DNA of 64,000 nt from Herbidospora yilanensis. Its GTDB lineage: Bacteria > Actinomycetota > Actinomycetes > Streptosporangiales > Streptosporangiaceae. Where the stretch lies: the NCBI RefSeq assembly GCF_001570565.1, contig NZ_BBXE01000013.1, positions 264,984 through 328,983 of the forward strand, in the 5' to 3' direction. This document shows positions 1 to 64,000 of this stretch, one piece after another. Positions within the stretch are counted from its first letter, which is position 1. Each line of letters opens with the position of its first letter. The notes beneath the pieces were generated by a model that was not told the origin of the DNA, ran no database searches, and saw nothing but the letters and a program-made list of their open reading frames with translations. Position numbers and translations under genes: made by a program.

Positions 1-1899
1 GTGCTCCAGGTGGACGGCGGCGTCCTCGTGGGCGAACTGGCCGGAGGCGTGCCGCGCGGCGGCGCGGGCGTAGGTGATGGCCTTGGCCGCCATCCCCGAG
101 ATGACCAGGCCCTCGCGGTAGTGGTAGGCCAGCTCGCCCGGCTGGGTGCCCCGGCCTTCGAGCACGGCCGCGACCCTGGCGTGCATCCGGCGGCGGCGCA
201 ATGGGGCCAGGCCGTCGCGCAGCACGTCGCGCACGATGTCGTGACTGAAGGTGTAACTCAGCGACCGCTCGGTCAGCAGCCGGGCCTGCACCGCGGCGTC
301 GAGCACGTCGAGCACCTGGTCCTGCGGCAGGTCGAGCACGTCGAGCAGCACGCCCAACTCGGTCTCCCGGCCGATCAGGGCGGCGGCGCTCAGCACGTCG
401 TGGGCGCCCAGCGGCAGCGCGGCCAGCCGCCCGCGCAGCACCTCGGCCATCGCGCCCGGAGTGTCGCCCAGGCCGAGGAAGAACGGGTTGCCGCCGGTCC
501 GCCGCAGCTCCACCCCGGCCCGCAGCGGGTCGCCGCCCGAGCGGGCCAGGTATTCGGCCACCGCCTCCTCGGGCAGCCCGCCCAGGGTCACGCCCTCGAC
601 GTGGGACAGGCGGCGCAGCGCCGCCAGCACGCGGGCCAGCGGCTCACCGACCTCGGTGTCCCGGTACGTCGCCAGCACGGTCAGCCCCGGGCACGACCGC
701 GTGGTGGCCAGGAAGTCGAGCAGGCGCAGCGAGGAGGGGTCGGCCCACTGGAGGTCGTCGAGCACGACCACCGTCGGACCGGCCGCGTTGACCAGGCGGG
801 CGACGGCCTCGTACATGGGGAACTCGCCGGTGGCGGCGGTGATCTCGGCGAGCTCGCCGTCGCGGCCGGTCAGTTCGCGCAGCGCCGTCACCCACGGCCA
901 GAACGGCGGCGCGCCTCCCCCGTCCCAGCACCGCCCCACGACCACCCGCGCGCCGGTCGCGCGATGGGCGGCGGCCTCCACCAGGCTGGTCTTGCCGATG
1001 CCGGGCTCCCCGGCGACCAGCACGACCCGGTGCCCCGGCGCCTCGACGGCGGCGGCCAGCCGGGCCAGTTCGGCCGCGCGGCCCAGGATCTCCGCCTCCG
1101 GGGGCGGGGCGGCCAGGCGTACCGGAGCCGACGGGGAGAGCGCGGCGTCCTGGGCGAGGATGCGCGCCTCCAGCTCGCGGGTGCGCGGCTCGGGGTCGAG
1201 ACCGAGCTCGTCGACGAGCATCCGCCGCCCCTCGGCGAGCAGGGCCAGCGCGTCGGCCTGGCGGCCCGCCTGGTAGAGGGCGTGCGCGGCGTGTCTCCTG
1301 ACACGTTCTCTCGTCGGATACGCCGCCACCAGCCGCACCAGCTCCGGCACCAGCTCGGAGCCCCGGCCGAGGGCGAGGTCGGCCTCGTTGGCCTCCTCGA
1401 CGACGGTGAGCCGCAGCTCGTCGAGCGCGACGCGTTCCTCGCGCGCCCAGGGGAGGTTCTCGAACCCGGTCAGCGCGTCGCCGCGCCACTCGCTCAGGGC
1501 CAGCCGGAACTCCCGGGCCGCTTTCCCGGCGTCGCCCGCCGCGAGCAGCCGCCGCCCCTCGTCGACCCGCCCGGCCACCCGGCGCAGGTCGACGTCGCCG
1601 TCGGGGATGTCGAGGGCGTAGCCGCCGGCCCGCCCGACCAGGACGGCCGCGGCCCCCCGGCGCGACCGGCCCGGTTCGAGCACCCGCCGCAACTTCGAGA
1701 TGTACGCCTGGACGGTGTTGACCGCGCTGGTCGGCGGCTCCTCGTCCCACAGGGCGTCGATGATGCGCGTCACGGTCACCGGACGGGGTGAGGCCAGCAG
1801 GCAGAGCGCCAGCACCGACCGCTGTTGGAGCGGTCCGATGTCAAGGGCGACGCCGTCCGCGCCGATCACCGCGATGGGCCCGAGCACCCGGAATTCCAT
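1..1899 (-). CDS. SARP/AfsR-family transcriptional regulator (winged-helix + BTAD + P-loop NTPase); the C-terminal part runs off the window
   Basis: Not in the supplied ORF track because it is open-ended. My translation of the minus strand from ATG 1899-1897 reads MEFRVLGPIAVIGADGVALDIGPLQQRSVLALCLL...NTVQAYISKLRRVLEP (SARP DNA-binding). It continues through DELRLTVVEEANEADLALGR...ALYQAGRQADALA (BTAD), VVLVAGEPGIGKTSLVEAA (Walker A) and VVVLDDLQWAD (Walker B). The track ORFs over this span (1..1791+, 644..1750-) are low-complexity shadow frames. Confidence 0.85.
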   Translation of the reverse strand, partial: MEFRVLGPIAVIGADGVALDIGPLQQRSVLALCLLASPRPVTVTRIIDALWDEEPPTSAVNTVQAYISKLRRVLEPGRSRRGAAAVLVGRAGGYALDIPDGDVDLRRVAGRVDEGRRLLAAGDAGKAAREFRLALSEWRGDALTGFENLPWAREERVALDELRLTVVEEANEADLALGRGSELVPELVRLVAAYPTRERVRRHAAHALYQAGRQADALALLAEGRRMLVDELGLDPEPRTRELEARILAQDAALSPSAPVRLAAPPPEAEILGRAAELARLAAAVEAPGHRVVLVAGEPGIGKTSLVEAAAHRATGARVVVGRCWDGGGAPPFWPWVTALRELTGRDGELAEITAATGEFPMYEAVARLVNAAGPTVVVLDDLQWADPSSLRLLDFLATTRSCPGLTVLATYRDTEVGEPLARVLAALRRLSHVEGVTLGGLPEEAVAEYLARSGGDPLRAGVELRRTGGNPFFLGLGDTPGAMAEVLRGRLAALPLGAHDVLSAAALIGRETELGVLLDVLDLPQDQVLDVLDAAVQARLLTERSLSYTFSHDIVRDVLRDGLAPLRRRRMHARVAAVLEGRGTQPGELAYHYREGLVISGMAAKAITYARAAARHASGQFAHEDAAVHLEH

Positions 1900-1923
1900 T
1901 GGGGGATGCTACCGAAAAAAGGG

Positions 1924-3207
1924 TTAATGTCCGGCTCTGCGCAACAACCGGCGTGCCGGTCGAGGACCGGTGGTGCGCAACCAGATCTGGATGGCCGCGC
2001 CGCCCAGCGGCGACCGGTCGACCTTGAGGTGGCCGCCCGTCGACTCGGCCAGCCGGCGGGCGATGTCGAGCCCGAGACCGGTCGACCCCGCGCCGCTGTG
2101 GCCGCGCTTCAGCGCGCCCGCCGGATCGTCGATGCCGGGCCCCGCGTCGGCGATGAGGATGCCGACCATGCCGGACCCCTGGTGGAGGGTGACGGTGAAC
2201 GCGGTCCGTTCGGGGGTGTGCCGGAACACGTTGCCGAGGGTGGCGTCGATGACGGCGCTCAGATCGGCCGCCGCGACGGGGACCTTGGCGGGCTCCTCGG
2301 TGCCGTACAGATCCCACGGCCTGGCCTGGTCCTCGGCCAGCGCCGACCAGAAGGCGAGCCGCTCCTTCAGCACCGCGGCGGCGTCGCAGCCCTGCACCGG
2401 GCGGGAGGGCCGGCGTGCGGTCTCGATGATGGCGTCCACCTCGCGTTCGAGCCGGTCGACCTGCTCGGCGGCCGGGCCGTGGGTGCCGACGTGGAGGCGC
2501 AGGGCGGTGAGCGGGGTGCGCAGCCGGTGGGACAGGTCGGCCGCCAGTTCCCGCTCGGCCGCGAGCAGCCCGGCGACCTGGTCGGCCATGGTGTTGAAGG
2601 CCTGCCCGGCGGCGACCAGCTCGGGCGGCCCGGCGGGGGTGATGCGGACCGACAGGTCCCCGGCGCCGAGCGCGCCCGCGGCCTCGCCCAGGGACCGGGT
2701 CGCCTTCACCATCCGGGATCCGAGCCGGTCGGCCACCCCCACCGAGCCCGCGACCAGGGCGACGGCCACCCCGGTGAGGACCGCCCAGGAGGCGGCGACT
2801 CCCTCGCTGAGGGCGGCGTCGGGCACGTACACCTCGATGACCGCCCTTCTCCCCCGGTCGAGCGCGACCGGGCGGAGCACCGCGAACCCGCCCGCGACCT
2901 TGATGGTCTCGGCCCGCACGGTGGCGAGGTCGACGCCGCCGACCCGCGACACGCCGACCGAGGCCCCGTCGAGGTGGACGGCCAGCCGGCTCGCGCCCCC
3001 GGCGGCGGTGCTGGCCAGCGCCGGTTCGAGGCGGCCGGGATCGGTGGTGACGACGAGCGCCGGGACGATCATGCTGGCCTGTCGTTCGGCGTCGTTGAGC
3101 GCCCGGCTCTCGGCGGCCTGCTTGACGGCGGCGGCCAGCGGGATCAGGAACGCGAGCGCCACCATCGCCGTCACGGCCACGGCGACGAGCGCCAAGCTCC
3201 GGCGCAT
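1924..3207 (-). CDS. Sensor histidine kinase (two TM segments, HAMP, HisKA, HATPase_c)
   Basis: This is the C-terminal 427 aa of track ORF 1924..4362-. It starts MRRSLALVAVAVTAMVALAFLIPL, with HAMP-like PELVAAGQAFNTMADQVAGLL, H-box ELAADLSHRLRTPLTAL and ATP-lid motifs DAGPGI and GSTGLGLDIARRLAE. The ATG at 3207 overlaps the upstream regulator stop (ATGA). Confidence 0.85.
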   Translation of the reverse strand: MRRSLALVAVAVTAMVALAFLIPLAAAVKQAAESRALNDAERQASMIVPALVVTTDPGRLEPALASTAAGGASRLAVHLDGASVGVSRVGGVDLATVRAETIKVAGGFAVLRPVALDRGRRAVIEVYVPDAALSEGVAASWAVLTGVAVALVAGSVGVADRLGSRMVKATRSLGEAAGALGAGDLSVRITPAGPPELVAAGQAFNTMADQVAGLLAAERELAADLSHRLRTPLTALRLHVGTHGPAAEQVDRLEREVDAIIETARRPSRPVQGCDAAAVLKERLAFWSALAEDQARPWDLYGTEEPAKVPVAAADLSAVIDATLGNVFRHTPERTAFTVTLHQGSGMVGILIADAGPGIDDPAGALKRGHSGAGSTGLGLDIARRLAESTGGHLKVDRSPLGGAAIQIWLRTTGPRPARRLLRRAGH

Positions 3208-3887
3208 CAGACGCCGGGCGCGCTGAGCCGGACGCCGACCCCCCGCACCGTGTGGATGTACCGGGGACTCGACGCGCTCTCGCCGAGCTTGCGCCGCAAC
3301 CACGACAGGTGCACGTCGATCGTCTGGTCGTCGCCGTACGACTGCCGCCACACCTCGGTCAGCAGTTCCTTCCGCGAGACCACCCGGTCGGGCCGCGCCC
3401 CCAGATAGGCCAGCAGGTCGAACTCCCGGCGGGTCAGCTCCAGCGGTCTCCCGTCGAGCGCCGCCTCGCGCCGCGCCGGGTCGACGGTCAGCCCGCCGAT
3501 CCGGATCGGCGCCGTCGCCGGGGCGGTCCGCGCCCGCCGCAGCACCGCCTCGATGCGGGCGTTGAGATGGTCGCCGGAGAACGGCTTGACGAGATAGTCG
3601 TCGGCGCCGTCCCGCAGCAGCCGCACGATCTCGGCCTCGTCGTCGCGGGCCGTGGCGATGATGACCGGCACGTCGGAGATGGCCCGCAACATCTTCAGCG
3701 CCTCGGCCCCGTCGAGGTCGGGTAAGCCCAGGTCGAGCACGACCACGTCGGGCGGGAAGTGCGCGATGTCGCGCAGCGCGTCGAGAGCGCCGCCCGCGCT
3801 GCGCACGGCGTGGCTGCGGCCCCCCAGATCGCGGATGATCGCCGACCGGACGAACTCGTCGTCCTCCACCACCAGAACCGTCGCCAT
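3207..3887 (-). CDS. OmpR/PhoB-family response regulator
   Basis: MATVLVVEDDEFV...VVVLDLGLPDLDG...DDYLVKPF forms the receiver domain. The winged-helix output domain reads LTRREFDLLAYL...TIDVHLSWLRRKL...IHTVRGVGVRL. I took an internal start in track ORF 3207..4142-, because the longer N-terminus is Arg/Pro-rich junk. Confidence 0.9.
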   Translation of the reverse strand: MATVLVVEDDEFVRSAIIRDLGGRSHAVRSAGGALDALRDIAHFPPDVVVLDLGLPDLDGAEALKMLRAISDVPVIIATARDDEAEIVRLLRDGADDYLVKPFSGDHLNARIEAVLRRARTAPATAPIRIGGLTVDPARREAALDGRPLELTRREFDLLAYLGARPDRVVSRKELLTEVWRQSYGDDQTIDVHLSWLRRKLGESASSPRYIHTVRGVGVRLSAPGV

Positions 3888-3940
3888 GGCCCCACACGTT
3901 ACGACACGTTTCGATGGTCTTTCGGGGATAATGCCGCCAT

Positions 3941-4477
3941 ATGCGTGCGATCGGGTACACCGTGGCGTGGTGCGGGGCCACCGCCCTCGCCGTCGGAGTG
4001 GCCTGGTTCGGCGTGAGCGGCGTCCTGCGCACGGCTCTCGGCGACGGAGAGCCGCTGACCCCGCTGGTGGTCGCGGCCCCGAACCTGGTGTCGGGCGTCC
4101 AGCGCGAACCTCCCCCCGCACCGGACGAGAAGGCGGCGCCACCTCCCGCTCCGAGCACGACGCCCACCCCGGCCCCCCGGCCCAGGAAGAAGCCCACCGC
4201 GAGCAGCCGCCCGACGCCCACGCGGAAGAGCCCGGTCCCCTCTCCGGCCGCGGCGGAGAGACTGCACACCTTCACCCTCAAGGGCGGCCGGGCGACGGTG
4301 GCCGTCGGGGAGGGCGACTGCCGGATCGTGTCGGCCACCCCGGCGGAGGGCTGGGAGCTCAAGACGTGGACGGAGCCCTACTGGCTGCGCGTCACGTTCC
4401 TGAAGGACGGCCGGGAGTCGTCGGCCTTCTGCACGTGGAACACGTTGCCCCCGAGGCTCGACACCTACGAGACGTGA
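3941..4477 (+). CDS. Hypothetical membrane-anchored protein with a Pro-rich linker
   Basis: Track ORF with an N-terminal TM (CGATALAVGVAWFGVSGVL), a Pro/Thr-rich spacer and a globular C-terminus (HTFTLKGGRATVAVGEGDCRIVSATPAEGWELKTW). It has high GC3 and is divergent from the two-component operon. No family was recognised. Confidence 0.6.
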   Translation: MRAIGYTVAWCGATALAVGVAWFGVSGVLRTALGDGEPLTPLVVAAPNLVSGVQREPPPAPDEKAAPPPAPSTTPTPAPRPRKKPTASSRPTPTRKSPVPSPAAAERLHTFTLKGGRATVAVGEGDCRIVSATPAEGWELKTWTEPYWLRVTFLKDGRESSAFCTWNTLPPRLDTYET

Positions 4478-4503
4478 AAGGGGGCGGCTCGGCCGCCCCC
4501 TTT
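4477..4503. terminator. GC-rich hairpin between convergent genes (candidate bidirectional terminator)
   Basis: AAAGGGGGCGGC-TCG-GCCGCCCCCTTT is a perfect 11-12 bp stem. It lies directly after the stop at 4475-4477 and before the convergent gene that ends at 4515. Confidence 0.5.
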
Positions 4504-4514
4504 CGCCTGAATCG

Positions 4515-5180
4515 CTACTTGAGCGACTTCTGGTACTTCTGCAGTTCCTTCAGGTGCTTCCGGCCCGACTCGATGATCGCGTTGGCCATCTGGATCCCGG
4601 GCCCGAACTCGCCGCCGGCCGTCTCCTCCTCGGCCAGGGCCAGCGCCCCCTTCTGGTGCTCGATCATCAACGCCACGAAGCGCTCGTCGAAGGCGGCCCC
4701 GGCCGACCCGGCCAGGTCGGCCATGTCCTTGTCCGAGATGAGCCCCGGCATCGGCTTCCCGCGCTCAAGCGGCTCCACCGCCCACTCCGACAACCATGCC
4801 TTCAACGTCTGCACCTCGGGCTCGCGCGCCGCCCGGATCTCGGCGGCGAAGTCGCGCACCCACTGGTCGCCGGCGGCGGTCGCGGCCAGCCCGGTCAGGT
4901 CGTAGGCCTGGAGGTTGTGGGTGATCAACGTCGAGGCGAAGGTCTTGTCCGTCTCGTTGGGCGCGGCGTCGGCGACGACGGCCGGCTCCTCGGTGGGCGT
5001 CGGCTCCTCGGCCGCCTCGGTCGCCTGGGGCTCCTGCGACGCCGTCACGGTGGGGATGGCGTCGGGGGTGGTAGGGGCGGCCGGGGGCGGCGTGGCGGCG
5101 GTGCCGCTCCCGGAGGAGCACCCGGAGATCAGGGCCACGGCCGCGAGGGCGGGCAGGGCGATCCGGCGGAAGGTCGTCAT
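4515..5180 (-). CDS. DUF305-family lipoprotein
   Basis: Internal start MTTFRRIALPALAAVALISGC (lipobox LISGC) in track ORF 4515..5261-. A Pro/Thr/Glu linker follows, then duplicated four-helix DUF305-like segments (FASTLITHNLQA... and FVALMIEHQKGALALA). Confidence 0.75.
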   Translation of the reverse strand: MTTFRRIALPALAAVALISGCSSGSGTAATPPPAAPTTPDAIPTVTASQEPQATEAAEEPTPTEEPAVVADAAPNETDKTFASTLITHNLQAYDLTGLAATAAGDQWVRDFAAEIRAAREPEVQTLKAWLSEWAVEPLERGKPMPGLISDKDMADLAGSAGAAFDERFVALMIEHQKGALALAEEETAGGEFGPGIQMANAIIESGRKHLKELQKYQKSLK

Positions 5181-5412
5181 GGGGCGAGACCCTACCGAAA
5201 CCCACATAAGGGAGTGTTCAGCTAAAGGGCGAAGGGCCACAGACCGCCTGAATCGTGCCACTCAGCGAACTCTCCTAACTCTTTCGGTCAAACCATGGTG
5301 CGCTTCCGGAGCACGTGTTCTAACCTGCGACCATGCGCAAGTGGCCCGAAAATCGATGAAAGGTTTCATCCACTCGAAACCTCTGTTGACACGCACGAAA
5401 CAGTGATACGTT

Positions 5413-5430
5413 CTTGGGAGCGCTCCCAAG
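5413..5430. promoter_or_regulatory. Perfect CelR/CebR-type operator palindrome
   Basis: CTTGGGAGCGCTCCCAAG is an 18 bp perfect palindrome containing the 14 bp TGGGAGCGCTCCCA. It lies about 40 bp upstream of the LacI-family gene start at 5467. Confidence 0.6.
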
Positions 5431-5466
5431 CCGCCGCGTGACACAATTCGGGCCTGAGGAGACCGG

Positions 5467-6471
5467 ATGGCCGATCTTCCCACCCTCGCAGAGGTAGCCG
5501 CCGCTGCTGGCGTCTCCCCGGCAACCGCTTCCCGAGTCCTGACGGGCTCGGTCAGAGTGACAACAAGCACCAGGCGACAGGTCCACGACGCCATGTCGCG
5601 CCTGGGGTACGTCCGCCGGAGAGCCCCCCGGGGTTCCACCGCGCGCCGTACGGACCAGATCGTCGCCGCAGTGGTCTGCGAACAGACGCCTCGGTTGTTC
5701 ACCGAGCCGTACTACGCACGACTGTTGTCGGCCGCCGAAGAGGTCTTCGCCGGCCACGGGGTACCCCTCGTGGTCATGACGGCCACTCCGGCGACCGCCG
5801 CGATCGCCGCTCCGCCACTGGTGGCGGGGGCCGTCGACGGGGTGCTGCTGATCGGGGCGCGGGCCCGCCACCCGCTCGCCGTGACGCTCGCCGCCTCGGG
5901 GATCCCGGTCCGCAGTGCCGGGCGTCCACCGGACGGCGTGGACCTCCCCTACGTCGACATGGACAATCGCGACGGTGGCCGCCAGGCCGCCGAACACCTG
6001 CTGCTGGGCAACCGCAGGGTGATCGCCACGATCGCCGGGCCGCCGACTCTCCCGGCGGCCAGGGACCGGCTCGACGGGTTCCGGGAGACCCTCCGCGACG
6101 CGGGGGTCACCGACATGCCCGTCGCGTACGGCGACTTCACCCACGCCTCGGGCGCGCACGCCATGCAATGGCTGCTGCAACGCGCACCCAGGCTGGACGC
6201 GGTGTTCGCCGCGTCCGACGTGATGGCGGCCGGCGCGATCCAGGCGCTGCGGCGGGCCGGGCGCAAGGTGCCCGACGACGTCGCGGTGGTCGGGTTCGAC
6301 GACGCCCCCATCGCCCGGCACACCTCGCCGACGCTCACCACGGTCCGCCAGCCCGTAGAGGAACAGGCGGCCCTGGCCGCCCGGATGCTCCTCATGGCCC
6401 TCGCCGAAGGCGAGTCGCCCAAGGGGAACCCCGTCCTGCCCACGGAACTGATCGTCCGTGAATCGACCTGA
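5467..6471 (+). CDS. LacI-family transcriptional regulator (possible CelR/CebR-like)
   Basis: N-terminal HTH PTLAEVAAAAGVSPATASRVLTGS...RRQVHDAMSRLGY is followed by a periplasmic-binding-fold sugar sensor domain (VDGVLLIG, IATIAGP, DAVFAASDVMAAGAIQAL, PDDVAVVGFDD). Confidence 0.9.
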   Translation: MADLPTLAEVAAAAGVSPATASRVLTGSVRVTTSTRRQVHDAMSRLGYVRRRAPRGSTARRTDQIVAAVVCEQTPRLFTEPYYARLLSAAEEVFAGHGVPLVVMTATPATAAIAAPPLVAGAVDGVLLIGARARHPLAVTLAASGIPVRSAGRPPDGVDLPYVDMDNRDGGRQAAEHLLLGNRRVIATIAGPPTLPAARDRLDGFRETLRDAGVTDMPVAYGDFTHASGAHAMQWLLQRAPRLDAVFAASDVMAAGAIQALRRAGRKVPDDVAVVGFDDAPIARHTSPTLTTVRQPVEEQAALAARMLLMALAEGESPKGNPVLPTELIVREST

Positions 6472-7897
6472 GCTGGCCGAAGGCGATGTCCTGACCCGTC
6501 GCTATCTGCTCCAGGAGCGGATAGCGACGGGCGGCATGTCGGTCATCTGGAAGGCGTTCGACCAGTCTCTCCAGCGGACCGTCGCCATCAAGCTGCTCGA
6601 CTCGTCCCTCGACGGCGACAACCCCGGCCGGGAACTCATCCGCCGGGAGGCCAGGGCGACGGCCCGGCTGATCCACCCCGACGCCATCGAGGTCTACGAC
6701 TACGGCGAGACCGTCACCCCCCGGGGACGCCTCGCCGCCTACGTCGTCATGCGCCTCCTGGAGGGCAGGTCCCTGGCCGACCGCCTGGCCGAGGGCCCGC
6801 TCCCCTGGGAGGAGGCCGCGGCCACGGCCGCCCGCCTGGCCCTGGTGCTCGCCGCCGCCCACGAACGCGGCATCGTGCACCGCGACGTGACGCCGGAGAA
6901 CGTCCTCCTCACCCCGGAGGGCGCCAAGCTGCTCGACTTCGGCATCGCCGCGTTCGCCGGCGAGGCCGACGACGAGCTGGTCAAGGACTTCGGCACGCCG
7001 CCATACGTGGCCCCGGAACGCCTCAGGGAGTTGCCCGCCGCCCCCGCGGTCGACGTCTACTCCCTGGGCGTCCTCCTGTACGAGATGCTCAAGGGCCGCC
7101 CGCCCTATCCCGAGACGACCTGGGAGGGCATCGAACAGGCCCGCCGCGACGGCCCGCCCCCGGGCCCCGACGGCGTGCCCGGCCTCCCTTCCGAGATCGC
7201 CGCCCTCTGCCGCCGCTGTCTGTCGCCCGACCCGACGGAACGCCCGAGCGCGCGTGAGGTCGCCGCCGCCCTGATGCCCGGAGAGGCCGAACGCGAGCCC
7301 GGCTGGGTCAAGTGGGGAGCCGCGGTGGCCGGGGTGCTGGCGCTCGGCGTCCTGCTCGTCCAGCAGCCGGGCACCCCGGCCGGCCTGGCCGCCGACATCA
7401 GCCTGAGCGTGACCCCCACCAGCCAGGCCACCGCCCGCACCCCCGCCGACCGCAGCGTCCCGGTGCTGGACCCGGCCCCCGAGGCGGCCGAACCCAGGGC
7501 CACCGACGCGGGCTCACCCCCGATCACGGAGGACGAGCCGGAGCCGCCGCCGAAGAGCCCGCCGCCCCGGCCGACCCCGCGTCCCGGGTCGACGCTGGGC
7601 CCCATCCCGCTGGCCAGCCCCGCCCCCGGCGTCCCGACCGTGAAGGAGGCGGCGGCGGAGTTCGACCGTCTGGTGGCCGAGGGCGGCAAGGCGGGCCACA
7701 TCATCGGCTACGCGGCCGACGACCTGCGGCTGGAACTGCGCAACATGATCGCCAACGACGACGCCGGCGCGATCGGGAACCTGCGGACGAAACTCGACGA
7801 CCGCCTGAGGGAGGAGGTCCTCACCCCGGCCTTCAAGACCCGCCTGGAAGGGGCCCTCGACCGTTTGGCGGCGGCCTTCGCCGCGAAGGGCGCCTGA
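6458..7897 (+). CDS. Transmembrane Ser/Thr protein kinase (Hanks type)
   Basis: GGMSVIWKA...VAIKLL, HRDVTPENVLL, DFGIA and GTPPYVAPE are all present. A TM helix (AAVAGVLALGVLLV), a Pro-rich region and a helical extracellular tail follow. GTG start. Confidence 0.9.
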   Translation: MNRPELAEGDVLTRRYLLQERIATGGMSVIWKAFDQSLQRTVAIKLLDSSLDGDNPGRELIRREARATARLIHPDAIEVYDYGETVTPRGRLAAYVVMRLLEGRSLADRLAEGPLPWEEAAATAARLALVLAAAHERGIVHRDVTPENVLLTPEGAKLLDFGIAAFAGEADDELVKDFGTPPYVAPERLRELPAAPAVDVYSLGVLLYEMLKGRPPYPETTWEGIEQARRDGPPPGPDGVPGLPSEIAALCRRCLSPDPTERPSAREVAAALMPGEAEREPGWVKWGAAVAGVLALGVLLVQQPGTPAGLAADISLSVTPTSQATARTPADRSVPVLDPAPEAAEPRATDAGSPPITEDEPEPPPKSPPPRPTPRPGSTLGPIPLASPAPGVPTVKEAAAEFDRLVAEGGKAGHIIGYAADDLRLELRNMIANDDAGAIGNLRTKLDDRLREEVLTPAFKTRLEGALDRLAAAFAAKGA

Positions 7898-8194
7898 GCG
7901 ACGCCCCACAGAACAGTCCTCGGGCGTCTTCCACCTACGTTGCCGCGCTCTCAGAAAATGTCAGCCCCACCCGGGAGGCTCACTCCCCTGGGGCGGGCGG
8001 GCCGTTTCAATCGCCGGCCGCCCTTCATCCGGGCCGCGCTCCAAAAGCCCCCGCAAGCCCTCCGGAGTCCACTCCGTGGAACACCCGCTGGCGGACCTCG
8101 GTCCTGACCCGGCAGAGTAAAGCCAGATCGTGCGGGCCCCCGCACGTGTCCGCACGATCCGCGATTCCCTCCGCGCAAAACGCGCGATATCCCG

Positions 8195-8226
8195 TGGGAG
8201 CGCTCCCGTCAATGGGAGCGCTCCCA
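8195..8226. promoter_or_regulatory. Two tandem CelR/CebR-type palindromes
   Basis: TGGGAGCGCTCCCG (8195-8208) and TGGGAGCGCTCCCA (8213-8226) have centres 18 bp apart. They lie 120-150 bp upstream of mscL in an otherwise gene-free 450 bp gap. Confidence 0.55.
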
Positions 8227-8347
8227 GAATAAGCGTGTGTTTCATGCCCGTATCGCCTCGGTTGCCGGACCCACCCTTCACCTTCCCGCAAGCCTGCCGA
8301 ATCTTTCGTACGGATTCTGCGCCTTTCATTGGGTAGCCTGCGGGCCC

Positions 8348-8773
8348 ATGAGCGGATTCAAAAAATTCCTCCTCCGCGGCAACATCGTGGAGCTGGCGGT
8401 CGCCGTGGTCATCGGCGCCGCCTTCGGCGGTCTCGTCCAGGCCGTGGTCGCCGACTTCATCACTCCCCTGGTCAAGGCCATCACCGGCGGCGCCGAGCAG
8501 AGCTTCGGCGAGCTCAAGTTCACCGTCAACGGCAGCGACTTCGCCTACGGCCACTTCCTCAACACCCTGTTGAGCTTCGTGATCATCTCGGCGGTCGTCT
8601 ACTGGCTGGTGGTCACCCCCATGACCCGGCTGGTCGCCATGTTCGAGAAGGACAAGGTCGCCACAGAGAAGAAGTGCCCGGAATGTCTGAGCGACGTACC
8701 CGTCGAGGCCCGCAGGTGTGCCTTCTGCACGAGTGACCTGACCCCGGCGGCGGCCGAGCGGCCGGCCATGTAA
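8348..8773 (+). CDS. mscL: Large-conductance mechanosensitive channel MscL with a C-terminal CxxC...CxxC tail
   Basis: Internal start MSGFKKFLLRGNIVELAVAVVIGAAFGGLV...DFITPL (the MscL TM1 signature) in track ORF 8237..8773+. A second TM reads LLSFVIISAVVYWLVV, and the tail is KKCPECLSDVPVEARRCAFC. Confidence 0.9.
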   Translation: MSGFKKFLLRGNIVELAVAVVIGAAFGGLVQAVVADFITPLVKAITGGAEQSFGELKFTVNGSDFAYGHFLNTLLSFVIISAVVYWLVVTPMTRLVAMFEKDKVATEKKCPECLSDVPVEARRCAFCTSDLTPAAAERPAM

Positions 8774-8884
8774 GAGTTCGGGCATAAGGCCGGCGTAAAA
8801 GTTGTAAGCGGCGTGAAAGGCCGCCGCAAGTGGGCTTCCCTAGTGTCCCGTCTCGTCAAAGACAACTAGGAAGGCACTCTCCCA

Positions 8885-9253
8885 ATGAAGACCGCTCGCC
8901 TCATCCTCGTCGCCGGTGCGACCTCCCTCCTCATGGGCGTCGCCGCGTGTGGCGGTGGCTCGAACACGACCGAGGTCTGCAACGAGGCCATGAAGGCGTT
9001 CACCGACTACAGCACCAAGGTCGGCCAGGCCGCCGGAAACCTCGACGGGATCAACACCGAGACCCAGGCCCTCGCCACCCAGCTGAAGGGCCTGGCCGAC
9101 AAGGCCGACGGCGACCTCAAGTCGTCGCTCACCAAGATGGCCGACACGTGGGCCGCCCTCAAGATCGACCCGGCGAACCCCTCGGCGATCACGGAGTTCG
9201 CCACCAAGACCTCCGAGGCCACCCAGGAACTCGGCGTCGCCTGCGCCGGCTGA
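8885..9253 (+). CDS. Hypothetical helical lipoprotein
   Basis: The signal and lipobox read MKTARLILVAGATSLLMGVAACGG. An SD-like GAAGG lies upstream and GC3 is high. No family was recognised. Confidence 0.65.
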   Translation: MKTARLILVAGATSLLMGVAACGGGSNTTEVCNEAMKAFTDYSTKVGQAAGNLDGINTETQALATQLKGLADKADGDLKSSLTKMADTWAALKIDPANPSAITEFATKTSEATQELGVACAG

Positions 9254-9265
9254 CGCCCACCCGCA

Positions 9266-9293
9266 CCGCCGGGCCGCCACGACGGCCCGGCGG
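9266..9293 (+). terminator. GC hairpin after the lipoprotein gene (no U-tract)
   Basis: CCGCCGGGCC-N8-GGCCCGGCGG is a perfect 10 bp stem beginning 13 nt after the stop codon. Confidence 0.35.
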
Positions 9294-9477
9294 GGAACAA
9301 CCTTCTCTCCGTTACGGCTCCGCCCACCCCGGCACCGCCCGCCGCCCCCCTCCTGACCGCCCCCGGCGCCAACCGGCCGCGCACCCCCACCCCGCAACGC
9401 CTGCCCGACAAGAGGCCGAGCGATCCGGGGAGATCAGCCCGCCCACGAGCAGGCCCGGCCGGAGAAGACCGCGCCGC

Positions 9478-9745
9478 GGCCGAAGACCAAGAGGGAACGG
9501 CGTCAGGGCCCAAGACCCACCCGGAACGACATCGGGACCGAAGACCAGCAGGCGACCATGCCGGAGCCGAAAGCCCACAGGACACGGCGTCGGGCCGAAG
9601 ACCCACGGGCAACCCCCTCGGGGCCTGGAACGGCATCGGGACCGAAGACCGGCAGGCGACCGCGTCGGGGCCGAAGCCCACAGGGAACGACGTCGGGGCG
9701 CCCAAGGCCAGAACCGGCCACGTCCCACCGCCGAGGGCCCACGGG
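9478..9745. repeat. Degenerate tandem repeat, about 9 units with a 28-29 bp period
   Basis: Units start at 9478, 9506, 9534, 9563, 9592, 9620 (truncated), 9638, 9667 and 9695. The consensus is roughly GGGRCCGAAGACCCACRGGNAACGRCGTC. The period is not a multiple of 3, and no convincing ORF covers it. Confidence 0.5.
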
Positions 9746-10075
9746 ACCACGGCGAGCCACCGAGATTTACGAGAGGGCCTGCCCCGGACCACCCTCATGT
9801 GGCCGCGAAGGCCAGGGCACGTGTCCGCGAGAGAACAGGTCGGGCCGCGCCAGATTCAGCGGCCACGCGAGTCCGCCGGCCGCAACTCCAGGGCCAGGCG
9901 AACGATAAATCGGTCATTCAGTCAAAAACCGCCAGAAAAGGCTCTCGTAGGAGCTCGTCCAGCGATAACGCAGTCCCACCAGCCAAAACCCGGCAGGAAC
10001 AGATCCGGCCGGACGACCAGCCGGCGGGTGGAACCCAACCGGCAGGCCGTCGGCCGCACTCACATAGGTCAACCC

Positions 10076-10122
10076 GAGATCGCCGTACCCAAGAAACAGG
10101 GACGGCGATCTCGTGGTTTTCC
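10076..10122 (+). terminator. Strong intrinsic-terminator-like hairpin inside the non-coding gap
   Basis: GAGATCGCCGT-A-CCC-AAGAAACA-GGG-A-ACGGCGATCTC has an 11 bp perfect outer stem plus a 3 bp inner stem. It is followed by GTGGTTTTCC. Confidence 0.4.
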
Positions 10123-10500
10123 GGACAATCAGGCTGAGGGATCCAGACCGGGGTGGCATTCCCTGGTGACCCCGTCGACTCGGCGCGACGACGGGAGGGA
10201 CCGAACCGAATCCACCAGGAGACGGAATAGCGGGGGGAGGGGGAGGGAGCCCGGTTCTGGAGGAACCGTCACCCGGGATACATCGGGACGTTCTGTAGGA
10301 GAAACCACAGATGTCCTACATGTTTCGGGACGATAGATGGGACTTATGATTTTTGTCAACAGAAGTCTGCCGACCGACGAGATTAATTCCCCCGTCCAGG
10401 CCCATGTGACGTTGCACAAACCTGTATCTGCCAGCGAGAACACGCTCTCACGAGGCACGGGAACGGTCCGGCCTGGGATCACAATCAGCGTTGAGGCCCG

Positions 10501-10530
10501 TTGACCCTCCTCATATCCCGTAGTAACAAT
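10501..10530 (+). promoter_or_regulatory. Candidate sigma-70-type promoter
   Basis: TTGACC-N17-TAACAA(T) lies about 100 bp upstream of the GTG at 10628, in a locally AT-richer stretch. Confidence 0.25.
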
Positions 10531-10627
10531 GTCATCGATCAGCTCAAGGGCGGTGGCAGCCCGCGGGTCGACACAGAGTCACAGAGACGTGATCGGCGCA
10601 CGCGTCCCTCACCGAAGAGGAGTAAGC

Positions 10628-11791
10628 GTGAGCGACACGCATGCCCAAGACGACTCCCTCCGCCGCAAGCTGCGCCTGAACCGGCGCCAGTTCATGGCGG
10701 CCACCACTGGCGTGGCCGCGGCCACGGCGCTGCCGCTCGCTCTGCCCGGAGCCGCCATGGCCGATGACACCGTCCCCACGGCAGATCCCGCGCTGCCCGA
10801 CGACCGCAGCGCCCTGGTTCCCGCCTCGCAGCGAGGCATCATCCTCTACACCGTCCGTGACGCCACGGGCCGTGACCCCCTCGTCAACGACGCCCCCTCG
10901 GGCTTCCGCGAGGTGCTCCAGACCCTGTCGACGTTCGGTTACAAGCAGATCGAGTTCGCGGGCTACACCCAGCACGCGAACGCCGAAGGCGGCCGTTCCC
11001 TCGAGTCCGTCGCCGGCGCCCAGCTGCTGCGCTCCTGGCTCGACGAGTACGGCCTGCGGGCCCAGGGCAACCACGGCTTCATCCCCTCGTCGTGGCCGCT
11101 CAGCCAGGCCGACATCGACCGGTTCAAGCTGCACCTCGAAATCGCCAACACCCTCGGTATGCAGCACGTCGGCACCGGGTCCGACCCGACCGGCAGCAAC
11201 TACAAGGCCGACTGGGACGTCGCCATCGCCAAGTGGCACGCCCTGGGCGAGCTGGCGACCGCCGCCGGTCTGAAGCTGTACACGCACAACCACGACGCCG
11301 CGTACAACTTCCTGCTCGACAGCGGGCCGCTGGACGCGCTCGGCCGGCCGACCCGTTCGTCCGGCATCCGCAAGCTGGAGTACTTCCTCAGCCAGACGGA
11401 CAAGCACCTGGTCTTCCTGGAGATGGACCTGTACTGGGCGCACGTCGCGCAGTACAAGTACAGCAACTACACGGCGGCCGACGGCTCGGTCCAGCAGAAC
11501 ATCTTCAAGCCGTTCGAGCTGATCCGCGCCAACCAGAAGCGCTACCCGCTGTTCCACATCAAGGACGGCAAGAGCAACCCGGCCGTGCCGAACGGCTACG
11601 AGTTCGCCACGCTGGGCCAGGGCAACATCGACTACCGCGAGTTCTTCGAGATGGTGAAGATCCGCGACAAGCACCACCCGATGATCGAGCAGGACAACGC
11701 GCCGGGCGCCGACCCGATGCAGTCGCTGAACCTCGCCCAGCTCGCCTGGCTCAACTGGGCCGCCATGCGTGAAGACCGGTACTACGAGTAA
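10628..11791 (+). CDS. Tat-exported sugar phosphate isomerase/epimerase (xylose isomerase-like TIM barrel)
   Basis: GTG start preceded by GAGGAG, an internal start in track ORF 10529..11791+. The twin-arginine signal reads LRLNRRQFMAATTGVAAATALPLALPGAAMA. TIM-barrel segments follow (YKQIEFAGY, LGMQHVGTG, LKLYTHNHD, VFLEMDLYW, FHIKDG). Confidence 0.8.
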   Translation: MSDTHAQDDSLRRKLRLNRRQFMAATTGVAAATALPLALPGAAMADDTVPTADPALPDDRSALVPASQRGIILYTVRDATGRDPLVNDAPSGFREVLQTLSTFGYKQIEFAGYTQHANAEGGRSLESVAGAQLLRSWLDEYGLRAQGNHGFIPSSWPLSQADIDRFKLHLEIANTLGMQHVGTGSDPTGSNYKADWDVAIAKWHALGELATAAGLKLYTHNHDAAYNFLLDSGPLDALGRPTRSSGIRKLEYFLSQTDKHLVFLEMDLYWAHVAQYKYSNYTAADGSVQQNIFKPFELIRANQKRYPLFHIKDGKSNPAVPNGYEFATLGQGNIDYREFFEMVKIRDKHHPMIEQDNAPGADPMQSLNLAQLAWLNWAAMREDRYYE

Positions 11792-11964
11792 CCGCTGAGC
11801 GAGACGCGGACGGCCGAAGGCCGGCTGTGGCTCGCGCTCTGAATCTGCCTCGAAACACCGCCACAGGCCAGTTTCTCACCGGACCGCCGCGCGGATCCGC
11901 CGTTGCCCCGGCGGGCACGGCGGTCCGGTCACCGATACTCCTCGTCCAAGGAGAAGTACCTTCC

Positions 11965-14900
11965 ATGCAGCGTACCCGAAGGGCGCTGGGGGTCCTCGTG
12001 ACCACCCTGGCGCTTCCGTTAGGCATGCTCGGCGTCCCGGCGCAGGCCGCCGACGACCCGGCCGTCACCTGGTCGAACTACGAGAAGATCACCCTCACCA
12101 AGAACGTCGGCGAGCCCGTCGACATGGCCGTGCTCCCCGACCTCCGCGTGCTGCACACCGCGCGTAACGGCGACATCCGGCTGACCGACCCGTCGACCGG
12201 CGTCACCAAGATCATCAACACGATCCCGGTGTACAACAACTCCGAGGACGGTCTCCAGACCGTCGAGATCGACCCCGACTTCGCGACCAACAAGTGGGTG
12301 TACCTCTACTACGCCCCCCGCACGATGACCCCGCCCTACGTCGAGACCACCCCGACCGGCTCGGCGCCCAACACGCTGCCGGCGGGGCAGACCGACGCCT
12401 ACTGGGACCAGTGGAAGGGCTACAACCAGCTCTCCCGGTTCAAGTGGGACGGCGAGAAGCTCGACCTGACGACCGAGCAGGTCATCATCAAGGTCGAGAC
12501 CCAGCGCGGCCAGTGCTGCCACGTCGCCGGCGACGTCGACTGGGACGCCGACGGCAACCTCTACCTCGGCACGGGCGACAACACCCCCGCCTCCGCCCCC
12601 GGCGCCAACGGCTACGCGCCGAACAACGACGCCCCCGGCGTGAACCCGGGCATGGACACCCGTCGCGGCGCCGGCAACAGCAACGACCTGCGGGGCAAGA
12701 TCCTGCGCATCAAGGTCGCGGCCGACGGTTCGTACACGATCCCGCCGGGGAACCTGTTCCCGCCCGGCACGGAGAAGACCCGTCCGGAGATCTTCGTGAC
12801 CGGCGTGCGGAACCCGTTCCGCCTCGACGTCGACCCGTCGACCGGCACCCTCTCGTGGGCCGACTACGGCCCCGACGCCGGCGCGCCCAACCCCGACCGC
12901 GGCCCGATGGGCTACGTCGAGTGGAACACCACGCCGACGAACAAGCCGATCAACGCGGGCTGGCCGTACTGCACCGGCAACAACTTCAACTACAACAACT
13001 GGAACTTCGCGACCAACACCCCGCGTGAGTTCTTCGACTGCGCCGCCGGCCCGATCAGCGGCTCGCGGCACAACACGGGTCTGGCCCAGTTGCCGCCGGC
13101 CGTCCCGGCCGACCTCTACTACGGCGACAACAACACCCACCAGCCCGCCGAGTGGGCCGGTCTGACGGACTTCGAGCCCGCCGGTGGCCAGGGCCCCATG
13201 GGCGGCCCGATCTACCACTACGACGCCTCGAACCCGTCGACCTACAAGTTCCCCGAGTACTGGGACGGCAAGGCGTTCTTCGCCGAGTTCTCGCAGGACT
13301 ACCTGGCGGCCTTCACCGTCGCCGGCCCCGACGGCCCCGTGACGAAGATCGAGCACTTCTTCCCGAACCGGGCGCTCAACCAGGCGGCCATGCCGATCAC
13401 CGACAGCCCGATCGACATCGAGTTCGGCCCCGACGGCGCGCTCTACGTCCTCGACTACGGCGACGGCTTCTTCCGCGCGAACCCCGACGCCGGTCTCTAC
13501 CGGATCGACTACTCGCCGGACAACAAGACCCCGCAGGCCAAGATCAAGGTCGACAAGGCGTCGGCCAGCCAGCCGCCGCTGACCGTGAACTTCGACGGCA
13601 CGGGCTCCCGTGACCCCGAGGGCGACGCCCTCGCCTACGAGTGGGACGTCGACGGCGACGGCACCTTCGACAAGACCGGCGCCCAGGTCAGCCACACCTA
13701 CACCCAGACGGGTCTGTACTTCGCCCGGCTGAAGGTCACCGACGCCGGCGGCCGCTCGGCGCTGACGTCGATCGAGATCTCGGTCGGCAACACCGCCCCC
13801 GAGGTGTCGGTCAACAACCCGCCGAACGGTGGCTTCTTCGACTGGGGCCAGGCCATCCCGTTCAACCTGTCGGCCACCGACGCCGAGGACGGCCCGAACG
13901 CGGTCTGCTCCCGGATGCAGTGGAACTTCGGTCTCGGCCACGACTTCCACGCCCACCCGGAGACCCTGGGCACGGGCTGCACCGGCGCCTGGCCTACCCC
14001 GGCCAACGCCCCCGAGCACGGTGAGACCGAGAACATCTACGGCGTCATCGTGATCTCCTACCGGGACAACGGCGCCAACGGCCTCCCGCCCGCGCTGGGC
14101 GAGGCCAGCGTCATCCTCAACCCCAAGCTCCAGCAGGCCGAGCACGCCGACATCATCAACGGCGCGGTCGACACCGACGACCCGAACGCCTCGGGCCTCG
14201 GCAAGATCACCTCGCTTGACCCGGGCGACTCCATCGCGTGGGACCCGATCAACTTCGCCGGCATCGACAGCGTGAAGGTCCGCGCCTCCGGCGCCGGCAC
14301 CCTGGCGCTGCGCTGGAACTCGGCCACGGCCACGCCGTTCGCCAGCGTCACCATCCCGGCCGGAGCCGGCTGGCAGGAGGTCACCCAGTCGCTGGCCAAC
14401 GCCCCGACGGGCACCGGCCAGCTCTACGTCACCTCCACCGGCGGCGTCGAGGTGGACTCGTTCACCTACGTCGGCGGCGGCGTCGCCGACACCACCGCCC
14501 CGACCGTGACCGCGACGCCGAACCCGGCGCCGAACGCCAACGGGTGGAACGACGGCAACGTCAGCGTCACCGTCGCGGCGACCGACAACGGCACCGTCTC
14601 CAGCCGCCAGTACTCCACCAACGGCGGCCAGACCTGGGCCAACGCCAACAACCCGGTCAACATCACCGCCGAGGGCGTGACCACGTTCCTCTACCGGGCC
14701 ACCGACTCGGGCGGCAACGTCTCCCCGGTCGGCACGCTCACGGTGCGGATCGACAAGACCAACCCGACGGCCGCGGTCACCGGGGTCACCGCCACCGAGT
14801 ACGGCACCGGCGACGTCGTCACCCCCGTGGTGACCGGCACCGACGCCCACTCGGGGGTCGACACCACGACCGCCACGATCGACGGCGCCCCGATCACCCC

Positions 14901-15264
14901 GGGCCAGCCGTTCGAGTTGTGGAAGTTGTCGCTCGGCGAGCACACGCTCGTCGGCACGGTGAAGGACAAGGCCGGCCGCACCGCGACCGCCCAGGTCACG
15001 TTCACGGTGACGACGTCGTACGAGGACCTGGAGACGCTGATCCCCAGGCTCCGCGACGCCGGCAAGATCACCGCCAACGGCGCCACGGCGCTGCTGAACC
15101 ACCTGCGCGACGCGCAGCACAGCCTCAGCCTGAACAAGCCGAACGCGGCCAGGTCGGAGCTGAACGGCTTCATCCGCACGCTGTCCCAGCGTGACTACGT
15201 CAAGGACGCGGAAGTCCGCGCGGCGCTCGAAAGGGACGCCAACCAGCTTCTCTCCGAGATCTAG
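11965..15264 (+). CDS. Secreted multidomain PQQ-dependent sugar dehydrogenase-like protein (beta-propeller + PKD + carbohydrate-binding-like + Ig-like repeats)
   Basis: Internal start MQRTRRALGVLVTTLALPLGMLGVPAQA (signal peptide) with SD AAGGAGAA. The glucose/sorbosone-dehydrogenase-type propeller shows DGLQTVEIDPDF, GQCCHVAGDVDWDADGNLYLGTGDN, NDLRGKILRI and GVRNPFR. The PKD domain reads LTVNFDGTGSRDPEGDALAYEWDVDGDG, followed by a lectin-like module, Ig-like repeats (TTAPTVTATPNPAPNANGWNDGNVSVTV) and a helical tail. Confidence 0.8.
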   Translation: MQRTRRALGVLVTTLALPLGMLGVPAQAADDPAVTWSNYEKITLTKNVGEPVDMAVLPDLRVLHTARNGDIRLTDPSTGVTKIINTIPVYNNSEDGLQTVEIDPDFATNKWVYLYYAPRTMTPPYVETTPTGSAPNTLPAGQTDAYWDQWKGYNQLSRFKWDGEKLDLTTEQVIIKVETQRGQCCHVAGDVDWDADGNLYLGTGDNTPASAPGANGYAPNNDAPGVNPGMDTRRGAGNSNDLRGKILRIKVAADGSYTIPPGNLFPPGTEKTRPEIFVTGVRNPFRLDVDPSTGTLSWADYGPDAGAPNPDRGPMGYVEWNTTPTNKPINAGWPYCTGNNFNYNNWNFATNTPREFFDCAAGPISGSRHNTGLAQLPPAVPADLYYGDNNTHQPAEWAGLTDFEPAGGQGPMGGPIYHYDASNPSTYKFPEYWDGKAFFAEFSQDYLAAFTVAGPDGPVTKIEHFFPNRALNQAAMPITDSPIDIEFGPDGALYVLDYGDGFFRANPDAGLYRIDYSPDNKTPQAKIKVDKASASQPPLTVNFDGTGSRDPEGDALAYEWDVDGDGTFDKTGAQVSHTYTQTGLYFARLKVTDAGGRSALTSIEISVGNTAPEVSVNNPPNGGFFDWGQAIPFNLSATDAEDGPNAVCSRMQWNFGLGHDFHAHPETLGTGCTGAWPTPANAPEHGETENIYGVIVISYRDNGANGLPPALGEASVILNPKLQQAEHADIINGAVDTDDPNASGLGKITSLDPGDSIAWDPINFAGIDSVKVRASGAGTLALRWNSATATPFASVTIPAGAGWQEVTQSLANAPTGTGQLYVTSTGGVEVDSFTYVGGGVADTTAPTVTATPNPAPNANGWNDGNVSVTVAATDNGTVSSRQYSTNGGQTWANANNPVNITAEGVTTFLYRATDSGGNVSPVGTLTVRIDKTNPTAAVTGVTATEYGTGDVVTPVVTGTDAHSGVDTTTATIDGAPITPGQPFELWKLSLGEHTLVGTVKDKAGRTATAQVTFTVTTSYEDLETLIPRLRDAGKITANGATALLNHLRDAQHSLSLNKPNAARSELNGFIRTLSQRDYVKDAEVRAALERDANQLLSEI

Positions 15265-15282
15265 CCGGTAACTCGCAGGAAG

Positions 15283-15317
15283 AAGGTGGGGAGGCCCCCG
15301 TGGCCCCCCACCTTTTT
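15283..15317 (+). terminator. Rho-independent terminator
   Basis: AAGGTGGGG-AGGCCCCCGTGGCC-CCCCACCTT is followed by TTTCC, 19 nt after the stop at 15264. Confidence 0.6.
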
Positions 15318-15377
15318 CCATTCCGGCAGGCGGCGGAAAGGCGGACAAGCGCCTTTCCACCACCTGTGCGGCACTAT

Positions 15378-15590
15378 TTACAGGTCGAATTCGCCGCCCT
15401 TCACCCCGTGGACGAACGCGTCCCATTCGCCCGGGGTGAACGCGAGGATGGGCCCGGTCGGATTCTTGGAGTCGCGCAGCGCGATGGCGTGGCCCATCAG
15501 GGCCACCTCCACGCACTGGTCCCCCTGACTGTTGGACTTCTCGGCCTTGCGCCATGTCGCGGCCGAGACGTCGAGGTCGGTGAACTTCAC
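15378..15590 (-). CDS. DUF397-domain protein (BldB-like small protein)
   Basis: 70 aa: VKFTDLDVSAATWRKAEKSNSQGDQCVEVALMGHAIALRDSKNPTGPILAFTPGEWDAFVHGVKGGEFDL. It carries the typical W-R-K-S-S-x-S...CVEVA...RDSK signature. The GTG start overlaps the upstream stop (GTGA). Confidence 0.8.
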   Translation of the reverse strand: MKFTDLDVSAATWRKAEKSNSQGDQCVEVALMGHAIALRDSKNPTGPILAFTPGEWDAFVHGVKGGEFDL

Positions 15591-16432
15591 GAGGTCATCT
15601 CCTTCTCTGCGGATTCGAGTACTTCCAACGACCGTTCCGGGCTGAGTGCCGCGGCCCGTAAGTGGTCGAAGATGTGGGCGCAGCGCCTGAGCTGGTCGGG
15701 AGCCTCCAGGTAGAGTTCGCCGCCCGGGTTCTCGAGCAGCACGACCTCCCCGTCGGCGGGCCCGGCGAAGCTGAGGATGCTGAACGGACTGCCCATGCCG
15801 AGATAGGCGCCACCACGCAGAGAGAGCACCTGGATCGTGATGTTGGGGCGGTTGGCCAGTTCGTGCAGGTGGCGGAGTTGCTGGGCCATCACCTGCGGGC
15901 CGCCGACGCGGCGCCAGACGACTCCCTCGTCGAGCACCACCCACATCGCGAAGTCTGGCTGGTCGAGTTTGCGCTGCCGCTGAAGCCGCAGGGCGACCCG
16001 GCGGCCGGTGGCCTTCGGGGTCTCCTCCAGAGCGGCGCTGATGACGGCCCGCGCGTAGTCGGCGGTCTGGAGGAGTCCGGGGATGACCACCGATTCGTAG
16101 TTGCGCACCGACACGGCCTCCCATTCGAGCCCCACATAGGGCCCGGGGAGGACGTCACCGTAGGCGTGCCACCAGCCTCGGTCCCCCGCGTCACGGGCGA
16201 GGGCGACCAGGGCGGCCCGGTGGGCGGGGTCGGCATCGTACAGTTCGAGCAGGTCACGAAGGGTTCTGGCGCGGGGGCGGGTGAGCCCGGTCTCGATGCG
16301 GTAGACGGTGGAGAACGCGACACCGAGGTGGCTCGCGACCTCTTCGCGGCTGTAGCCGGATTCGGTGCGCAGGCGGGTCAGCTCACCGGCGAGGCGGCGT
16401 AACCGGATCGTCGGCAGTCGCCCAGTTCCCAT
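15587..16432 (-). CDS. XRE-family HTH regulator with a DUF5753-like C-terminal domain
   Basis: The HTH reads LRRLAGELTRLRTESGYSREEVASHLGVAFSTVYRIETG. The start at M20 of track ORF 15587..16489- is uncertain by 19 codons. Confidence 0.85.
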   Translation of the reverse strand: MGTGRLPTIRLRRLAGELTRLRTESGYSREEVASHLGVAFSTVYRIETGLTRPRARTLRDLLELYDADPAHRAALVALARDAGDRGWWHAYGDVLPGPYVGLEWEAVSVRNYESVVIPGLLQTADYARAVISAALEETPKATGRRVALRLQRQRKLDQPDFAMWVVLDEGVVWRRVGGPQVMAQQLRHLHELANRPNITIQVLSLRGGAYLGMGSPFSILSFAGPADGEVVLLENPGGELYLEAPDQLRRCAHIFDHLRAAALSPERSLEVLESAEKEMTS

Positions 16433-16585
16433 TTTACGAATTACCCCCAGCCGATTTCCTGGTAATGCCGGTGTCACGAAGTCTGCCACGCCGCGTTAGG
16501 GACTCCAGGTAATGCGGATTAGTGATGGTGGACATTTCTGCACCGCCGGAGAATCCCACGTCCTTCTTGGGGTAGCTGGCCTTGC

Positions 16586-18019
16586 ATGAAGCAGATCACG
16601 ACTGACATTCCCGCGCGGTTAGACCGACTGCCATGGTCGCGTTTCCACTGGCTCGTGCTGCTCGGGCTGGGCACCGTGTGGGTGCTCGACGGTCTCGAGG
16701 TCACCATCGTCGGAGTGATCGGGCCCCGGCTGACGAGCGACACCGGCGGGCTGAACCTGACCGACTCAGAAGTGGGCCTCGCGGCGGGCGTCTACGTGCT
16801 CGGCGCGTGCCTCGGCGCGCTCTTCTTCGGCCACCTGACCGACCGGTTCGGGCGGAAGAAGTTGTTCCTGGCGACGCTGGCCCTCTACCTGGCCGCCACG
16901 GTGGCGACGGCGTTCTCGTTCGAGCCCTGGTACTTCTTCCTGTGCCGGTTCTTCACCGGCGCCGGAATCGGGGGTGAGTACGCCGCCATCAACTCGGCCA
17001 TCGACGAGCTGATCCCGGCCCGGCTCCGGGGCCGGATCGACCTGATCATCAACGGTTCCTACTGGCTGGGCACGGTCTTCGGCGCGCTGGTGGCCATCCC
17101 GCTGCTCAACCCGGAGCTGCTGCCCGAGGACGTCGGGTGGCGTGTGCTGTTCGGGCTGGGCGCGATCCTGGGCATCGGCATCCTGCTGATCCGCAGGCTG
17201 GTGCCGGAGAGCCCGCGCTGGTTGTTCATCCACGGCAAGGACGAGGAGGCCGAGAGGATCGTCGCCGGCATCGAGCGGTCGGTGCACCGGGAGCTGCCGA
17301 AGGCCGACCGGCGGATCACGGTCAACCAGCGGGACCACACCCCGCTGTCGGAGGTCGCGATGACGCTGGTGCGGCGTTATCCGCGGCGTACCGTCGTCGG
17401 GTTGTCGCTGTTCGTCGGCCAGGCGTTCCTCTACAACTCGATCTTCTTCACCTACGCCCTGGTGCTGGCCACCTTCTTCGGGGTGCCCGACGGCTCGACC
17501 CCCTGGTATCTGATCCCGATCGCGATCGGGAACTTCCTGGGGCCGCTGCTGCTGGGCCACTTCTTCGACTCCATCGGCCGTCGGCCGTTGATCGCGGGCA
17601 CCTACGTGTTGTCGGGCCTGTTGCTCGTCGGCACGGCCCTGCTGTTCGACGCCGGGGTCCTCGACGCGACGACGCTGACCGTCTGCTGGATGGTGGTCTT
17701 CTTCTTCGCCTCGGCGGGGGCCTCGTCGGCCTACCTGACGGTGTCGGAGATCTTCCCGATGGAGACGAGGGCGCTGGCGATCGCGCTGTTCTACGCGGTC
17801 GGCACCGGCCTCGGCGGCATCATCGGGCCGGTGCTGTTCGGCCGGCTGGTGGAGAGCCAGCAGGTCGGGCAGGTGACGGTGGGCTACCTGATCGGGGCGG
17901 GGCTGATGGTCGCCGCCGGTCTGGTGCAGTGGTTCCTGGGCGTCGAGGCGGCCCGGCGGTCCCTGGAGGACATCGCCGAGCCGCTCAGCGCTCAGACCGT
18001 CGACCGCGCCCAGGCGTAG
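16586..18019 (+). CDS. MFS transporter
   Basis: About 12 predicted TM helices, with the MFS signature GHLTDRFGRKK between TM2 and TM3. The N-terminus LDRLPWSRFHW is typical of the sugar/aromatic-acid porter subgroup. Confidence 0.9.
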   Translation: MKQITTDIPARLDRLPWSRFHWLVLLGLGTVWVLDGLEVTIVGVIGPRLTSDTGGLNLTDSEVGLAAGVYVLGACLGALFFGHLTDRFGRKKLFLATLALYLAATVATAFSFEPWYFFLCRFFTGAGIGGEYAAINSAIDELIPARLRGRIDLIINGSYWLGTVFGALVAIPLLNPELLPEDVGWRVLFGLGAILGIGILLIRRLVPESPRWLFIHGKDEEAERIVAGIERSVHRELPKADRRITVNQRDHTPLSEVAMTLVRRYPRRTVVGLSLFVGQAFLYNSIFFTYALVLATFFGVPDGSTPWYLIPIAIGNFLGPLLLGHFFDSIGRRPLIAGTYVLSGLLLVGTALLFDAGVLDATTLTVCWMVVFFFASAGASSAYLTVSEIFPMETRALAIALFYAVGTGLGGIIGPVLFGRLVESQQVGQVTVGYLIGAGLMVAAGLVQWFLGVEAARRSLEDIAEPLSAQTVDRAQA

Positions 18020-19548
18020 TCGGCCTTGCCGTTGGCGTGCCGTCTCACCTGGGCGGCTCTGATGAACTCCTTCGGCACCTTGAACCCGGCGAGCCGGGCG
18101 GCGCACGCGTTCTTGAGCGCGGCGTCGTCCGGTTCCCCGGGTTCCCGCGTCTGTACGACGGCCACGACCTCCTGCCCCCACCTCTCGCTGGGCCGCCCGA
18201 CCACCAGGGCGTCGACCACGCCCTCGACCTCGCGCAGGACGCCCTCCACCTCCTCCGCGAAGACCTTCTCCCCCGCCGTGTTGATGACGGTGGCCTCCCG
18301 GCCGCGCAGGTCGACGGTGCCGTCCGCCCGCCAGACCGCCCGGTCGCCGGGGATGGCGTATCTGACCCCGTCCACCGTGCGGAAGGTGCGGGCGGTCTTC
18401 TCGGGGTCGCCCAGGTAGCCGAGCGGGATCGGGCCCGAGCGGGCCAGCCAGCCCTCCTCCGGGTCGCCGGGGGACAGGACGCGGGTCTGGTCGGCGCTCA
18501 GCACGACCGTCCACGGGCCGGCCTCGAAGCTGCCGCCGTCCATGCGCACGGCCGAGTTGCCGGTCTCGGAGGAGCCGAGGGTGTCGACGGTCCGCACGCC
18601 CGGGATCAGCTCGGCCAGGCGGGCGCGCAGGGCCTCTCCCAGGAAGGCCCCGCTCGTGCCGATCATGCCGAGCCTCAGGTCGTACACCCGGCTCTGGAGC
18701 TCTTCCACCAGGGGTCGGGCGAAGGCGTCGCCGACGATGACCGTGCCGGTGACGCGCTCGCGTTCGAGGGTGGCCAGCAGGCTCGGGCCGTCGAAGCGGT
18801 CGACGCGGTCGGCGATGACGACGGTCGAGCCCAGGCACCAGCCGTTGAGGGTGAACCAGACGCCGGTGCCGTGCATGAGGGGCGCGGCGGGGAGGATGCG
18901 GCGGCGGCTGGCGGCGGCGTGCTCGACCAGGGCGGCCAGCGACGGGAACGGCGAGCCGTCTCTGCGGCGCACGCCCACCGGGCCGTCGAGCAGGTCGCCG
19001 ATCCGCCAGACGACGCCTTTGGGCATGCCGGTCGTGCCGCCGGTGTAGATGACGTGGTGGTCGTCGGGCGACGGGGTCGCCGGCACCGGTTCGGGCGACG
19101 CGGCGGCCAGCGCCTCCTCGTAGGGGAGGGCTCCGGGCGCCAGGGGGTGGCCCGAGTCGTCCGCGACCTGGAGCAGGAGGGCCGACGGCGGCGCCACCTT
19201 CGCGACGAGCGGCGCGAAGGCGGCGTGGAAGACGACGACGGCCGGTCCGGCGTCGGCGAACAGGTAGGCCAGTTCGTCGGCCGTGTAGCGGTAGTTGACG
19301 TTGAACGGGGTCACCCGGGCCTTGTGGGCGCCGAGCAGGGCCTCCAGGTATTCGGGGCCGTTGTGCAGGTAGACGGCCATCCGCGCGCCGGGGCCGAGCC
19401 CTCGCGCGTGCAGCAGGTTGCCGAGCCGCCGGGTGCGCTCGGTCGTCTCCCGCCACGAACAGCGCCGGTCGCGCCACACCAGGCACTCCCGGTCGGGAAC
19501 CGCCGCCGCGATCGCCTCATGCAGCGTGGCCAGGTCGAACTGGGTCAC
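17992..19548 (-). CDS. Acyl-CoA synthetase / AMP-dependent ligase (ANL superfamily)
   Basis: The AMP-binding motif is IYTGGTTGMPKGV, with later motifs GSSETG, YAIPGD and INTAGEKV and a C-terminal ...FKVPKEF. It converges on the MFS gene with a 28 nt overlap. Confidence 0.9.
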   Translation of the reverse strand: MTQFDLATLHEAIAAAVPDRECLVWRDRRCSWRETTERTRRLGNLLHARGLGPGARMAVYLHNGPEYLEALLGAHKARVTPFNVNYRYTADELAYLFADAGPAVVVFHAAFAPLVAKVAPPSALLLQVADDSGHPLAPGALPYEEALAAASPEPVPATPSPDDHHVIYTGGTTGMPKGVVWRIGDLLDGPVGVRRRDGSPFPSLAALVEHAAASRRRILPAAPLMHGTGVWFTLNGWCLGSTVVIADRVDRFDGPSLLATLERERVTGTVIVGDAFARPLVEELQSRVYDLRLGMIGTSGAFLGEALRARLAELIPGVRTVDTLGSSETGNSAVRMDGGSFEAGPWTVVLSADQTRVLSPGDPEEGWLARSGPIPLGYLGDPEKTARTFRTVDGVRYAIPGDRAVWRADGTVDLRGREATVINTAGEKVFAEEVEGVLREVEGVVDALVVGRPSERWGQEVVAVVQTREPGEPDDAALKNACAARLAGFKVPKEFIRAAQVRRHANGKADYAWARSTV

Positions 19549-19692
19549 CGGACGCCCTCCAGAACAATAGTCCAGAACAATCGTCGGCGACCATTCTCAC
19601 ACAAACCGCATGTGTGATTACTTTCGCCCATATGGGTATGAATGTCACCGATGACACACATAGCGTCATCAGAGCCACTTTCGGGGGAAAAT

Positions 19693-19929
19693 ATGGCTGA
19701 AATGCCTCAGAAGCGCCAGCCCAAGGTCTCGGGCAAGGCCAAGCGCGCCACCATCAAGGACCAGCGTGCGGCCAAGCAGGAGAAGCGTGAGGGCGGCGAC
19801 GGCCGTCCCGAGCGTGAGGGCATGGGGGGCGGTTCGATGGGCAACCGCATGGGCAGCGGGGAGCGCCAGCAGCCGGGGCACTCCACGCAGCAGCAGCATC
19901 AGCAGCGCCAGGGTGGTCAGCACCACTGA
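19693..19929 (+). CDS. Small hydrophilic Lys/Gln/Gly/His-rich protein (78 aa), function unknown
   Basis: MAEMPQKRQPKVSGKAKRATIKDQRAAKQEKREGGDGRPEREGMGGGSMGNRMGSGERQQPGHSTQQQHQQRQGGQHH. It has an SD-like GGGGGAAAA upstream, high GC3 and its own terminator hairpin. Confidence 0.55.
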   Translation: MAEMPQKRQPKVSGKAKRATIKDQRAAKQEKREGGDGRPEREGMGGGSMGNRMGSGERQQPGHSTQQQHQQRQGGQHH

Positions 19930-19955
19930 CCCGCATAGTGGGGGTCTGAGGTGAA

Positions 19956-20002
19956 GGCTCGGGGAAGGGGGCGACCCGTTCCCCGAGCCTGTTCTGCTTT
20001 CT
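19956..20002 (+). terminator. Rho-independent terminator
   Basis: GGCTCGGGGAA-N12-TTCCCCGAGCC is a perfect 11 bp stem followed by TGTTCTGCTTTCTC. Confidence 0.5.
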
Positions 20003-20015
20003 CAGGGAGGGACGG

Positions 20016-23000
20016 ATGGCCGGCTATCTGCGCTTTCCCACCATCTTCCGCGACGTGGTGGTGTTCGCCGCCGAAGACGACCTCTGGATGGTCCACGCCG
20101 ACGGCGGCCGGGCCTTCCGGCTGACCGCCGGGGTCGCCGAGGCCGCCTACCCGCGCCTGTCCCCCGACGGCACCCAGATCGCCTTCGTCGGCCGCGAGGA
20201 GGGGCCCGAGGAGGTGTACGTCATGCCCGCCGACGGCGGCGCCGCCGAACGCCTCACCTTTCACGGCGCCGACTGCCAGGTCACCGGCTGGGATCCGCAC
20301 GGCGCGATCGTCTACACCAGCGACGAGGGCCAGCCCTTCCACGGCTACCGCTGGCTGCACCGGGTCGTCCCGGGAGGCGTGCCGGAGCCGCTGCCGTACG
20401 GCCCCGCCTCCGCCATCACCTACGGCCCCGGCGGCATCGTGCTCGGCCGCAACACCTCCGACCCGGCCCGCTGGAAGCGCTACCGGGGCGGCACGGTCGG
20501 CGACCTGTGGATCGGCGCGCGGCGGTTCCGCCGCCTGATCGCCCTGCCGGGCAACCTCGCCTCGCCCTGCTGGGTCGGCGACCGCGTCTTCTTCCTGTCC
20601 GACCACGAGGGCGTCGGCAACGTCTACTCGTGCTCCCCCGACGGCGGCGACCTGCGCCGGCACACCGACCACAACGACTACTACGCCCGCAACCTGTCCT
20701 CCGACGGGCGGCGGCTGGTCTACCACTGCGGCGCCGAACTGTTCCTGCTCGACCCCGGCGCCGACGAGCCGCGCCGCGTCGACGTGCGGCTCGGCAGTTC
20801 GCTGACCCAGCGCAACCGCCGGTTCGTGCCGGCGGCGGGCTTCCTCGACAGCGCGACCCTCAGCCCCGACGGCTCCCGGCTGGCCGTCACGACCCGGGGC
20901 AAGGCCTTCTCGTTCGCCTGCTGGGAGGGGCCCGTGCTCCAGCACGGCGAGCCCGACGGCGTCCGCTACCGGTTCCTGACCTGGCTCGACGACGACGGCG
21001 AACGGCTGGTCGCGGCGGCCAGCGACGACGGCGACCGCGAGGTGCTGGTCGTGTTGTCCCACGACGGTCCGGTCCGGCTCGACGACGCCGACACCGGGCG
21101 GATCACCGAACTGGAGGTCTCCCCCGGGGGCGACCGGATCGCCGTCACCAACCACCGCAACGAGCTCCTGGTCGTCGAACTGCACGACGACGGGGCGACG
21201 GTGACCGAGGTGGAGGCCAGCCCGTTCGGCGCGATCGAGGACCCGGCGTGGTCGCCCGACGGGACCTGGCTGGCCTACGCGTGCCCGGTGGCCCGGCAGA
21301 CCACGATCATCAAGCTGTTCAACGCCGAGACCGGCGAGATCGCCCCCGCGACCGACCCCGTGCTGGTCGACCGGCGGCCCGCCTTCGACCCCGAGGGCCG
21401 CTACCTGTACTTCATCGGGCAGCGGGTGTTCAACCCGGTCTACGACGAGCTCCAGTTCGACCTGGGTTTCCCGATGGGCACCCGCCCCTACGCCGTCGCG
21501 CTGCGCGAGGGCATCGGGTCGCCCTTCGTGCCGGAGCCCCGGCCGCTCGACCACGAGGACTCCGAGGAGCCCGACTTCGAGATCCACACCGAGGGGCTGA
21601 CCCGCCGGATCGTGGCCTTCCCCGTCGACGAGAACCGCTACCAGCGGATCGCCGGGCTCAAGGGCAAGGTCATCTACACGACGACCCCGGTGGTCGGCGA
21701 CCACGGGTCCACCCTGCACTGCTACGAGTACGCCAAGCAGAAGGCCGAGGAGCTCGTCTCCGACCTGGCCGACTTCAGCCTCGGCCGCGACCACTCGACC
21801 CTGCTCTACCGGTCGGGCGACCGGCTGCGCGTCATCAAGGCCGGGGAGTCGCCGTCGGAGGACGACGAGACCGACCGCAACGACGGCTGGATCGACCTCG
21901 ACCGCGTGAAGGTGTCGGTCGCGCCCGAGGCGGAGTGGCGGCAGATGTTCCGCGAGGCGTGGCGGCTCCAGCGCGAGAACTTCTGGGACGAGGACATGGC
22001 CGGCATCGACTGGGACGGCGTCTACGCCCGCTACCTGCCGCTGGTCGACCGGGTCGGCACCCGGGGCGAGTTCTCCGACCTGCTGTGGGAGCTGCTCGGC
22101 GAACTCGGCACCTCCCACGCCTTCGAGTCAGGCGGCGAATACCGCGACCGCCCCCACTACTGGCAGGGCAAACTCGGCGTCGACTGGCTGTACGAGGACG
22201 GCCGCTACATCATCGGCCGCATCGTCACCGGCGACCCCTGGGACCCGCTCGCGACCTCGCCGCTGAACCGCCTCGGGGTCGACGTGGCCCCCGGCGACGT
22301 CGTGGCCGCCATCAACGGGATGCCCGTCGGCCCGGACGCCTCACCCGGGCGGCTGCTGGTGAACCTCGCCGACGAGGAGGTCGAGCTGACCATCGAGCGC
22401 GACGACGAATACCACCTCGTGGTCGTCCGGGCCCTGTGCGACGAGCAGCCGGCCCGCTACCGCGACTGGGTCGACGCCAACCGCCGCCTCGTCCACGAGC
22501 ACACCTCCGGCCGGGTCGGCTACGTCCACGTCCCCGACATGGGCCCGGAGGGCTTCGCCGAGTTCCACCGGGGCTTCCTGACCGAGTACGACCGCGAGGC
22601 CCTCATCGTCGACGTGCGCTTCAACGGCGGGGGGAACGTGTCGGCGCTGCTGCTGGAGAAGTTGTCGCGGCGGCGGCTCGGCTACGACTTCCCGCGCTGG
22701 GGCGTGCCGGCGCCCTACCCCGACGAGTCGCCCCGCGGCCCCATCGTGGGCCTCACGAACGAGTGGGCCGGGTCCGACGGCGACATCTTCTGCCACACCT
22801 TCAAACTGCTCGGGCTGGGCACGCTGGTCGGGCGGCGCACGTGGGGCGGGGTCGTCGGGGTCTGGCCCCGCCACCGCCTGGCCGACGGGACGCTGACCAC
22901 GCAGCCCGAGTTCTCCTTCGCCTTCGACGACGTCGGCTGGCGGGTGGAGAACTACGGCGCCGACCCCGACGTGGAGGTCGACATCACCCCGCAGGAGTAC

Positions 23001-23183
23001 GCGATGGGGGTCGACGCCCAGTTGGAGCGGGCCGTCGAGATCGCCCTCGACCACCTCGACCGGACCCCCGCCCACACCGCCAACCCGGCCGACCGCCCCC
23101 GCCGGGTGGTGCCCACACTGCCGCCCCGGGTGGCCGCCTGGCGGGAAAGCGACGATCGCCGTGGTCGGGGTCGGCTAGCGTAG
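20016..23183 (+). CDS. Tricorn protease homolog (S41B peptidase with beta-propellers and PDZ)
   Basis: [26 protein letters not shown]...[11 protein letters not shown] is the tricorn N-terminus, and repeated propeller blades follow. The C-terminal S41 catalytic region includes [18 protein letters not shown] and [14 protein letters not shown]. Confidence 0.9.
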
Positions 23184-23188
23184 GCCGG

Positions 23189-24073
23189 GTGCCGCGCCTG
23201 CTACTCGTATCCCTGCTCTTGGTGACCGCCTGCTCTCCCGCGCCCGGTGGCGACGCGGCCGTCGGGAAGACGACGGTCGTGAAGACGGCCGTCGAGAAGG
23301 CGGCCCCGGCGAAGACCGCGCCGAAGCCGGTCAGCGTGCCCTCCGGTGTCACGACCGGCTATGTCGTGTACGACCGCGTCCAGAAGAAGATCACGGTCAG
23401 CAGGAACCCCCACAAACGATTCCGGTCCGCCTCCGTCGTGAAGCTGATGATCGCCATCGACCACCTGGAGCGGGTGCGGAAGCCCGACCTGGCCCTGCTC
23501 AAGCCGATGCTGCGGGTCAGCGACGACAACGCGGCGACGAGGCTCTGGTCGCTCGGCGGCCAGGGGAAGATCATCCAGCGGGTCGCGAAGAAGCTGAGGC
23601 TGACCGACTCGGGGCCGCCCCCGGCCGGCAAGCCCGGCTTCTGGGGCTACACCGCGATCAGCGCGCTCGACATCGCCAAGGTCTACCGCTACATCCTCGA
23701 AGAGGCCTCGCCCGCGGTCCGGAACACGATCATGGGCCACCTGCGGCAGGCCGGGCCCTGCGGCAGCGACGGCTTCGACCAATACTTCGGCATCCCACGC
23801 GGCGTCGCCCGGCCGTGGGCGGTGAAGCAGGGCTGGTCGGGCTACGGCTCGGTCCCGCCGGTCCGCTGCACGGGCAACGGCTCGACGGCCTTCTACCAGG
23901 CGCCGGCCCCGGTCGACTTCCGCAACGCCGTGCTGCACACCACCGGCGTCGTCGGCGCGGGCGACCGCTACATCGAGGTCGTCCTGACCACCCAGACCTC
24001 CCGCTGGTCCGACTCCGTCACGAAGATCACCCGGCTGGCCCGGGACGTCCACCGGGCGGCCCTCGCCCGATGA
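23189..24073 (+). CDS. Lipoprotein, class-A beta-lactamase-like serine hydrolase fold
   Basis: GTG start giving VPRLLLVSLLLVTAC (lipobox), from the last 294 codons of track ORF 20507..24073+. It shows SxxK (SASVVK), an SDN-like VSDDNAA and a KTG-like KQGWSG. Confidence 0.65.
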   Translation: MPRLLLVSLLLVTACSPAPGGDAAVGKTTVVKTAVEKAAPAKTAPKPVSVPSGVTTGYVVYDRVQKKITVSRNPHKRFRSASVVKLMIAIDHLERVRKPDLALLKPMLRVSDDNAATRLWSLGGQGKIIQRVAKKLRLTDSGPPPAGKPGFWGYTAISALDIAKVYRYILEEASPAVRNTIMGHLRQAGPCGSDGFDQYFGIPRGVARPWAVKQGWSGYGSVPPVRCTGNGSTAFYQAPAPVDFRNAVLHTTGVVGAGDRYIEVVLTTQTSRWSDSVTKITRLARDVHRAALAR

Positions 24074-25104
24074 GACTGGGACGACGGGTCGCCGAGGCGG
24101 CCGAGATCGCGCTGGCGACCCGCAAATACGTGACGGTCGTCGACGTGCTGACGGGCCTGCGCTGGGTCCACCACCGCCACGTCGAAAGCTGGCGGCAGGG
24201 CCGGGCGGGCTCCCTGGAGGAACTCGCCGCCGTCGACGCCGCCCGCATGACCGACGCGGCGGCGCTGCTGGCCGAATGGGCGGGCGACAAGGGCCTGATC
24301 GCCGGAGAGACCGCCTACGTCTCCGGCAGCCGCGACCGCTCGGCGCTGCGCTTCACCCGCGACGGCTCCGAGGAGCAGGAGCGGAACTTCCACCGGCAGT
24401 GGATCAGCCCCGCGATGTCCGAGACGCGCCGCCGCCGCCTGGCCGAGACCCAGAACCGCCCGCCCGACCTGCGGGTACTGGTCTCCCAGGAGCCGTGGCG
24501 CTGCGCCGGCTGCCGCGACACCGGCCCCTACCTCATCATGGAAGACGCCTCGCCTCACTGCCTGACCTGCGCCGACATGGACCATCTGGTGATGCTCCCG
24601 GCCGGTAACGCGGCCCTCAGCCGCCGCGCCAAGAAGGAGAGCGGCCTGTCGGCCGTCGTCGTCGAATACAACCCGCGCCGCAAACGCTTCGAACGACGCG
24701 GCGTCCTCGTCGAGGAGGCCGCGCTCGCCCGCGCCGAGGAACTCTGCCTGGAAGACGAGGAACTCCGCGCCCGCCGCCGCGACCGCGACGCCGAACGCCG
24801 CGCCTGCCAGGACGTCGAGTTCCAGGCCCGGATGGCGGCCGAGATCCGGCGCCTGTTCCCGGGCTGCCCCCGCGCCGACGAGATCGCCGCCCACGCGGCG
24901 GTGCGCGGCAGCGGCCGTGTCGGACGCACGTCGGCGGCGAAGGTCCTCGACGAGTCGGCGATCACGCTGGCCGTGGTGGCGTCGGTCCGCCACAAGGACA
25001 CGGCCTACGACGAACTGCTGATGAAGGGCGTGCCCCGGATGACGGCCCGTGCCCAGATCAGGGACCGGATCGAGGCGGTCCTGGAGTCGTGGCGGGAGGG
25101 CTGA
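24070..25104 (+). CDS. DUF2293-domain protein
   Basis: Start MRLGRRVAEAAEIAL overlaps the upstream stop (ATGA). A central CxxC...CxxC reads WRCAGCRDTGPYLIMEDASPHCLTCAD. The conserved tail is VASVRHKDTAYDELLMKGVPRMTARAQIRDRIEAVLESW. The family assignment is from memory. Confidence 0.6.
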   Translation: MRLGRRVAEAAEIALATRKYVTVVDVLTGLRWVHHRHVESWRQGRAGSLEELAAVDAARMTDAAALLAEWAGDKGLIAGETAYVSGSRDRSALRFTRDGSEEQERNFHRQWISPAMSETRRRRLAETQNRPPDLRVLVSQEPWRCAGCRDTGPYLIMEDASPHCLTCADMDHLVMLPAGNAALSRRAKKESGLSAVVVEYNPRRKRFERRGVLVEEAALARAEELCLEDEELRARRRDRDAERRACQDVEFQARMAAEIRRLFPGCPRADEIAAHAAVRGSGRVGRTSAAKVLDESAITLAVVASVRHKDTAYDELLMKGVPRMTARAQIRDRIEAVLESWREG

Positions 25105-25297
25105 GCCCGGCTCGGTGAGCGTTCGGGCGCCGGGCCTCGCGGTCGGCGCTGACGGTCCGCCTGCCGGTCACGAGCCGCCTCGTCCCCTGACCGAGCCGCC
25201 AAGGCTCCCGCCGTGACCGGTCGAGCCTGGTCTGCTCCGGAGCTGACCGGTCAGACGGACCTGACCCCGTCAGACCTGGGGGGAGGGCGCTCGTGCG

Positions 25298-26257
25298 TCA
25301 GCCTGCTCCGGACCTGACCCGGTCGAGCGCCTGTTCGGCCTCGGCGGCCAGGGTGGCGACGAGGTCCTCGGCCGAGGGGAGATCGCCGATGAGGTCGACG
25401 GCCTCCCCGGCCCAGACGGCGGGCGGGACGGCGCCGCTCGCCATGTCGTCCTTGGCGACCTGCCTGGTCTCCCCCGTGAGCTCGGCCTCTCTGCCGTGCC
25501 ATCGGTCGATGTACGGGTGGGCGAGACTCCGGCCGTCGTACTTCTCCGGCCAGTCGACGCCCTTGACGATGTCGAGCACGCTGCTGCGCTCGGTCTGCCC
25601 ACCCTGACTCTCGACGATGGCCGCGGTGATCGCGGGATCGACGATCGCCTCGGCGGTGGCCTGGAAGCGGGTGCCCAGCAGGGCCCCGGCCGCCCCGAGC
25701 ACCAGCGCGGCGGCCACCCCGCGCCCGTCGGCGATCCCCCCGGCCGCCAGCACCGGCGTATCGCCCGCCAGGTCGACGACGGTGGGCACGAACGGCAACG
25801 TCGAGCGGCCCCTCCGCGCGCCGTGGCCGCCGCTCTCGGTGCCCTGGACCACGATGACGTCGGCCCCGGCGTCCAAGGCCTGCTTCGCCTCGGTCAGGTC
25901 GGTGACCTGGATCATCAGCAGTGCCCCCGCCCGCCTGATCGGCTGCAGGAACGGGGTCGGGTCGCCGAACGACAACAGCACCGCCGCCGGGCCGAACTCC
26001 AGGGCGTATTCGACCCCGGCCACGTCGGCCGCCCAGCACACGAACCCGACGCCCCACGGTTCCCGGGTGCTGTGGGCGACGATCGGCAACTCCCGTTCGA
26101 GCCAGTCGCGGACCCCGAATCCGCCGCCCACGAACCCGAACCCGCCACCGCGCGACACGGCCGCCGCCAGCTCCCCACCGGCCGAGAAGGCCATGGGCGC
26201 GGACACGATCGGCTGCCGCACCCCGACCAACCTGGTGAAACTCGTCGTCAATGCCAT
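25298..26257 (-). CDS. Nitronate monooxygenase (NMO/2-nitropropane dioxygenase family, FMN TIM barrel)
   Basis: Internal start MALTTSFTRLVGVRQPIVSAPMAF.. in track ORF 25298..26464-. Motifs include VIVVQGTESGGHG and PVLAAGGIADGRGVAAALVLGAAGALLGTRF. It lies only 20 nt downstream of the giant ATPase gene on the same strand. Confidence 0.85.
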   Translation of the reverse strand: MALTTSFTRLVGVRQPIVSAPMAFSAGGELAAAVSRGGGFGFVGGGFGVRDWLERELPIVAHSTREPWGVGFVCWAADVAGVEYALEFGPAAVLLSFGDPTPFLQPIRRAGALLMIQVTDLTEAKQALDAGADVIVVQGTESGGHGARRGRSTLPFVPTVVDLAGDTPVLAAGGIADGRGVAAALVLGAAGALLGTRFQATAEAIVDPAITAAIVESQGGQTERSSVLDIVKGVDWPEKYDGRSLAHPYIDRWHGREAELTGETRQVAKDDMASGAVPPAVWAGEAVDLIGDLPSAEDLVATLAAEAEQALDRVRSGAG

Positions 26258-26277
26258 GTGATCATCATGACCCGGCG

Positions 26278-29200
26278 TCATTCGGGTACCGAGTAGCGCT
26301 CCTCGATCGGTTCTCCGCCGCGCCTTCCGTCGTTGAGGGAGGTGATCGCGCCGCTGAGGCGGTCGGCCAGGTGGGTGATGGCGGAGACGGTTCGGGTCGT
26401 CGGGTCGTCGTCGTCGCCGCCCATCGCCTTCGCCCGGCGGTAGGCCGCCTTCACCTCCTCCCACCGGACCTTCTGCTCGTCCGTCAGCACCCCCCGCAGT
26501 TCCGCCAGCTTGAGCAGGTTCGCCTCCGCGCCGGAGGTGAGGGTCTGCGCCTCACCCAGGTAGTGGTCGTCGATGACGCCCTCCAGCTCGGCGTCGGTCA
26601 GCACCGGCACCACCCGCTGGGCGAGCTTGTTCATGTTCCGGTACGACCCCTGCAGCAGGAACGGCGGCTCGGTCCGGCTGGCGTCGGATTGGGCGGCCGA
26701 GGCGATGTAGGCCCGGTTGTTGGCCAGCACCACCTCCTGCAGCCGCAACATCTTCCGCAACACGCTGAGGATCTGGTCGAGTTCGACCGTGCTGTAGGGA
26801 TGCGAGAGCTGGTCGGCGCTGCCCTCGCCGCGCGCCAGCCGCACCAGCTTCTCGACCTCCCCGTGGTCGGACACCGGAGCCAGCACCGAGTTCGCCGTCA
26901 GCGCGTTCTCGATGTAACTCAACGCGAAAAGGTCGTCCTTGCCGCTCAGCACCTCGCCCAGGTTCCACACGTCGGCGCGGTTGGCCAGCATGTCGGGCAC
27001 CCGGAACACCTGGCCCGACTCGGTGTACGGGTTGCCGGCCATGCAGACCGCGAAGCGTTTGCCCCGCAGGTCATACGTCCGGGCCGTGCCGTTCCACACG
27101 CCTTCCATCCGCCGCTGCGCGTCGCACAGGGAGATGAACTTCTGCAAGAGCTCAGGGGAGGTGTGCTGGATGTCGTCCAGGTAGAGGAGCACGTTGCTGC
27201 CCATCTCCAGGGCGAAGGAGATCTTCTCCACCTCCGACCGGGAGGTCGCGTCGGGGGCGTCGGCGGGGTCGACCGAGGTCACCTCGTGCCCGAGGGCGGG
27301 ACCGTTGACCTTGACGAAGACCAGGCCCAGGCGGCTGGCGACGTACTCCATCAGGGTCGTCTTGCCGTATCCGGGCGGGGAGATCAGCAGCAGCAGGCCC
27401 ATCCCGTGGTCGAGCTGCTTGGCCAGGTTGTCGCCGATCAGCGGCAGGTACACCTGGTCGATCAGGGCGTTCCGGACGAAGGAGTCCATGACCTTGGGGC
27501 GGTATTCGTCCAGGCGCAGGCGTTTCTTCTCGGCGGCGACCAGTTCGGCGCGGCGGCGCTGGTAGTCCCGGTACGCCGGGACCCGCTCCGCCCGGAAGAT
27601 CCTGGTCCGGGCGAGGAACTCGTCGAGCCGGATCTCCATCGACCGCCCCCGGATGCGGGGGTGCGCGCCGAGCAGCCCTTCGACGACGCCGTCCAGCGTG
27701 GCGGCCGACTCGTAGCGCGGCAGGTCGCACAGCAGGAGCGAGACGACTTCCGGCGAGACCTCACCCTTGCCGAAGGCGGCCAGCCAGGCCCGCGCGAGCT
27801 GGATGCGGGCGGGCAGGTCCAGTGTCGACAGTTCGGCGGTGAACGCGGCGAAACGTTCGGGTCCGAGGGCTTCGCGGAAGGCGTCGAGGAAGGACCGGGC
27901 CGCCGTGGAGGTGACGAATCCCGCTGGCGGGGAGGCGAGTTCCTCGATCAGGTAGTCGGCGGCGAGGGAGGCGGGTCCGTCGAGACAACCATGGGCCTCG
28001 ATCGCCGAAGCGAGCTCCTCGGCCAGCGTGTTCAGCGCCTCGGTGCCACCGCCGAACAGTTCCCTGGCCCGAGTGAGGGACTGGGCCCTGATCTCCCACG
28101 TCGCCGAGGGGTTGCCGTGCGCCCAGAAGAACTGCGCCGTCGCGCGTGCCGACGGCAGGTGGCGCAGCAGGCCGGCCGAGGCGTGCAGGCGGGTCACGAC
28201 GTCGAGGATGCGCACGGTGTCGTGGTCGTGCACGCCGCGCTCGTAGCCCTCGTCGTAGCGTGACTCCGCGGCCCGTCGCACGGCCTCCGCGGGATCCCCT
28301 TCGACGGGGAACAACGACGCCGCCAGATATTCGGCCCGGTAGACCTCCGTCGTCTCCGACACGAGCAGTTGGTCCCAGAAGTGCCGGGTGTCGTCGAAGC
28401 CGGTCACGGGGGCGCGGTAGTCGGTGCCGGTGACGGCGAACGACAACGATCCCTCGTGGGGCACCAGGGTCAGGTCGAGCGGCTGGGTGTTGACGGCGAA
28501 CCGGTGGCGGCCCAGTTTGACCGTGTCGCCGTCGAACAGGTCGGTGCGGTCCTTGAGGGCGCGGCCGGCCTCCTGGCGGGCGGCGCGCACCCGGCCGTCG
28601 AGTTCGTCGGCGCGGACCGGATCGCCGAGTTCCCGCAGGTCGGCCGCCACCGCGCGGAGCTTCGCCACCATCGGGTCGGCGGCGAAGTAGGCGTTGACCT
28701 CGTCCAGCGAGGCCAGCGTCGCGGAGCGGCGGCGCACCGTGCCGAGGATGCGGTCGGCCGACTCGGCGAGGCGGTCGGCCCGCCGCGCCCGGTCGTCGAG
28801 GAGGGTCTGCTTGCGGGCCGAGAAGGCCTCGTAGACCTCTTCGCGTTTGCGTTCGAGCTGTGCGAGGAAGTCGTCGAACTCGCCGAAGCGCGACTCCAGG
28901 CCTTCGATCTGGAGCAGCAGCCGGCCGAGGCGCTCGTCGCACTTCTCGGGGGTGTCGGCGCCGGTCAGCCCGGCCGTCACGGCCTGGCCGAGGAGGCCGA
29001 ACTCGGCGGCGAACTCGGCCCGGCCCTCGGCGTCGAGCAGTTCGCGCCGCCGCGCGTCGAGGGTGGCGCGCACGCGGTTGATCTCGGCGAGGACCGCGCC
29101 GACCTTCTCCAGGATGACGGTACGGGCGGTCGCCTCGACCTCCAGCGTGCCGACCACCTCGATCAGCGCCTCCAGCCCGTCGGACTGGGCGGCCAGCCGC

Positions 29201-30999
29201 TCCGACAGCGGCGCCGAGAGGGCCACGGTCGTGATCGCCTCGGCCTCCTCCGCGAGCGCGGAGACCGTGGCGTGGAAACCGGCGAACGCGTCGTCGCGTT
29301 GCAGGTCGGCGACCACCTGGGCGGCGGTCTCGGTCACCTGCCGCGCCACGGCCGAGGCGAGCGCGTCGAGGGCCGGGAGGTCGGCGTACCGGCGTTCGCG
29401 CAGTGTCACCAGGTGGCCCTGGGTCTGCCGCAGTTCGGCCAGCCGGGTGACGCCGGTCGAGCGGATCCCGGTGAAGCGGTCGCGGGCCTCGGCCACCGCC
29501 CGGGCGGCGTCCTCGGTCAGGCGCTGCACGTTCTCGAACTCGTCGAGCACCTGCTCCGCCGTCGCCCGCAGGGCCGCCAGCGGCTCGGCGAGGTCGTGTT
29601 CGCCGAGCCAGTGGTAGGCGTCGGAGATGCGGTCGCAGCCGGCGATCAGCGCCTCGAAGACGGCCTGCGCGGGCGCCATCTCGCCGACCATCCGGGCCAC
29701 CGACAGGCAGTCGGAGATGCCCCTGACCAGCTCCCCGTTGCCGATGCGCTCCAGCGGGCCGGTGCCGACCGGGGTGGCCGACTCGACCGCGAACGGGGTG
29801 TCCCACACCTGCATCGGGTGCACCCGCGACGGCTCGTCGGAGGTCCCCCGGAACACCACCAGCGTGCCGTCGTCGAACAACGAGTAGCCGTGACACGGCA
29901 GCGGGTTGGCGACCTCCTTGCGGATCACGTTGTACGGAAGCAGGAGGTATCGCCCCTCCTCCCGCGCGTGGAAGACGTAGAGCACGTCCTCCTCGCCCTG
30001 GATGGCCCGCTCGAACTCCAGCGCCGCCACGTCGGTCTCGAACGTCTTGGCCACGCCGGTCGTCAGGTAGTAGCCGCCGGGGAAGATGACCCCCTGGTCC
30101 TCGGGGAGCCGCCGGCAGGCCTGCCCGATCCCGTCGAGCCTGGTCACGCTCCTGGTACGGGTGTTGAAGACCAGGTAACGCCAGTCGGTCTCCTTGTAGG
30201 GCCGGATCTTGAGCAGGATCAGCGGCCCGACCCGCGCGTGGAACACGTCGGCGTCGGCGAGGCTCTGGAGCCGCTCGGTGACCGGTTCGGAGTAGACGCC
30301 CTCCCCCGACTCGGTGTTGTTCTCGACCTTGATGGTCAGGTCGCCGCCGACGGTCTCGACGAACAACTCGCCGCCGATGGAGATGTGCGGGTGCCGCCCG
30401 AGCACGTGGTCGTCGCGGGTGGTCTCGACCCACTCGAAGTCGTGGGAGGGCGGCAGGACGTGGTCGCGCTCGCCCCGCGAGTCGAGATAGGACAACGCGC
30501 CGTCGGCCGCCATCGTCCAGCGCAGCACCCGGACGTCCTGCGGCCCGGTCTGGAAGATCGCCAGGAGCTTGCCCTCGATCTTCCGCAGTTGCAGCAGCCG
30601 GGTGTCCTTGTAGTAGCGGTAGAGCTCGGCGAAGTCCTTCTCGAAGGCCGGGTCGCCGAGCACGCTCTCCGAGCCCGAGAAGGTGAAGGCGTCGCCGTCG
30701 CGGGAGAAGCGGTGGAAGGAGAAGACGTCGGAGACGCTGGTCCGCGGGCGCAGGCCGATGAACACGTTGTAGCCGAAGATCATGGTGTCGCCGGCGGAGA
30801 CCACGTCCCGGGGCACGCAGTTGTTCTCGGTGCGGATGCGCTCGGTTCCCACCAGCCGCATCTCCGAGCCGCCGAACACCGCGAGGCGCCGGGTGTTGAG
30901 CTCCCCGGCCCGGCCGGCCAGTTCCTTGGCCTGCTCGGCCAGCCGGGCGCGGAGGATCTCGTAGGTGCCGGCGTCGAGCCCGGTCATCCCCAGGGTCAC
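26278..30999 (-). CDS. Giant (1573 aa) flotillin-associated AAA+ ATPase of unknown function
   Basis: Track ORF whose GTG start overlaps the flotillin stop (GTGA). The N-terminal ~450 aa look beta-rich and the middle ~600 aa are long helical or coiled segments. The AAA module reads LLLISPPGYGKTTLMEYVASRLG (Walker A) ... NVLLYLDDIQH (Walker B) ... FAVCMAGNPY. Confidence 0.8.
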   Translation of the reverse strand: MTLGMTGLDAGTYEILRARLAEQAKELAGRAGELNTRRLAVFGGSEMRLVGTERIRTENNCVPRDVVSAGDTMIFGYNVFIGLRPRTSVSDVFSFHRFSRDGDAFTFSGSESVLGDPAFEKDFAELYRYYKDTRLLQLRKIEGKLLAIFQTGPQDVRVLRWTMAADGALSYLDSRGERDHVLPPSHDFEWVETTRDDHVLGRHPHISIGGELFVETVGGDLTIKVENNTESGEGVYSEPVTERLQSLADADVFHARVGPLILLKIRPYKETDWRYLVFNTRTRSVTRLDGIGQACRRLPEDQGVIFPGGYYLTTGVAKTFETDVAALEFERAIQGEEDVLYVFHAREEGRYLLLPYNVIRKEVANPLPCHGYSLFDDGTLVVFRGTSDEPSRVHPMQVWDTPFAVESATPVGTGPLERIGNGELVRGISDCLSVARMVGEMAPAQAVFEALIAGCDRISDAYHWLGEHDLAEPLAALRATAEQVLDEFENVQRLTEDAARAVAEARDRFTGIRSTGVTRLAELRQTQGHLVTLRERRYADLPALDALASAVARQVTETAAQVVADLQRDDAFAGFHATVSALAEEAEAITTVALSAPLSERLAAQSDGLEALIEVVGTLEVEATARTVILEKVGAVLAEINRVRATLDARRRELLDAEGRAEFAAEFGLLGQAVTAGLTGADTPEKCDERLGRLLLQIEGLESRFGEFDDFLAQLERKREEVYEAFSARKQTLLDDRARRADRLAESADRILGTVRRRSATLASLDEVNAYFAADPMVAKLRAVAADLRELGDPVRADELDGRVRAARQEAGRALKDRTDLFDGDTVKLGRHRFAVNTQPLDLTLVPHEGSLSFAVTGTDYRAPVTGFDDTRHFWDQLLVSETTEVYRAEYLAASLFPVEGDPAEAVRRAAESRYDEGYERGVHDHDTVRILDVVTRLHASAGLLRHLPSARATAQFFWAHGNPSATWEIRAQSLTRARELFGGGTEALNTLAEELASAIEAHGCLDGPASLAADYLIEELASPPAGFVTSTAARSFLDAFREALGPERFAAFTAELSTLDLPARIQLARAWLAAFGKGEVSPEVVSLLLCDLPRYESAATLDGVVEGLLGAHPRIRGRSMEIRLDEFLARTRIFRAERVPAYRDYQRRRAELVAAEKKRLRLDEYRPKVMDSFVRNALIDQVYLPLIGDNLAKQLDHGMGLLLLISPPGYGKTTLMEYVASRLGLVFVKVNGPALGHEVTSVDPADAPDATSRSEVEKISFALEMGSNVLLYLDDIQHTSPELLQKFISLCDAQRRMEGVWNGTARTYDLRGKRFAVCMAGNPYTESGQVFRVPDMLANRADVWNLGEVLSGKDDLFALSYIENALTANSVLAPVSDHGEVEKLVRLARGEGSADQLSHPYSTVELDQILSVLRKMLRLQEVVLANNRAYIASAAQSDASRTEPPFLLQGSYRNMNKLAQRVVPVLTDAELEGVIDDHYLGEAQTLTSGAEANLLKLAELRGVLTDEQKVRWEEVKAAYRRAKAMGGDDDDPTTRTVSAITHLADRLSGAITSLNDGRRGGEPIEERYSVPE

Positions 31000-33005
31000 T
31001 TCTCGACCGGGGTGATCGCCGGGCCGCCGCCGTTCTTCATGAGGGTGGCGAGGAACGCCGACACGGTCATGTCACGGACGGCGCCCGAGTCGACCCCGGA
31101 CACGATCTTGGCGAGGTCGGCGCTGAGACTGGCGTCGCCGTTCAGGTAGGGGTCGGCGAGGGTGCGGGCCACCTCGGAGTTGTCGACGAAGCCGTCGATG
31201 CTCTTGCCCATGGTCACCGCGCCGACGAGCTTGTCGAAGAAGACGCTGTCGCCGCCGACGATGTCGATGTTGGCCTTCGACAGACCGGCCGACAGGACCT
31301 CGGCCTGCGCCTCGGCGACCCTGCGGTGCACCTCGACCCCGGCCAGGCGGATCTCCTTCTCGGCCTCCAGCCGCAGGCGGTACTCCTCGTGGACGCGGCT
31401 CGCGTCGGACATCGCGGCCAGCGCGGCGGCCTTCTCGGTGAGACCCTCGGCCTCGGCCTTCAGCTTCTCGCCGACCATCATCGCGGCGGCCACGGCCTTG
31501 GCCTGCTCGCCGTCGGCCTCGGCCTTCAGCCGCTCGCGGGTGCCCTCGGCCGACGCCATGGCCTTCTCGCGTTCGACGATCGCCTCGGCCTTGCCGACCT
31601 TCTCGATCGCGGCGGCCGTGCGCTCCTTGACCTGCACCTCGGCCAGGCCCGTCGCGGCGGCCTCGGCCTGCACGCCCTCGGCGAGGCGGATCTTGGCGCG
31701 GGCGTCGAGCTCGGCGGCCTGCTGGCGCGACTCGGCCAGCACCAGCGCCTCACGCGCCCTGAACTTCGACGCGGCCTCGGCGGCCTCGGCGGCCTTGATG
31801 TCCTTGACCAGGTTCTCCTGCGCCTCGGCCTCGGCGGCGATGATGACCGACTGGCGGGTGCGCTCGGCCTCCTCGACGACGCGCAGGCGCTTGATCTGCT
31901 CCTCCTGCTCGGCCACCGTCTTCTCGACCGCGATGCGCTCGCGCATGACCTCGGCGATCGAGCGCTTCTCGACCTCCAGTTCCTTCTCCTTGGCGATGCG
32001 CGACAACTCGGTCTCCCGCTCCCGGGCGATGACCTCCAGCAGGCGGTCCTTCTCGATGCGCTCGCTCTCGATGGCGATCACGCGCTCGCGGTTCTTCTCG
32101 GCGACGGCGACCTCGCGGGCCTTGTTCTCGCTCTGGACGCCGATCTGCTCGTCGGTCTTGATCGCGGCGGCCTGGGCCTTGAGGCGCTCCTCGGCGCGGA
32201 CCCGGGAGATCTCCGCCTCCTCGCGGGCCCGCATGGTCTCGACCTCGCGCTTCTGCTTGATCTCGGCGTCGGCCTGGCGGCGCTCCAGTTCGAGGATGGC
32301 CTCCCGGGCGTCGACGTTCTGCCGGGTGATCTCCTTCTCCTCGTTGCGCTGGAACTCGTTGGTCCGCACGTGCTCGATCGCGGTCAGCTCGGTGATCTTC
32401 CGGATGCCCTGGGCGTCGAGGATGTTGGCCGGGTCGAGCTTGGACAGCGGCGTCTGCTCCAGGTAGTCGATGGCCGCGTCCTCCAGCGAGTAGCCGTTGA
32501 GGTCGGTGCCGATGACGCGGATGATCTGGTCGCGGAACTCGTCGCGCTGGGTGTAGAGGTCGACGAAGTCGAGTTGCTTGCCGACGGTCTTGAGCGCCTC
32601 GGAGAACTTGGCGTTGAACAGGGCCTGGAGGGTCGACTCGTCGCTGGCCCGGGCGGTGCCGATGGCCTGGGCGACCTTCACGACGTCCTCGGCGGTCTTG
32701 TTCACCCGCACGAAGAAGGTGATCTTGATGTCGGCGCGGATGTTGTCACGGCAGATCAGGCCCTCGTGGCCGGACCGCTCGATCTCGATGGTCTTCACCG
32801 AGATGTCCATGAACTCGGCCTTGTGCAGCACCGGTAAGACCACGGCGCCGGTGAAGGTGACGTCGACCCGGCGCACCTTCGACACGATCAGGGCCTTGCC
32901 CTGCTCGACCTTGCGGAACAACCGGCTGACCACGATCACCAGTGCGATGACGACGATCAGGACGACCGCGATGAGTATGCCGGCTCCCGCCGAGATGACG
33001 TCCAT
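30996..33005 (-). CDS. Flotillin-family SPFH/Band-7 protein (YqiK/FloT-like)
   Basis: An N-terminal TM (GILIAVVLIVVIALVIVV) precedes the SPFH domain (ALIVSKVRRVDVTFTGAVVLPVLHKAEFMDISVKTIEIER...). A ~300 aa Ala/Glu/Arg/Lys-rich coiled-coil flotillin region follows. Confidence 0.9.
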   Translation of the reverse strand: MDVISAGAGILIAVVLIVVIALVIVVSRLFRKVEQGKALIVSKVRRVDVTFTGAVVLPVLHKAEFMDISVKTIEIERSGHEGLICRDNIRADIKITFFVRVNKTAEDVVKVAQAIGTARASDESTLQALFNAKFSEALKTVGKQLDFVDLYTQRDEFRDQIIRVIGTDLNGYSLEDAAIDYLEQTPLSKLDPANILDAQGIRKITELTAIEHVRTNEFQRNEEKEITRQNVDAREAILELERRQADAEIKQKREVETMRAREEAEISRVRAEERLKAQAAAIKTDEQIGVQSENKAREVAVAEKNRERVIAIESERIEKDRLLEVIARERETELSRIAKEKELEVEKRSIAEVMRERIAVEKTVAEQEEQIKRLRVVEEAERTRQSVIIAAEAEAQENLVKDIKAAEAAEAASKFRAREALVLAESRQQAAELDARAKIRLAEGVQAEAAATGLAEVQVKERTAAAIEKVGKAEAIVEREKAMASAEGTRERLKAEADGEQAKAVAAAMMVGEKLKAEAEGLTEKAAALAAMSDASRVHEEYRLRLEAEKEIRLAGVEVHRRVAEAQAEVLSAGLSKANIDIVGGDSVFFDKLVGAVTMGKSIDGFVDNSEVARTLADPYLNGDASLSADLAKIVSGVDSGAVRDMTVSAFLATLMKNGGGPAITPVEK

Positions 33006-33007
33006 GA

Positions 33008-33517
33008 CTACAGGCCCCCTTCGTAAGGCATGACCCAGAAGAACTCGCCTTCCGCGTCATATTGGAAGATCAGCGCGGCCCCGCCCGCGCGGAAGACGTC
33101 GACGCCGGTCTGGCGCACCTGGATGACCGAGGTCGAGCCGTCGACGGCGCGGATCTCGGCCTGACCGAAGTCGGTGGAGACCGACTGGGTTCTGATGACG
33201 CAGATCTGCCCGACGAAGTCGTGCCGTGAGGGCACCTTCTCGGGCGCGGGCGTGAGGCGGCGTACCAGGAACGCGGCCCCGAGGCCCAGGACGAGCGCGG
33301 CGGCCAGGACCACCCAGCCGAGCGCCGGAAACAGCACGGATCCGGCCAGCGCGGCGAACCACCCCGTGGCCACGAACCCGGAGACCTCGGCCGCGGGCAG
33401 ACCGTCGAGGTCGACCACGCCGAAGGCCACGAGCAGCCAGAACCCGATGACGACGATCAGCGCGAAGCTGAACAGGACAGCCGGGAAGCCTAATGCGGCG
33501 TCCACGAAATCGCGCAA
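33008..33517 (-). CDS. NfeD/YqiJ-like membrane protein with a C-terminal OB-fold
   Basis: TTG start with AAAGGGGA upstream. It has 3-4 TM helices, then a soluble beta tail (GQICVIRTQSVSTDFGQAEIRAVDGSTSVIQVRQ...). Its stop lies 2 nt before the flotillin ATG. Confidence 0.75.
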   Translation of the reverse strand: MRDFVDAALGFPAVLFSFALIVVIGFWLLVAFGVVDLDGLPAAEVSGFVATGWFAALAGSVLFPALGWVVLAAALVLGLGAAFLVRRLTPAPEKVPSRHDFVGQICVIRTQSVSTDFGQAEIRAVDGSTSVIQVRQTGVDVFRAGGAALIFQYDAEGEFFWVMPYEGGL

Positions 33518-33601
33518 CTTCTATCCCCTTTACGGCATTTGCGCCGTCCCCTCTTGCAAACGTGGAATCTATCAGCGCGGTTCCGCAGGGAATAGGGTTA
33601 T

Positions 33602-34216
33602 TTATGCCGTACGCCCCCGCCGCGCGACGGCCCAAACCCCCAGCGCCGCCAGCGCGGCGATCTCCGTGAACACCAGCCCGCGCTCGACCGCCCCGAGCCC
33701 GACCGGCATGGCCCGCCACCAGGGGATCCCGTCGCGGGCGGCGGTGTAGCCGACCAGCACGATCCCGGCGATCCACCCGACGGCCCCGAACCCGAGCGCC
33801 GCCGCCACCTTCGCCATCGTGTCGCGCCACGGCCGGGCCAGCAGCAGCACGGCGACCGGCAGGCAGACGAAGGCCACCACGCTGCCGACGCGGTGCACCG
33901 AGCCGGAGAACGACGGCCCGACGGACCAGTCGTGCTTGGGGAAGGTCGCCACGACCAGCAGCCCGAGGCTCCACCCGGCCAGGGCGACCAGGCCCAGCGG
34001 CCGGGCCCGGCGCTGCGCGGCGAGGGTCGCCCCGATGCCGAGCGACCCCAGCGCGATCAGCGCCACCGAGACGCCGAACAACCAGGCGTGCTCGCCCAGT
34101 TGGTGTTCGCTGATCGTCCGGCGGGCCAGGTCGATGCCCGAGGAGAACTCCAGGGTCAGGATGGCGGCCGCGGCCACGGTGATGGCACCGAGACCGGCCT
34201 GGGCGGGAACGCGCAT
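33602..34216 (-). CDS. Polytopic membrane protein (DUF998-like)
   Basis: Internal start MRVPAQAGLGAITVAAAAIL in track ORF 33602..34363-, with six hydrophobic segments. The family call is from memory only. Confidence 0.55.
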   Translation of the reverse strand: MRVPAQAGLGAITVAAAAILTLEFSSGIDLARRTISEHQLGEHAWLFGVSVALIALGSLGIGATLAAQRRARPLGLVALAGWSLGLLVVATFPKHDWSVGPSFSGSVHRVGSVVAFVCLPVAVLLLARPWRDTMAKVAAALGFGAVGWIAGIVLVGYTAARDGIPWWRAMPVGLGAVERGLVFTEIAALAALGVWAVARRGRTA

Positions 34217-34234
34217 GCTCTCTAAAATGCCACC

Positions 34235-34678
34235 ATGCTCGTGGTGCAGCGGGTGCTGACTCGCTGGTCCAAGGCCGGTCGCGGTGCGGCCGCGGCCACG
34301 CTGCGGGGGTCGCTGCCGGATCGGGTGCCGCTGCCGGCCTGCACGGGAGACGCCGTCTTCCACGACGTGGTGCTCTCACCGCGCGCCGAGACGCTCCGGG
34401 AGCTGACCCTGCCCGCGACGGTGGCCGGCCTGCGCATCCGGCCCGGCGGCCGGGTGTCCCGGGCCCCCGTGCTCGCCTCCCATCCACGCGACCGGCGTCC
34501 GGTCGACCTGTTCACCCTGGCCCCCGGCCAGCGGGCGCGTTACCGGGCCAACTTCCGCTTCAGCGGATACGGCCTGGAGTGGCACTACGAACAGTGGACG
34601 GTCACACTGGCCCACGACGTCGGCCTGGAAGGCGCGTTCGACCACGAGGTCGACGACCGGGTCAGGCTCTATCCCTGA
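34235..34678 (+). CDS. Hypothetical protein
   Basis: 147 aa track ORF with strong GC3 bias. No motif was recognised. Confidence 0.5.
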   Translation: MLVVQRVLTRWSKAGRGAAAATLRGSLPDRVPLPACTGDAVFHDVVLSPRAETLRELTLPATVAGLRIRPGGRVSRAPVLASHPRDRRPVDLFTLAPGQRARYRANFRFSGYGLEWHYEQWTVTLAHDVGLEGAFDHEVDDRVRLYP

Positions 34679-35120
34679 GGGTCTTCAGGGCGCGGTCGGC
34701 GTGGTCGGTCATCATGACCTCGTTGTGGATGACGTCGAGGACGCGGAAGTCGGTGCCGATGACGAAGGTGATCCGCCGGGTGACGAACGGCCCCACGGCG
34801 ACCGAACGGCGCACCCCCATCTGCTTGGCCACCAGACCGTCCTCGTCGGACAGCAGCGGGTAGTCGAGCCGGTTGGCCTCGGCGAACATCTTCTGCCGTT
34901 TCACCTTGTCCTTGCTGATCCCGACGCGGACCGCTCCAGCGGATTTGAATTCGGCGGCCAGGTCACGGAAGTGACAGGTCTCGGCGGTGCACCCGGAGGT
35001 CATCGCCGCCGGATAGAAGAAGAGCACCACGGGCCCTTCCTTGAGGAACTCGCTCAGGCGACGGGTCTCCCCGTTCTCGTCCGGAAGCGCGAAGTCCGCG
35101 ACGAGTTCACCGATATTCAT
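34662..35120 (-). CDS. bcp: Thiol peroxidase / peroxiredoxin (Bcp, AhpC-TSA family)
   Basis: VVLFFYPAAMTSGCTAETCHFRD contains the peroxidatic and resolving Cys in the Bcp arrangement. Confidence 0.9.
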   Translation of the reverse strand: MNIGELVADFALPDENGETRRLSEFLKEGPVVLFFYPAAMTSGCTAETCHFRDLAAEFKSAGAVRVGISKDKVKRQKMFAEANRLDYPLLSDEDGLVAKQMGVRRSVAVGPFVTRRITFVIGTDFRVLDVIHNEVMMTDHADRALKTLRDRA

Positions 35121-35734
35121 GCCTCACTTTCTACCAGTGCGGGGTGTCGGGAATCATCCGCCCGAACCACCACATCCGCCCAATCCTGCGGCCGGACCTC
35201 CTCGGCGTACCGCTCGAAGGCGGGCAGGGTCCATTTCTCCTCGGTACGCCGCTCCAACGCCTTCTTCGACAGGCTCAGGTGGACGGAGAAGTCGATCGGC
35301 AACCCCTGCCCGAGGAGCAGCGGCCCGTCGAGGACGACGACGGCGTTCTCCGGGAGGACCTGGTAGGGCGCGCGGGTGGCCCGGTCTCTGACCGGGTCCC
35401 ACAACGAGGGGACGACCCGGCCGGTGCCGCCCGGTTCGAGCGGCTGGAGGACCTCCCGCGTCAGGCCCTTCACGTCGAGCCAGCCGTCGTAGTAGGAGTC
35501 GGGGTCCTGCCTGCCGAACTCGTAGCGGAGCGACGCGGCTCTGAGGAAGTCGCGGGCCGACACCCTGAGGACGTGCCGGTGGACCCTCAGCCGCGCCGCG
35601 ATCCGGTCGGCCAGCTCCCCCGGCCGGGCCGCGTCGGCACCGTCGACGGCCACTCGCACCCACCCGGGCCGTTCGGAGATCGTCTCGGCCAGTTCCGTGA
35701 CGAGCCCCTCGACGGAGACCGGTCGTACACCCAT
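35117..35734 (-). CDS. Uridine-kinase-like protein with a degenerate P-loop
   Basis: Internal start MGVRPVSVEGLVTELAE in track ORF 35117..36061-. VAVDGADAARPGELA sits where the Walker A (GxxGxGKS) would be. The stop overlaps the bcp start (ATGA). Confidence 0.5.
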   Translation of the reverse strand: MGVRPVSVEGLVTELAETISERPGWVRVAVDGADAARPGELADRIAARLRVHRHVLRVSARDFLRAASLRYEFGRQDPDSYYDGWLDVKGLTREVLQPLEPGGTGRVVPSLWDPVRDRATRAPYQVLPENAVVVLDGPLLLGQGLPIDFSVHLSLSKKALERRTEEKWTLPAFERYAEEVRPQDWADVVVRADDSRHPALVESEA

Positions 35735-35789
35735 CAGGCCATCATGCCCCGGTGGGGAAGTCTGCTGACAATATGGGGGCAGTACCCCC

Positions 35790-38102
35790 ATGTATGGGGG
35801 GAACCTCCCCCCAATACTGCTGGACGTGAGCGATTCGGCCGACCTTCCGCAGTTCCCCGGTGTCCTGGACACCGTGCGCGCCTGGCTCTCCTCCGCCGAT
35901 CCCCGGCCCCTCGTGCTGACCGGGCCGCCCGGCAGCGGCACCGCGGCGTTGCTGGCCCGGCTCGGCGAGCACCTCGCCGGAGAGCCGTCCGTCGTCGTCC
36001 GCGACGACCTCTGCGACGACCCCGCCCGGTTGCCGGCGCGGCCGGGTCTCCGCGTGATCACCCGGGCCCGCCGCCGGCACGACGGGCTGCTCTCCCTTCC
36101 GGTGCGGCCCCTGCGCGGCCACGGCCCCGACAGCGAGGTGGTCCGGTACTTCCTGCGGTGCCTGCGCCGCCACGACCCGACCGCCGTCGTCGCGGCCGAG
36201 GACCTGTCCCAGGTGAGCGAGGTCTGCGCGGCCTCGTTCGGGCTGTCCGCCGACGTCGACCTGCTGGCCGGGCTGGTCGCCCGCTACGGCCTGGCGGCCG
36301 TGCGCGACGCGGTCGCCGAGGACCACCAGCGCACCCGGCTGGCCGGGCTGCTCGGCGACGCCCACGGCCACCACGACCTGAGCGGCGACGAGATGGTCGT
36401 GCTGGCCTCGATCCTGGCGCTGCCGGGCGGGGCGAGCGAGAACGTGCTGCGCCACTCGTTGCCGCGGTGCGACATCGGCGGGCTGACCGCCTCCCTGGTC
36501 GAGCGCGGCCTGGTGGTGCGCGCCGAGCCCCGGCGCTGGCACCTGCGGGTGAGCGGCTTCCCGGCGGCGAGCTGGTGCGCCGCGCGGCCGGAGGTGTCGC
36601 TCGACGCGATCCGCCAGGCGCAGGCCGACTACCTGTCGGGCCAGGTCGCGCGGCTGGCCGCGGGTGTCTTCACCGACCACCAGCGGGCCGTGTTCGCCGA
36701 GTTCGACCACGAGCGGCGCAACCTCAACGCCGCCGTCGCCGAACTCGTCGGCGGCGGCCGGTACGCCCAGGCCGTCGCCCTCATGCGGGACGCCCTGCCG
36801 TTGCTGGCCCGCACCTCCGGCGTGGCCGGGCTGCTGCCGCACCTGCTGCCGGTCATCCGCAGGTACGCGCCCGCGACCCCGGCCGAACGGCACACGTTGT
36901 CGCGGCTGGCCGTGCGGGTGTTCGCGGCCGGAGGGGAACAGGAGGCCGCCGCCGTCTGCTTCGACGCGCTGCCGGAGACCGACCCGGACGTGCCGCTGCT
37001 GGCGGCCCTCGTGCACGCCGTGCCCGACCCGGAGGAGCTGGCCGCCTGCGTGCGGACCGCCCGCGAACAGGGCGACGCGGTCCGGCTGGGCGAGTCGGTC
37101 GGCGAGTACGTCGCCTGCCTGGCCCGGCTGCGCCGGTTCGACCGCGCCGACGCCGAATGCCGTACCGCCCTGTTCGAGGCGATGTGCGGCGGGGACGACC
37201 ACGCCGCGGCCTCGTTGCTGCTCTGGCGCGCGGCCGCCGCCACCGCCCTGGCCACCGGCGACAGCCGCCTGTACGTCGAACGGGCCCTCGCCAAGCTGCT
37301 GCCCCTCGGCCCGGCGGCGGCCATGTCGGCCATCGCCGCCGTGGTCGACGGACGCCACCAGCGCGACCTCCAGCAGAGCGCCGTCGACCTGGCGATGGTC
37401 GCCGGGTCGCTCGGCCGGGCCTGCGCGGCCGAGACGGAGCGTCCGGTCGAGGTCGGCGGGCTGCTGACCGGGCGCATCGGCGTCCGGCCGCTGCGCCGCT
37501 GGGTGACGGCGGGAGAGGGGGTCGACCTCGCCGACCTGCTGTGCGAGATCCTCCAGCGCAGGTTCGGCGACGACCCGGCCGCCCCCCGGCCGGTGCCGCA
37601 GGGCTCCGTCGACCCGAGGGTGCTGCGGGAACGGTCGCGGCTGACCGCCCGCGAGTCGGAGGTCGCCGGGCTGGTCGCGACCGGCCTGACGAACAAGCAG
37701 ATCGCCCGCCGGTTGCGCATCTCCGAGTGGACGGTGGTCAACCACCTGCGCCAGGTGATGCGCAAGCTCGACTGCGCCTCCCGGGTCCAGGTCGCCCGCT
37801 GGGTGCACGATCTGGAGGCCGGGTCAGCCCGTCTCGAACCGGCCGACGGCGACGGTGTGCAGCAGGGCCGGGTCGACCAGCGAGGCGAAGTCGGCCGTGA
37901 CGAGGTCGGCGTCCAGCGCGGCCAGCAGCCCGAGGTGCCGGTCGACGTACTCCGGGGGGTCGATGCCGCACGAGAGGAGTTCCGCGTACTGCTGGGTCAC
38001 GGCCAGGGTGGACTCGTACAGTTCGGGCGCGGCGGCGAGCATGCGGTCCCTGACCCGCGTGACCAGCCCCCCGTCGACGTCACCCTCGCGGAGCTGCGTT
38101 AA
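35790..38102 (+). CDS. Large LuxR-family regulator (LAL-like, degenerate P-loop) with a ~90 aa tail antisense to the next gene
   Basis: The N-terminus LVLTGPPGSGTAALLARL is Walker-A-like but lacks the Lys. A helical-repeat middle region follows. The C-terminal LuxR HTH reads LTARESEVAGLVATGLTNKQIARRLRISEWTVVNHLRQVMRKLDCASRVQVARWV. The frame stays open to 38102. Confidence 0.75.
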   Translation: MYGGNLPPILLDVSDSADLPQFPGVLDTVRAWLSSADPRPLVLTGPPGSGTAALLARLGEHLAGEPSVVVRDDLCDDPARLPARPGLRVITRARRRHDGLLSLPVRPLRGHGPDSEVVRYFLRCLRRHDPTAVVAAEDLSQVSEVCAASFGLSADVDLLAGLVARYGLAAVRDAVAEDHQRTRLAGLLGDAHGHHDLSGDEMVVLASILALPGGASENVLRHSLPRCDIGGLTASLVERGLVVRAEPRRWHLRVSGFPAASWCAARPEVSLDAIRQAQADYLSGQVARLAAGVFTDHQRAVFAEFDHERRNLNAAVAELVGGGRYAQAVALMRDALPLLARTSGVAGLLPHLLPVIRRYAPATPAERHTLSRLAVRVFAAGGEQEAAAVCFDALPETDPDVPLLAALVHAVPDPEELAACVRTAREQGDAVRLGESVGEYVACLARLRRFDRADAECRTALFEAMCGGDDHAAASLLLWRAAAATALATGDSRLYVERALAKLLPLGPAAAMSAIAAVVDGRHQRDLQQSAVDLAMVAGSLGRACAAETERPVEVGGLLTGRIGVRPLRRWVTAGEGVDLADLLCEILQRRFGDDPAAPRPVPQGSVDPRVLRERSRLTARESEVAGLVATGLTNKQIARRLRISEWTVVNHLRQVMRKLDCASRVQVARWVHDLEAGSARLEPADGDGVQQGRVDQRGEVGRDEVGVQRGQQPEVPVDVLRGVDAAREEFRVLLGHGQGGLVQFGRGGEHAVPDPRDQPPVDVTLAELR

Positions 38103-39089
38103 CACCCGGGTGATCGCCTCGGCGGCGGCGGGGGCGCGGCCGGCGTCCACGAAGCCGCTGACGATGAACACCCCGCCGGAGAAGAACGGCATGAACCGGG
38201 CCTCGATGCCGTAGCTGGCCCCCATCCGGCCGCGCAGTTCGCGGTTGAGCAGGGAGTCGGGGCCGCCGCCGAGCAGTTCGCCCGCGACCCGGGCCGACGG
38301 CCAGCGCGGGTCGAGCCGGTCGACCGCGAAGCCGCCCAGCACGAGCCGGGTCTGGGGGCCGCCCCGGCCCGGCCGGTGCGTGCGGCCGGGCGTGTCCGCC
38401 GGGAGCGGCGGGACGTCGGCGAGGGGCAGGTCGTCCCCGGCGGGCACGCCGGCGAACGCCTTCGCGGCGGCGTCGGCGGCGCCGGTCCCGGCCAGGTCGC
38501 CGGCCACGACCAGGGTCATCCGGGCGGCGCCGGGCACGACGGCGGCGACGTCGTCCAGGGTCAGCGTGCGCCAGACCGCCTCGGTGCCGCCGAGCGGGCG
38601 GCCGTACCGGGAGCCGGGGGCCAGCACCGACTCGTGCACGAGTTTGTTGCCGAGCGCGATCGGGTCGTCGGACTCCATGGCCCGTTCGGCCACGACCTGG
38701 CGGCGCAGCGCCTCGAACGAGCGGGCCGTCGGCGTGAAGGGGTGCACCATCGCGGCCATCGCCTCGAACAACCGGGGCAGTTCGGCGGCCGGGCAGTCGC
38801 CCATGACGATCGGGCCCCGGTGCCCGCACCGCGTGGTGACCATCCCGCCCGCCAGGGCGAGGTCGCCGACGGTCCCGTCGCGGTGGTGCGGCGCGTCGGC
38901 GTTGAGCAGCGCCGCGTACGCCGCCACCACCCCCTCGGTCTCCGGGCGTTCGACCGCCGTGGTCGGCAGCAGGATCGACAGGGCGGCGGTGGCGACGTGC
39001 CGTCCGGGCATGTCGGCGAGCAGCACCCGCAGGCCGTTGTCCAGCGTGAACGTCTCCGGCTGCGGGAAACGCCAGGTCACAGGATCCAT
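37824..39089 (-). CDS. M16-family peptidase-like subunit lacking the HxxEH zinc motif
   Basis: Internal start MDPVTWRFPQPETFTLDNGLRVLLADMPGR in track ORF 37824..39449-. It has the two-lobe M16 fold signature but no HxxEH. It overlaps the upstream M16 gene by 13 nt. Confidence 0.75.
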   Translation of the reverse strand: MDPVTWRFPQPETFTLDNGLRVLLADMPGRHVATAALSILLPTTAVERPETEGVVAAYAALLNADAPHHRDGTVGDLALAGGMVTTRCGHRGPIVMGDCPAAELPRLFEAMAAMVHPFTPTARSFEALRRQVVAERAMESDDPIALGNKLVHESVLAPGSRYGRPLGGTEAVWRTLTLDDVAAVVPGAARMTLVVAGDLAGTGAADAAAKAFAGVPAGDDLPLADVPPLPADTPGRTHRPGRGGPQTRLVLGGFAVDRLDPRWPSARVAGELLGGGPDSLLNRELRGRMGASYGIEARFMPFFSGGVFIVSGFVDAGRAPAAAEAITRVLTQLREGDVDGGLVTRVRDRMLAAAPELYESTLAVTQQYAELLSCGIDPPEYVDRHLGLLAALDADLVTADFASLVDPALLHTVAVGRFETG

Positions 39090-40258
39090 GAGGGTTCTCC
39101 GGCGGCGTGGAAGGCGACGACCGACGGCCGTGCCATCGGCCCGGCGGCCAGCGCGGCCACCTCGGCGTTGGTGACCCGGCGGACGGCGTCGAGCCGCGTG
39201 GTGACCCCGGCGGCGTCGCCCGACCAGGCGTGTTCCCGGCACAACTCCTCGGCGAGTGTGCGGGCGGCCCCGAGGGCCCCGAGTTGTTCCCTGATGCGCA
39301 GGGCCTTGGCGGCGGCCAGCACGTCGGGCGGCAGCCCGTCGCGGGCCACGGCGGCCAGACGGGCGGCGACGTCCCGTTCGAGCGCGGCCAGGTCGGCCGA
39401 GGCCGGGACCGACAGCTTGACCAGGCCGATCGACGGGCCGAGCGCGCACCGGGCGTGCTGGCCGAGCGCGCCGAGCAGGCCGGGCCGCGAGCCGAGCACC
39501 GACCAGGGGGCGCTGGCCAGCGCCGCCATCACCACCTCGGCGGCGGCCGATCCCGGCGGCAGGGCGAAGGTCAGCCGCACCATGGACGTCGGCTGGCCCT
39601 CCTCGACGTCCTCCCGCGCGCCCAGCGGCTCCCCGGTGACCGGCGGCGGGGCCGGCCGGCCCGAGGGAAACCCGGCCAGGTGGTTCCCGGCGATCTCCAC
39701 GGCCGCGTCGGGGTCGGCCGCGCCGACGACCGACACGACCAGCCGGTCGGCGCCGTAGTGGGCCTCCACGAACGTGGCCACGTCGTCGGGCGTCACGGCG
39801 GCGACCTCGGCGGGGTCGCCGACCGGCGGGCGGCCCGCCGGGTGGTCGCGCCCGAATAACAACCGCAGGCCGCGCCGCAGCCCCGACCCGAACCGGCCGG
39901 GTTCGTCGCGTTCGCGGATCTCCTCCAGCACGATCCGGCGGTGTCCCGCCAGCACGTCCCCGGTCACGCCGCGCCGGCCGCGCCGCACCCGGTCGCCGGC
40001 CTCGGCCAGCATCGCCGGGAGGGTGACCGCCGGGCCGGTCGCCACGTAGTTCGTGGACTCGTAGCCGGTGGTGGCCTGCGCCGAGCCGTTCTCGGACATG
40101 ACGTGCTCGACCACGTGAGCCAGGCCCGACCTGCCGATGGGGTCGTGCAGGGAGCCCGCGCCGTGCCAGGCGTTGACCGCGACGAAGCCGAGCCCCGGGT
40201 CGGGCCGCACGACCAGGGTCGCGCCGCCCGGCAGCCGGCGGGTGACCAGCCCGTCCAT
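39077..40258 (-). CDS. M16-family zinc metallopeptidase (pitrilysin/insulinase type)
   Basis: Internal start MDGLVTRRLPGGATLVV in track ORF 39077..40792-, with the inverted zinc motif GLAHVVEHVM (HxxEH). The start shares one base with the ABC gene stop (TGATG). Confidence 0.8.
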   Translation of the reverse strand: MDGLVTRRLPGGATLVVRPDPGLGFVAVNAWHGAGSLHDPIGRSGLAHVVEHVMSENGSAQATTGYESTNYVATGPAVTLPAMLAEAGDRVRRGRRGVTGDVLAGHRRIVLEEIRERDEPGRFGSGLRRGLRLLFGRDHPAGRPPVGDPAEVAAVTPDDVATFVEAHYGADRLVVSVVGAADPDAAVEIAGNHLAGFPSGRPAPPPVTGEPLGAREDVEEGQPTSMVRLTFALPPGSAAAEVVMAALASAPWSVLGSRPGLLGALGQHARCALGPSIGLVKLSVPASADLAALERDVAARLAAVARDGLPPDVLAAAKALRIREQLGALGAARTLAEELCREHAWSGDAAGVTTRLDAVRRVTNAEVAALAAGPMARPSVVAFHAAGEPSWIL

Positions 40259-41994
40259 CACGCGCCCACGGGGGCGGGGGCCGCCTGGGCGTGCACGAAC
40301 GCCTGGTAGGCGGGGCTGGCCGACGACAACGTGCCGTGGTCGCCCACGGCGGTGACGCGGCCGGCGTCGACGACCACGATCGTGCCGGCCGCGGCGACCG
40401 TCGACAGGCGGTGGGTGACCATCACCACGGCCCGGTCGCGGCCCAGGTCGGCGAGCAGGTCGGTGAGCCGCCGTTCGTTGACGCCGTCCATGTGCGCGGT
40501 CGGTTCGTCGAGCAGCAGGATCTCGGCGTCGGTCAGCAGGGCGCGGGCGATGGACAGGCGCTGCTCCTCGCCGCCGGACATCTGGTCGCCCGCGCCGAGC
40601 ACCGCGTCCAGCCCGGCGGGCAGGGCGCGCACGGCCTGCTCCAGGCCGACGTCGCGCAGCGCGGTCCACAACTCGTCGTCGGACGGGGCGTCCGACCGGC
40701 CCAGCGTCAGGTTCTCGCGCACGGTCATGGACAGGATCGCCGACCCCTGCTCGACCAGGGCGACCCGGCGGCGGGCCTCGGCTGTCGGCCACTCGTGGAG
40801 GGGCGCGCCGAGGAGCTCCACCCGCCCGGCGTCGGTCTCGACGAAGCCCTCCACCACGTTGAGCAGAGTCGACTTGCCCGCTCCCGACGGTCCGACGATC
40901 GCCAGCACCCCGGTGCGCGGCACCTCAAGAGACACCCCGTCGAGCACCGGCTTGCCGCCGAGCGACACCACGACGTCCGAGAGCCGCAGCGCCGGCGCGC
41001 CCGGCGTCACCTCGGGCGCGCGGGCCGCCCCGGCCGGTTCGGTCTCCGCGCCGAGCACCTCGTCGACCCGCCGCGCGGCGGCCTTGCCGACCGCGATCCT
41101 GCCCGCGCCCTGCGCCAGCGCCATCAGCGGGTTGACGAGCTGGAACAGGTACATCAGGAAGGCGATGAACGCCGTGGTCTCCAGCGCGCCCGAGGCCAGG
41201 CGCACCCCGCCCACGGCGAGCACGCCGATGATGGCGACCTGCTGGCCCAGGCCCATCAGCGGGCTGATCGCCGCCTGGGCCCGCGCCGAGCGCACCGCCG
41301 ACGCCGCCGCCTCGCCGATCTCGTTCTCCAGCGGGGCGATGGCCCGGTCCTCCGCCCGGTACGCCTTGACCGTCGTCACCATCGTGAACACCGACTGCGC
41401 GGCCTGGGCCAGCCGGCCGAGCGCGGCCTGCTGCGCCTCGGCCGCCCGGCGCATGCCCGCCAGGAAGGCCCTGATGGCGATCGCGGCCACGACGAACGTG
41501 CCGACCGTCACGGCCAGCATCACCCAGTCGAGGATGCCCATCACGATCAGGTACGCCGTCACCATCACCGCCGAGACCGGCATGACCGTGACGCCCGTGT
41601 CGGTGATCGCGCGCATCTGGGCGGCGTCGGGCCCCATCCGGGAGACCACCTCGCCCACGCCGATCCGCCGGATCACCGGCACCCGCAGGCGCACCGCCCG
41701 GCGCACCACGGCCAGGCGCACGTCCTCGATGGCCCGTTCCCCGGCCGCGCTCAGCAGGTAGGACGACCAGCCTCCGGCGAACGCCCCGGCCAGCACGATC
41801 ACGACGAGCTGCGCCACCGGCCAGACGACGTCCCCGCCCGTCCCGCCGATCACGCCCAGGATGCGGGCGATCAGCAGCGGCGTGACGATCCCGGCCGCGG
41901 CCGAGACCAGGGCGAGCACCACCGAGGCGGCCAGCCGGCCCCGCCGCGCCCTAACCGACCGGGACAACAACCCGAGTGTCGGCGACTCCGCCAT
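40258..41994 (-). CDS. ABC exporter, fused permease and ATPase (type I exporter)
   Basis: Six N-terminal TM helices. Walker A is GPSGAGKST, the signature is MSGGEEQRLSIARAL and Walker B is ILLLDEPTAHMD. Confidence 0.9.
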   Translation of the reverse strand: MAESPTLGLLSRSVRARRGRLAASVVLALVSAAAGIVTPLLIARILGVIGGTGGDVVWPVAQLVVIVLAGAFAGGWSSYLLSAAGERAIEDVRLAVVRRAVRLRVPVIRRIGVGEVVSRMGPDAAQMRAITDTGVTVMPVSAVMVTAYLIVMGILDWVMLAVTVGTFVVAAIAIRAFLAGMRRAAEAQQAALGRLAQAAQSVFTMVTTVKAYRAEDRAIAPLENEIGEAAASAVRSARAQAAISPLMGLGQQVAIIGVLAVGGVRLASGALETTAFIAFLMYLFQLVNPLMALAQGAGRIAVGKAAARRVDEVLGAETEPAGAARAPEVTPGAPALRLSDVVVSLGGKPVLDGVSLEVPRTGVLAIVGPSGAGKSTLLNVVEGFVETDAGRVELLGAPLHEWPTAEARRRVALVEQGSAILSMTVRENLTLGRSDAPSDDELWTALRDVGLEQAVRALPAGLDAVLGAGDQMSGGEEQRLSIARALLTDAEILLLDEPTAHMDGVNERRLTDLLADLGRDRAVVMVTHRLSTVAAAGTIVVVDAGRVTAVGDHGTLSSASPAYQAFVHAQAAPAPVGA

Positions 41995-42970
41995 CGGACC
42001 CTCCCCTCGCGCGCACGGCGGCGAAGATCTCGCGCAGGTCGCGCATGCACTCGTCCTGGCCGTACATGTTGTTGACCGAGCTGGGGTTGACGACCACCTC
42101 GTCCACCCCCAGGTCGTGGTACTTGGCGATCTCGTCGGCGATGTGGTCGGGGTCGCCGTAGACGTACACCCCGGCCTGGACGAGTTCCCTGGCGCCCGAC
42201 ACCGGGTCGGAGGCGTCCACGTCGAGGCCCGCCCTGCGCAGCATGTCGGTGTAGTGGGGGGCCGACAGGTGGCTGATGCTGCCGTACTGGGCCAGCAGGT
42301 TGGCCGACCGGCCGGGCCGGGCGACGGCCGCGTGCACGACCGACACGATGCGCGGCGGCGGCTGCACCCCGGCCGCGCCCTGCGCGACGGCCGGCATGAC
42401 GACGTCCTCGATGTACTTGAGCGGCGTCAGCCACGTCATCGCGAGGTCGCCGCAGCGGCCGGTGACCCGGGCCATGGCGGGCCGCAGCACCCCCGCGCCG
42501 ATCTCCACCGGCGGGCAGTCCATCGGCGGCAGCGCGGCGTCGACGGTGAAGTGCTCTCCCTTGTGCCGCACGTGCTCGTTGCGGGCCAGCCGGCGGGCGA
42601 CGTCGATGAACTCGCCGACGATCGCGGCCGGTCTGGCGTACGGCTCGCCGCGCAACTGCGTCACGTACTGCGGGTAGGCGGCGCCGTAGCCGATCGCCAC
42701 CGGTTGTCCCATGAGCCGGGCCAGCGACCGGGCCTGCAACGCCGCGTCGTACGGGTGGCGCAGCACGATCAGCCCGACGGCCATGCCGATCGAGATCCGG
42801 CAGCCCGTCCCGGCCAGGTAGGCGACCGCCGGGTGGGACTCGATCCGCAACGACTGCCCGAGCCACAACCGCGCCGCGCCGATCTCCTCGGTCAGCCGGC
42901 CGTACGGGACGATCGTGTCCGGGTCGGTCGGCTGGTGCGGGAACATGAACGACACCTTGCGCGAGCTCAC
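41951..42970 (-). CDS. LLM-class (luciferase-like) flavin/F420-dependent oxidoreductase, candidate LanJ-type dehydroamino-acid reductase
   Basis: The C-terminal ~339 aa of track ORF 41951..43954-. The GTG start overlaps the upstream stop (GTGA), giving VSSRKVSFMFPHQP... (first beta-strand of the LLM TIM barrel). It continues ...LWLGQSL...IGMAVGLIVLRHPYDAA...GDPDHIADEIAKYHDLGVDEVVV. Confidence 0.75.
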   Translation of the reverse strand: MSSRKVSFMFPHQPTDPDTIVPYGRLTEEIGAARLWLGQSLRIESHPAVAYLAGTGCRISIGMAVGLIVLRHPYDAALQARSLARLMGQPVAIGYGAAYPQYVTQLRGEPYARPAAIVGEFIDVARRLARNEHVRHKGEHFTVDAALPPMDCPPVEIGAGVLRPAMARVTGRCGDLAMTWLTPLKYIEDVVMPAVAQGAAGVQPPPRIVSVVHAAVARPGRSANLLAQYGSISHLSAPHYTDMLRRAGLDVDASDPVSGARELVQAGVYVYGDPDHIADEIAKYHDLGVDEVVVNPSSVNNMYGQDECMRDLREIFAAVRARGGSDGGVADTRVVVPVG

Positions 42971-43938
42971 GACGCCACCTCCACCAGCGGGCTGTCGGCG
43001 TTGCGGTGCGGCGCGAGCGGGTCGGCGTTCGCCTCGGCGAGCGCCTCGGCGACGGCCTCGGCCAGGTCGCGGCCGTCGAACAGGTGCCGCGCCACGCCGT
43101 CGGCGACCGCCATCGTGCGGTGCTGGCCCAGGCTCATGCGGTCCCATCCGGGCCGGGTGTCGCGCGGCTCCCAGCCGTACGCGACGCCGTCGGCGATCGG
43201 GCTGGTCATCACCGAGTGGGCCGGGTTCAGGCCGGGCAGGTTCCGCACCGCCGCGACGAGGCCGCCCACGGCGTGCCACGACTCCTCGGTCAGGTAGACG
43301 ACGATCGCGTCCCGCCTCGGATACTGGTCGGCCTTCGCCAGCACCTTCGCCCGGTAGGTCGCCCCGGCGCCCTCCAGCCGACTCAGCACCGCGTGCCACA
43401 CGGCGGGCGCCATCGACGGCTCGTCGACGTGCAGGTAGATCCGCAGCATGTGGCCGCCGGCCCCGTGGCCGCCCGCCGAGCCGTTGACCAGGAAGAACCC
43501 GGGAGAGAGCGTCGGCCTGATCGCGGGCAGCTCCAGCGTGGTGCGGGTGCCGATCTCCGGCAGCGGCGTCGGGCTCTCGCCCCCGGGGATGCGCAGGCGC
43601 ACCCGGCCGACGTCGAAGAGCACGTGCCGGCCGAGCGGGCCGTCGATCATGGCCGACCGAACGACCGCCGGGGTGCGGCTGGTGCGGTGGGGGGTGGCCT
43701 CCCGCAGGAGGTCCTCGAAGTCGTAGTCGCGGCGCGGGTCCCACTCGCCGGTCCTGACGGCCGAGCCGCTGTGCCAGTGGCGGTAGAGCACCGGCCCGAG
43801 GTCCTGGCGCAACCGGGTGCGGTTGTCGCCCGTGACCGTCTCGTCCCCGACGGTCACCGACCGGGTGTCGGGGTCGAGGCGCAGGTCGCCGAGCAGGTGG
43901 TCGAGCCGGTCGAGGAGACCCTGGTGGGCGATGGTCAT
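42967..43938 (-). CDS. HopA1-effector-family protein, candidate phospho-Ser/Thr lyase (LxmY/TvaD-like)
   Basis: Internal start MTIAHQGLLDRLDHLL in track ORF 42967..44727-, 323 aa. It sits between an APH-type kinase and an LLM reductase, as in class V lanthipeptide and thioamitide clusters. Motifs such as MLRIYLHV, YRAKV and PRRDAIVVYL match my memory of the HopA1 family, but this was not verified by search. Confidence 0.6.
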   Translation of the reverse strand: MTIAHQGLLDRLDHLLGDLRLDPDTRSVTVGDETVTGDNRTRLRQDLGPVLYRHWHSGSAVRTGEWDPRRDYDFEDLLREATPHRTSRTPAVVRSAMIDGPLGRHVLFDVGRVRLRIPGGESPTPLPEIGTRTTLELPAIRPTLSPGFFLVNGSAGGHGAGGHMLRIYLHVDEPSMAPAVWHAVLSRLEGAGATYRAKVLAKADQYPRRDAIVVYLTEESWHAVGGLVAAVRNLPGLNPAHSVMTSPIADGVAYGWEPRDTRPGWDRMSLGQHRTMAVADGVARHLFDGRDLAEAVAEALAEANADPLAPHRNADSPLVEVAS

Positions 43939-43940
43939 GA

Positions 43941-45047
43941 TCAGTTCTCTCCAAGGCCGATGGTGGGGGCGAACTTCTCCGGCGTCGTGAGCGCGTTGCG
44001 GCCGATCCCGGCCATGCCGCGCTCCACCGCGCTGAGCCGCGCGCCGTGCACGGCGCCCGCGAGCAGCCGGTCGAAGAAGTGCCACCCGATGTAGCCGGTG
44101 GCCCGCACGGCCAGGCCCTCGTCCGGCTCGGCGACCTCCCGGTAGCCCTGCCAGAAGCGGCGGATGTGCTCGCGCACGGCCGACAGGTGCCGGTCGCCCG
44201 CGGCGACGATCGCCTCGTGGGCGGCGCCCGGCGACAGGCCCGTGTCCAGGTCGAGCTCGCGGAACATGCGCGCCACCGCGTGGTGCACGAACTCGCCCGC
44301 GAAGGCCCCGACGTCCCGGGCCGGGTCGTGGTGCCGGAACTCCTCCCAGTCGATGACGTACAGGTCGTCGCCGGAGCACAGGAACTGGTCCAGGCGCAGG
44401 TCGCCGTGGGTGACGGTGGCGGGGGCGGCGGCCGAGACCCGGTGCAGCGCGGCGAGCGCCTCGACCAGCACCTTGTCGTGCTGGAGCAGCGCCCACGCCT
44501 CGACCTCGCCGCCGCTGCAGTTGGCGTAGTCCTCGGGGCTCAGCGCGTAGAAGGCGTTGGCCCGGCGGTCGTCGGCCGACTCGGGCAGGTCCTCGGCGCG
44601 CGGCAGCGAGTGCACCTCGCCCAGCACCCGGCCCATCCGGTGGGCCAGCTCGACGTCGAGCTCCCCGGCCGCCAGCAGGTCGGAGGCGGCGCGGGAGTCC
44701 GGCACGTACTCGAAGACCAGCAGGCATTCGCCGGCGTCGGCGCCGTGGAAGGCCGGCACCCGCAGCTCGGCCGTCGCACGGCCGGCGATCAGCCGCTGGA
44801 AGGCCAGCACCCGGTCCATCCGGGCGGCGGCGTGCGCGCGGTCCCCCCGCAGGCGCTTGACGAACAGGTCGGGTCCCTCGGCGGTCGGCACCAGCCAGTT
44901 GTCGTTGCGGCCGAGGAAGCCGCGCATGCCCTCCACGATGGGCGTGGCCCCGCTGAGCGAGGCGACCGCCTGGACGAACTCCTCCGGGCGCGACACCGGC
45001 CGGGCCGCGACCAGCCGGGTCGTCTGTGTTTCCTCTTTCACGTCCAT
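43941..45047 (-). CDS. APH/choline-kinase-fold phosphotransferase, candidate RiPP Ser/Thr kinase (LxmK/TvaC-like)
   Basis: The catalytic loop is VTHGDLRLDQFL and the metal-binding segment is YVIDWEEF. The nucleotide-lobe segment reads DLFVKRL...LLVFEYVP. The start is taken at MDVKEETQ (M18 of track ORF 43941..45098-) and is uncertain. Confidence 0.75.
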   Translation of the reverse strand: MDVKEETQTTRLVAARPVSRPEEFVQAVASLSGATPIVEGMRGFLGRNDNWLVPTAEGPDLFVKRLRGDRAHAAARMDRVLAFQRLIAGRATAELRVPAFHGADAGECLLVFEYVPDSRAASDLLAAGELDVELAHRMGRVLGEVHSLPRAEDLPESADDRRANAFYALSPEDYANCSGGEVEAWALLQHDKVLVEALAALHRVSAAAPATVTHGDLRLDQFLCSGDDLYVIDWEEFRHHDPARDVGAFAGEFVHHAVARMFRELDLDTGLSPGAAHEAIVAAGDRHLSAVREHIRRFWQGYREVAEPDEGLAVRATGYIGWHFFDRLLAGAVHGARLSAVERGMAGIGRNALTTPEKFAPTIGLGEN

Positions 45048-45246
45048 GCGCCGAAATCTATGGACGCGGAAAGGCCCCGCGACATCCCAGGAAAGCACCG
45101 GCAGCAGGCATATGGCAGATGCCTGACAGATCCTTGCCGGCCGGTGTTCCCGAATGGCAGTCGGCCGGTGACGCGGGCGCGCAAATCCTCGTCATTTCGC
45201 CAGGACCGGCGGCCTAGTTTCCTTTGTTCCGAAGGAAGGAGATCTC

Positions 45247-45387
45247 ATGTCCAGCGAACTCATCGCGGGATACGCGAACTACGCCAGCACCGAATCGGTC
45301 CTGAGCGAGAACACGACCGCCGAGTGGTGGCCGATCACGTCGTACACCGTCACGCTCTCCACGACGACCACCTCGATCTGGATCTGA
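45247..45387 (+). CDS. RiPP precursor peptide 1 (46 aa)
   Basis: Not in the track because it is under 60 aa. SD GGAAGGAGA lies 6 nt upstream. The sequence is MSSELIAGYANYASTESVLSENTTAEWWPITSYTVTLSTTTTSIWI. It shares its leader with four downstream paralogs. Confidence 0.8.
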   Translation: MSSELIAGYANYASTESVLSENTTAEWWPITSYTVTLSTTTTSIWI

Positions 45388-45397
45388 GGGGCGCGCC

Positions 45398-45538
45398 GTG
45401 TCCGAGCTGATCGCGGGTTACGCCAATTACGCCAGCACCGAGGCGGTGCTCCAGGAACGTTCCGAGGCCGGCCGCTGGATCGAGTGGACCCTCTGGTTCA
45501 CCGTCACCATCTCCGTCACCCCCACCTCCTCCCTCTGA
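45398..45538 (+). CDS. RiPP precursor peptide 2 (46 aa, GTG start)
   Basis: (M)SELIAGYANYASTEAVLQERSEAGRWIEWTLWFTVTISVTPTSSL. GAGGGG lies upstream, and the ORF starts 10 nt after the peptide 1 stop. Confidence 0.75.
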   Translation: MSELIAGYANYASTEAVLQERSEAGRWIEWTLWFTVTISVTPTSSL

Positions 45539-45559
45539 ACCTGCTGAGAAAGGAAGACC

Positions 45560-45709
45560 ATGTCCGAGCTGATCGCCGGTTACGCCAACTACGCCTCCAC
45601 CGAGGCCATCCTCCAGGAGCGGCAGCTCGCCGCCCGTGAGCCCGAGACCGGCCTGTTCACGCTCACCATCACGATCTCGCTGACCATCACGGTCACGATC
45701 AGCCTCTGA
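45560..45709 (+). CDS. RiPP precursor peptide 3 (49 aa)
   Basis: MSELIAGYANYASTEAILQERQLAAREPETGLFTLTITISLTITVTISL. The SD is GAAAGGAAG. Confidence 0.8.
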   Translation: MSELIAGYANYASTEAILQERQLAAREPETGLFTLTITISLTITVTISL

Positions 45710-45722
45710 CCAGGAGGTCCCG

Positions 45723-45872
45723 ATGCACGAGCTCGTCGCCGGATACGCGAACTATGCCTCGGCCGAGGCGATCCTGCGGGAACAGGCCGCCGGGCGTGTT
45801 CTCGAAGCGGGTCTCTTCTTCTCGGTGACCTTCAGCTTCACCCACAGCAATTCCATCTCCTTCTCCATCTGA
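45723..45872 (+). CDS. RiPP precursor peptide 4 (49 aa)
   Basis: MHELVAGYANYASAEAILREQAAGRVLEAGLFFSVTFSFTHSNSISFSI. The SD is AGGAGG. Confidence 0.8.
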   Translation: MHELVAGYANYASAEAILREQAAGRVLEAGLFFSVTFSFTHSNSISFSI

Positions 45873-45890
45873 CCGAAAGGAAACGGGCGA

Positions 45891-46046
45891 ATGAACGACC
45901 TCATCGCCGGATACGCCAACTACGCCTCCACCGAGGCCATCCTGCACGAGCGGCAGATCGCGAGCCGCGACGCCGAATCGATCAGCGCGACCGTGACGGT
46001 CACCTGGACCCTCACCGTCTCCTGGTCCTACTCCTGGTCCTACTAG
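45891..46046 (+). CDS. RiPP precursor peptide 5 (51 aa)
   Basis: MNDLIAGYANYASTEAILHERQIASRDAESISATVTVTWTLTVSWSYSWSY. The SD is GAAAGGAAA. Its TAG stop shares the CTAG palindrome with the convergent LuxR gene stop. Confidence 0.8.
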   Translation: MNDLIAGYANYASTEAILHERQIASRDAESISATVTVTWTLTVSWSYSWSY

Positions 46047-48934
46047 GAATCGCGCAGCACCGCGGCGTGGTCCCCCAGCGCCCCCCGGTTGGAAAGCCCG
46101 GTCTTGGCCAGCAGGCTGGCCACGTGCTTCTCCACCGTCCGCGGTGAGATGAAAAGTCGTCGGCCGATCTCGACGTTGCCGAGCCGTTCGGCGAGCAACA
46201 TCAGAACCTGGTGCTCGCGCACGGTCACGCCGAGGTTGCGCAGTTCGCCGGGCACCCCCTCCCGCCCGGGCCGACGGTACGACACCGCCGCCCCCGCCTG
46301 GCGCAGCAACGTGCGGCAGGCCGCCGTCACCGCCGTCACGCCCGCCTCGTGGAAGTGGTCCTCGGCCGCCCGCAACCACACCACCGGCTCGCCCCATCCG
46401 TCGGCCAGCGCGGCCTCCGCGACCAGCCGCGCCCCCAGGTGCGCCGCCTGCGGGAACGGCTCCCCGGCCGCCCGCGCCTCCGCCATCGTCCGCCCGGCCG
46501 CCGCGTGCTCGCCCCGCCCGCCCAGCAACACCGCGCGGGCGAGCAGCAGGAAGTGCCGGTTCCACCGCAGTTCGGCGGCCGGCTGGGCGTGCACGGCCGC
46601 CCAGTCGTCGAGGGTGAGCTCGCCGGCGAGCGCGCCCAGCAGCACGGCCAGGCCGTAGCGGCCCGTCATGTAGTAGAGCGTGGGATGTTCGTCCTCCCAC
46701 GCGCGTGCCCTGGCGAGCAACTCCGCCGCCTGGTCGCGGTCCTCCTCCAGCAGGGCGCAGAACGCCTGGCAGAGGCCGTACACGACCGGGGTGTGCAGGC
46801 TCTGCTCACCGCCCCACCTGCGGAAATCGGCCAGGGCGTGCTCCATGGCCTCGCGCCGCCCCTGGTGGGCGGCCAGTGTCGCCTGCGCCATCAGCAGATA
46901 CTGGGTGTAGGCCGTGTGCCCCAGCCGGATCGTGGTCTCGACGCACGCGGCGGCGGTCTCGGCGGCGCTCTTGTACTCCGCCCGCAGCACCCGCGTCATC
47001 ACCAGGGACGCCTCCGCGCTGTGCACCAGGCTGATCGCGCCCGCCTGGGTGGCCGCCCGCAGCACCTCCTCAAGCGGATCGCTCTCCCCGGTACGCATGT
47101 TGTGGTTGGCCGCCAGCCGGTACATCGCCCGCAACCGCCACAGGCTCAGCCCGTGCACCTCGGCGATGGCCTTCATCCGGGTCAGGCACCGGTCGGGCTC
47201 GCCGAACCCGTGCACCCTGGTCAGCATGGCCAGCCGCTCCCACGCCTGGCAGGCCACCTCGGGCAGCGGCAGCCGCTCGGCCACCTCGGCGGCGCGTCGC
47301 GACAGCGCCTCGGCGGCGGCCATCTCGGCCGGCCCGGCTTCGTTGACGCCGTGGTCGGGGAACAACAACTGCGCCTCGATCACGTCGATCGCGGCGCCGC
47401 GCGCCTCGTCGGGCAGGCTCTCCAGCGACCGCCGCACGGCCGCCACGTGGGCGCGCCCGGCGGGCAACTCGCCGATCTCGGCGGCCACCCACGCCAGCTT
47501 GGTGCGCAGGTCGACCTCCTGCCACAGCCCCATCGACAGGTCGTCGGACGCGCACTCCCTGGCCAGCTCCAGCGCCCGGTCGGCCCGGCCGCCCTCGGTC
47601 AGCGCGTGCAGCAACCGCTGGAGCGTGTGGGCCCGCGCCGGGGCGGGGCCGCCCTCCTGGAGCCGGTCGGCCCGTTCGAGCAGGGTCGCCGCGACGTCGG
47701 CGGCGCCGCCGTTCAGGTAACGTTCGCCCGCCTCGGCCAGCAACGCCCCGGCCGTGTGGACCTCACCGGCCGTCAGCCGCAGGCTCGCGGCGATCTGGAG
47801 CCACTCGTCCGGGAGCCCCGGATACAGGCGTTCGACCGACCGGGCCGCCTGGCGGGCCAGCCGGGCCCGCTCCGCCGGGATCAGCTCCGCCGACAACGCC
47901 TCGGCGGTCAGGGCGTGGCGGAAGGCGTACCATTCCCCGGCCGGTTCGTCGGGCACGACGAGCCGCGCCGTGGTGGCCGCCCGCAGGATCGCCTCGACCC
48001 CCCGGTCGTCGAGGCCGGAGACGTCCTGGATGACCGGCACCGGGAAGCGGTTCCCGAACACCGCCCCGGTCAGCAGCAGCTCGTGCGCCGCCGGCACGAG
48101 CGTCGCCATGCGCGCCGCGATCCCGCGCGCCGCCGAGTTCGGCCCCCGCGCGCCCGGGTCGTCTTTCAGGGCGTCGACGAACTCCTCGACCAAATACGGC
48201 ACGCCGTCCGTCTCGGCCACGAGGCGGTCCATCACTCCGTCCGGCAGCACGTCCGGCAACTCGTCCGGCCGTGCCAGGCAGGCCGCGACGAGCCGGCGGG
48301 TCTCGTCGGGCGACAGCGGCGGCAACTCGACGACCTCCGCCACCTGGCGGCGGGCGCAGTCGTCGGCCACGGTCCGCGCCGGGCCGGCGTGCCCGCGCAG
48401 GTTCACCAGGAGCAACGCCGGCACGTCGGCGAGGTTGTCGGCCAGGTATTCGACCACGCCCAGCGTGCCCGCGTCGGCGTCGTGCAGGTCCTCCAGCACC
48501 AGCACGCCGCCGCGCGACTCCCGTCCGAGAACGGTCAGGAGCCGCAACACGGCCTCGGCGAGGATGACCGCCGACTCCAGCCGCCGCGCGCCCCCCTCCT
48601 CCCGCCACTCGGGCACCAGCGTCGTCAACGCAGGGAGATAGGGCCGCAACAGCGGATCGTCGGGCGGCCTGCGCGACCGGGCGAGCGAGAACAACGCCTC
48701 GCTCAGCGGCTTGAACGGGATGTCCGCGCTGACCGCGCTACCCCGCCCGCGCAGGCTCACCAGCCCCAGGTCACCGGCCCGCCGGAGCACCTCCGACGTC
48801 AACCGGGACTTCCCGATGCCGGGATCGCCGACCAGGAAGACGGTCTTCCCGCGACCGTCCCCGACCTGCTCCAGACACCTGTCGAACAGCGCTTTCTCGG
48901 GTTCCCGCCCGATCAGGACCGGCGACCTGGACAC
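46043..48934 (-). CDS. LAL-type LuxR-family regulator (AAA ATPase + TPR-like repeats + LuxR HTH)
   Basis: GTG start gives VSRSPVLIGREPEKALFDRCLEQVGDGRGKTVFLVGDPGIGKSRL (Walker A), and Walker B is VLVLEDLHDAD. The C-terminal HTH reads LTVREHQVLMLLAERLGNVEIGRRLFISPRTVEKHVASLLAKTGLSNR. Confidence 0.85.
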   Translation of the reverse strand: MSRSPVLIGREPEKALFDRCLEQVGDGRGKTVFLVGDPGIGKSRLTSEVLRRAGDLGLVSLRGRGSAVSADIPFKPLSEALFSLARSRRPPDDPLLRPYLPALTTLVPEWREEGGARRLESAVILAEAVLRLLTVLGRESRGGVLVLEDLHDADAGTLGVVEYLADNLADVPALLLVNLRGHAGPARTVADDCARRQVAEVVELPPLSPDETRRLVAACLARPDELPDVLPDGVMDRLVAETDGVPYLVEEFVDALKDDPGARGPNSAARGIAARMATLVPAAHELLLTGAVFGNRFPVPVIQDVSGLDDRGVEAILRAATTARLVVPDEPAGEWYAFRHALTAEALSAELIPAERARLARQAARSVERLYPGLPDEWLQIAASLRLTAGEVHTAGALLAEAGERYLNGGAADVAATLLERADRLQEGGPAPARAHTLQRLLHALTEGGRADRALELARECASDDLSMGLWQEVDLRTKLAWVAAEIGELPAGRAHVAAVRRSLESLPDEARGAAIDVIEAQLLFPDHGVNEAGPAEMAAAEALSRRAAEVAERLPLPEVACQAWERLAMLTRVHGFGEPDRCLTRMKAIAEVHGLSLWRLRAMYRLAANHNMRTGESDPLEEVLRAATQAGAISLVHSAEASLVMTRVLRAEYKSAAETAAACVETTIRLGHTAYTQYLLMAQATLAAHQGRREAMEHALADFRRWGGEQSLHTPVVYGLCQAFCALLEEDRDQAAELLARARAWEDEHPTLYYMTGRYGLAVLLGALAGELTLDDWAAVHAQPAAELRWNRHFLLLARAVLLGGRGEHAAAGRTMAEARAAGEPFPQAAHLGARLVAEAALADGWGEPVVWLRAAEDHFHEAGVTAVTAACRTLLRQAGAAVSYRRPGREGVPGELRNLGVTVREHQVLMLLAERLGNVEIGRRLFISPRTVEKHVASLLAKTGLSNRGALGDHAAVLRDS

Positions 48935-48935
48935 G

Positions 48936-49136
48936 TTACTTGTGCGACACCGAGACGGGGTTGACGGGGTCGCCCTCAAGTCCGAGCGCGATGGTCGCGC
49001 CCGCGGCGGTGTCGGGCGACTTAAGGATCAGGGTCGCGCCCGCGGTCAGCCCCGCCAGCACGAGCGCCCGGGTGAGCGGCCTGATGTTGGCCAGCCGCGC
49101 GCCGGCCGCGAGCACCGGATTCTGCTCAGTGTTCAT
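48936..49136 (-). CDS. Small hypothetical protein (66 aa) translationally coupled to the LanM-like gene
   Basis: MNTEQNPVLAAGARLANIRPLTRALVLAGLTAGATLILKSPDTAAGATIALGLEGDPVNPVSVSHK. The ATG overlaps the LanM-like stop (ATGA) and GC3 is high. It has one hydrophobic segment and no Cys. Confidence 0.55.
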   Translation of the reverse strand: MNTEQNPVLAAGARLANIRPLTRALVLAGLTAGATLILKSPDTAAGATIALGLEGDPVNPVSVSHK

Positions 49137-51634
49137 CTGTTCTTCGTCGCCTCTCGAAAGGGGTGCAGCAACAGCACCGATGGAATCTGTCCGGGCGCGG
49201 CCAGCCGCAGCAGACCGTGCCCGATCCCGGCCAGCCCGAGGAGCAGGCCGGGTGTGGAGACGTGGCCGGGAGTGGCGCATCGTGCTCCGTGGCGGCGCAG
49301 GGACGCGAGCACCGAAGGGCCCTCACGTTCCTGGAGTTCGGGCACTCCGAGCCTGCCCACACGTCCGTGGCACAGGCTGTCGTCGGGCAGGAGCACGCTG
49401 GGCGGGGCCGTCCGGCGGGTCAGCAGCCCGCCGCACCAGGTGTGGCCCTCGACCGGGCCGATCGGGACGTCGAGCCCGTACCGGCCGAGCGCCCAGGCGA
49501 TGCCGGCCCGTCCGAACGCGAAGCCGTCGGGCAGATCCGGCGGCAGGTCCCGGCCGGTCAGCAGGTCGGCGCAGGCCGCCGCGACCGTCTCCGCCCCGAT
49601 GGCGAGCATCGCCGCCAGGCACCCGGCCAGCCCGTCGTGCACGTCGAGGGCGCTGCGCTCGGAGATCGTCGCCTCGGCCAGCTCGACCGCCCGGCCGGAC
49701 CACGCGAGCACCTCCGCGTCGCCGAGCAGGTGCCCGATCTGGGCCAGGCCGTAGGCCATGCCGCCCAGCCCGCCGAACCCGCCGCACCCCACGATCTCGG
49801 CCAGCAGCGGTTCGGCGGCCAGGGCGTCCAGCAGCGCGGGCGACGGGGAGAGGGCCTGCCGCGCGGTCTCCAGGAAGTCGCCGCGCCCGGTGACCGTGCC
49901 GGCCTGGGCCAGGAACAGCGCCACGCCGAGATAGCCGGAGGCCAGACCGCCGCCCAGGGGCATGACGGCGAGGCCGCCCTCGTCGTCGGCCTCCAGCCCC
50001 AGCCAGTTGACGGCCGCGCCCCGGCGGTGCGCGCTCGCGAGCAGTTCATCGGCGATCTTGACGGCCGCCGCCAGATAATCTCCGGTCTCGGCTTCGGACG
50101 GCTGATCGGGGCGTGGCGGATCGCCATCGACCCCCTTCGGGTCATGGCTTGGGGCCCCCGCCCGCGTTGCCAGTGACGCGCGAATGATCCACTCCTGCTT
50201 GCCCCGGTCGGCAGGCCCCAGCCCCGTCAGCTTCTCGCCCACCGATTCACGGCCCGTGCGGGCCAACTTCCACGGCACCCCGATGCCGTCCCCAGCGTAG
50301 ATCGTAAGGGAATCCGGCGATGTCCAGAAATAGGGGACATCGCATGAATTTATGCCCTCTGCCTCGAACGGCGCCGCCGCCCGCTGGAGGGCATCGTGCC
50401 CCGACAGCTCCATGAGCAGGGAAAGTGCGCGCTTACCTGAGTCGTCAAGGGCGGATTCCCATAACAGCTCGGAATAGATTCGGGTGGGCCGCAGAAGCAG
50501 TCGCACCCGCATGGGCCCGAACCGGGGGAACAACAACCGGTCCAGGTCGTGCCGCCCCTCCGCGATGGCGTCATAGGCCGCGCGAAAGCCACCGACCAGG
50601 TCGTCCACGTACGCGGCGGGGTCGGCAGGCCGCCCGTCGAGCCGGGGACGATTGGCGGCCCCCGCGAACGGACGCGGCCCGCGCACCGGCCGCATCAGAT
50701 CGGTGTCGCGGTCCTCCCACACGATCCCCGAATAGGCGTGCACCCCTGGGTCGCCGCCCAGCGCCGAGACGTCCTGGACCGCCTGGTCGCCGATCAGCAA
50801 CCTGGGCAGAATCGCGGTCCGGTCGACCGAACGCACGAGCGCGTCGTGGGCCGGATCGGCCGCGTCCGCGCTCAGCACAGGGTGGAACAGCGTCTCGGCG
50901 TCGACGACGACGGGCTGGTCGCCGGCCGCGACGACGTTCTCGAAATGGAGGTCGATCGTGTCCAGCGCGTGCGCCAGCGCGAGCAGCGCCCCCATCCGGC
51001 GATGGAACCGCGCCACCTCCGCCGCGGACGCGCAGGGCCGCGCCTCGGCGAACTCGACCCAGCCGTGCTCCTCACGGGCGACGACCCGGAGCGTACGCAG
51101 CCCGAGGCCGGGCACCCGGCCGTTCAGCCAGCCGATCGCGGCGTTCAGGCACAGATGCGCCTCGACCGGTCGCGGCCGGTAGACGACCCGGGCCCCCGAG
51201 GCGAACCGCACCACCGAGACCGACCGGCCACCGGAATGCGGATCACCGGCGGCCGAGAACGCCACCGGCCCTCCCGCTTCTCCCGGCATCAGGCCGCGCA
51301 CGGCCCTCTCGTCCCGCCGGAACCGGTCCAGCAACTCCATCGCGTGGCGTAACGCCAGGTCGGCCAGGTCGGCCACGGCCGGGTCCGGCTCACGCGCGGC
51401 CCGCCGGGCGAAGCCGGCGTACCTCTCCTCCGGCGTCGCCCCCGGCAACTCGCCCCGATCTCCGGCCTCGGCCAGCCGTACGGCCAGCGCCGGCGCGGCC
51501 CGCTCCGACAACCGGCCCACGAGATCCGCCGCGAAGGCCTCGGCGAACGCGGCCGCTCCGGGATACGCGGCCACCAGCCGGTCGGCGGCACGGCGGGCGA
51601 CGGGTTCGACGACGGCGGAGAAAGGGTGCGTCAC
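49133..51634 (-). CDS. Short (833 aa) LanM-like class II lanthipeptide synthetase (DUF4135 dehydratase-like + LanC-like cyclase domain)
   Basis: GTG start. The kinase-like dehydratase core reads VVYRPRPVEAHL...DLHFENVVAAGDQPVVVDAETLF. The C-terminal LanC-like repeats are GLASGYLGVALFL, GGFGGLGGMAYGL, HDGLAGCLAAM and GFAFGRAGIAWAL. Putative Zn ligands are HTWCGG and SLCHGRVG, followed by GLLLGLAGIGHGLL. Confidence 0.8.
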   Translation of the reverse strand: MTHPFSAVVEPVARRAADRLVAAYPGAAAFAEAFAADLVGRLSERAAPALAVRLAEAGDRGELPGATPEERYAGFARRAAREPDPAVADLADLALRHAMELLDRFRRDERAVRGLMPGEAGGPVAFSAAGDPHSGGRSVSVVRFASGARVVYRPRPVEAHLCLNAAIGWLNGRVPGLGLRTLRVVAREEHGWVEFAEARPCASAAEVARFHRRMGALLALAHALDTIDLHFENVVAAGDQPVVVDAETLFHPVLSADAADPAHDALVRSVDRTAILPRLLIGDQAVQDVSALGGDPGVHAYSGIVWEDRDTDLMRPVRGPRPFAGAANRPRLDGRPADPAAYVDDLVGGFRAAYDAIAEGRHDLDRLLFPRFGPMRVRLLLRPTRIYSELLWESALDDSGKRALSLLMELSGHDALQRAAAPFEAEGINSCDVPYFWTSPDSLTIYAGDGIGVPWKLARTGRESVGEKLTGLGPADRGKQEWIIRASLATRAGAPSHDPKGVDGDPPRPDQPSEAETGDYLAAAVKIADELLASAHRRGAAVNWLGLEADDEGGLAVMPLGGGLASGYLGVALFLAQAGTVTGRGDFLETARQALSPSPALLDALAAEPLLAEIVGCGGFGGLGGMAYGLAQIGHLLGDAEVLAWSGRAVELAEATISERSALDVHDGLAGCLAAMLAIGAETVAAACADLLTGRDLPPDLPDGFAFGRAGIAWALGRYGLDVPIGPVEGHTWCGGLLTRRTAPPSVLLPDDSLCHGRVGRLGVPELQEREGPSVLASLRRHGARCATPGHVSTPGLLLGLAGIGHGLLRLAAPGQIPSVLLLHPFREATKNR

Positions 51635-51694
51635 GCCCGCGATTATGTCGACCTGAAGTCCCGGAATGTCCCGGTCGTGCCCGGGAACCCGGGT

Positions 51695-52126
51695 TCACTT
51701 CCGGGGAGTCTCCTTGGGACCGGTGATGGGCACCCGCGTGGCCGACTCCTTCTTGGTCTCGCCCAGCTTGACGGTGACCTCCAGGATCCCCTTGTCGTAG
51801 ACGGCGGTGACCTCTTCCTCCATCGCCGTCGGCGGCAGCGCCACGGAGCGGGTCAGGCTGCCGTACCTGAACTCGCTGTGCTCCGCGTCCGACTCCTCGC
51901 GGTGCCGTTCGGCGTGTACGGTCAGAATCCCGTCGGCCACCGTGACCTCGACGTCCTTCTCCGGGTCGACGCCGGGCAGTTCGGCCCGCAGGACGTATTC
52001 GCCGTCCCGCATGACGTCCTCGAACCGTACGGGCTGCTGCATCGCCCGCAAGCCCAGGAACGGGTTCTCGAACAGATCGAAGATGTCGGGCAGCAGTGCC
52101 TTCTCCCGGCGCATGAGCGTGCTCAT
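51695..52126 (-). CDS. Hsp20/alpha-crystallin small heat-shock protein
   Basis: The alpha-crystallin domain reads YVLRAELPGVDPEKDVEVTVADGILTVHAER...FRYGSLTRSVALP...AVYDKGILEVTV. Confidence 0.9.
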   Translation of the reverse strand: MSTLMRREKALLPDIFDLFENPFLGLRAMQQPVRFEDVMRDGEYVLRAELPGVDPEKDVEVTVADGILTVHAERHREESDAEHSEFRYGSLTRSVALPPTAMEEEVTAVYDKGILEVTVKLGETKKESATRVPITGPKETPRK

Positions 52127-52307
52127 GGCCCACCTCCACGCTTTGCGCGTCGATTGCCGCGGGCGTATCGCCCGCTACCCCTCCAGCCTGCGGAAACACC
52201 CGTCCAGGCGGTAGGGCCTTTGGTCCCGGCGACAGGTGACGAGGGGCGACCCCCCCAGCCTTTGAGGTGGATTCACCGTCCGGACAGGGGCGATCTACAG
52301 TGGGCGG

Positions 52308-53171
52308 ATGGGCATGGTGAAGACGGTCGGGCTGGTCCTGCATCCGCGCCGCGACTCCAAAGAGGCCATCGACACGATCATCGAATGGGCTCGCGGACGC
52401 GGCGTGACGGTGCTCGGGCTGCCCGAGGAGGTCGGGCGGATCGACTGCAGCGCCCTGCCCGTCGGCCCCGCCGAACTGGCCGCGCGGTCCGACCTGATGG
52501 TCAGCCTCGGCGGCGACGGGACCATGCTCCGGACGATGCGGCTGATCGCCGGCCTGCCGACGCCGGTGCTCGGGGTCAACCTGGGCAAACTGGGCTTCCT
52601 CGCCGAGATCGACGTCGAGGAGCTGCCCCCGGCGCTGACGGCCATCGACGCCCACGAACACTTCGTCGAGGCGCGCATGGCCGTCCGGACGCTGCTGCCC
52701 GACCACGGCGAGGTGCTGGCGTTCAACGACATCGCCCTGGTCCGGCACCCCGGCGACGGGATGGCGGCCGTGGCGGTCTCGGTGGCGGGCCATCCGTTCG
52801 TACGGCTGGCGGCCGACGCGGTGATCGTGGCGACCTCGACCGGGTCGACGGCCTACAGCTTCTCGGCCGGGGGGCCGATCGTCTCGCCCAACGTCGAGGG
52901 GTTCCTCGTGGTGCCGGCGGCGGCACACTCGACGTTCAACCGGGCACTGGTGTTGTCGGCCGACGAGGAGGTGACGCTGGAGGTGCTGCCGACCAGCGGG
53001 CACATCGCGGTCGAGGTCGACGGGACGATCGCCGGGCACCTGTCTCCCGGGCACCGGATCACCGTGACGGCGGTCCGGGCGGCGGCCCGGGTGGTGCGGT
53101 TCGGGGCGACCTCCTTCTACGAGCGGGCCCGGCGGAAACTGCGCGTCAACGGGAGCGCCGAGGTCGACTAG
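52308..53171 (+). CDS. nadK: NAD(+) kinase
   Basis: The GGDGT motif is LMVSLGGDGTMLRTMR. Other motifs are GVNLGKLGFL, NDIAL and STAYSFSAGGPIV. Confidence 0.85.
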   Translation: MGMVKTVGLVLHPRRDSKEAIDTIIEWARGRGVTVLGLPEEVGRIDCSALPVGPAELAARSDLMVSLGGDGTMLRTMRLIAGLPTPVLGVNLGKLGFLAEIDVEELPPALTAIDAHEHFVEARMAVRTLLPDHGEVLAFNDIALVRHPGDGMAAVAVSVAGHPFVRLAADAVIVATSTGSTAYSFSAGGPIVSPNVEGFLVVPAAAHSTFNRALVLSADEEVTLEVLPTSGHIAVEVDGTIAGHLSPGHRITVTAVRAAARVVRFGATSFYERARRKLRVNGSAEVD

Positions 53172-54391
53172 CGCGTCACGTCGGCGAGCCGGGCCAGCAG
53201 GTGGCGGCGTTCCGGCTCGCTGCCGACCAGCTCCAGGGCCTCGCGGAACGCCCCCGCCGCCTCGGCCGGACGGCCCAGCCGGCGCAGCAGCTCGCCCCGG
53301 GCGGCCGGATAGACGTGCAGGCCGCGCAGCCGGGGCTCCCCCGCCAGGGCGTCGAGCAGGGCCAGGCCCGCCTCCGGGCCGTCGCGCATGGCGACGGCGA
53401 CCGCGCGGTTGAGGTCGACCACCGGCGACGGGGCCAGCGACCGGAGGACGTCATACAGGCTGACGATCTGGGGCCAGTCGGTGGGCTCCTCGTCGTGCAG
53501 GGCGGCGATGGCGGCCTGCACGCCGTAGGGGCCGGGCGGGCCGCCGGTCAGCGCGGTGACGACCAGGGGCTCGCCTTCGTCGATCATGGCGCGGTCCCAC
53601 CGGGAGCGGTCCTGGTCTTCGAGGAGGACCAGCCCGCCGTCGGGGCCGGTGCGGGCGGCGCGGCGGGCGTGGGTGAGCAGCATCAGCGCCAGCAGGCCGG
53701 TGGCCTCGCGTTCCCCCGGCAGAAGTCGGTGCAGGATGCGGGCCAGGCGCAGCGCCTCCTCGGCCAGGTCGTGGCGGACGAGGTCGGGGCCGGCGCTGGC
53801 GGCGTAGCCCTCGGTGAAGATCGAGTAGATCGCCTGGAGCACGCCGGGCAGGCGGGCCGGGAGCTCGTGGGGTTCCGGCACGCGGAAGGGGATCCGCGCC
53901 ACGCTGATCTTCTTCTTGGCCCTGACCAGGCGTTTGGCCATGGTCTCCACCGGCACCAGGTAGGCCCGCGCCACCTCGGCGGTGGTCAGGCCGGCCAGGT
54001 AGCGCAGCGTCAGCGCGCCCCGGTCGGCCTCGGGGAGAGCGGGGTGGGCGAAGGTGAAGAACAGGCGCAGCCGCTCGTCGGGCAGGGTGCCCTCGAAGAC
54101 CGGCGGCCCCGTCCGGTCCACCTCCACCTGGAGCAGGGCCAGCCGGGCGGCGTAGGTCCTGTCGCGGCGCAGCCGGTCGACGGCGCGGCGGCGGGCGGTG
54201 GTCATCAGCCAGGCCCCCGGGCTGGCCGGGACTCCGTCGGCGGGCCAGTGGACGAGGGCCGCCTCGATCGCCTCGGAGGTCACCTCTTCGGCCAGGTCGA
54301 GGTCGCCGAACCGCCGGACGAGCGCGGCCAGCAACCGGCCGCGCTCCTCGCGGAAGATCGCCTCGACCGACGCGTTGACGTCGCCGGTCAT
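53168..54391 (-). CDS. ECF-type RNA polymerase sigma factor with a long C-terminal TPR-like extension (COG4941-type)
   Basis: Region 2 reads EEVTSEAIEAALVHWP...PGAWLMTTARRRAVDRLRR. Region 4 reads LTLRYLAGLTTAEVARAYLVPVETMAKRLVRAKKKI. A ~230 aa helical tail follows. Confidence 0.85.
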   Translation of the reverse strand: MTGDVNASVEAIFREERGRLLAALVRRFGDLDLAEEVTSEAIEAALVHWPADGVPASPGAWLMTTARRRAVDRLRRDRTYAARLALLQVEVDRTGPPVFEGTLPDERLRLFFTFAHPALPEADRGALTLRYLAGLTTAEVARAYLVPVETMAKRLVRAKKKISVARIPFRVPEPHELPARLPGVLQAIYSIFTEGYAASAGPDLVRHDLAEEALRLARILHRLLPGEREATGLLALMLLTHARRAARTGPDGGLVLLEDQDRSRWDRAMIDEGEPLVVTALTGGPPGPYGVQAAIAALHDEEPTDWPQIVSLYDVLRSLAPSPVVDLNRAVAVAMRDGPEAGLALLDALAGEPRLRGLHVYPAARGELLRRLGRPAEAAGAFREALELVGSEPERRHLLARLADVTR

Positions 54392-54396
54392 GGAGG

Positions 54397-54723
54397 TCAG
54401 GTGTACTCGATGATCGGCCGCACCACCATCGAGCCGCCGTGCCGGGCGCCGGGGCAGCGGGCCGCCCAGTCGGTGGCGGCGTCGAGGTCGGGCACGTCGA
54501 TGATGTAGTAGCCGCCGAGCACCTCACGGGCCTCGGCGTAGGGGCCGTCGGTGACGACCTTCTCGCCGTCGGCGGAGATGTGGACGGCGGTCGACAGGGA
54601 CGGCTCCCCCAGCGGGTTGCCGTCGACGTGGACGCCGGCGTCGCGCAGCGACTTGTCGTAGTCGCCCCACTCCTGCGGAGTGCAGGCGTCGCTCGCGCCG
54701 TGGATCAGCAACATGTACTTCAT
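54397..54723 (-). CDS. YciI-family protein (108 aa)
   Basis: MKYMLLIHGASDAC...VVTDGPYAEAREVLGGYYIIDVPDLDAATDWAARCPG, from the last 108 codons of track ORF 54397..56334-. The start shares one base with the upstream stop. Confidence 0.8.
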   Translation of the reverse strand: MKYMLLIHGASDACTPQEWGDYDKSLRDAGVHVDGNPLGEPSLSTAVHISADGEKVVTDGPYAEAREVLGGYYIIDVPDLDAATDWAARCPGARHGGSMVVRPIIEYT

Positions 54724-55043
54724 CAGAACTGCTCGCATTCCCGCAGCACGACCGCGCCGCCCTCCCACGAGCCGGGGCAGCGGGCCGCCCAGTCGAGGGC
54801 GGTCTCCCTGTCGGGGACGTCGAGGACGTAGTAGCCGCCGAGCACCTCCCGGCTCTCGGCGAACGGGCCGTCGGTCACGACCCGCTCGGCGCCGTCGACG
54901 CGGACGGTGGTGGCCTGGGCGATGTCGGTCAGGGACTCGCCGGAGACGTAGACGCCGGCTTCCTTGACCGACTTGTCGTAGTCCATCCAGGCCGCGAAGT
55001 CGCCCGCCGCGCCGCCGCTGTAGATCAAGAGCATGTATTTCAT
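54723..55043 (-). CDS. YciI-family protein (106 aa)
   Basis: MKYMLLIYSGGAAGDF...VVTDGPFAESREVLGGYYVLDVPDRETALDWAARCPG. Confidence 0.85.
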   Translation of the reverse strand: MKYMLLIYSGGAAGDFAAWMDYDKSVKEAGVYVSGESLTDIAQATTVRVDGAERVVTDGPFAESREVLGGYYVLDVPDRETALDWAARCPGSWEGGAVVLRECEQF

Positions 55044-55134
55044 CGAGCCGACGCTCCTTGGTTCTTGTGGTCTGACGGGATGACGACGAACGGGTCCTCT
55101 TCAGATGGACACCGGAGCCGGGAAAATATTCCGC

Positions 55135-56364
55135 ATGCTCATCGTGCACAACGCCGCCCTCCGCGGCCGCCCGGGCCGGTGGTCGCTGACCGCCGAGCGG
55201 GGCCGCATCACCTCGATCGGCCCCGATTCCGGCACGACCCCCGCCGCCCCCGCCCTCGACGCCGAGGGCAACCTGGTCACCGAGCCCTTCGTCGACGCCC
55301 ACCTCCACCTCTGCAAGGTCCACACGCTCGACCTGGCGGGCGGGGGGCCGCTGGCGGCGTACACGAAGGGGACCATGGGCGCGGCCATGGACGCCATCGA
55401 CGGCGCCTCGGCCGTGAAGGCCGGCCAGACCGAGGAGGCCGTCACCGAACGCGCCCGGTCGGCCCTGGTCGAGTCGGTCCGCCACGGGGTGCGGGCGGTG
55501 CAGGCCTTCGCCGACGTCGACCCGGTGGCCGGGCTGACCGGGGTGCGGGCCCTGCTGGCGCTGAAGGAGGAGTTCCGGGAGTTCGTGGACGTCAGGGTCG
55601 TCGCCTTCCCCCAGGACGGCCTGCTGAAGGCCCCCGGCACCGAGGAGCTCGTCGAGCGGGCGGTCGGCCTCGGCGCCGACGTGGTCGGCGGGATCCCGTG
55701 GATCGAGTTCACCGACGCCGACGCCGCCGAGCACGTGAGGCGCATGGTCGCGCTGGCGAAGCGCACCGGCAGGCGGGTCGCGATGCTCGTCGACGACGCG
55801 GGCGACCCCGGCCTGCGCACCACCGAGACCCTGGCCGCCGAGCTCCTCGCGCAGGACATGACCGGCCGGGCGAGCGCCCAGCACGCCCGCGCGATGGCCC
55901 TCTACCCCGAGCCCTACCTGCGCCGGCTGACCGGGCTGCTCGCCAAGGCGGGCCTCGGGCTGGTCAGCGACCCGCACACCGGCCCGCTCCACCTGCCGGT
56001 CCTCCCCCTGACCGACGCCGGGATCCCGGTCGCGCTGGGCCAGGACGACATCGAGGACGCCTACTACCCGTTCGGCCGCCACAACCTCCTGGAGGTCGCC
56101 TTCCTGGCCGCGCACCTCCTCGGCCCGGACCGCCTCGACGACCTGTACGACATGGTCACCACCACCGCCGCCCAGGTGATCGGCCGGGAGTCCGGCGGTT
56201 TGAAGGAGGGCGCCGCGGCCGACTTCGTCGTCCTCGACGGCACGACGATCAGGGAGGCGCTGACCCGCCACAACCCGCCCCGGCACGTCGTCGTGGGCGG
56301 CCGGGTGATCGCCTCGACGAAGTCCCGGACCCACTTTCCCGCGTTCCCCGGAAAATCGGCGTAA
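55135..56364 (+). CDS. Amidohydrolase-superfamily protein (cytosine-deaminase-like)
   Basis: Start MLIVHNAAL (M11 of the track ORF). The metal-binding HxH is FVDAHLHLCK, with later VQAFADVDP, DVVGGIPW and GQDDIEDAYYPFG. Confidence 0.8.
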   Translation: MLIVHNAALRGRPGRWSLTAERGRITSIGPDSGTTPAAPALDAEGNLVTEPFVDAHLHLCKVHTLDLAGGGPLAAYTKGTMGAAMDAIDGASAVKAGQTEEAVTERARSALVESVRHGVRAVQAFADVDPVAGLTGVRALLALKEEFREFVDVRVVAFPQDGLLKAPGTEELVERAVGLGADVVGGIPWIEFTDADAAEHVRRMVALAKRTGRRVAMLVDDAGDPGLRTTETLAAELLAQDMTGRASAQHARAMALYPEPYLRRLTGLLAKAGLGLVSDPHTGPLHLPVLPLTDAGIPVALGQDDIEDAYYPFGRHNLLEVAFLAAHLLGPDRLDDLYDMVTTTAAQVIGRESGGLKEGAAADFVVLDGTTIREALTRHNPPRHVVVGGRVIASTKSRTHFPAFPGKSA

Positions 56365-56447
56365 CCCCCTTTATGGTGAGGTCTCGGTGCGGAGTGACGC
56401 GTGTACGGACGGTCACCGCAAGAGACCTTTCCCCTGATGGAGGCCCC

Positions 56448-56825
56448 GTGCAGGCGGACGACCTGGCCGGGCTGGCGACCGACGAGCGGTTCCGCCTGCT
56501 CAAAACACGCTTCCGGCGACTGGCGCTGACGATCGTTGGAGCGTTCCTCGGCTGGTATTTCCTCTACATCGCCCTGTCGGCGTTCGCCCGCGACTTCATG
56601 GCCATGCCCGCGATCGGCAACGTCAACGTCGCGCTGCTGCTCGGGGTGCTCCAGTTCGTCTCGACGTTCGCGCTGGCCTGGCGCTACACCCGGTACGCCC
56701 GGCGGAAGCTCGACCCGCTGTCGGCCGAGCTGCGCGACGAGGCCGGTCAGCGCCAGGCCGAACGCGAACGGGAACGCCGCATCCTGGCCGAGCGCCACCG
56801 CATCGAGAACTGGACGCGCCGATGA
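56448..56825 (+). CDS. DUF485 (YjcH-like) inner membrane protein
   Basis: GTG start with GGAGG 6 nt upstream. It has two TM helices (LTIVGAFLGWYFLYIALSAF, ALLLGVLQFVSTFALAW). The stop overlaps the actP-like start (ATGA), the classical yjcH-actP arrangement. Confidence 0.75.
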   Translation: MQADDLAGLATDERFRLLKTRFRRLALTIVGAFLGWYFLYIALSAFARDFMAMPAIGNVNVALLLGVLQFVSTFALAWRYTRYARRKLDPLSAELRDEAGQRQAERERERRILAERHRIENWTRR

Positions 56826-58468
56826 CCATCGGGCTGTTCGCCGTCTTCATCGTGATCACCCTCGGGGTGACGATCTGGGCCCGCGTCAACACCAGGGGCA
56901 CCGACGACTTCTACGCCGGCGGCCGGGCGTTCTCCGGCGCGCAGAACGGCCTGGCCCTCGCCGGCGACTACATGTCGGCGGCCTCGTTCCTGGGCATCGC
57001 CGGCATCATCGCGTTGTCGGGCTACGACGGGTTCCTCTACTCGATCGGCTTCCTGGTGGCGTGGCTGCTGACGCTGCTGCTGGTCGAGCTGATGCGCAAC
57101 GCCGGCCGGTTCACCATGGCCGACGTGTTGTCCTACCGGGTGGGCAGGCGGCCGATGGTGCGCACCGCCGCCGCCGTCTCGACGGTGACCGTGTCGGTGT
57201 TCTACCTGGTCGCGCAGATGGTCGGCGCGGGCGCGCTGGTCTCGCTGCTGCTCGGCATCCACCCGGGCGAGACGTTCATGGGCATCTCGCCGGAGGCCGC
57301 CCAGGTCATCACGATCCTGGTCGTCGGCATGATGATGATCTTCTACGTCAGCTACGGCGGCATGAAGGGCACCACCTGGGTGCAGATCATCAAGGCCGTG
57401 CTGCTGATGGCCGGGACCACCGCGCTGACCGTCCTGGTGCTCAGCAGGTTCGGCTTCAACCTGAGCGAGATGCTGGGCGCGGCCGACGCCCGCAGCGGCC
57501 GGCCCGGCGAGTTCCTCAACCCCGGCCAGCGCTACGCCAAGGACGCCGACGGCATCGTCGGCAAACTCGACTTCGCCAGCCTGGCGGTCGCGCTGGTGCT
57601 CGGCACCGCCGGGCTGCCGCACATCGTCGGCCGGTTCTTCACCGTCCCCGACGCACGCGCCGCCCGCACGTCGGTGAACTGGGCGATCGGCCTGGTCGGC
57701 GCCTTCTACCTGATGACCCTCGCGCTCGGATTCGGGGCGACCGCGCTGGTCGGCCAGGAGGCCATCACCGCCCAGGACCCGTCGGGCAACACGGCGGCGC
57801 TGCAACTCGCGCAGGCGGTCGGCGCGTCGGTGGCCGGCCCGGTCGGCGGCGAGATCCTGCTCGCCTTCATCGGCGCGGTGGCGTTCGCGACGATCCTCGC
57901 CGTGGTGTCCGGGCTGGTGCTGGCGTCGTCGACGTCGCTGGCCCACGACTTCTTCGGGCACGTGCTGATGTTCGGCAAGCCGAAGGAGTCGCAGGAGGTC
58001 GCGGTGGCCCGCTTCTCCGCGTTCGTCATCGGCGTGTTCGCGGTCTTCCTGGCCGTGCTGGTACGCGATATGAACGTGGCGTTCCTGGTCGCGCTGGCCT
58101 TCGCGATGGCCGCCTCGGCGAACCTGCCCGCGATCGTGTTGTCGTTGTTCTGGCGGCGCTTCAACTCGACCGGGGTGGTGTGCGGGATCTACGGCGGACT
58201 GCTGGGCTCGATCGCGCTCGTGGCGCTGTCACCGGTGGTGTCGGGCGGCCCGAGGTCGCTGCTGCCGCCGCCGGTCGACTTCCACGTGTTCCCGCTGGAG
58301 AACCCGGGTCTGGTGTCGATCCCGTTCGCGTTCCTGTGCGCGGTCGCCGGGACGCTGCTGAGCGGGGAGAAGTCGGATCCGGGCCGCTACTCGGAACTGT
58401 CGGTGCGCGCCCTCACCGGCGCCGGGGCCCACGGGCAGCCCGCGAAGAATGTCGGTGGTGCTCGTTAG
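56822..58468 (+). CDS. actP: Cation/acetate symporter (SSS family, ActP-like)
   Basis: DFYAGGRAFSGAQNGLALAGDYMSAASFLGIAGIIALSGYDGFLYSIGF is the SSS signature region. About 13-14 TM helices. Confidence 0.85.
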   Translation: MTIGLFAVFIVITLGVTIWARVNTRGTDDFYAGGRAFSGAQNGLALAGDYMSAASFLGIAGIIALSGYDGFLYSIGFLVAWLLTLLLVELMRNAGRFTMADVLSYRVGRRPMVRTAAAVSTVTVSVFYLVAQMVGAGALVSLLLGIHPGETFMGISPEAAQVITILVVGMMMIFYVSYGGMKGTTWVQIIKAVLLMAGTTALTVLVLSRFGFNLSEMLGAADARSGRPGEFLNPGQRYAKDADGIVGKLDFASLAVALVLGTAGLPHIVGRFFTVPDARAARTSVNWAIGLVGAFYLMTLALGFGATALVGQEAITAQDPSGNTAALQLAQAVGASVAGPVGGEILLAFIGAVAFATILAVVSGLVLASSTSLAHDFFGHVLMFGKPKESQEVAVARFSAFVIGVFAVFLAVLVRDMNVAFLVALAFAMAASANLPAIVLSLFWRRFNSTGVVCGIYGGLLGSIALVALSPVVSGGPRSLLPPPVDFHVFPLENPGLVSIPFAFLCAVAGTLLSGEKSDPGRYSELSVRALTGAGAHGQPAKNVGGAR

Positions 58469-58477
58469 CGTGGCCGC

Positions 58478-58984
58478 ATGGGCGTTCCCGGACGATTGAC
58501 CATGGCGGTCGACGCGCTCGATCTGAAGCCCGACGCGTGGGTGCTGGAGATCGGGTGTGGTCGTGGGGGCGCCGCGCGGCTGGTGCTGGAGAGGCTGACG
58601 ACCGGCCGTTATCTCGGCGTCGACCGGTCGGAGACCGCCATCAGGGCCGCGCGGGAGAAGGTGCCGGAGGGCGACTTCCGGTGTGCGGCGCTGGAGCGCC
58701 TGTCGGTCGAGGGCGAGTTCGACGTCATCTTCGCGGTCAACGTCAACCACTTCTGGGTGCGCGACCCGGCCGCCGAGATGGAGCGGCTGCTGGCTCTGCT
58801 GGCGCCGGGCGGCTCGCTCACGCTCGTCTACGAGACGCCCGGCGAGCGGTCGGCCGAGCTCGGCGGGCGATTGTCCGAGGTGTTCGCCCGCCACGGCCTC
58901 CGGCCCGAGGTGAGCGTGCTCGGGCCGAAGGTGTTCGCGGTGGCGGGTCAGTCGCCCAGGGCCTCCCAGACCTCCCACAGATGA
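58478..58984 (+). CDS. Class I SAM-dependent methyltransferase
   Basis: Motif I is WVLEIGCGRGGAA, followed by YLGVDRSE and DVIFAVNVNHF. Confidence 0.75.
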   Translation: MGVPGRLTMAVDALDLKPDAWVLEIGCGRGGAARLVLERLTTGRYLGVDRSETAIRAAREKVPEGDFRCAALERLSVEGEFDVIFAVNVNHFWVRDPAAEMERLLALLAPGGSLTLVYETPGERSAELGGRLSEVFARHGLRPEVSVLGPKVFAVAGQSPRASQTSHR

Positions 58985-59685
58985 CCGCTGACCGGCTGGT
59001 AGTAGACCTTCACCGTCACCGGGCCCGCGTGCCTGATGGCGTTGCGGAACGCCGTCGCGCTGCACGGCTTGGTGCCGATGCCGGCCTCCTCGTTGGGCAC
59101 GTTCGCGGTCCAGCCGTCGGAGCAGCTCTTCGTCACGCGGTTGAAACCGAGGTGGGTGTAGCGGAGCTTCACGGCGGCCCTGCCGGGGCGCTTGAACAAC
59201 ACCGTCCGGTCGTCGACGCGCTTCATCGAGCCGTAGGCGGTGACCGGGTTGGTCGGGACGGCGAGGAACTCGGCGACGGTGGTCAGCGACGGCGTGATGG
59301 TGATCTTCACCGGGGCGGGGCCGAGGCTGAGCACGAACTTGAGGTCGAGGGCGTCGCAGTCGGTGGTGCCCAGTCCCTTCTTGTCCTGCCTGATCCGGCC
59401 CTCGGTCTCCTTGAGGTCACATGCGGTGGTGATGCGGCGGAAGCGCACGCCGTCGGTGAAGATCCGGCGTTCCTTCGCGCCGGCGACGGTGGTCAGTTTG
59501 TAGCGGCGCACGCCGTGCTGCGTCACGAGCCTGGCCTTGGCGGGCGTGATGCGCAGGTGGTTGGAACCGTCCGCCCAGGCGTAGCCGTAGATGGTCTGTG
59601 TCTTCGCGGTGGCGGCGGCGGGTGTGGCCATGAGCGTGCTCGCGGCCAAGACGGTCACGGCGGCGGCGATCAGCGGGCGGGTCAT
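58948..59685 (-). CDS. Secreted hypothetical protein
   Basis: The signal peptide is MTRPLIAAAVTVLAASTLMATPAAATA. The mature part is beta-rich with four Cys, and GC3 is good. No family was recognised. Confidence 0.6.
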   Translation of the reverse strand: MTRPLIAAAVTVLAASTLMATPAAATAKTQTIYGYAWADGSNHLRITPAKARLVTQHGVRRYKLTTVAGAKERRIFTDGVRFRRITTACDLKETEGRIRQDKKGLGTTDCDALDLKFVLSLGPAPVKITITPSLTTVAEFLAVPTNPVTAYGSMKRVDDRTVLFKRPGRAAVKLRYTHLGFNRVTKSCSDGWTANVPNEEAGIGTKPCSATAFRNAIRHAGPVTVKVYYQPVSGHLWEVWEALGD

Positions 59686-59842
59686 TCGGTTTCCCCCGGG
59701 GGTGGTCGGTTCGTGCTGAAAAACGTCTCTCGGGGAGTGGGACTCGCCGATGACGGTGAAAGTTCATGGCCCTCGACGGTCGTGACGCAACTGGAATCGC
59801 CCATGGGGGCGGGATGTTCTAGCAATTCGTGGAGGTAACGAG

Positions 59843-60652
59843 ATGTTCACACTGATGGCCGTGCACGCCCATCCCGACGACGAGGTGATGGGAACGGGCG
59901 GCACGTTCGCCCACTACGCCGCCCAGGGCGTGCGTACGGTGCTGGTGACGTGCACCAACGGAGAGCAGGGAGACGGGCCCGACGGGGTGAAACCGGGCCA
60001 GCCGGGCCACGACGACGAGGCGGTGGCGAAGGTCCGGCTGGCGGAGCTGCGCGAGTCGGCCGCCCATCTGGGCATCTCCGACGTGGAGCTGCTCGGCTAC
60101 CGCGACTCGGGCATGGACGGCTGGGACGGCAACGGCCACGAGCGCGCGTTCGCCAACGTCCCGGTCGACGAGGCGGCCGGGCGGCTGGCCGAGCTGATGC
60201 GGACCTACCGGCCGCAGGTGGTGCTGACCTACGACGAGAACGGCGGCTACGGCCACCCCGACCACATCCAGGCCCACCGGGTGGCGGCGCGGGCGGTCGA
60301 GCTGAGCGGCGTACCGGCGAAGTTCTACTACACCGCCACCCCGCGAAGCTGGATGAAGGACATGTACGACGGCATGGTCGCCGCCGGCATGGAGACCGAG
60401 GGCTGGGACGAGTACGAGAGCTGGACCACCCCCGACGAGAAGATCAGCGCGATCCTCGACACCTCGCCCTACGTCGAGCACAAGATCAAGGCGATCACCG
60501 CCCACGGCAGCCAGGGCGACAGCGCGTTCTTCCTGAGCCTGCCGCCCGACGTGCAGCGGAGCATGTTCTCGGGTGAGGCCTACACGCTGGTCAGGTCGAC
60601 GGTCCCGGCCGCCGAAGGGGTCGAGGACGACCTGTTCCGCGGGCTGCGTTAG
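59843..60652 (+). CDS. PIG-L family deacetylase (MshB/Mca-like)
   Basis: AVHAHPDDEVMGTGG and YGHPDHIQAH are the zinc-binding motifs of LmbE/PIG-L enzymes. Confidence 0.85.
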   Translation: MFTLMAVHAHPDDEVMGTGGTFAHYAAQGVRTVLVTCTNGEQGDGPDGVKPGQPGHDDEAVAKVRLAELRESAAHLGISDVELLGYRDSGMDGWDGNGHERAFANVPVDEAAGRLAELMRTYRPQVVLTYDENGGYGHPDHIQAHRVAARAVELSGVPAKFYYTATPRSWMKDMYDGMVAAGMETEGWDEYESWTTPDEKISAILDTSPYVEHKIKAITAHGSQGDSAFFLSLPPDVQRSMFSGEAYTLVRSTVPAAEGVEDDLFRGLR

Positions 60653-61182
60653 GACGTGCGGCGGGCGCGCTCGGCGTCGACGTTGAGCGCCGCCCGCACC
60701 CCCGCCGGATCGGGCGCCACGCCGGTCCGGCGGATGGTCTCCGAGGTGATCTTCCCCGCCTGGAAGACCTTCGTGGCCTGCACGACCGTCTCCGAGCCGA
60801 AGTAGAAGGCGATGGCGACCGTCATGAACTGGCGCAGCGTGTCCCAGAACTCCTTGCGGTCGTCGAGCGGGCCGATGACGAACGCGTAGGTGTTCAGCAG
60901 CAGCCACGCCACGAACAGCGCGCCCGCGAGGGCCACCCGCATCTTCCTGACCGACGCGTAGAGGCCGAAGAACGCCACGATGCCGGTCAGCGTGACCGTC
61001 GCGCCGACGATCCACTGCTCGGTGAGCGTGGTCGGCACCGTGAGCAGGATCCACGACGTGGCGACCAGCGCGGTCAGCAGGAATCCGGTGAACACCAGGC
61101 CGCGTACCGAGACCTCCTCCGCGTCCCGCTTGTCGGTCAGGGAGAACATCGCGGGGCGCGGCGGCTGCACCGGCTCGGCCAT
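60649..61182 (-). CDS. Hypothetical integral membrane protein (4 TM)
   Basis: Track ORF with four hydrophobic helices. No family was recognised. Confidence 0.6.
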   Translation of the reverse strand: MAEPVQPPRPAMFSLTDKRDAEEVSVRGLVFTGFLLTALVATSWILLTVPTTLTEQWIVGATVTLTGIVAFFGLYASVRKMRVALAGALFVAWLLLNTYAFVIGPLDDRKEFWDTLRQFMTVAIAFYFGSETVVQATKVFQAGKITSETIRRTGVAPDPAGVRAALNVDAERARRTS

Positions 61183-61238
61183 ATGGAACGCTCCTGGGCG
61201 CGTCGATGATCAGGACAGCCCAGTGTCCGGTGAGCCGG

Positions 61239-63308
61239 TTAACCCGTGGTTACCACTTTGAATCGGCCGGGCAACCGATCGATCTCGGCGGCCCCGGCGG
61301 CGTCGACCGATACGGACACCGGCGTGCCGGCGACCACGAACCCGTCAGCGGTGACCGCGCCGAGGGGCGCGCCGGCCATCGGGCGCAGGTCGACCGTGCC
61401 GCCCGGCACGTCGGGGTAGAGGCCGACCGCCGCGTGGGCGATGACCACGGCGGCCGCCGCCGACCAGGCCTGCGGGCGGCAGGAGGCCGGGTAGGGCACC
61501 GGGCGGCCGACCGCGTCGCGGGCGTCGCCGGACAGCAGTTCGGGCAGCCGGTTCTCGAAAGGCTCGGCCGCGGCGAGCAGCCCCTCGGCGAGGACGGCGG
61601 CCTCGGCGCCGAAGCCGTCGCGGGCCAGGCCGGCGATGACGACGGCGGTGTCGTGGGGCCAGACCGAGCCGCAGTGGTAGGACAGCGGGCTGAAGCCCTT
61701 GTCGGCCGACGACATCGTGCGCAGGCCGAACCCGGCCGACATCTCGGGTGCGGCGAGGAAGGAGGCTACCCGGGCCGACTCCTCGTGGTTGAGGATGCCG
61801 GTCCCGAGCAGGTGGCCGATGTTGCTGGTCAGCGCATCGACCGGCCGCTTGTCGCGGTCGAGCGCGAGAGCGGGGTAGCCGCCCTCGACCCAGAACCGCT
61901 CGCGGAATCGGTGGGCCATCGCGGCGGCGTACGCGCGCCAGACGTCGGCGCCGGGGCGGCCGAAGGCGTCCAGGATCGCGGCGCCCTTGACGGCGGCCTC
62001 GTAGGCGTAACCCTGGACCTCGGCCAGGGCGATGGGCGGTTCGGCCAGGCTTCCGTCGTGGAACCTGACCGAGTCGCCGGAGTCCTTCCAGCCCTGGTTG
62101 GCCAGGCCGCGCCCGCTGGCGTCGATGTACTCCAGGAAGCCGTCGCCGTCGGGGTCGGCGTCGGTGGCCAGCCAGCTCAGGGCCGCCTCCATGGCCGGGA
62201 GCAGCGCCTCGACCTCCCCGTCGGGCAGGCCCCAGCGCCAGGCGTCGTGCAGCAGGCTGATCCACAGCGGGGTGGCGTCGATCGTGCCGTAGTAGGCGGC
62301 CGGGAGCCGCAGCCCGTTCACGGGCACCACGAACTCGCCCCTGCGGAGCTCGTGCATGATCTTGCCGGGGGCCTCGCCGGTCAGCGGGTCGTTCCTGACG
62401 CCCTGGCGGCGGGCCAGCACCCGCAGGGTGCCGCGCGCCAGCTCGGTGCCGAGCGGCAGCAGCATGCGGGCGGCCCACAGGCTGTCGCGGCCGAACACGG
62501 TCAGGAACCACGGCACGCCCGCCCCCAGGAAGGTGTCGGCGGGATGGCCGGTCTCGGTGAGGCGCAGGCCTTGGAGGTCGTCGAGACTCTGGGACAACAG
62601 ACGGCTCAGCCTTCTGTCCGTGACCGTCAAGGACGGACGCGTCCACTCGACCGGGCCCGGCGGCGCGGCCACGACGGCGGCCGGGTCGGTCACCATCACG
62701 CGCCAGCACAACGTCTTGGTCTCACCGGGTTCGAGGGTCACCTCCCAGCGCAGTTCACGCCCGTGCACCTCGGCCCCCTCGCCGGTCATCGCCACGGTGG
62801 TGCCGCCCGACGCCCAGGTCAGCTCGCCCGCGACCGGGGTCACCGGTTCGGCGACGTGGCCCGACTTGACGGTCTCGATGGCGGCCAGGTCGCAGTTCAC
62901 CCGCATCGCCACGGTCATGGCCACGGGCATGGTGGCGGTCGAGGCGATGGTGATCTCCTCGGCCATGCCGTACGCGCGGATCTCGCGCAGCCGGTCGACG
63001 CGGACCACCGGGTCGGGCTGCACGTCGCCGAGCCAGCGCGCCAGCGAGGTGAACCGGCTGCGGCCGGGGCCGGCGGCGGCGTGCGCGATCGGCTCGGCCT
63101 CCCGGCCGTCGATCAGCAAGACCGCCTCCGAGACCACCCGCCGGTCGGCGTGGAAGGTCCCCTGCACCCCGGCCGCCCGTATCTGGCCGTCGGCGCCGCT
63201 GAGCGCGCTCGTGGGCGCCATGACGGTGCTGACCAGGTCGTGCAGGAGCGGCTGCAGCCGGACGTCGGCGGCGGAGGGGGAGTCGGCAGGCACGCGGTGG
63301 TCCTTCAC
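61239..63308 (-). CDS. Amylo-alpha-1,6-glucosidase / glycogen-debranching-enzyme-like glycoside hydrolase
   Basis: An N-terminal beta-sandwich precedes an (alpha/alpha)6 barrel. Motifs include GVPWFLTVFGRDSLWAA, GKIMHELRRGE, YYGTIDATPLW, GFLEY...GLANQGWKDS and FSPLSYHCGSVWPHD. Confidence 0.8.
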   Translation of the reverse strand: MKDHRVPADSPSAADVRLQPLLHDLVSTVMAPTSALSGADGQIRAAGVQGTFHADRRVVSEAVLLIDGREAEPIAHAAAGPGRSRFTSLARWLGDVQPDPVVRVDRLREIRAYGMAEEITIASTATMPVAMTVAMRVNCDLAAIETVKSGHVAEPVTPVAGELTWASGGTTVAMTGEGAEVHGRELRWEVTLEPGETKTLCWRVMVTDPAAVVAAPPGPVEWTRPSLTVTDRRLSRLLSQSLDDLQGLRLTETGHPADTFLGAGVPWFLTVFGRDSLWAARMLLPLGTELARGTLRVLARRQGVRNDPLTGEAPGKIMHELRRGEFVVPVNGLRLPAAYYGTIDATPLWISLLHDAWRWGLPDGEVEALLPAMEAALSWLATDADPDGDGFLEYIDASGRGLANQGWKDSGDSVRFHDGSLAEPPIALAEVQGYAYEAAVKGAAILDAFGRPGADVWRAYAAAMAHRFRERFWVEGGYPALALDRDKRPVDALTSNIGHLLGTGILNHEESARVASFLAAPEMSAGFGLRTMSSADKGFSPLSYHCGSVWPHDTAVVIAGLARDGFGAEAAVLAEGLLAAAEPFENRLPELLSGDARDAVGRPVPYPASCRPQAWSAAAAVVIAHAAVGLYPDVPGGTVDLRPMAGAPLGAVTADGFVVAGTPVSVSVDAAGAAEIDRLPGRFKVVTTG

Positions 63309-63319
63309 GAAGTTGTGTC

Positions 63320-63348
63320 TTGACAGATCAAGAGCAGGGGTGCAGATT
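63320..63348 (+). promoter_or_regulatory. Candidate promoter for the LacI gene
   Basis: TTGACA (63320-63325), a 17 nt spacer, then CAGATT (63343-63348). Confidence 0.3.
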
Positions 63349-63366
63349 GCGAAACAATTCTCTAAC

Positions 63367-63408
63367 TTGAACGATCAAATCATGCATTACTTCCGTTTGA
63401 TCGTTCAA
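63367..63408. promoter_or_regulatory. Pair of inverted 13 bp LacI-operator-like sites
   Basis: TTGAACGATCAAA (63367-63379) and its exact reverse complement TTTGATCGTTCAA (63396-63408). Each is itself a CG-centred pseudo-palindrome. They lie in the divergent region between the glucosidase gene and the LacI gene. Confidence 0.5.
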
Positions 63409-63427
63409 CCCCCCGAAAGGTGCACAG

Positions 63428-64000
63428 ATGGCCGACAAGGTGACGATCGCCGACGTGGCGCGCGCTGCCGGTGTATCTCGCCAGACGGTCTCCAACGCGC
63501 TGAACACCCCCGAGGTGGTCCGTGAGGAGACCCGGCGCCGGGTCCTCGACGTCGTCGAGGAGCTCGGCTACCGGGTCAACCAGGCGGCCCGCCAGATGCG
63601 GACCGGCCGGTCCCGGTTGATCGCCGCCCGCATCGACCCCGAGCAGGACGGCATCAACGGCTCGGTCGGCGACCGGTTCCTGCACGGCCTCACCGAGACG
63701 GCCGCCCGCGAGGGCTACCGGGTGCTGCTCTACACCGCCGACGGCGACGACGCCGAGACCGCCGCCTTCGACGACCTGCTCGGCGCGTACGAACCCGACG
63801 CCTTCGTGCTGATGGCCACCCACCACGGCGACCGGCGCACGAGCTGGCTGGCCGAGCGGGGTGTGCCGTTCGTCACCTTCGGCCGGGCGTGGAGCGAGCC
63901 GGACGCCCCCCACTGCTGGGTCGACGTCGACGGCGCCGCCGGCACCGAGGCCGCCACCCGGCACCTGCTCTCCCGGGGCCACCGCCGGATCGGCTTCCTC
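63428..64000 (+). CDS. LacI-family transcriptional regulator; the C-terminus runs off the window
   Basis: Not in the track because it is open-ended. My translation from ATG 63428 reads MADKVTIADVARAAGVSRQTVSNALNTPEVVREETRRRVLDVVEELGYRVNQAARQMRTGRS... (LacI HTH), then the sugar-binding core (YRVLLYTADG, DAFVLMATHH). Confidence 0.85.
   Translation, partial: MADKVTIADVARAAGVSRQTVSNALNTPEVVREETRRRVLDVVEELGYRVNQAARQMRTGRSRLIAARIDPEQDGINGSVGDRFLHGLTETAAREGYRVLLYTADGDDAETAAFDDLLGAYEPDAFVLMATHHGDRRTSWLAERGVPFVTFGRAWSEPDAPHCWVDVDGAAGTEAATRHLLSRGHRRIGFL

Follow-up and report, generated by a model that had tools for sequence, protein, structure and literature searches.

The five small tandem genes of Herbidospora yilanensis described here, together with the modification enzymes encoded beside them, probably represent a side branch of the class V lanthipeptide pathway that is rare and undescribed and in which the neighbouring enzymes make linear peptides of alternating D and L configuration, reminiscent of gramicidin. 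Within the window, i.e. the whole stretch of 64 kb analysed, comparison of the five ORFs with known systems suggests that they encode translated, LanA-like precursor peptides of a Cys-free branch of the class V (lanthidin) pathway; to this reading as a whole, including the pathway set out below, we assign a probability of about 0.6. Searches of the literature by enzyme, by chemistry and by literal peptide string returned no publication on this precursor family, an absence that is not proof since subscription journals are poorly covered. Literal string matches were to unrelated names and barcodes, and Dmxorosin, a class I lanthipeptide, was set aside as irrelevant.

The precursors, named A1 to A5, follow each other on the plus strand: A1 (45247..45387, 46 aa, WP_157555514), A2 (45398..45538, 46 aa with a GTG start, WP_157555515), A3 (45560..45709, 49 aa, WP_157555516), A4 (45723..45872, 49 aa, WP_157555517) and A5 (45891..46046, 51 aa, WP_156045245). 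Coordinates, lengths and start codons agree with those of the earlier note, as do the flanks (the kinase gene diverging from the array and the LuxR gene converging on it), and the purine-rich SD-like sequence before each ORF and the spacers of 10-21 nt that it described are visible in the sequence. The stop codon of ORF5 overlaps that of the convergent LuxR gene in CTAG. The ORFs, called untracked in that note, do carry annotation, all five being exact RefSeq proteins of H. yilanensis entered by PGAP as 'hypothetical protein'. Both divergent promoters presumably lie in the intergenic stretch that separates the kinase operon from the array (45099..45246); a sigma-70 consensus scan of this stretch gave no match and a terminator scan found terminator-like hairpins at chance level only, both scans being uninformative for high-GC actinomycetes.

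The cores carry the most characteristic feature of the family. None of A1 to A5 contains Cys, and each ends in an uncharged tail with Ser or Thr at every second position counting from the C-terminus. A3 (tail TGLFTLTITISLTITVTISL) shows perfect S/T-x alternation over 15 residues, A4 (AGLFFSVTFSFTHSNSISFSI) likewise alternates over 15 residues and A5 (SISATVTVTWTLTVSWSYSWSY), with a Trp/Tyr-rich C-terminus, over 21, while A2 has the uncharged tail WTLWFTVTISVTPTSSL and the register is broken in part in A1 (MSSELIAGYANYASTESVLSENTTAE / WWPITSYTVTLSTTTTSIWI). In 39 family peptides from many genera the register counts exactly from the stop codon, Ser/Thr making up 77-95% of residues at the even positions from -2 to -16 and 0-19% at the odd ones between them. 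This is the sequence periodicity of D/L-alternating channel peptides, the configuration itself being predicted. Alternation runs extend over 11-21 residues (p<0.0005 against shuffles for A3-A5), Thr (25% of tail residues) exceeds Ser (20%) in the 39 peptides, and Trp and Tyr show enrichment towards the C-terminal end, within its last 8 residues (18% vs 5%, p=3e-8, same set). Cys is absent from 34/34 peptides of the first scored set; among the five peptides added to it later, one from Flexivirga has two. The pattern is imperfect in A1, A2 and several relatives, whose cores lose register at Pro, Asn or Gly or have TTTT runs, which is at odds with a perfect beta-helix. The C-termini had been called hypervariable, which is too simple a description: they obey a strict, C-terminus-anchored (Ser/Thr-hydrophobic)n periodicity without Cys, and a given type of core may be found conserved in different genera. 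Both the alternation and the total lack of Cys, and with them the D/L prediction to which they lead, had gone unnoticed in the earlier note.

The N-terminal part is shared by all five peptides and reads M-x-(E/D)-L-(I/V)-AGYANYAS(T/A)E; the window holds 5 occurrences of the degenerate AGYANYA pattern, where shuffled sequences give an expectation of 0.00. For type-A leaders of class V the published consensus is L(-24)xAGY(-20)xxY(-17) (PMC9486802), and the corresponding motif LxAGYxxYA is present in 5/5 leaders, as ELIAGYANYAS. The cacaoidin leader contains EMVAGFDTYADVEEL, and hhalign aligns the array leader with that of CaoA at E 1.9e-5 over 17 columns. Hence, the class V leader motif that the earlier note had loosely invoked is real. 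No signal peptide is found in the array peptides.

The family is rare, with 9 loci among 185,579 species genomes. Loci combining the kinase, lyase and luciferase-like genes described below (K, Y and J) with 1-6 such precursors occur in Embleya, Streptomyces, Sphaerimonospora, Rhizohabitans, Flexivirga and one MAG, and leader homologues in other genomes always adjoin kinase/HopA1/LLM genes. The minimal locus, in Streptomyces, consists of K, Y and J plus LuxR. The earlier proposal of a RiPP precursor array with conserved leader and divergent core, set amid tailoring genes, is thus supported by co-localisation, by purifying selection (see below) and by the class V leader.

That these ORFs are coding cannot be read from GC3 alone. 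It is indeed high (0.82-0.96 per ORF), as had been pointed out, but one antisense frame of the array scores 0.89-0.97 too, so that GC3 was dropped as sole coding evidence. This ambiguity favours regarding the region as an untranslated tandem DNA repeat or regulatory RNA with chance open frames, a view rendered practically untenable by the pattern of substitutions. In H. solisilvae, a close relative of the kind in which the earlier note thought a spurious array might have lost its frames, the ORFs are retained under purifying selection (pN/pS 0.18); Ser13 is kept although its codons switch between AGC and TCC/TCG; and cores compared across genera show pN of 0.02-0.05 vs pS of 0.26-0.63. Together, these three observations establish the sense frame, and the SD-like sequences, the PGAP annotation and the fixation of the Ser/Thr register at the stop codon also argue against chance frames. 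Granted translation, the peptides could still act unmodified, as secreted amphipathic beta-strand peptides with surface-active or amyloid-like properties, the linkage to K, Y and J being incidental; polar/hydrophobic alternation is, after all, the classic textbook signature of an amphipathic beta-strand. We regard this as very improbable, since every complete locus, over three orders, has K, Y and J along with the precursors, the leader shares homology with those of class V LanA peptides, the array peptides lack a signal peptide, and a decayed locus in Actinacidiphila has its enzymes truncated or missing all together.

The modification enzymes are encoded on the minus strand, in the operon diverging from the array. 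The first gene (43941..45098) encodes a LanK/LxmK-type kinase of the APH fold, predicted to phosphorylate Ser/Thr, which matches NCBIfam NF038156 LxmK with 363.9 bits (cut-off 315) and PDB 9DK1_A at 1.1e-54, and shares the HGDLRLDQF and DWE motifs with LxmK. It is followed by a LanY/LxmY-type HopA1 phospholyase (42967..43938; Pfam HopA1 6.6e-41, PDB 9DK1_B 9.9e-41), expected to eliminate the phosphate to give Dha/Dhb; 9DK1 is the LxmKY dehydratase, and a LanK and LanY pair encoded together is what marks a class V system. The third protein (41951..42970; Pfam Bac_luciferase 1e-32) is a luciferase-like oxidoreductase (LLM) of the F420 type, a putative LanJC/LxmJ-like reductase converting Dha/Dhb to D-Ala/D-Abu. 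Its best NCBIfam match, TIGR03564 F420_MSMEG_4879 (1.1e-28, below cut-off), is the family named for LxmJ/Cao12, its top NCBIfam matches are all F420 LLM families, every one under its curated cut-off, its best PDB matches are F420-dependent Mer, and the LLM encoded in a canonical class V cluster shares 49% identity with it. It thus combines the hallmarks of LanJC, a luciferase-like fold of the F420 subgroup and a gene beside LanK/LanY, from which we infer both the F420 cofactor and the reductase reaction. Downstream lie an ABC exporter in which membrane and ATPase domains are fused (40258..41994), putatively serving export and/or immunity, and two M16 peptidase subunits (39077..40258 and 37824..39089), of which only the former has the zinc motif, HVVEH. 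This would be the active leader peptidase and the latter, without HxxEH, its presumably inactive partner, as described likewise for LxmP1/LxmP2. Concerning the remaining class V enzymes, tblastn of the 64-kb window with the L015 422-aa protein and APH queries, searching for a second kinase-fold protein (LanX cyclase), retrieved only the single kinase; no LanD homologue was found in the window with the L015 flavoprotein; Pfam scans of the cluster genes gave neither of the two; no methyltransferase homologue was found in the window; and no N- or C-terminal capping enzyme was seen.

These elements can be arranged into a pathway. The leader block LxAGYxxYA would dock the peptide on the heterodimeric dehydratase, in which the LxmK-like kinase pairs with the LxmY-like HopA1 lyase and which would phosphorylate the alternate Ser/Thr of the uncharged core and eliminate the phosphate to yield Dha/Dhb. 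The F420-type oxidoreductase (LxmJ/Cao12/SprOR-like) would then hydrogenate these to D-Ala/D-Abu, the M16 pair would free the core from its leader by cleavage behind the acidic linker, and export of the product would fall to the ABC transporter. The expected products are five different linear, nearly all-hydrophobic 16-22-mers of alternating D/L configuration with a Trp/Tyr-rich C-terminus, for which membrane insertion as beta-helices, by analogy with gramicidin A, would be the most plausible mode of action. Our confidence differs between these steps, all of which go beyond the observed genes, the selection on them, the homologies of leader and enzymes, the strict co-occurrence and the alternation. 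A1-A5 are very probably precursors of the K/Y/J system and dehydration of the alternate Ser/Thr is nearly as probable; that most dehydrated residues are reduced to D-residues is favoured by a small margin only, and beta-helix or channel activity is a tentative suggestion. No thioether, lanthionine or AviCys ring is possible, because there is no Cys, no cyclase (second kinase-fold protein) and no decarboxylase (LanD). By definition, a Cys-free product is not a lanthipeptide, and that reading was ruled out for A1-A5, as were a proteusin (no rSAM and no NHLP leader in the cluster, the leader being of class V type) and a linaridin-type peptide (no LinL-type genes).

The extent of reduction is where the main competitor of this pathway arises. 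With the same precursors and the same K/Y dehydratase, the products could be largely unsaturated, linear peptides of alternating Dhb/Dha, in which the LLM reduces few Dha sites or performs another redox step. LxmJ reduced Dha but failed on Dhb in an S28T variant, and since Thr exceeds Ser in the cores many positions could remain Dhb; besides, the decRiPPter authors allow for K/Y clusters that leave dehydrated residues without thioether, and lanthipeptide machinery can reportedly give linear dehydroamino-acid peptides, e.g. the myxopeptins. We nevertheless consider a largely unsaturated product rather unlikely: J is the most conserved enzyme of the family (71-80% identity) and is present in each intact locus, orthologues freely have Ser for Thr, or Thr for Ser, at the alternate positions, and Thr-derived D-Abu/Abu occurs in cacaoidin and pristinin, the conversion of Ser/Thr to Ala/Abu in the latter being attributed to the LLM SprOR. 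A further option is local to Herbidospora, where a LanM-like enzyme (gene at 49133-51634), a conserved, translationally coupled 66-aa Cys-free ORF (48936-49136; both on the minus strand, 48936..51634) and the LAL-type regulator R2 (AAA_16 plus LuxR, 46043..48979, minus strand, convergent on the array) might help to modify the array peptides, so that the product differs from that of other genera. This module directly adjoins the array in Herbidospora and Sphaerimonospora, the only genera in which R2 is conserved beside it, and no credible Cys-bearing LanA turned up next to the LanM gene or among the small ORFs of high GC3 in all intergenic parts of the window. On the other hand, the module is missing in Embleya, Streptomyces, Rhizohabitans (within the flank covered), Flexivirga and the MAG, that is, in most loci of the family; the LanM retains intact LanC-type Zn motifs (WCGG and CHG), implying that its substrate carries Cys, while A1-A5 are Cys-free; and the array leaders are of class V and not of class II type. 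Membership of the LanM-like gene and the 66-aa ORF in the pathway is therefore uncertain, and their acting on the array peptides is improbable.

Compared with class V lanthipeptides such as cacaoidin, lexapeptide and pristinin A3, the proposed D/L-peptide system shares the LanK APH-fold kinase and LanY HopA1 lyase dehydratase, the type-A leader LxAGYxxYA, the F420-type LLM reductase (LxmJ/Cao12/SprOR), the M16 leader-peptidase pair, the ABC exporter and the LuxR regulator. In cacaoidin the core itself already alternates over a short stretch, ASVSASISATAS, and contains five D-residues. The array differs in that its cores lack Cys and consist entirely of a (Ser/Thr-hydrophobic)n repeat, and in that the window shows no homologue of a LanD flavoprotein, a second kinase-fold protein or a methyltransferase. 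The predicted conversion of L-Ser/Thr via Dha/Dhb to D-Ala/D-Abu is also that of the LanJ-made peptides lactocin S, lacticin 3147, carnolysin and bicereucin, which, unlike the array, come from Firmicutes, depend on LanM/LanB dehydratases and LanJA (zinc) or LanJB (flavin) reductases, and have few, irregularly spaced D-residues and usually a Lan-containing partner. The bicereucin alpha peptide is a linear, D-residue-rich member. The myxopeptins, reportedly lanthipeptide-derived linear dehydroamino-acid peptides, would resemble the predicted products in lanthipeptide-type dehydration and a linear, ringless structure, and differ in coming from another phylum; they are not known to have an alternating core.

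With gramicidin A the likeness is a functional analogy, not homology. Gramicidin A is an NRPS product made with epimerisation domains and carries an N-formyl and a C-terminal ethanolamine cap. The predicted products resemble it in length (16-22 residues vs 15), in being all-hydrophobic, in strict alternation of configuration and in alternating aromatic residues (Trp in gramicidin) in the C-terminal half, and differ in that Ala and Abu alone would supply the D-residues and that enzymes for capping are not in evidence. Polytheonamides are ribosomal peptides of alternating D/L configuration forming a beta6.3-helical ion channel (PMC3887386). These proteusins, 48-mers from uncultivated sponge symbionts, owe their D-residues to a radical-SAM epimerase acting on an NHLP-type leader, and the array cluster has neither that enzyme nor that leader. 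It is conceivable, though far from assured, that the array represents a third independent route to gramicidin-like peptides after NRPS and radical-SAM epimerisation, in which LanK/LanY dehydration and F420H2-dependent hydrogenation turn every second residue into D-Ala/D-Abu, giving a five-peptide cocktail of all-hydrophobic, beta-helical cation channels per array with the Trp/Tyr C-terminus as interfacial anchor.

If the pathway proposed here is true, the class V toolkit of kinase, lyase and F420 reductase recasts a whole ribosomal peptide as a D/L-alternating hydrophobic chain with no ring. This would offer a genetically encodable and mutable route to gramicidin-like membrane-active peptides, for which three enzymes would suffice, as the minimal Streptomyces locus suggests, and the reductase would have to accept many consecutive Dhb/Dha sites. 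Should reduction be incomplete, the products would still be unusual polydehydro peptides. A pathway of this kind would, if real, also define a new RiPP family excluded by current genome-mining filters; the published survey of class V precursors took Cys-containing ORFs only (PMC9486802).

A final point of detail is related to the regulators. The true start of R2 is likely the GTG at 48934. At the other end of the cluster, the 770-aa LuxR-family regulator R1 (35790..38102, plus strand) has homologues in the Streptomyces, Embleya, Actinacidiphila and Flexivirga loci.

The five small plus-strand precursor genes A1 (45247-45387, 46 aa), A2 (45398-45538, 46 aa, GTG start), A3 (45560-45709, 49 aa), A4 (45723-45872, 49 aa) and A5 (45891-46046, 51 aa) have exactly the coordinates and lengths that the earlier note had given them, and the purine-rich, SD-like elements it had described precede each, with gaps of 10-21 nt between ORFs. 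The genes, there taken for untracked, are already annotated but uncharacterised: the RefSeq proteins WP_157555514-17 and WP_156045245 of Herbidospora yilanensis are identical to A1-A5 and carry the name "hypothetical protein". The degenerate DNA pattern for AGYANYA has 5 matches in the window, all in the array, versus 0.00 expected from shuffles. GC3 is high as claimed (0.82-0.96), but antisense ORFs within each precursor gene (45279-46015, minus strand) reach 0.89-0.97, one antisense frame being as high as the sense, hence GC3 was not used as coding evidence. GC3 alone cannot assign the coding strand of short ORFs in this genome.

Loss of the frames in close relatives had been named in the earlier note as a refuting condition; comparison with the orthologous array of H. 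solisilvae yields 30 synonymous and 16 non-synonymous differences (pS 0.170, pN 0.030, ratio 0.18), and the core type SSVSLSLSV(S/T)LSVTYSWSWTW, found in Embleya, Actinacidiphila, Streptomyces and one MAG, shows pS of 0.26-0.63 and pN of 0.02-0.05. Within the array, the codons of the conserved Ser13 are AGC in A1 and A2 and TCC or TCG in A3-A5, a switch that no explanation fits other than selection on the sense-frame amino acid. The H. solisilvae array (locus L004, 7521-8490) has six genes versus five in the window (45247-46046), with A3-type and A4-type cores in exchanged order and an additional core, PTIFSVTAPNSVTLSWTSTL, which suggests recombination between the leader-coding repeats. The stop codons of A5 and of the convergent LAL regulator share the palindrome CTAG (46043-46046), and no terminator-like hairpin was found between these two genes.

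The resemblance to class V lanthipeptide leaders, pointed out in the earlier note, is real. The cacaoidin leader is MGEVVEMVAGFDTYADVEELNQIAVGEAPE; a published survey of class V precursors (PMC9486802) finds Tyr-17 invariant in type-A (actinobacterial) leaders, with Leu and Tyr in most members where the cacaoidin precursor CaoA has Met-24 and Phe-20, giving a type-A consensus LxAGYxxYA, which is exactly the shared block of A1-A5. In an hhalign comparison, positions 4-20 of the family pair with residues 6-22 of CaoA at 41% identity (E 1.9e-5). That survey gathered only Cys-containing ORFs (PMC9486802), so a Cys-free family would be filtered out.

Divergent from the array runs a closely packed minus-strand operon encoding the kinase K (43941-45098), which scores 363.9 bits with the NCBIfam equivalog "class V lanthionine synthetase subunit LxmK" (cut-off 315), the HopA1 protein Y (42967-43938; Pfam 6.6e-41), the luciferase-like oxidoreductase J (41951-42970; Pfam 1e-32), an ABC exporter identified by domain search (40258-41994), the M16 peptidase P1 (39077-40258; HVVEH present) and the M16-like P2 (37824-39089), which lacks HxxEH. 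The two chains of PDB 9DK1, the lexapeptide dehydratase LxmKY, match K (1.1e-54) and Y (9.9e-41) over nearly their full length, with the HxDLRxDQF and DWEEFR motifs kept. The top NCBIfam matches of J are all F420-dependent LLM subfamilies, TIGR03564 (MSMEG_4879) first, although every one falls below its cut-off, and its nearest PDB relatives are F420-dependent Mer enzymes; LxmJ and Cao12 were assigned to the same MSMEG_4879 family, and LxmP1/LxmP2 described as an inactive/active M16 pair, in the cacaoidin paper. LuxR-type regulators flank the cluster (35790-38102, and the LAL-type R2 at 46043-48979, minus strand), outside which lie unrelated genes (peroxiredoxin, Hsp20, NAD kinase).

The C-termini, which the earlier note had called hypervariable, do differ among A1-A5, but they obey a strict alternation that it had not seen. 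Beyond their last charged residue the peptides end in an uncharged tail of median length 21 aa, with Ser/Thr at every second position, in a register fixed from the C-terminus: among 39 peptides, positions -2, -4 and so on to -16 are Ser/Thr in 95, 95, 90, 85, 82, 77, 82 and 77%, odd positions in 0-19%, and the final residue never. Unbroken (S/T-x)n runs span 15 residues in A3, 15 in A4 and 21 in A5 (p<0.0005 versus shuffles), while A1 and A2 have shorter ones, interrupted by Pro or TTTT. Tails of these 39 peptides are 45% Ser/Thr, Thr being the commonest residue, the remainder nearly all V, I, L, W, Y, F and A; Trp/Tyr are enriched in the final eight residues (18% versus 5%, Fisher p=3e-8). 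No Cys occurs in the 34 family peptides scored first.

The family is small: 14 relatives turned up among 5.8 billion proteins in a word-indexed search, only 24 at E<=0.001 in a profile search over the complete set of 1.84 billion cluster representatives, and 9 loci in a scan of 185,579 species (one genome each). Hosts are Herbidospora, Streptosporangium, Sphaerimonospora, Rhizohabitans, Streptomyces, Embleya, Actinacidiphila, Flexivirga and uncultured Actinomycetota, with 1-6 tandem precursors per locus, all sharing the leader and the alternating Cys-free design bar a few Cys-bearing relatives. K, Y and J directly adjoin the precursors in every complete locus, the co-localisation that had been suggested as a check; together with the leader homology and selection it bears out a RiPP precursor array among tailoring genes. 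Streptomyces sp. HPF1205 carries K, Y, J and one LuxR, nothing more, which defines the minimal gene set. J is the best-conserved protein (71-80% identity across families; K 56-72%). The locus of Actinacidiphila soli (L011, 3553-6778) has only truncated K and Y, no J and no ABC gene, but one intact precursor, and the metagenomic precursor P0162 is frameshifted after the leader, indicating that the cluster decays as a unit.

LLM homologues at 66% identity or more accompany this family; those at 55-62% mark a sister family, that of Streptomyces sp. NBC_01190 (L013; LLM 55-57% identical), with a divergent leader MAADLMAGYVAYTNAPDIL, alternating Cys-free cores SISVTVSVTYSWTATY and SISITVSVTVSLTATA and an additional gene for a 663-aa radical-SAM enzyme adjoining the precursors (2210-4611); those at ~49% belong to canonical class V clusters with flavoprotein decarboxylase, M16 pair, APH and HopA1. 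The few Cys-bearing relatives are from Flexivirga (L014, 4572-4721; ...TVTTICSCTL) and metagenomes (P0163, ...SWSWSWSCGP; P0164, ...SWSWSWSCG); the latter endings resemble the AviMeCys-forming ...ASWGC of cacaoidin, and such peptides may be evolutionary intermediates linking lanthidins and the Cys-free family.

The sequence data show the genes and the selection on them, the homologies of leader and enzymes, the association of precursors with K, Y and J, and the Ser/Thr periodicity. From these data we infer a pathway in which the leader would dock on K/Y, K would phosphorylate and Y eliminate at alternate Ser/Thr to give Dha/Dhb, J would hydrogenate these to D-Ala/D-Abu, the M16 heterodimer would cleave after the acidic linker, and the ABC transporter would export the product. 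Linkers end in ...AE, ...PD or ...PETG, much like ...APE of CaoA. Thioether or AviCys formation would be impossible, because there is no Cys, no cyclase and no decarboxylase; tblastn of the whole 64-kb window found no LanD-type flavoprotein, second kinase-fold protein or radical-SAM gene. Judged by their cores, these Cys-free peptides cannot be lanthipeptides. After full processing the products would be 16-22 residues long, hydrophobic and of alternating configuration, with C-terminal Trp/Tyr, and would formally resemble gramicidin A, which has 15 residues of alternating L/D configuration and Trp at 9, 11, 13 and 15. Polytheonamide B, according to a passage in PMC3887386, is a ribosomal D/L-alternating peptide able to form a beta6.3-helical channel. 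The fold and activity of the product are pure inference and a weakest link.

The synteny and selection data exclude both amphipathic peptides that act unmodified and repeats that do not code. The strongest rival reading is a polydehydro peptide that stays largely unreduced, since LxmJ did not accept Dhb in an S28T variant (cacaoidin paper), yet Thr is the commonest tail residue here, which makes Dhb reduction by J another weakest link; precedent for the reduction step comes from pristinin, in which conversion of Ser/Thr to Ala/Abu is credited to the LLM SprOR. The proposed pathway predicts mass shifts and D-Ala/D-Abu content and is thus directly testable. The biosynthetic parts (class V K/Y/J, M16 pair) are known, but neither the way the substrates are designed nor the class of product predicted is, and this matters greatly for work on RiPPs and peptide antibiotics. 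Full-text literature, searched also with literal sequence strings, gave no published description of the family, in a coverage that leaves out most subscription journals and so leaves absence unproven; the decRiPPter authors foresaw, in general terms, K/Y clusters without thioether products.

Next to the array lies a three-gene module: a short LanM-like gene (833 aa, DUF4135 and LanC, with both the WCGG and the CHG motif intact) and a conserved Cys-free ORF of 66 aa, which share 48936-51634 (minus strand) and are coupled in translation through ATGA, and then a LAL-type LuxR. Despite this proximity it is unlikely to act on A1-A5: the module accompanies the array only in Herbidospora and Sphaerimonospora (the window, L004, L006 and L010), and its intact Zn motifs imply a substrate with Cys, although no Cys-bearing LanA was found for it in the window. 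Farther away, 26278-33517 (minus strand) encodes a protein of 1573 aa that combines an AAA domain with DUF3686 ('ATPase involved in DNA repair') and DUF7902, followed by 669-aa and 169-aa proteins that match no Pfam family; these genes may form a defence or repair island.

Follow-up and report, generated by a model that had tools for sequence, protein, structure and literature searches.

The analysis of a 64,000-nucleotide stretch of Herbidospora yilanensis DNA (contig NZ_BBXE01000013.1; hereafter the window) revealed a gene cluster that is best explained as an offshoot, free of Cys, of the pathway for class V lanthipeptides (lanthidins), which would yield linear, extremely hydrophobic peptides in place of thioether-bridged ones. 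The chemical core of this reading, the formation of multiple alternating D-residues by dehydration and reduction of Ser and Thr, has in our estimate a probability of about one half. That the products would in addition fold into a beta-helix and form channels is a tentative extension, which we consider somewhat doubtful. A membrane-active antibacterial function is likely, because the design suits a membrane-inserting beta-helix like that of gramicidin A.

Five small open reading frames on the plus strand, arranged in tandem between positions 45247 and 46046, encode the paralogous precursors P1 to P5 (as read from their translations), and each is preceded, at a distance of 5-10 nt, by a purine-rich ribosome-binding site that can be read from the sequence. 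P1 (45247..45387), which has an orthologue in H. solisilvae, combines a leader that starts with MSSELIAGYANYASTESVL and a core that ends in WWPITSYTVTLSTTTTSIWI and is of an irregular 'WPIT' type. P2 (45398..45538) starts at a GTG codon, is identical to the H. yilanensis protein P0008 and has a core ending in WTLWFTVTISVTPTSSL, in which seven of the eight alternating positions are Ser or Thr. P3 (45560..45709; orthologue P0001, 96% identical) is of an aliphatic type with the core (T)GLFTLTITISLTITVTISL, taken as TGLFTLTITISLTITVTISL for the mass calculation, whereas P5 (45891..46046), with the core SISATVTVTWTLTVSWSYSWSY, represents a type with a Trp/Tyr tail, and differs from its H. solisilvae orthologue by synonymous changes only. 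The core of P4 (45723..45872; identical to the representative P0135) is GLFFSVTFSFTHSNSISFSI. Strict runs of dipeptides, i.e. Ser or Thr followed by any other residue, reach the C-terminus and comprise eight repeats in P3, eight in P4 and eleven in P5. In a scan of all six frames of the window these three ranked first in length; the next-longest, of seven and six dipeptides, are Pro/Arg-rich out-of-frame artefacts. Thus, both the core sequences and the repeat counts given in a preliminary description of this DNA, including the lesser regularity of P1, agree with the translations and with our own run count. The same is true for its composition argument: P1 to P5 lack Cys altogether and their repeat regions lack Lys, Asp and Glu, while the C-terminal residue is Ile, Leu or Tyr. 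Without Cys, the formation of lanthionine, methyllanthionine or AviCys is impossible for P1 to P5.

The five precursors are diverged paralogues, with a leader DNA identity of 62-84% and many synonymous differences. In the comparison with orthologues the changes were likewise mostly synonymous, and replacements in the core stayed within the residue class, i.e. Ser and Thr were exchanged for each other at the Ser/Thr positions and Trp, Leu, Val, Tyr and Ala at the hydrophobic positions. This behaviour implies that selection acts on the alternating pattern, which is thus no artefact of slippage. The leader contains a conserved motif, L4-x3-Y8-x2-Y11 followed by a Glu, and thereby has the L-x3-Y-x2-Y motif of the type-A class V LanA peptides. 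Against the LxmA_leader model NF038146 it reaches only 16.5-16.8 bits, below the cutoff of 25, but L4, Y8 and Y11 match the Leu-24, Tyr-20 and Tyr-17 of the published consensus (PMC9486802), so that it can be regarded as a putative leader of the LxmA/CaoA type.

The precursor array is separated by a divergent intergenic region (45099..45246) from an operon on the minus strand. The gene arrangement suggests that promoters are located in this region; a promoter scan of it did not retrieve a sigma-70 consensus site, which is unsurprising for an actinomycete. The first gene of the operon (43941..45098) encodes an LxmK-type Ser/Thr kinase, the class V lanthionine synthetase subunit (equivalog NF038156, 363.9 bits versus a cutoff of 315), and is conserved in all related loci. 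The second (42967..43938), whose start lies 3 nt beyond the kinase stop, encodes a HopA1/LanY-type phospho-Ser/Thr lyase that matches PF17914 over its full length (E=6.6e-41) and whose frame was established from GC3. The third (41951..42970) encodes a luciferase-like (LLM) oxidoreductase of the F420 type (PF00296, 1e-32). The 667-aa open reading frame at 41951-43954, which would suggest a HopA1-LLM fusion, was rejected, since GC3 resolves it into two genes that lie in different frames. The profile matches therefore bear out the presence of Ser/Thr dehydration machinery that had been proposed for the cluster.

The LLM protein is a candidate LanJC dehydroamino-acid reductase. Its best NCBIfam matches are all F420-dependent LLM subfamilies, with TIGR03564/MSMEG_4879 as the top match (98 bits versus a cutoff of 234), and its best matches in the PDB are F420-dependent Mer proteins. 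As the protein scores under the trusted cutoffs of all F420 subfamily models, both the cofactor and the reaction are to be read as probable assignments, which weighs against the model of dehydration and reduction. A domain of the MSMEG_4879/TIGR03564 type has been reported for LxmJ and Cao12 (PMC8068269), and it is this shared domain that suggests the putative LanJC-like character. The earlier proposal of a reductase of the LxmJ kind is consistent with this. Homologues of the protein occur in another cluster with a kinase and a HopA1 protein (57% identity) and within a class I LanB/LanC cluster (47% identity). Across genera the LLM protein is 66-80% identical, as compared to 48-75% for the kinase, and it is thus the best-conserved enzyme of the pathway.

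Downstream on the same strand follow a fused ABC exporter with membrane and ATPase domains (40258..41994; PF00664 and PF00005) and two M16 peptidase subunits. One of these (39077..40258) has an HxxEH zinc motif (HVVEH) and is presumably the active leader peptidase subunit; the other (37824..39089) lacks the motif and is presumably an inactive partner like LxmP1. Such an active/inactive pair has a parallel in LxmP1/P2 (PMC8068269). The exporter is kept in the window and in nine of the ten other distinct complete actinomycete loci; it is absent from Streptomyces HPF1205, and in Flexivirga (L019) there is only a distantly related ABC ATPase. A LuxR-family regulator with a GerE domain near its C-terminus is encoded on the plus strand (35790..38102, in an open reading frame with uncertain ends that overlaps its neighbours) and is matched by a homologue beside nearly all of the related clusters. 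On the other side, a large LAL-type regulator with AAA_16 and LuxR domains (46043..48979, minus strand) converges with P5. As it is confined to Herbidospora and Sphaerimonospora loci, its membership of the cluster is uncertain. For a similar reason a LanM-like gene (49133-51634) was rejected as part of the core pathway, since it occurs in Herbidospora and Sphaerimonospora and is absent from the other distinct loci. The gene retains the WC...CHG zinc-ligand motifs and there is no Cys-bearing precursor nearby. A 314-aa open reading frame (35117-36061) was considered as LanX and rejected, as it has no Pfam or NCBIfam match and is not conserved in related loci. Neither LanX (a second APH protein) nor LanD (PF02441) was found among the window open reading frames scanned or in the related loci, and the former set did not contain a radical SAM gene either.

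The common design recurs in related loci. About 45 related precursors in 12 actinomycete loci keep the alternation, and an exhaustive HMM search for related precursors returned only alternating members. More specifically, 27 of the 38 precursors analysed have at least seven strict repeats. In the strict runs all 280 polar positions are Ser or Thr (by construction), and Asn, Gln, Asp and Lys are almost absent from any part of the actinomycete cores. In every complete actinomycete locus the kinase-lyase-LLM trio adjoins two to six precursors. The hydrophobic positions show a polarity of their own: the share of aromatic residues rises from 7 of 104 in the N-terminal halves to 64 of 115 in the C-terminal ones (Fisher p = 1e-15), and gramicidin A shares this C-terminal concentration. 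The expectation that relatives would keep alternating, Cys-free cores thus held with respect to the alternation, which is found in orthologous as well as distant clusters, but not entirely with respect to Cys. Some 5 of the approximately 60 family peptides do contain it, namely two S. amethystogenes paralogues, one Flexivirga peptide and two metagenomic members that end in ...SCG(P); some family paralogues carry two Cys. Moreover, there are Pro residues, TTTT runs or phase breaks in P1, in P2 and in a number of orthologues, so that the alternating D/L reading of the preliminary description fits only part of each peptide set. These irregularities, together with the few Cys residues, weigh against the model. 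A sister locus (L017) has an additional RiPP radical-SAM C-methyltransferase of TIGR03975, which is not an epimerase and which we take to be the family of the polytheonamide C-methyltransferases.

The alternating core type is also found in Firmicutes and in Nostoc, where it is joined to other leaders, and is therefore present in three phyla in total. The Pediococcus plasmid pMD136 encodes a homologous kinase, a HopA1 protein and the alternating core TSISLSVSYSASVSWTFSWSF; in place of the LLM it has a Zn-dependent dehydrogenase (Zn-ADH) with 42% identity to the product of the pMRC01 gene that occupies the position of ltnJ. Two other plasmid matches of this LanJA-like protein were set aside, as the one in Pseudanabaena belongs to a class II LanM cluster and the one in Actinomyces oris to an unrelated locus. 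In Nostoc linckia the gene directly after HopA1 encodes an aldo-keto reductase. Among cyanobacteria, clusters with this enzyme show much more varied cores, so that it was rejected as a marker for the alternating type and the link is only suggestive; some cyanobacterial relatives alternate Asn, Gln, Gly or Lys and not Ser/Thr only. The WPIT motif of P1 recurs in a Nostoc paralogue, and a Nostoc and an Embleya core share 16 of 20 residues while their leaders are unrelated. A faint precomputed match of Nostoc peptides to PF27893 (GRASP_targ_2) disappeared on rescanning and is uninformative. The fact that unrelated enzymes take the place of the reductase is an argument for dehydration and subsequent reduction as the conserved chemistry. 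The share of Ser at the alternating positions is 86% in a peptide network designated 9, in which a LanJA-type reductase was seen in the one Firmicutes member checked (the Pediococcus plasmid) and Rathayibacter members are flagged LLM-positive, versus 47% in the LLM family. The former value fits the preference for Dha that has been reported for LanJA.

Networks 1A and 9 of HopA1-associated peptides stem from the RiPPER dataset of Eyles et al. 2021 (PMC8153245), in which a member is a short peptide beside a HopA1/phosphotransferase pair, networked at 40% identity. They have the same core design as the window and an adjacent kinase and HopA1 gene, and the network 9 leader is related (..GY.xYT.P..). 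They differ from it in their leaders (double-Gly in Nostoc), in the reductase (Zn-ADH, as seen among the Firmicutes of network 9 in the Pediococcus plasmid, or aldo-keto reductase) and in the types of protease and transporter (a serine hydrolase or a C39-PCAT). The Rathayibacter members of network 9 are LLM-positive and LanD-negative in the published table, and network 1 contains orthologous peptides of Herbidospora sp. NEAU-GS84 (H. solisilvae), with an identity of 96-100% to P3 and P5 (PMC8153245). The study does not mention the alternation, and the peptides of networks 1A and 9 are uncharacterised. We found no published interpretation of these peptides in the full-text literature, a scope that leaves subscription journals aside, so that an earlier publication is possible.

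Considering these observations, the following pathway can be proposed. The conserved leader of the five precursors is expected to dock on the pair of LxmK-type kinase and HopA1 lyase, upon which the kinase would phosphorylate Ser and Thr at the alternate core positions and the lyase would eliminate the phosphate to give Dha and Dhb. The F420-type LLM would then hydrogenate many or all of these to D-Ala and D-aminobutyrate. The M16 heterodimer would cleave behind a conserved (P/A/N)-(E/D) site and so detach the leader, and the ABC transporter would export the product, a peptide of 16-22 residues in which small D-residues would alternate with L-Val, Ile, Leu, Trp or Tyr, with an aliphatic N-terminus and a Trp/Tyr-rich C-terminus. 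For the cores assumed here, the calculated monoisotopic masses of P5 are 2524.216 without modification, 2326.100 with eleven dehydrations and 2348.272 with eleven reductions in addition; those of P3 in the corresponding states are 2107.239, 1945.144 and 1963.285. Dehydration has a precedent in CaoK/CaoY, which catalyse eight consecutive steps of this kind in vitro (PMC9486802), and reduction has precedents in the LanJC enzymes RosJ, which acts on Dha (PMC12291118), and MatR1, which converts Dhb to D-Abu (PMC11162475). The hydrogenation of 8-11 sites would be unprecedented and counts against the model, given that no more than 1-5 sites per peptide are reduced by the LanJC enzymes that have been characterised and that LxmJ did not reduce Dhb (PMC8068269).

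The alternatives differ mainly in the fate of the dehydrated residues. Most Ser and Thr could be dehydrated, with reduction by the LLM limited to one or a few sites, which would give linear, rigid and electrophilic peptides with alternating Dha and Dhb that are perhaps surface-active or target-reactive. We regard this as rather unlikely, although Dhb-rich linear RiPPs do exist in the form of the linaridins and although the known LanJC enzymes are site-selective: lexapeptide is reduced at one site (PMC8068269), rosin A1 at two (PMC12291118), and MatR1 likewise acts at one site (PMC11162475). Cores with 8-10 Ser residues, e.g. SVSLSLSVSLSVTYSWSWTW, would in this way acquire an equal number of reactive Dha residues, and it is chemically implausible that such a product would be stable once secreted. 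Moreover, it would be odd if a minor tailoring step were carried out by the best-conserved enzyme, which is swapped for an analogous one where F420 is unavailable, and the free exchange of Ser and Thr between orthologues is conservative for D-Ala and D-Abu but not for Dha and Dhb.

It is improbable that the dehydro residues serve a different chemistry, such as cross-links to Trp, Tyr, His or the backbone, spontaneous lanthionines in the Cys-containing paralogues or oxygenation, with another role for the LLM and constrained products. The two Cys of some paralogues and the C-terminal SCG(P) of others would fit this, as would the fact that LLM enzymes include flavin monooxygenases and that the present one scores under all curated F420 cutoffs, and the clustering of Trp and Tyr beside the Ser/Thr positions proposed to be modified. 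On the other hand, no cyclase, LanX, LanD, radical SAM or P450 gene is conserved across the related actinomycete loci examined, most of the peptides lack nucleophilic side chains apart from Tyr and Trp, and the replacement of the LLM by an LtnJ-like Dha reductase in Pediococcus points to hydrogenation. It is very improbable that the peptides act unmodified or lightly modified as amphipathic beta-strands, i.e. in the manner of SapB or the chaplins, as surfactants, morphogens or amyloid formers. The alternation would then stem from amphipathicity and would not mark sites of modification. The alternation of polar and hydrophobic residues is indeed a classic signature of amphipathic beta-strands, the producers are sporulating actinomycetes and the cyanobacterial cores that alternate Asn, Gln, Gly and Lys would be in line with it. 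However, the polar position is restricted to Ser/Thr in actinomycete cores, the peptides carry a class V-like leader and always adjoin the kinase, lyase and reductase genes, and a leader peptidase and an exporter are present instead of a Sec signal.

If the preferred reading of dehydration and reduction is right, it would constitute a second ribosomal route to alternating D/L backbones, mechanistically unrelated to radical-SAM epimerisation, in which each D-residue position is encoded simply as a Ser or Thr codon. Gramicidin-type beta-helical channel peptides would thereby become genetically programmable and easily diversified, and it would be explained why Cys is missing from an entire branch of the clusters classed as 'class V lanthipeptide'. 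It would also provide a testable identity for the bacteriocin encoded on pMD136, as well as for loci of related type in Bacillus subtilis, in staphylococci and in Lactobacillus iners. To our knowledge, the structure of this long-known bacteriocin, pediocin A, is unsolved. A wider and still speculative generalization, which we hold to be possible but doubtful, is that of an ancient RiPP superfamily in Actinomycetota, Bacillota and Cyanobacteria, to which pediocin A would belong. Its members would make ribosomal gramicidin-like D/L beta-helical channels via exhaustive Ser/Thr dehydration and stereoselective hydrogenation, each lineage having a reductase according to its cofactor supply (F420 LLM, Zn-ADH or aldo-keto reductase), and the likeness of the Nostoc and Embleya cores would reflect a constrained channel design. 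Even with partial reduction the peptides constitute an uncharacterised RiPP family that is conserved across several phyla and whose core is unusually regular.

A comparison with known systems places the cluster closest to the class V lanthipeptides lexapeptide, cacaoidin, rosin A1 and massatide, with which it shares the LxmK-type kinase, the HopA1 protein (LanY), a probable LLM reductase of the F420 type (LanJC-like), the M16 P1/P2 pair, the ABC transporter and LuxR regulators. Unlike these, it has Cys-free cores of regular (S/T)-hydrophobic repeats and multiple precursor types per cluster, and it is without the LanX cyclase and the LanD decarboxylase. In fact, the published survey of class V precursors considered Cys-containing open reading frames only, so that a Cys-free branch was left out by design (PMC9486802).

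Cys-free, Ser/Thr-rich precursors that are combined with a dehydratase and a Dha/Dhb reductase are also known from the Cys-free peptide of bicereucin and from NpnA. For the bicereucin peptide a linear product containing D-residues has been shown. For the NpnA products of Nostoc punctiforme linear D-residue peptides have been hypothesised (Yang & van der Donk 2015, via PMC5808125). These systems differ from the window in that they use LanM-type or other dehydratases and LanJA or LanJB, and their D-residues are scattered, with no beta-helix design noted.

In the proteusins, which have a leader of the NHLP/Nif11 type and a length of 48 residues, radical-SAM enzymes epimerise residues of any kind to create the D-centres, whereas the window has a class V-like leader, no epimerase and cores of 16-22 residues, in which D-centres, if formed, would come from Ser and Thr only. 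Among them, the polytheonamides are ribosomal peptides with alternating D- and L-residues that form beta-helical membrane channels. Gramicidin A, finally, is a non-ribosomal peptide of Brevibacillus (NRPS), with 15 residues and with formyl and ethanolamine caps. The proposed products would resemble it in length (16-22 versus 15 residues), in being all-hydrophobic and strictly alternating, and in having an aliphatic N-terminal half and a repeat of L-Trp and a small D-residue in the C-terminal half, a likeness that is functional and architectural and does not imply family membership.

Five tandem open reading frames of 46-51 codons each (P1-P5, 45247-46046, + strand), all with a purine-rich ribosome-binding site upstream as read from the sequence, encode peptides with a common N-terminal leader, M-x-(E/D)-L-(I/V)-A-G-Y-A-N-Y-A-S-(T/A)-E-(A/S)-(I/V)-L. 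The C-terminal cores quoted in the preliminary description agree with the translations: strict dipeptide runs of Ser/Thr and a residue that is neither comprise 8 repeats in P3, 8 in P4 and 11 in P5, all extend to the C-terminus, and they rank as the three longest of their kind when the window is read in all six frames. P2 alternates in 7 of 8 repeats and P1 is irregular. The leaders are 62-84% identical at the DNA level, and the five genes are old paralogues. P5 and its Herbidospora solisilvae counterpart show synonymous differences only; in more distant orthologues the core changes are S/T exchanges at the Ser/Thr sites and W/L/V/Y/A swaps at the hydrophobic sites. The alternating pattern is under selection. 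Immediately ahead of the first repeat a (P/A/N)-(E/D) motif is conserved, which is like the A-P-E motif at which class V precursors are cleaved (PMC9486802) and suggests cores of 16-22 residues, mostly Ser/Thr-initial.

Because the DNA of the window is ~72% G+C, genes were assigned by third-position GC. Divergent from P1-P5, an operon on the - strand encodes an LxmK-equivalog kinase (43941-45098; NF038156, 364 bits against a cutoff of 315), a HopA1 lyase (42967-43938; PF17914, 6.6e-41), a luciferase-like oxidoreductase (LLM, 41951-42970; domain and NCBIfam matches), an ABC exporter (40258-41994; domain matches) and two M16 peptidases, assigned by domain and motif, one with HVVEH (39077-40258) and one without the zinc motif (37824-39089). 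The kinase and the lyase bear out the earlier claim that Ser/Thr dehydration machinery is encoded here. A single 667-aa 'HopA1-LLM' reading frame was rejected, third-position GC resolving it into two genes in different frames. Neither a LanD flavoprotein nor a second kinase-fold LanX was found among the window ORFs scanned, so that the gene content is apparently that of a class V lanthipeptide cluster from which just the Cys-dependent parts are missing.

LuxR regulators lie on both flanks of the cluster. One LuxR ORF (35790-38102, +) shares ~280 nt with the 3' end of the M16 gene that converges on it (37824-39089, -) and overlaps, upstream, a 314-aa ORF (35117-36061, -); its GerE domain stops near 37800 and these boundaries are putative. 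A LAL-type regulator (46043-48979) and a LanM-like gene (49133-51634, -) are syntenic only in Herbidospora and Sphaerimonospora, and the latter gene was rejected as a core component since it occurs in these two genera only. It is an orphan of 833 aa that has internal deletions relative to its 949-aa Sphaerimonospora homologue, retains the WC...CHG zinc-ligand motifs and has no Cys-containing precursor close by. Further away, a 1573-aa DUF3686/DUF7902/AAA ATPase gene and, next after it, that of a 669-aa protein without clear domain (26278-33005, -) form a large, poorly characterised pair with no relation to the precursor cluster. The stretch 8000-16000 (G+C 0.66-0.69 versus ~0.73, strong AT skew), with genes for MscL, a TAT-signal xylose-isomerase-like protein and a 1145-aa GSDH/PKD/CBM6/FIMAH protein, may be horizontally acquired.

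The top NCBIfam matches of the LLM are all F420-dependent LLM subfamilies, TIGR03564 (MSMEG_4879) first and every score below the trusted cutoff; among solved structures it comes closest to F420-dependent methylene-H4MPT reductases. The MSMEG_4879 domain is reported for LxmJ and Cao12, of the LanJC class of Dha reductases (PMC8068269). Within this class, Dha is converted to D-Ala by LxmJ (PMC8068269) and by RosJ, the latter at two sites (PMC12291118), and MatR1 is required for the conversion of Dhb to D-Abu (PMC11162475). The homologues of the LLM fall into tiers, with a 57%-identical sister in Streptomyces and a 47%-identical relative in a class I LanB/LanC cluster. The latter links the LLM clade to dehydroalanine chemistry irrespective of the type of dehydratase. 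Lexapeptide has an M16 pair of active LxmP2 and inactive LxmP1 (PMC8068269). CaoK and CaoY assemble into a complex in a leader-dependent manner and introduce eight dehydrations one after another; leader recognition needs Met/Leu-24, Phe/Tyr-20 and Tyr-17 (PMC9486802), and L4, Y8 and Y11 of the P1-P5 leader have the same spacing.

Word-indexed searching gave 14 relatives, the genomes of 185,579 species yielded 9 loci, and a profile run exhaustively against 1.84 billion representative proteins picked up ~22 members. The loci retrieved are 12 distinct ones, from Herbidospora, Streptosporangium, Sphaerimonospora (two), Rhizohabitans, Embleya, Streptomyces (two), Actinacidiphila, Flexivirga, a MAG and a metagenomic contig; two are incomplete, the decayed Actinacidiphila soli locus and a 3-kb contig. 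In every complete locus the kinase-HopA1-LLM trio adjoins 2-6 precursors, the LLM being the best-conserved enzyme (66-80% identity versus 48-75% for the kinase). The ABC exporter and M16 pair are present in the window and in 9 of the 10 other complete loci, Streptomyces HPF1205 having neither; Flexivirga has the M16 pair and an only distantly related ABC ATPase. In the decayed A. soli copy (L015:3154-6778) the Trp-tail precursor looks intact, the LLM is absent and the kinase, HopA1 and M16 genes are reduced to fragments.

At least 7 strict repeats, mostly extending to the C-terminus, occur in 27 of the 38 precursors analysed, and Ser:Thr at the putative modified positions is 132:148. Between these positions stand V, I, W, L, Y, F and A, and the cores have essentially no charged residues. 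Two peptide types recur, an aliphatic one (e.g. LLSITITITITITITI) and a Trp-tailed one (e.g. SVSLSLSVSLSVTYSWSWTW), the latter in nearly every complete locus although it was not found in that of S. cavernae. Each set is partly irregular, P1 and P2 being among the irregular or Pro-bearing paralogues. The claim of Cys-free cores holds for P1-P5, which contain no Cys, but needs softening for the family: two S. amethystogenes peptides (L001:9506-9824) and one Flexivirga peptide (L019:6572-6721) have two Cys each, and the metagenomic members P0156 and P0157 end in ...SWSWSCG(P). The Cys of the S. amethystogenes and Flexivirga peptides are mostly at 'hydrophobic' positions. Such paralogues could form (spontaneous?) thioethers and may be a link between the family and true class V lanthipeptides. 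Orthologues without alternation or with Cys, which the preliminary description took to count against its reading, do not typify the family as a whole.

The core design extends beyond this family. The 57%-identical LLM of Streptomyces sp. NBC_01190 (L017:4210-11841) is accompanied by a kinase, HopA1, ABC and LuxR genes and two precursors in which a divergent leader (MAADLMAGYVAYTNAPDIL...) once more precedes an alternating core (SISVTVSVTYSWTATY). The locus also encodes a 663-aa RiPP radical-SAM C-methyltransferase (TIGR03975, 691 bits), of the family responsible for polytheonamide C-methylation. Eyles et al. (2021) list, in their supplementary RiPPER data, H. solisilvae orthologues of the P-type peptides and the same core design under other leaders; the text calls cyanobacterial cores 'highly variable' and leaves alternation and D-residues unmentioned (PMC8153245). 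The Nostoc linckia cores of this dataset stand under a double-Gly leader (SVSVTVSVTLTVTYSWSWTW, LLSITITITITITVTL...), and the N. linckia z18 cluster (L026:8283-20186) encodes double-Gly leaders, a C39-PCAT exporter, two PPIases and an Rce1-like protease. Nostoc cores match those of Embleya at 16 of 20 residues and of Sphaerimonospora at 14 of 16, with unrelated leaders, and the irregular 'WPIT' core type is also in Nostoc. This likeness suggests that leaders were swapped or that separate lineages converged strongly on a single design; the cores are highly constrained across phyla. Network 9 of the RiPPER dataset (example core TSLSLSVSVSYSVSWSWSVSF) covers Firmicutes (Bacillus subtilis, B. amyloliquefaciens, several staphylococci, Streptococcus devriesei, Lactobacillus iners and L. 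timberlakei) as well as Nocardiopsis, Rathayibacter and Xylanimonas.

A network-9-type precursor (MKDATLLSGYTSYTSPIDVQRSAVEESQLGNVG-TSISLSVSYSASVSWTFSWSF) is encoded on the 19.5-kb Pediococcus pentosaceus plasmid pMD136 (NC_001277) and relatives (e.g. NZ_CP137629). The operon (L028:9834-17688), the sole biosynthetic-looking one of this conjugative plasmid, comprises the precursor, a serine hydrolase, an LxmK-like kinase (176 bits), HopA1, a small PLDc_N protein and two ABC systems, with a Zn-dependent alcohol-dehydrogenase-family protein (Zn-ADH) in place of the LLM. Among 72,556 plasmids, its best non-self match (42% identity over 92% of length) is a pMRC01 gene directly after lanM-lanT-lanM, where the lacticin 3147 operon has ltnJ; homologues on staphylococcal plasmids come next, at 37%. 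The prototype of Ser-to-D-Ala reductases is LtnJ. The Zn-dependent LanJ class is LanJA (PMC8068269). A module of PLDc_N protein, ABC ATPase and membrane protein (L002:2836-4767; L007:15219-17140; L028:13011-14808), common to the Embleya, Logan and Pediococcus clusters and absent from that of the window, may serve in immunity. Plasmid pMD136 is presumably tied to pediocin A production in strain FBB61; if it is the pediocin A plasmid, pediocin A may be its alternating peptide.

In the published co-occurrence table, the Rathayibacter members of network 9 are LLM-positive and LanD-negative, its Firmicutes members are LLM-negative, and Zn-ADH is not among the tabulated families (PMC8153245). In N. 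linckia an aldo-keto reductase family protein (PF00248, 34 bits versus a cutoff of 24) is encoded directly 3' of HopA1; aldo-keto-reductase-positive cyanobacterial clusters have diverse cores. Homologous kinase/lyase pairs and the same core design are thus accompanied by three unrelated oxidoreductase families, the Zn-ADH verified in Pediococcus only, and this exchange speaks more strongly than any other available observation for the dehydro residues being hydrogenated as an integral step of the pathway. Which reductase is used probably depends on the cofactor at hand, F420 in actinomycetes and NAD(P)H elsewhere. Ser makes up 86% of the putative modified positions in network 9, 47% in the LLM family and 29% in Nostoc, the first value being consistent with the reported restriction or preference of LanJA for Dha.

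Judged on this genomic evidence, we put the probability that dehydration and reduction yield multiple alternating D-residues at about 0.5. The LanJC enzymes characterised so far act at 1-5 sites each, and LxmJ rejected Dhb (PMC8068269); that the products are largely unreduced poly-dehydro peptides is rather unlikely. Some other chemistry is improbable, and that the cores stay unmodified amphipathic strands very improbable. As to function, aromatic residues of the 24 regular cores gather towards the C-terminus: they take 7 of 104 hydrophobic positions in the first halves of the cores and 64 of 115 in the second (p = 1e-15). Gramicidin A, with its aliphatic N-terminus and (L-Trp, D-Leu) C-terminus, has a similar polarity. 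By analogy, a beta-6.3 helix of 20-22 residues would measure ~16-17 A and a head-to-head dimer could span the bilayer; the beta-helical channel is a possible but doubtful function.

Class V lanthipeptides are made by machinery of the same type, but the products of P1-P5 cannot be lanthipeptides. The published survey of class V precursors took in Cys-containing ORFs only (PMC9486802), which explains why the Cys-free branch was overlooked. We found no interpretation of the alternating peptides in the full-text literature, a scope with subscription journals mostly outside it, and earlier publication is possible. The idea of a linear D-amino-acid peptide has been realised in bicereucin. In 2015 such peptides were proposed for Nostoc punctiforme, as the outcome of Ser/Thr-rich precursors that lack Cys together with a dehydratase and a LanJ enzyme (summarised in PMC5808125). 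What appears new is the strict alternation, the conserved multi-type peptide set, the three-phylum distribution and the displacement of the reductase by unrelated families. Strict alternation would make dehydration and LanJ chemistry yield a D/L-alternating backbone.

What the first reader, a model, noticed from the sequence alone, without database searches (positions are those of the whole stretch)
48936..51634. LanM-like enzyme with intact cyclase zinc ligands but no Cys-containing substrate in sight, coupled to a 66-aa ORF
At 833 aa the LanM-like protein is short for the family, with the shortfall on the N-terminal dehydratase side. It keeps the DLHFEN kinase-like motif and a LanC-like domain with WC and CH(G) motifs at the positions of the Zn ligands. 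None of the five precursor cores contains Cys, and neither does the 66-aa ORF (48936-49136) whose ATG overlaps the LanM stop (ATGA). There are three possibilities. (a) The cyclase domain is vestigial or serves as a leader-binding scaffold. (b) It adds a small-molecule thiol (mycothiol- or glutathione-type, as eukaryotic LanCL proteins do) to dehydro residues. (c) Its true substrate is encoded elsewhere. The 66-aa product has one hydrophobic helix and could be a partner, an immunity factor or another substrate.
Basis: partly seen in the sequence, partly recalled or inferred. Interest (0 to 1): 0.75.

Follow-up and report, generated by a model that had tools for sequence, protein, structure and literature searches.

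The report
LanM, Cys-free peptide, LuxR regulator cassette
The short LanM-like enzyme and the 66-residue ORF are, together with the large LuxR-type regulator next to them, one copy of a widespread and apparently undescribed three-gene cassette of actinomycetes, in which a lanthipeptide synthetase is paired with a peptide that almost never has the cysteine needed to make a lanthionine ring.

Summary
The window is from Herbidospora yilanensis. It encodes an 833-aa class II LanM (49133-51634, minus strand). The gene's stop overlaps (ATGA) the start of a Cys-free 66-aa ORF. One base after that ORF comes a 963-aa LAL/LuxR regulator.

The interpretation needs re-centring. The five Cys-free precursors nearby have LxmA-type leaders and their own class-V-type machinery (LxmK kinase, HopA1 lyase, F420-type oxidoreductase). 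The LanM-like gene belongs instead to a LanM / small peptide / LAL triad, which I found in about 80 actinomycete genomes. Most copies stand alone. Some sit beside a canonical class II cluster or an NRPS.

The small peptides carry a LanA-type leader (HPAGE[IM]...LAG) and a C-terminal [ST]x[ST] motif. About 89% have no Cys.

Across 87 triad LanMs the kinase and lyase residues and the three Zn ligands are essentially invariant. The cyclase's active-site acid His is replaced in 76 of them (Phe707 here).

dN/dS of about 0.2-0.34 between two Herbidospora species argues against decay.

Best reading: orf66 is the cognate substrate, it is dehydrated but not cyclised, and the cyclase domain survives as a Zn-holding scaffold. 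A regulatory role with the LAL is plausible but unproven.

The parts
49133..51634 (-). LanM-like class II lanthipeptide synthetase, 833 aa. The dehydratase domain is about residues 1-500 and the LanC-like domain about 516-833.
   Evidence: TIGR03897 scores 458.8 bits (cut-off 304). Pfam DUF4135 covers residues 88-438 and LANC_like covers 561-683. The AF2 model has pLDDT 92.5 and matches LicM2 at TM 0.73. Catalytic residues present: D131/H133, R153, D228/H230/N233, D245, R378/T384. Zn ligands: C734, C755, H756. The active-site acid position is F707.
48936..49136 (-). orf66: a Cys-free LanA-like peptide and the proposed cognate substrate. Its C-terminal end is ...NPVSVSHK.
   Evidence: ATGA overlap with the LanM stop. 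GC3 is 0.91. dN/dS is 0.22 against H. cretacea. Homologous small ORFs occupy the same position in about 80 loci. The relatives' leaders resemble class II LanA leaders.
46043..48934 (-). LAL-family regulator (AAA_16 ATPase plus a C-terminal GerE/LuxR HTH). Its GTG start lies 1 nt after the orf66 TAA.
   Evidence: Pfam AAA_16 at 1.5e-21 and GerE at 5.7e-10. The start is set by the sequence and by the H. cretacea gene call. A full-length homologue (40-64% identity) lies within about 1 kb downstream of the LanM-like gene in about 75 of 83 loci.
51642..51647 (-). Candidate -10 box, CATAAT, ending 7 nt before the LanM-like GTG. It suggests the triad has its own, possibly leaderless, transcript.
   Evidence: The same word occurs at the same distance in H. 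cretacea and Sphaerimonospora, and CATACT in Streptosporangium. This is inferred only.
45247..46046 (+). Neighbour, not part of the triad: five tandem Cys-free precursors with LxmA-type leaders.
   Evidence: Weak NF038146 LxmA_leader hits. Sequences. The same array is present in L001 and L002.
41951..45098 (-). Neighbour, not part of the triad: LxmK kinase (43941-45098), HopA1-family lyase (42967-43938) and F420-type LLM oxidoreductase (41951-42964). This is the machinery expected to act on the five precursors.
   Evidence: NF038156 LxmK at 363.9 bits (cut-off 315). PF17914 HopA1 at 6.6e-41. PF00296 and TIGR03564 for the LLM oxidoreductase.

Best explanation
The LanM-like gene, orf66 and the LAL regulator form one translationally coupled three-gene cassette. 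It is distinct from the neighbouring class-V-like pathway that serves the five precursors.

orf66 is the enzyme's own LanA-type substrate. The intact kinase/lyase domain most likely phosphorylates Ser/Thr near the peptide's C-terminus (Ser61 and Ser63 in ...PVSVSHK) and eliminates the phosphate, giving dehydroalanines. No thioether ring is made, for two reasons: the peptide has no Cys, and the cyclase domain has lost its active-site acid. That domain is kept as a Zn-binding structural or peptide-holding module.

The cassette is portable. It has no transporter or protease of its own, and the peptide gene is coupled 1:1 to the enzyme gene rather than over-expressed. For these reasons the dehydrated peptide more probably acts with the adjacent LAL regulator, as ligand, cofactor or target, than as a bulk secreted antibiotic. 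In Herbidospora the cassette may gate the adjoining RiPP cluster.

Shown: the gene architecture, its conservation, the residue status and purifying selection. Inferred: the dehydration, the absence of cyclisation and the regulatory role.
For: Conservation of the triad. In about 75 of 83 loci from at least 15 genera, a LanM of 38-88% identity is followed by a 58-105-aa high-GC3 ORF and then a full-length LAL of 40-93% identity. A 4-nt start/stop overlap between the LanM and peptide genes is the most common arrangement, in 32 of 83 loci.

Peptide family. The leader 'HPAGE[IM]..L....LAG' aligns with canonical class II LanA leaders (18/30 identical, E 1e-9; sub-threshold TIGR03898 hit). An [ST]x[ST] motif lies in the last 12 residues of 81% of peptides, against 23% expected from composition. 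Cys is absent in 75 of 84 and in 107 of 120 independent database clusters.

Enzyme. The residues shown by mutagenesis to be needed for phosphorylation and elimination in CylM (PMC4550811) are invariant or conservatively replaced in 87 family members. The Zn ligands are kept in 87 of 87. The active-site acid His is kept in only 11 of 87, and the NisC D141 equivalent in 15 of 87. A canonical LanM next to a triad in Streptosporangium keeps both.

Selection. dN/dS between H. yilanensis and H. cretacea is 0.34 for the LanM-like gene (both domains about 0.33), 0.22 for orf66 and 0.26 for the LAL.

Context. The triad stands alone in Kribbella, Actinosynnema and Kitasatospora. It lies beside an NRPS in Micromonospora, beside a canonical LanM+LanT+Cys-rich LanA cluster in Streptosporangium and Sphaerisporangium, and beside the LxmK/HopA1 cluster only in Herbidospora and Sphaerimonospora. 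No transporter or protease is conserved with it. The five precursors have their own LxmK/HopA1 enzymes.
Against: There is no biochemical evidence for any step.

Herbidospora orf66 lacks the N-terminal half of the leader seen in relatives; its 'NPVLAAGARL' stands where they have 'NPAGSIMIRL'. The enzyme is trimmed at its N-terminus and around the Zn site, so recognition could be impaired in this particular lineage.

The kinase Lys (CylM K274) is Arg153 here.

The perfect conservation of the three Zn ligands in a family without Cys substrates is not explained by a purely structural role.

The LAL link rests on synteny and translational coupling only. The neighbouring cluster also has another LuxR-type regulator at 35790-38102.

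The dN/dS estimate rests on one species pair.
Confidence: 0.6

Rival explanations
1. The Zn site is catalytic. The cyclase domain adds a thiol that is not in the peptide to the dehydro residues of orf66. The thiol could be mycothiol, free Cys, or a Cys of another peptide or protein such as the LAL. The result would be an intermolecular thioether, as eukaryotic LanCL enzymes make with glutathione.
For: The three Zn ligands and the preceding Trp are conserved in 87 of 87 family members, although about 89% of cognate peptides lack Cys. Both domains are under purifying selection. LanCL1 shows that intermolecular thia-Michael addition is possible on this fold (PMC9934072).
Against: The His that protonates the enolate (LanCL1 H219 / NisC H212 / CylM H835) has been mutated with deleterious effect in NisC, SpaC, LctM, ProcM and LanCL1/2. 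It is Phe here and is absent in 76 of 87 members. The enolate-stabilising position (735) and the D141 equivalent are also unconserved. In Herbidospora the loops and helices around the Zn site are deleted.
Confidence: 0.12
2. The LanM-like enzyme works on the five neighbouring precursors, alone or together with LxmK/HopA1. On this view the cluster is a hybrid class II / class V system and orf66 is an accessory or immunity protein.
For: The genes lie within 6 kb of each other in three genomes (window, L001, L002). The precursor cores are very rich in Ser/Thr.
Against: The precursors carry LxmA-type leaders and sit beside a complete LxmK/HopA1 pair. The LanM/peptide/LAL unit occurs in more than 70 loci without such precursors. 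In Streptosporangium it lies beside a different cluster that has its own LanM. orf66 relatives themselves carry LanA-type leaders.
Confidence: 0.08
3. This is an ordinary class II lanthipeptide synthetase whose real, Cys-containing LanA lies elsewhere in the genome. orf66 would then be unrelated.
For: Some LanMs, such as ProcM, use distantly encoded precursors (PMC7268733). Only 64 kb of the genome could be read here.
Against: A conserved adjacent peptide gene with a LanA-type leader exists across the family, and the same active-site losses are family-wide. The window holds no other match to the peptide family.
Confidence: 0.07
4. The Herbidospora copy is a decaying remnant, a pseudo-enzyme, of a once functional triad.
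For: It is the shortest member, at 832-833 aa against a family median of about 1000. The peptide's leader is truncated. The protein evolves faster than its neighbours, at 88% aa identity against 93-97%.
Against: The open frames are intact in two species. dN/dS is 0.34 for the enzyme and 0.22 for the peptide. All dehydratase catalytic residues are kept. The fold is confidently predicted.
Confidence: 0.08

Closest known systems
Class II lanthipeptide synthetases LanM (CylM, LicM2, LctM, ProcM)
   Same: The same two-domain fold and the same kinase/lyase catalytic residues. The same Cys-Cys-His Zn site. A LanA-type leader on the adjacent peptide in most family members.
   Different: The cognate peptides lack Cys in about 89% of cases. 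The cyclase active-site acid His and the D141 equivalent are mostly lost. The peptide gene follows the enzyme gene with a 4-nt overlap. No LanT or protease is present. A LAL regulator is always attached.
LanM-associated Cys-free peptides noted before: Streptomyces LanM+LanKC clusters, and 'cyanotin' cores of ProcM-type systems
   Same: These are LanM enzymes encoded with precursors that cannot form lanthionine (PMC7268733; PMC11251773).
   Different: Those reports concern other cluster types and mention no LAL triad. I could not read the primary paper (Zhang et al. 2015, AEM 81:4339; not held), so overlap with the family described here cannot be excluded.
Bicereucin / lactocin S type systems, where LanM dehydration is followed by LanJ reduction to D-amino acids (from my own knowledge)
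   Same: A LanM acts as a dehydratase on Ser/Thr that never enter rings.
   Different: Those clusters include a reductase and export functions and give antimicrobial peptides. The triad has neither. The F420-type oxidoreductase in this window belongs to the LxmK/HopA1 operon.
SapB system of Streptomyces: RamC/RamS with the LuxR-family regulator RamR (from my own knowledge)
   Same: An actinomycete lanthipeptide-synthetase/peptide pair tied to a LuxR-family regulator, with a developmental or signalling role rather than an antibiotic one.
   Different: RamC is a class III enzyme. RamS has Cys and forms rings. ABC exporters are present. RamR is a response regulator, not a LAL.
Eukaryotic LanCL1/2 glutathione transferases
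   Same: A LanC fold with a Zn site that acts on dehydro residues without forming an intramolecular ring (PMC9934072).
   Different: LanCL enzymes need His219, which is missing here. They are also stand-alone proteins.

Membership tests
Class II lanthipeptide synthetase LanM (TIGR03897) | Whole-protein match above the curated cut-off, with the two-domain DUF4135 + LanC-like architecture | tested here: met
   458.8 bits against a cut-off of 304. Pfam DUF4135 at 6e-86 and LANC_like at 1e-15. The AF2 model matches LicM2 and CylM.
Class II lanthipeptide synthetase LanM (TIGR03897) | Phosphorylation and elimination residues (CylM D252, H254, K274, D347, H349, N352, D364, R506, T512) | tested here: met
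   The equivalents are D131, H133, R153 (Lys to Arg), D228, H230, N233, D245, R378 and T384. They are invariant or conservatively replaced in 87 relatives.
Class II lanthipeptide synthetase LanM (TIGR03897) | Cys-Cys-His zinc ligands of the cyclase domain | tested here: met
   C734, C755 and H756 align with CylM C875/C911/H912. Conserved in 87 of 87. Actual metal binding was not testable.
Class II lanthipeptide synthetase LanM (TIGR03897) | Cyclase active-site acid His (NisC H212 / CylM H835 / LanCL1 H219) | tested here: not met
   The position is Phe707 in 'GFAFG'. His is present in only 11 of 87 family members.
Class II lanthipeptide synthetase LanM (TIGR03897) | A substrate with Ser/Thr and Cys that yields (methyl)lanthionine | tested here: not met
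   orf66 and all five neighbouring precursors lack Cys. 75 of 84 and 107 of 120 family peptides lack Cys. By definition the product cannot be a lanthipeptide.
Class II lanthipeptide synthetase LanM (TIGR03897) | ATP-dependent dehydration activity on the cognate peptide | not testable with these tools
   Needs co-expression or an in vitro assay with mass spectrometry.
Class V lanthipeptide pathway (LxmK/LxmX/LxmY), considered for the neighbouring array | LxmK kinase plus HopA1-family lyase next to LxmA-leader precursors | tested here: met
   NF038156 at 363.9 bits (cut-off 315). PF17914 at 6.6e-41. Weak LxmA_leader hits, the best at 4e-5 and below the cut-off.
Class V lanthipeptide pathway (LxmK/LxmX/LxmY), considered for the neighbouring array | Cys in the core for Lan or AviCys formation | tested here: not met
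   The five cores contain no Cys. The array is class-V-like in its dehydration step only.
   The Zn ligands are present, but the His219 equivalent is Phe707 and the His277 equivalent is Gly735.
LAL regulators (large ATP-binding LuxR family) | An N-terminal AAA_16 ATPase and a C-terminal GerE HTH in a protein of about 900-1000 aa | tested here: met
   AAA_16 covers residues 22-191 and GerE covers 919-968 of the 978-aa ORF.
Peptide-pheromone / cytoplasmic receptor cassettes (RRNPP-like), considered as an analogy only | A small pro-peptide gene next to its receptor-regulator, with export, processing and re-import of the peptide | tested here: inconclusive
   Adjacency is met. A basic-plus-hydrophobic, signal-like stretch is present in many family members but not all; Kitasatospora lacks it. 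No export or import genes are linked. Receptor-peptide binding is not testable here.

The most novel reading that the evidence does not exclude
The LanM / Cys-free peptide / LAL triad is a self-contained peptide-signalling or autoregulatory module of actinomycetes. The LanM dehydrates the C-terminal [ST]x[ST] motif of its stoichiometrically co-translated peptide. The modified peptide, or its complex with the Zn-bearing cyclase-like domain, switches the adjacent LAL regulator. The LAL in turn controls whatever gene cluster the portable module has landed next to: a class-V-like RiPP cluster here, a class II cluster in Streptosporangium, an NRPS in Micromonospora. This would be a RiPP used as an intracellular or quorum signal rather than as an antibiotic, and a non-cyclase use of the LanC fold.
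Probability: 0.2. Interest if true: 0.85.

Novelty: new variant of a known kind. Interest (0 to 1): 0.62.

Why it matters
Lanthipeptide mining pipelines discard candidate precursors that have no Cys (PMC7268733). A family of several hundred LanM genes and their 247+ peptide clusters therefore sits in databases as 'type 2 lanthipeptide synthetase' next to 'hypothetical protein'.

Recognising the triad has three consequences.

First, it prevents mis-assigning this LanM to the adjacent precursor array.

Second, it defines a natural experiment on the LanC fold: the Zn site is retained while the proton donor is lost. That bears on what the metal site does beyond activating thiols.

Third, it offers a testable candidate for a peptide-based regulatory circuit in actinomycetes, linked to LAL regulators. 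LAL regulators are common switches of antibiotic gene clusters, and their ligands are mostly unknown.

Tried and rejected
- Pfam and NCBIfam on orf66 and on 26 family peptides gave no family. The only hit was sub-threshold, to the TIGR03898 leader, for one Kitasatospora peptide.
- A link to the DUF6229 'actinopeptin' leaders (PMC13509491) was considered and dropped, because no Pfam hit supported it.
- phmmer of orf66 against 1.84 billion representative proteins found only 4 proteins. The wider family is visible only by synteny or with a profile.
- I tested whether LanMs that keep the active-site His are the ones whose peptides have Cys. They are not: 1 of 10 against 8 of 70.
- The signal-peptide reading of the hydrophobic stretch was weakened, because Kitasatospora and Streptomyces members lack it and the 'LAG' aligns with the GG cleavage site of canonical LanAs.
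- I looked for a shared regulator-binding word between the LanM promoter and the lxmK/precursor divergent promoter. I saw only cluster-specific repeats (ATGGCAG, CTTGCCGG) and did not pursue it.
- Zhang et al. 2015 (PMC4475899) is not held, and P0024 is not on record in the contig index.
- The Streptomyces sp. CB01881 homologue (L087) has a different gene order and different motifs, so I left it out of the family statistics.
Full report
**What is in the window**

The window is high-GC (about 72%). The LanM-like protein is 100% identical to a protein of Herbidospora yilanensis.

Reading the minus strand from 51634 downwards gives three genes.
- An 833-aa ORF (49133-51634).
- A 66-aa ORF (48936-49136) whose ATG overlaps the preceding TGA as ATGA.
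- One base after its TAA, a GTG that opens a 963-aa LAL-type regulator (46043-48934; AAA_16 plus GerE).

On the plus strand, convergent with the regulator, lie five 46-51-aa precursors (45247-46046).

Diverging from them on the minus strand are:
- an LxmK kinase (NF038156, 364 bits, above cut-off);
- a HopA1-family lyase;
- an F420-type luciferase-like oxidoreductase;
- an ABC exporter;
- two M16 peptidases;
- then a second LuxR-type regulator, on the plus strand (35790-38102).

Genes beyond about 35.8 kb on one side and 51.7 kb on the other are unrelated.

**Checking the observation**

The protein is a class II LanM by sequence (TIGR03897, 458.8 bits against 304; DUF4135 and LANC_like). It is also one by predicted structure (pLDDT 92.5; Foldseek LicM2 E 5e-34, CylM 2e-28).

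DLHFEN is at 228-233, W-C at 733-734 and C-H-G at 755-757. None of the five precursors nor orf66 has Cys.

The exception is the length shortfall. Against the seven closest full-length relatives it is spread as follows:
- about 40 residues at the N-terminus;
- about 26 residues inside the dehydratase;
- 40-57 residues in four deletions inside the cyclase domain, bracketing the Zn-ligand motifs.

**Catalytic residues**

I aligned the protein with CylM and LicM2 through a family profile and used the mutagenesis data of the CylM paper (PMC4550811). The mapping is:

| CylM residue | Herbidospora protein |
|---|---|
| D252, H254 | D131, H133 |
| K274 | R153 |
| D347, H349, N352 | D228, H230, N233 |
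| D364 | D245 |
| R506, T512 | R378, T384 |
| C875, C911, H912 (Zn ligands) | C734, C755, H756 |

The cyclase motif 'GF[GS]HG' is 'GFAFG' here. Its His is the proton donor to the enolate (NisC H212, CylM H835, LanCL1 H219), and mutating it is deleterious in NisC, SpaC, LctM, ProcM and LanCL1/2 (PMC9934072). The residue after the first Zn Cys is Gly735. In other enzymes that position stabilises the enolate (CylM K876, LanCL1 H277).

So the dehydratase looks competent. The cyclase keeps its metal site but lacks the catalytic acid.

**The decisive evidence is comparative**

The closest homologue, in H. cretacea (88% identity), has the same neighbourhood. Sphaerimonospora (50%) has the same LanM / small ORF / LAL trio next to the same LxmK/HopA1 cluster, with four precursors.

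Streptosporangium has the trio next to something else: a canonical 1075-aa LanM, a LanT, and Cys-rich LanAs.

A scan of one genome per species returned 80 further loci from, among others, Streptosporangium, Nonomuraea, Kribbella, Kutzneria, Saccharothrix, Actinosynnema, Lentzea, Umezawaea, Kitasatospora, Micromonospora and Rhodococcus.
- In about 75 of 83 loci a full-length LAL homologue (40-64% identity) follows within about 1 kb. The exceptions are mostly short contigs.
- The gap between the two genes holds a 58-105-aa ORF with high third-position GC.
- Clustering all flanking proteins showed no other conserved neighbour, and no transporter or protease.
- In Kribbella, Actinosynnema and Kitasatospora the trio stands among housekeeping genes. 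In Micromonospora peucetia it abuts an NRPS.

**The small ORFs are one family of LanA-like peptides**

Most carry a leader '...DHPAGE[IM].L' followed by a basic stretch and '...LAG'. This aligns with the 'HPAGEISLDDARVVGG' leader and GG cleavage site of the canonical LanAs in the Streptosporangium locus. A Kitasatospora member matches such a LanA at 18 of 30 residues, E 1e-9, and gives a sub-threshold hit to the mersacidin/lichenicidin leader model.

After the leader comes a mostly hydrophobic segment of 20-40 residues. It ends in a Ser/Thr motif: TTVSAPG, STWPTI, FPTMTVP, DTTVSDK, and PVSVSHK here.
- 83 of 84 peptides have at least two Ser/Thr in the last 12 residues.
- 81% have [ST]x[ST] there, against 23% expected from composition.
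- Only 9 of 84 have any Cys after the leader motif.

An independent profile search of 5.8 billion proteins found 247 clusters. All are 58-81 aa, all are called 'hypothetical protein', and none has a Pfam domain. 107 of the 120 listed lack Cys. Where Cys occurs, in some Kribbella, sister sequences have Gly, Ala or Phe at the same place.

The start of the peptide gene overlaps the LanM stop by 4 nt in 32 of 83 loci, which is the most common arrangement.

**Family-wide residue status**

Across 87 triad LanMs:
- The dehydratase residues are invariant. The only variation is K/R at the K274 position and T/S at T512.
- The Trp-Cys and Cys-His of the Zn site are present in 87 of 87.
- The proton-donor position is His in only 11. 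It is Arg in 56, Phe in 10 and another residue in 10.
- The NisC D141 equivalent is Asp in only 15.
- Position 735 is variable.
- The canonical LanM that lies beside a triad in Streptosporangium has Asp, His and His at these three places.

Retention of the His does not correlate with Cys in the cognate peptide.

**Is the Herbidospora copy decaying?**

It is the shortest member, and its peptide has lost the N-terminal part of the leader. However, between H. yilanensis and H. cretacea, dN/dS is 0.34 for the enzyme (0.32 and 0.34 for the two halves), 0.22 for orf66 and 0.26 for the LAL. That is within the range of the neighbouring biosynthetic genes, 0.18-0.36. The fold is predicted with high confidence. 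I therefore treat it as functional, with a caveat for the single species pair.

**Interpretation**

The LanM-like enzyme is not an orphan and is not the modifier of the five-precursor array. It is the enzyme of a conserved, portable LanM / Cys-free LanA / LAL cassette, and orf66 is its substrate.

The most economical mechanism is dehydration of the C-terminal Ser/Thr without ring formation. The cyclase-like domain would be kept as a Zn-stabilised scaffold or peptide-binding module.

Four features argue that the product acts with the regulator rather than as an exported antibiotic:
- the absence of export and processing genes;
- the 1:1 translational coupling;
- the invariable LAL partner;
- the occurrence of the cassette next to unrelated biosynthetic clusters.

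This last step is inference from gene order only. The unexplained point is why three Zn ligands are perfectly conserved when the thiol substrate and the proton donor are gone. That keeps a minority possibility alive: thiol chemistry of an unconventional kind.

**Comparison with what is known**

The protein meets the sequence and fold criteria of LanM. It fails two functional criteria, the catalytic His and a Cys-bearing substrate, so its product cannot be a lanthipeptide.

Cys-free LanM-associated peptides have been mentioned for Streptomyces LanM+LanKC clusters and for cyanobacterial ProcM-type systems (PMC7268733; PMC11251773). The RODEO-type pipeline explicitly discards Cys-less ORFs. I found no paper in the held library that describes the LanM/peptide/LAL triad. 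The 2015 survey of actinobacterial lanthipeptide-like clusters could not be read, so prior mention cannot be excluded.

I rate it a new variant of a known kind, of moderate-to-high interest.

Noticed in passing
window 35790-46046 (precursors 45247-46046; LxmK 43941-45098; HopA1 42967-43938; LLM 41951-42964; ABC 40258-41994; M16 peptidases 37824-40261; LuxR-type regulator 35790-38102): The five precursors have LxmA-type leaders (ELIAGYANYASTEAIL). Their Cys-free cores alternate Ser/Thr with hydrophobic residues (e.g. TLTITISLTITVTISL, TVTVTWTLTVSWSYSWSY). With an LxmK/HopA1 dehydration pair and an F420-type oxidoreductase but no Cys, this is a class-V-like pathway that cannot make lanthionine. 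If the oxidoreductase acts like LxmJ, the products would carry D-residues at alternate positions. That is inference only.
   Followed up: partly
L001 15568-16532 and L002 16156-16815: The same precursor array is present in H. cretacea (six copies) and in Sphaerimonospora sp. CA-214678 (four copies, including ...LLSITITITITITITI). The cores are hypervariable while the leader is nearly invariant.
   Followed up: partly
window 51695-52126 (-): An Hsp20 gene (PF00011, 2e-17) lies between the NAD kinase and the LanM-like gene in H. yilanensis. It is absent from the same place in H. cretacea, where the gap is 76 nt. This is a recent insertion or deletion right at the triad's promoter.
   Followed up: partly
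window 45099-45246: The divergent promoter region between lxmK and the first precursor contains repeated ATGGCAG and CTTGCCGG words that recur in the equivalent regions of L001 and L002. They are candidate regulator-binding sites.
   Followed up: no
L003 16329-22895 (also L004-L006, L008): In Streptosporangium and Sphaerisporangium the triad lies directly upstream of a canonical class II cluster: a 1075-aa LanM that keeps the catalytic His and Asp, a LanT, and at least five LanAs ending ...GCCPTGTWC. The leader of those LanAs (ELVRQWKNPQAR..HPAGEI) is the same type as that of the triad peptides.
   Followed up: partly
L036 10727-11212; L045 10695-11249; L079 10702-11113: A few loci carry two tandem copies of the small peptide gene between the LanM and the LAL. 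The Amycolatopsis locus L079 has the LAL 7 kb away, with a methyltransferase and transporters in between.
   Followed up: no
window 26278-33517 (-): A 1573-aa DUF3686 / DUF7902 / AAA ATPase is followed by two proteins with no Pfam match (669 and 169 aa). It is an unrelated operon of unknown function, possibly defence-like.
   Followed up: no
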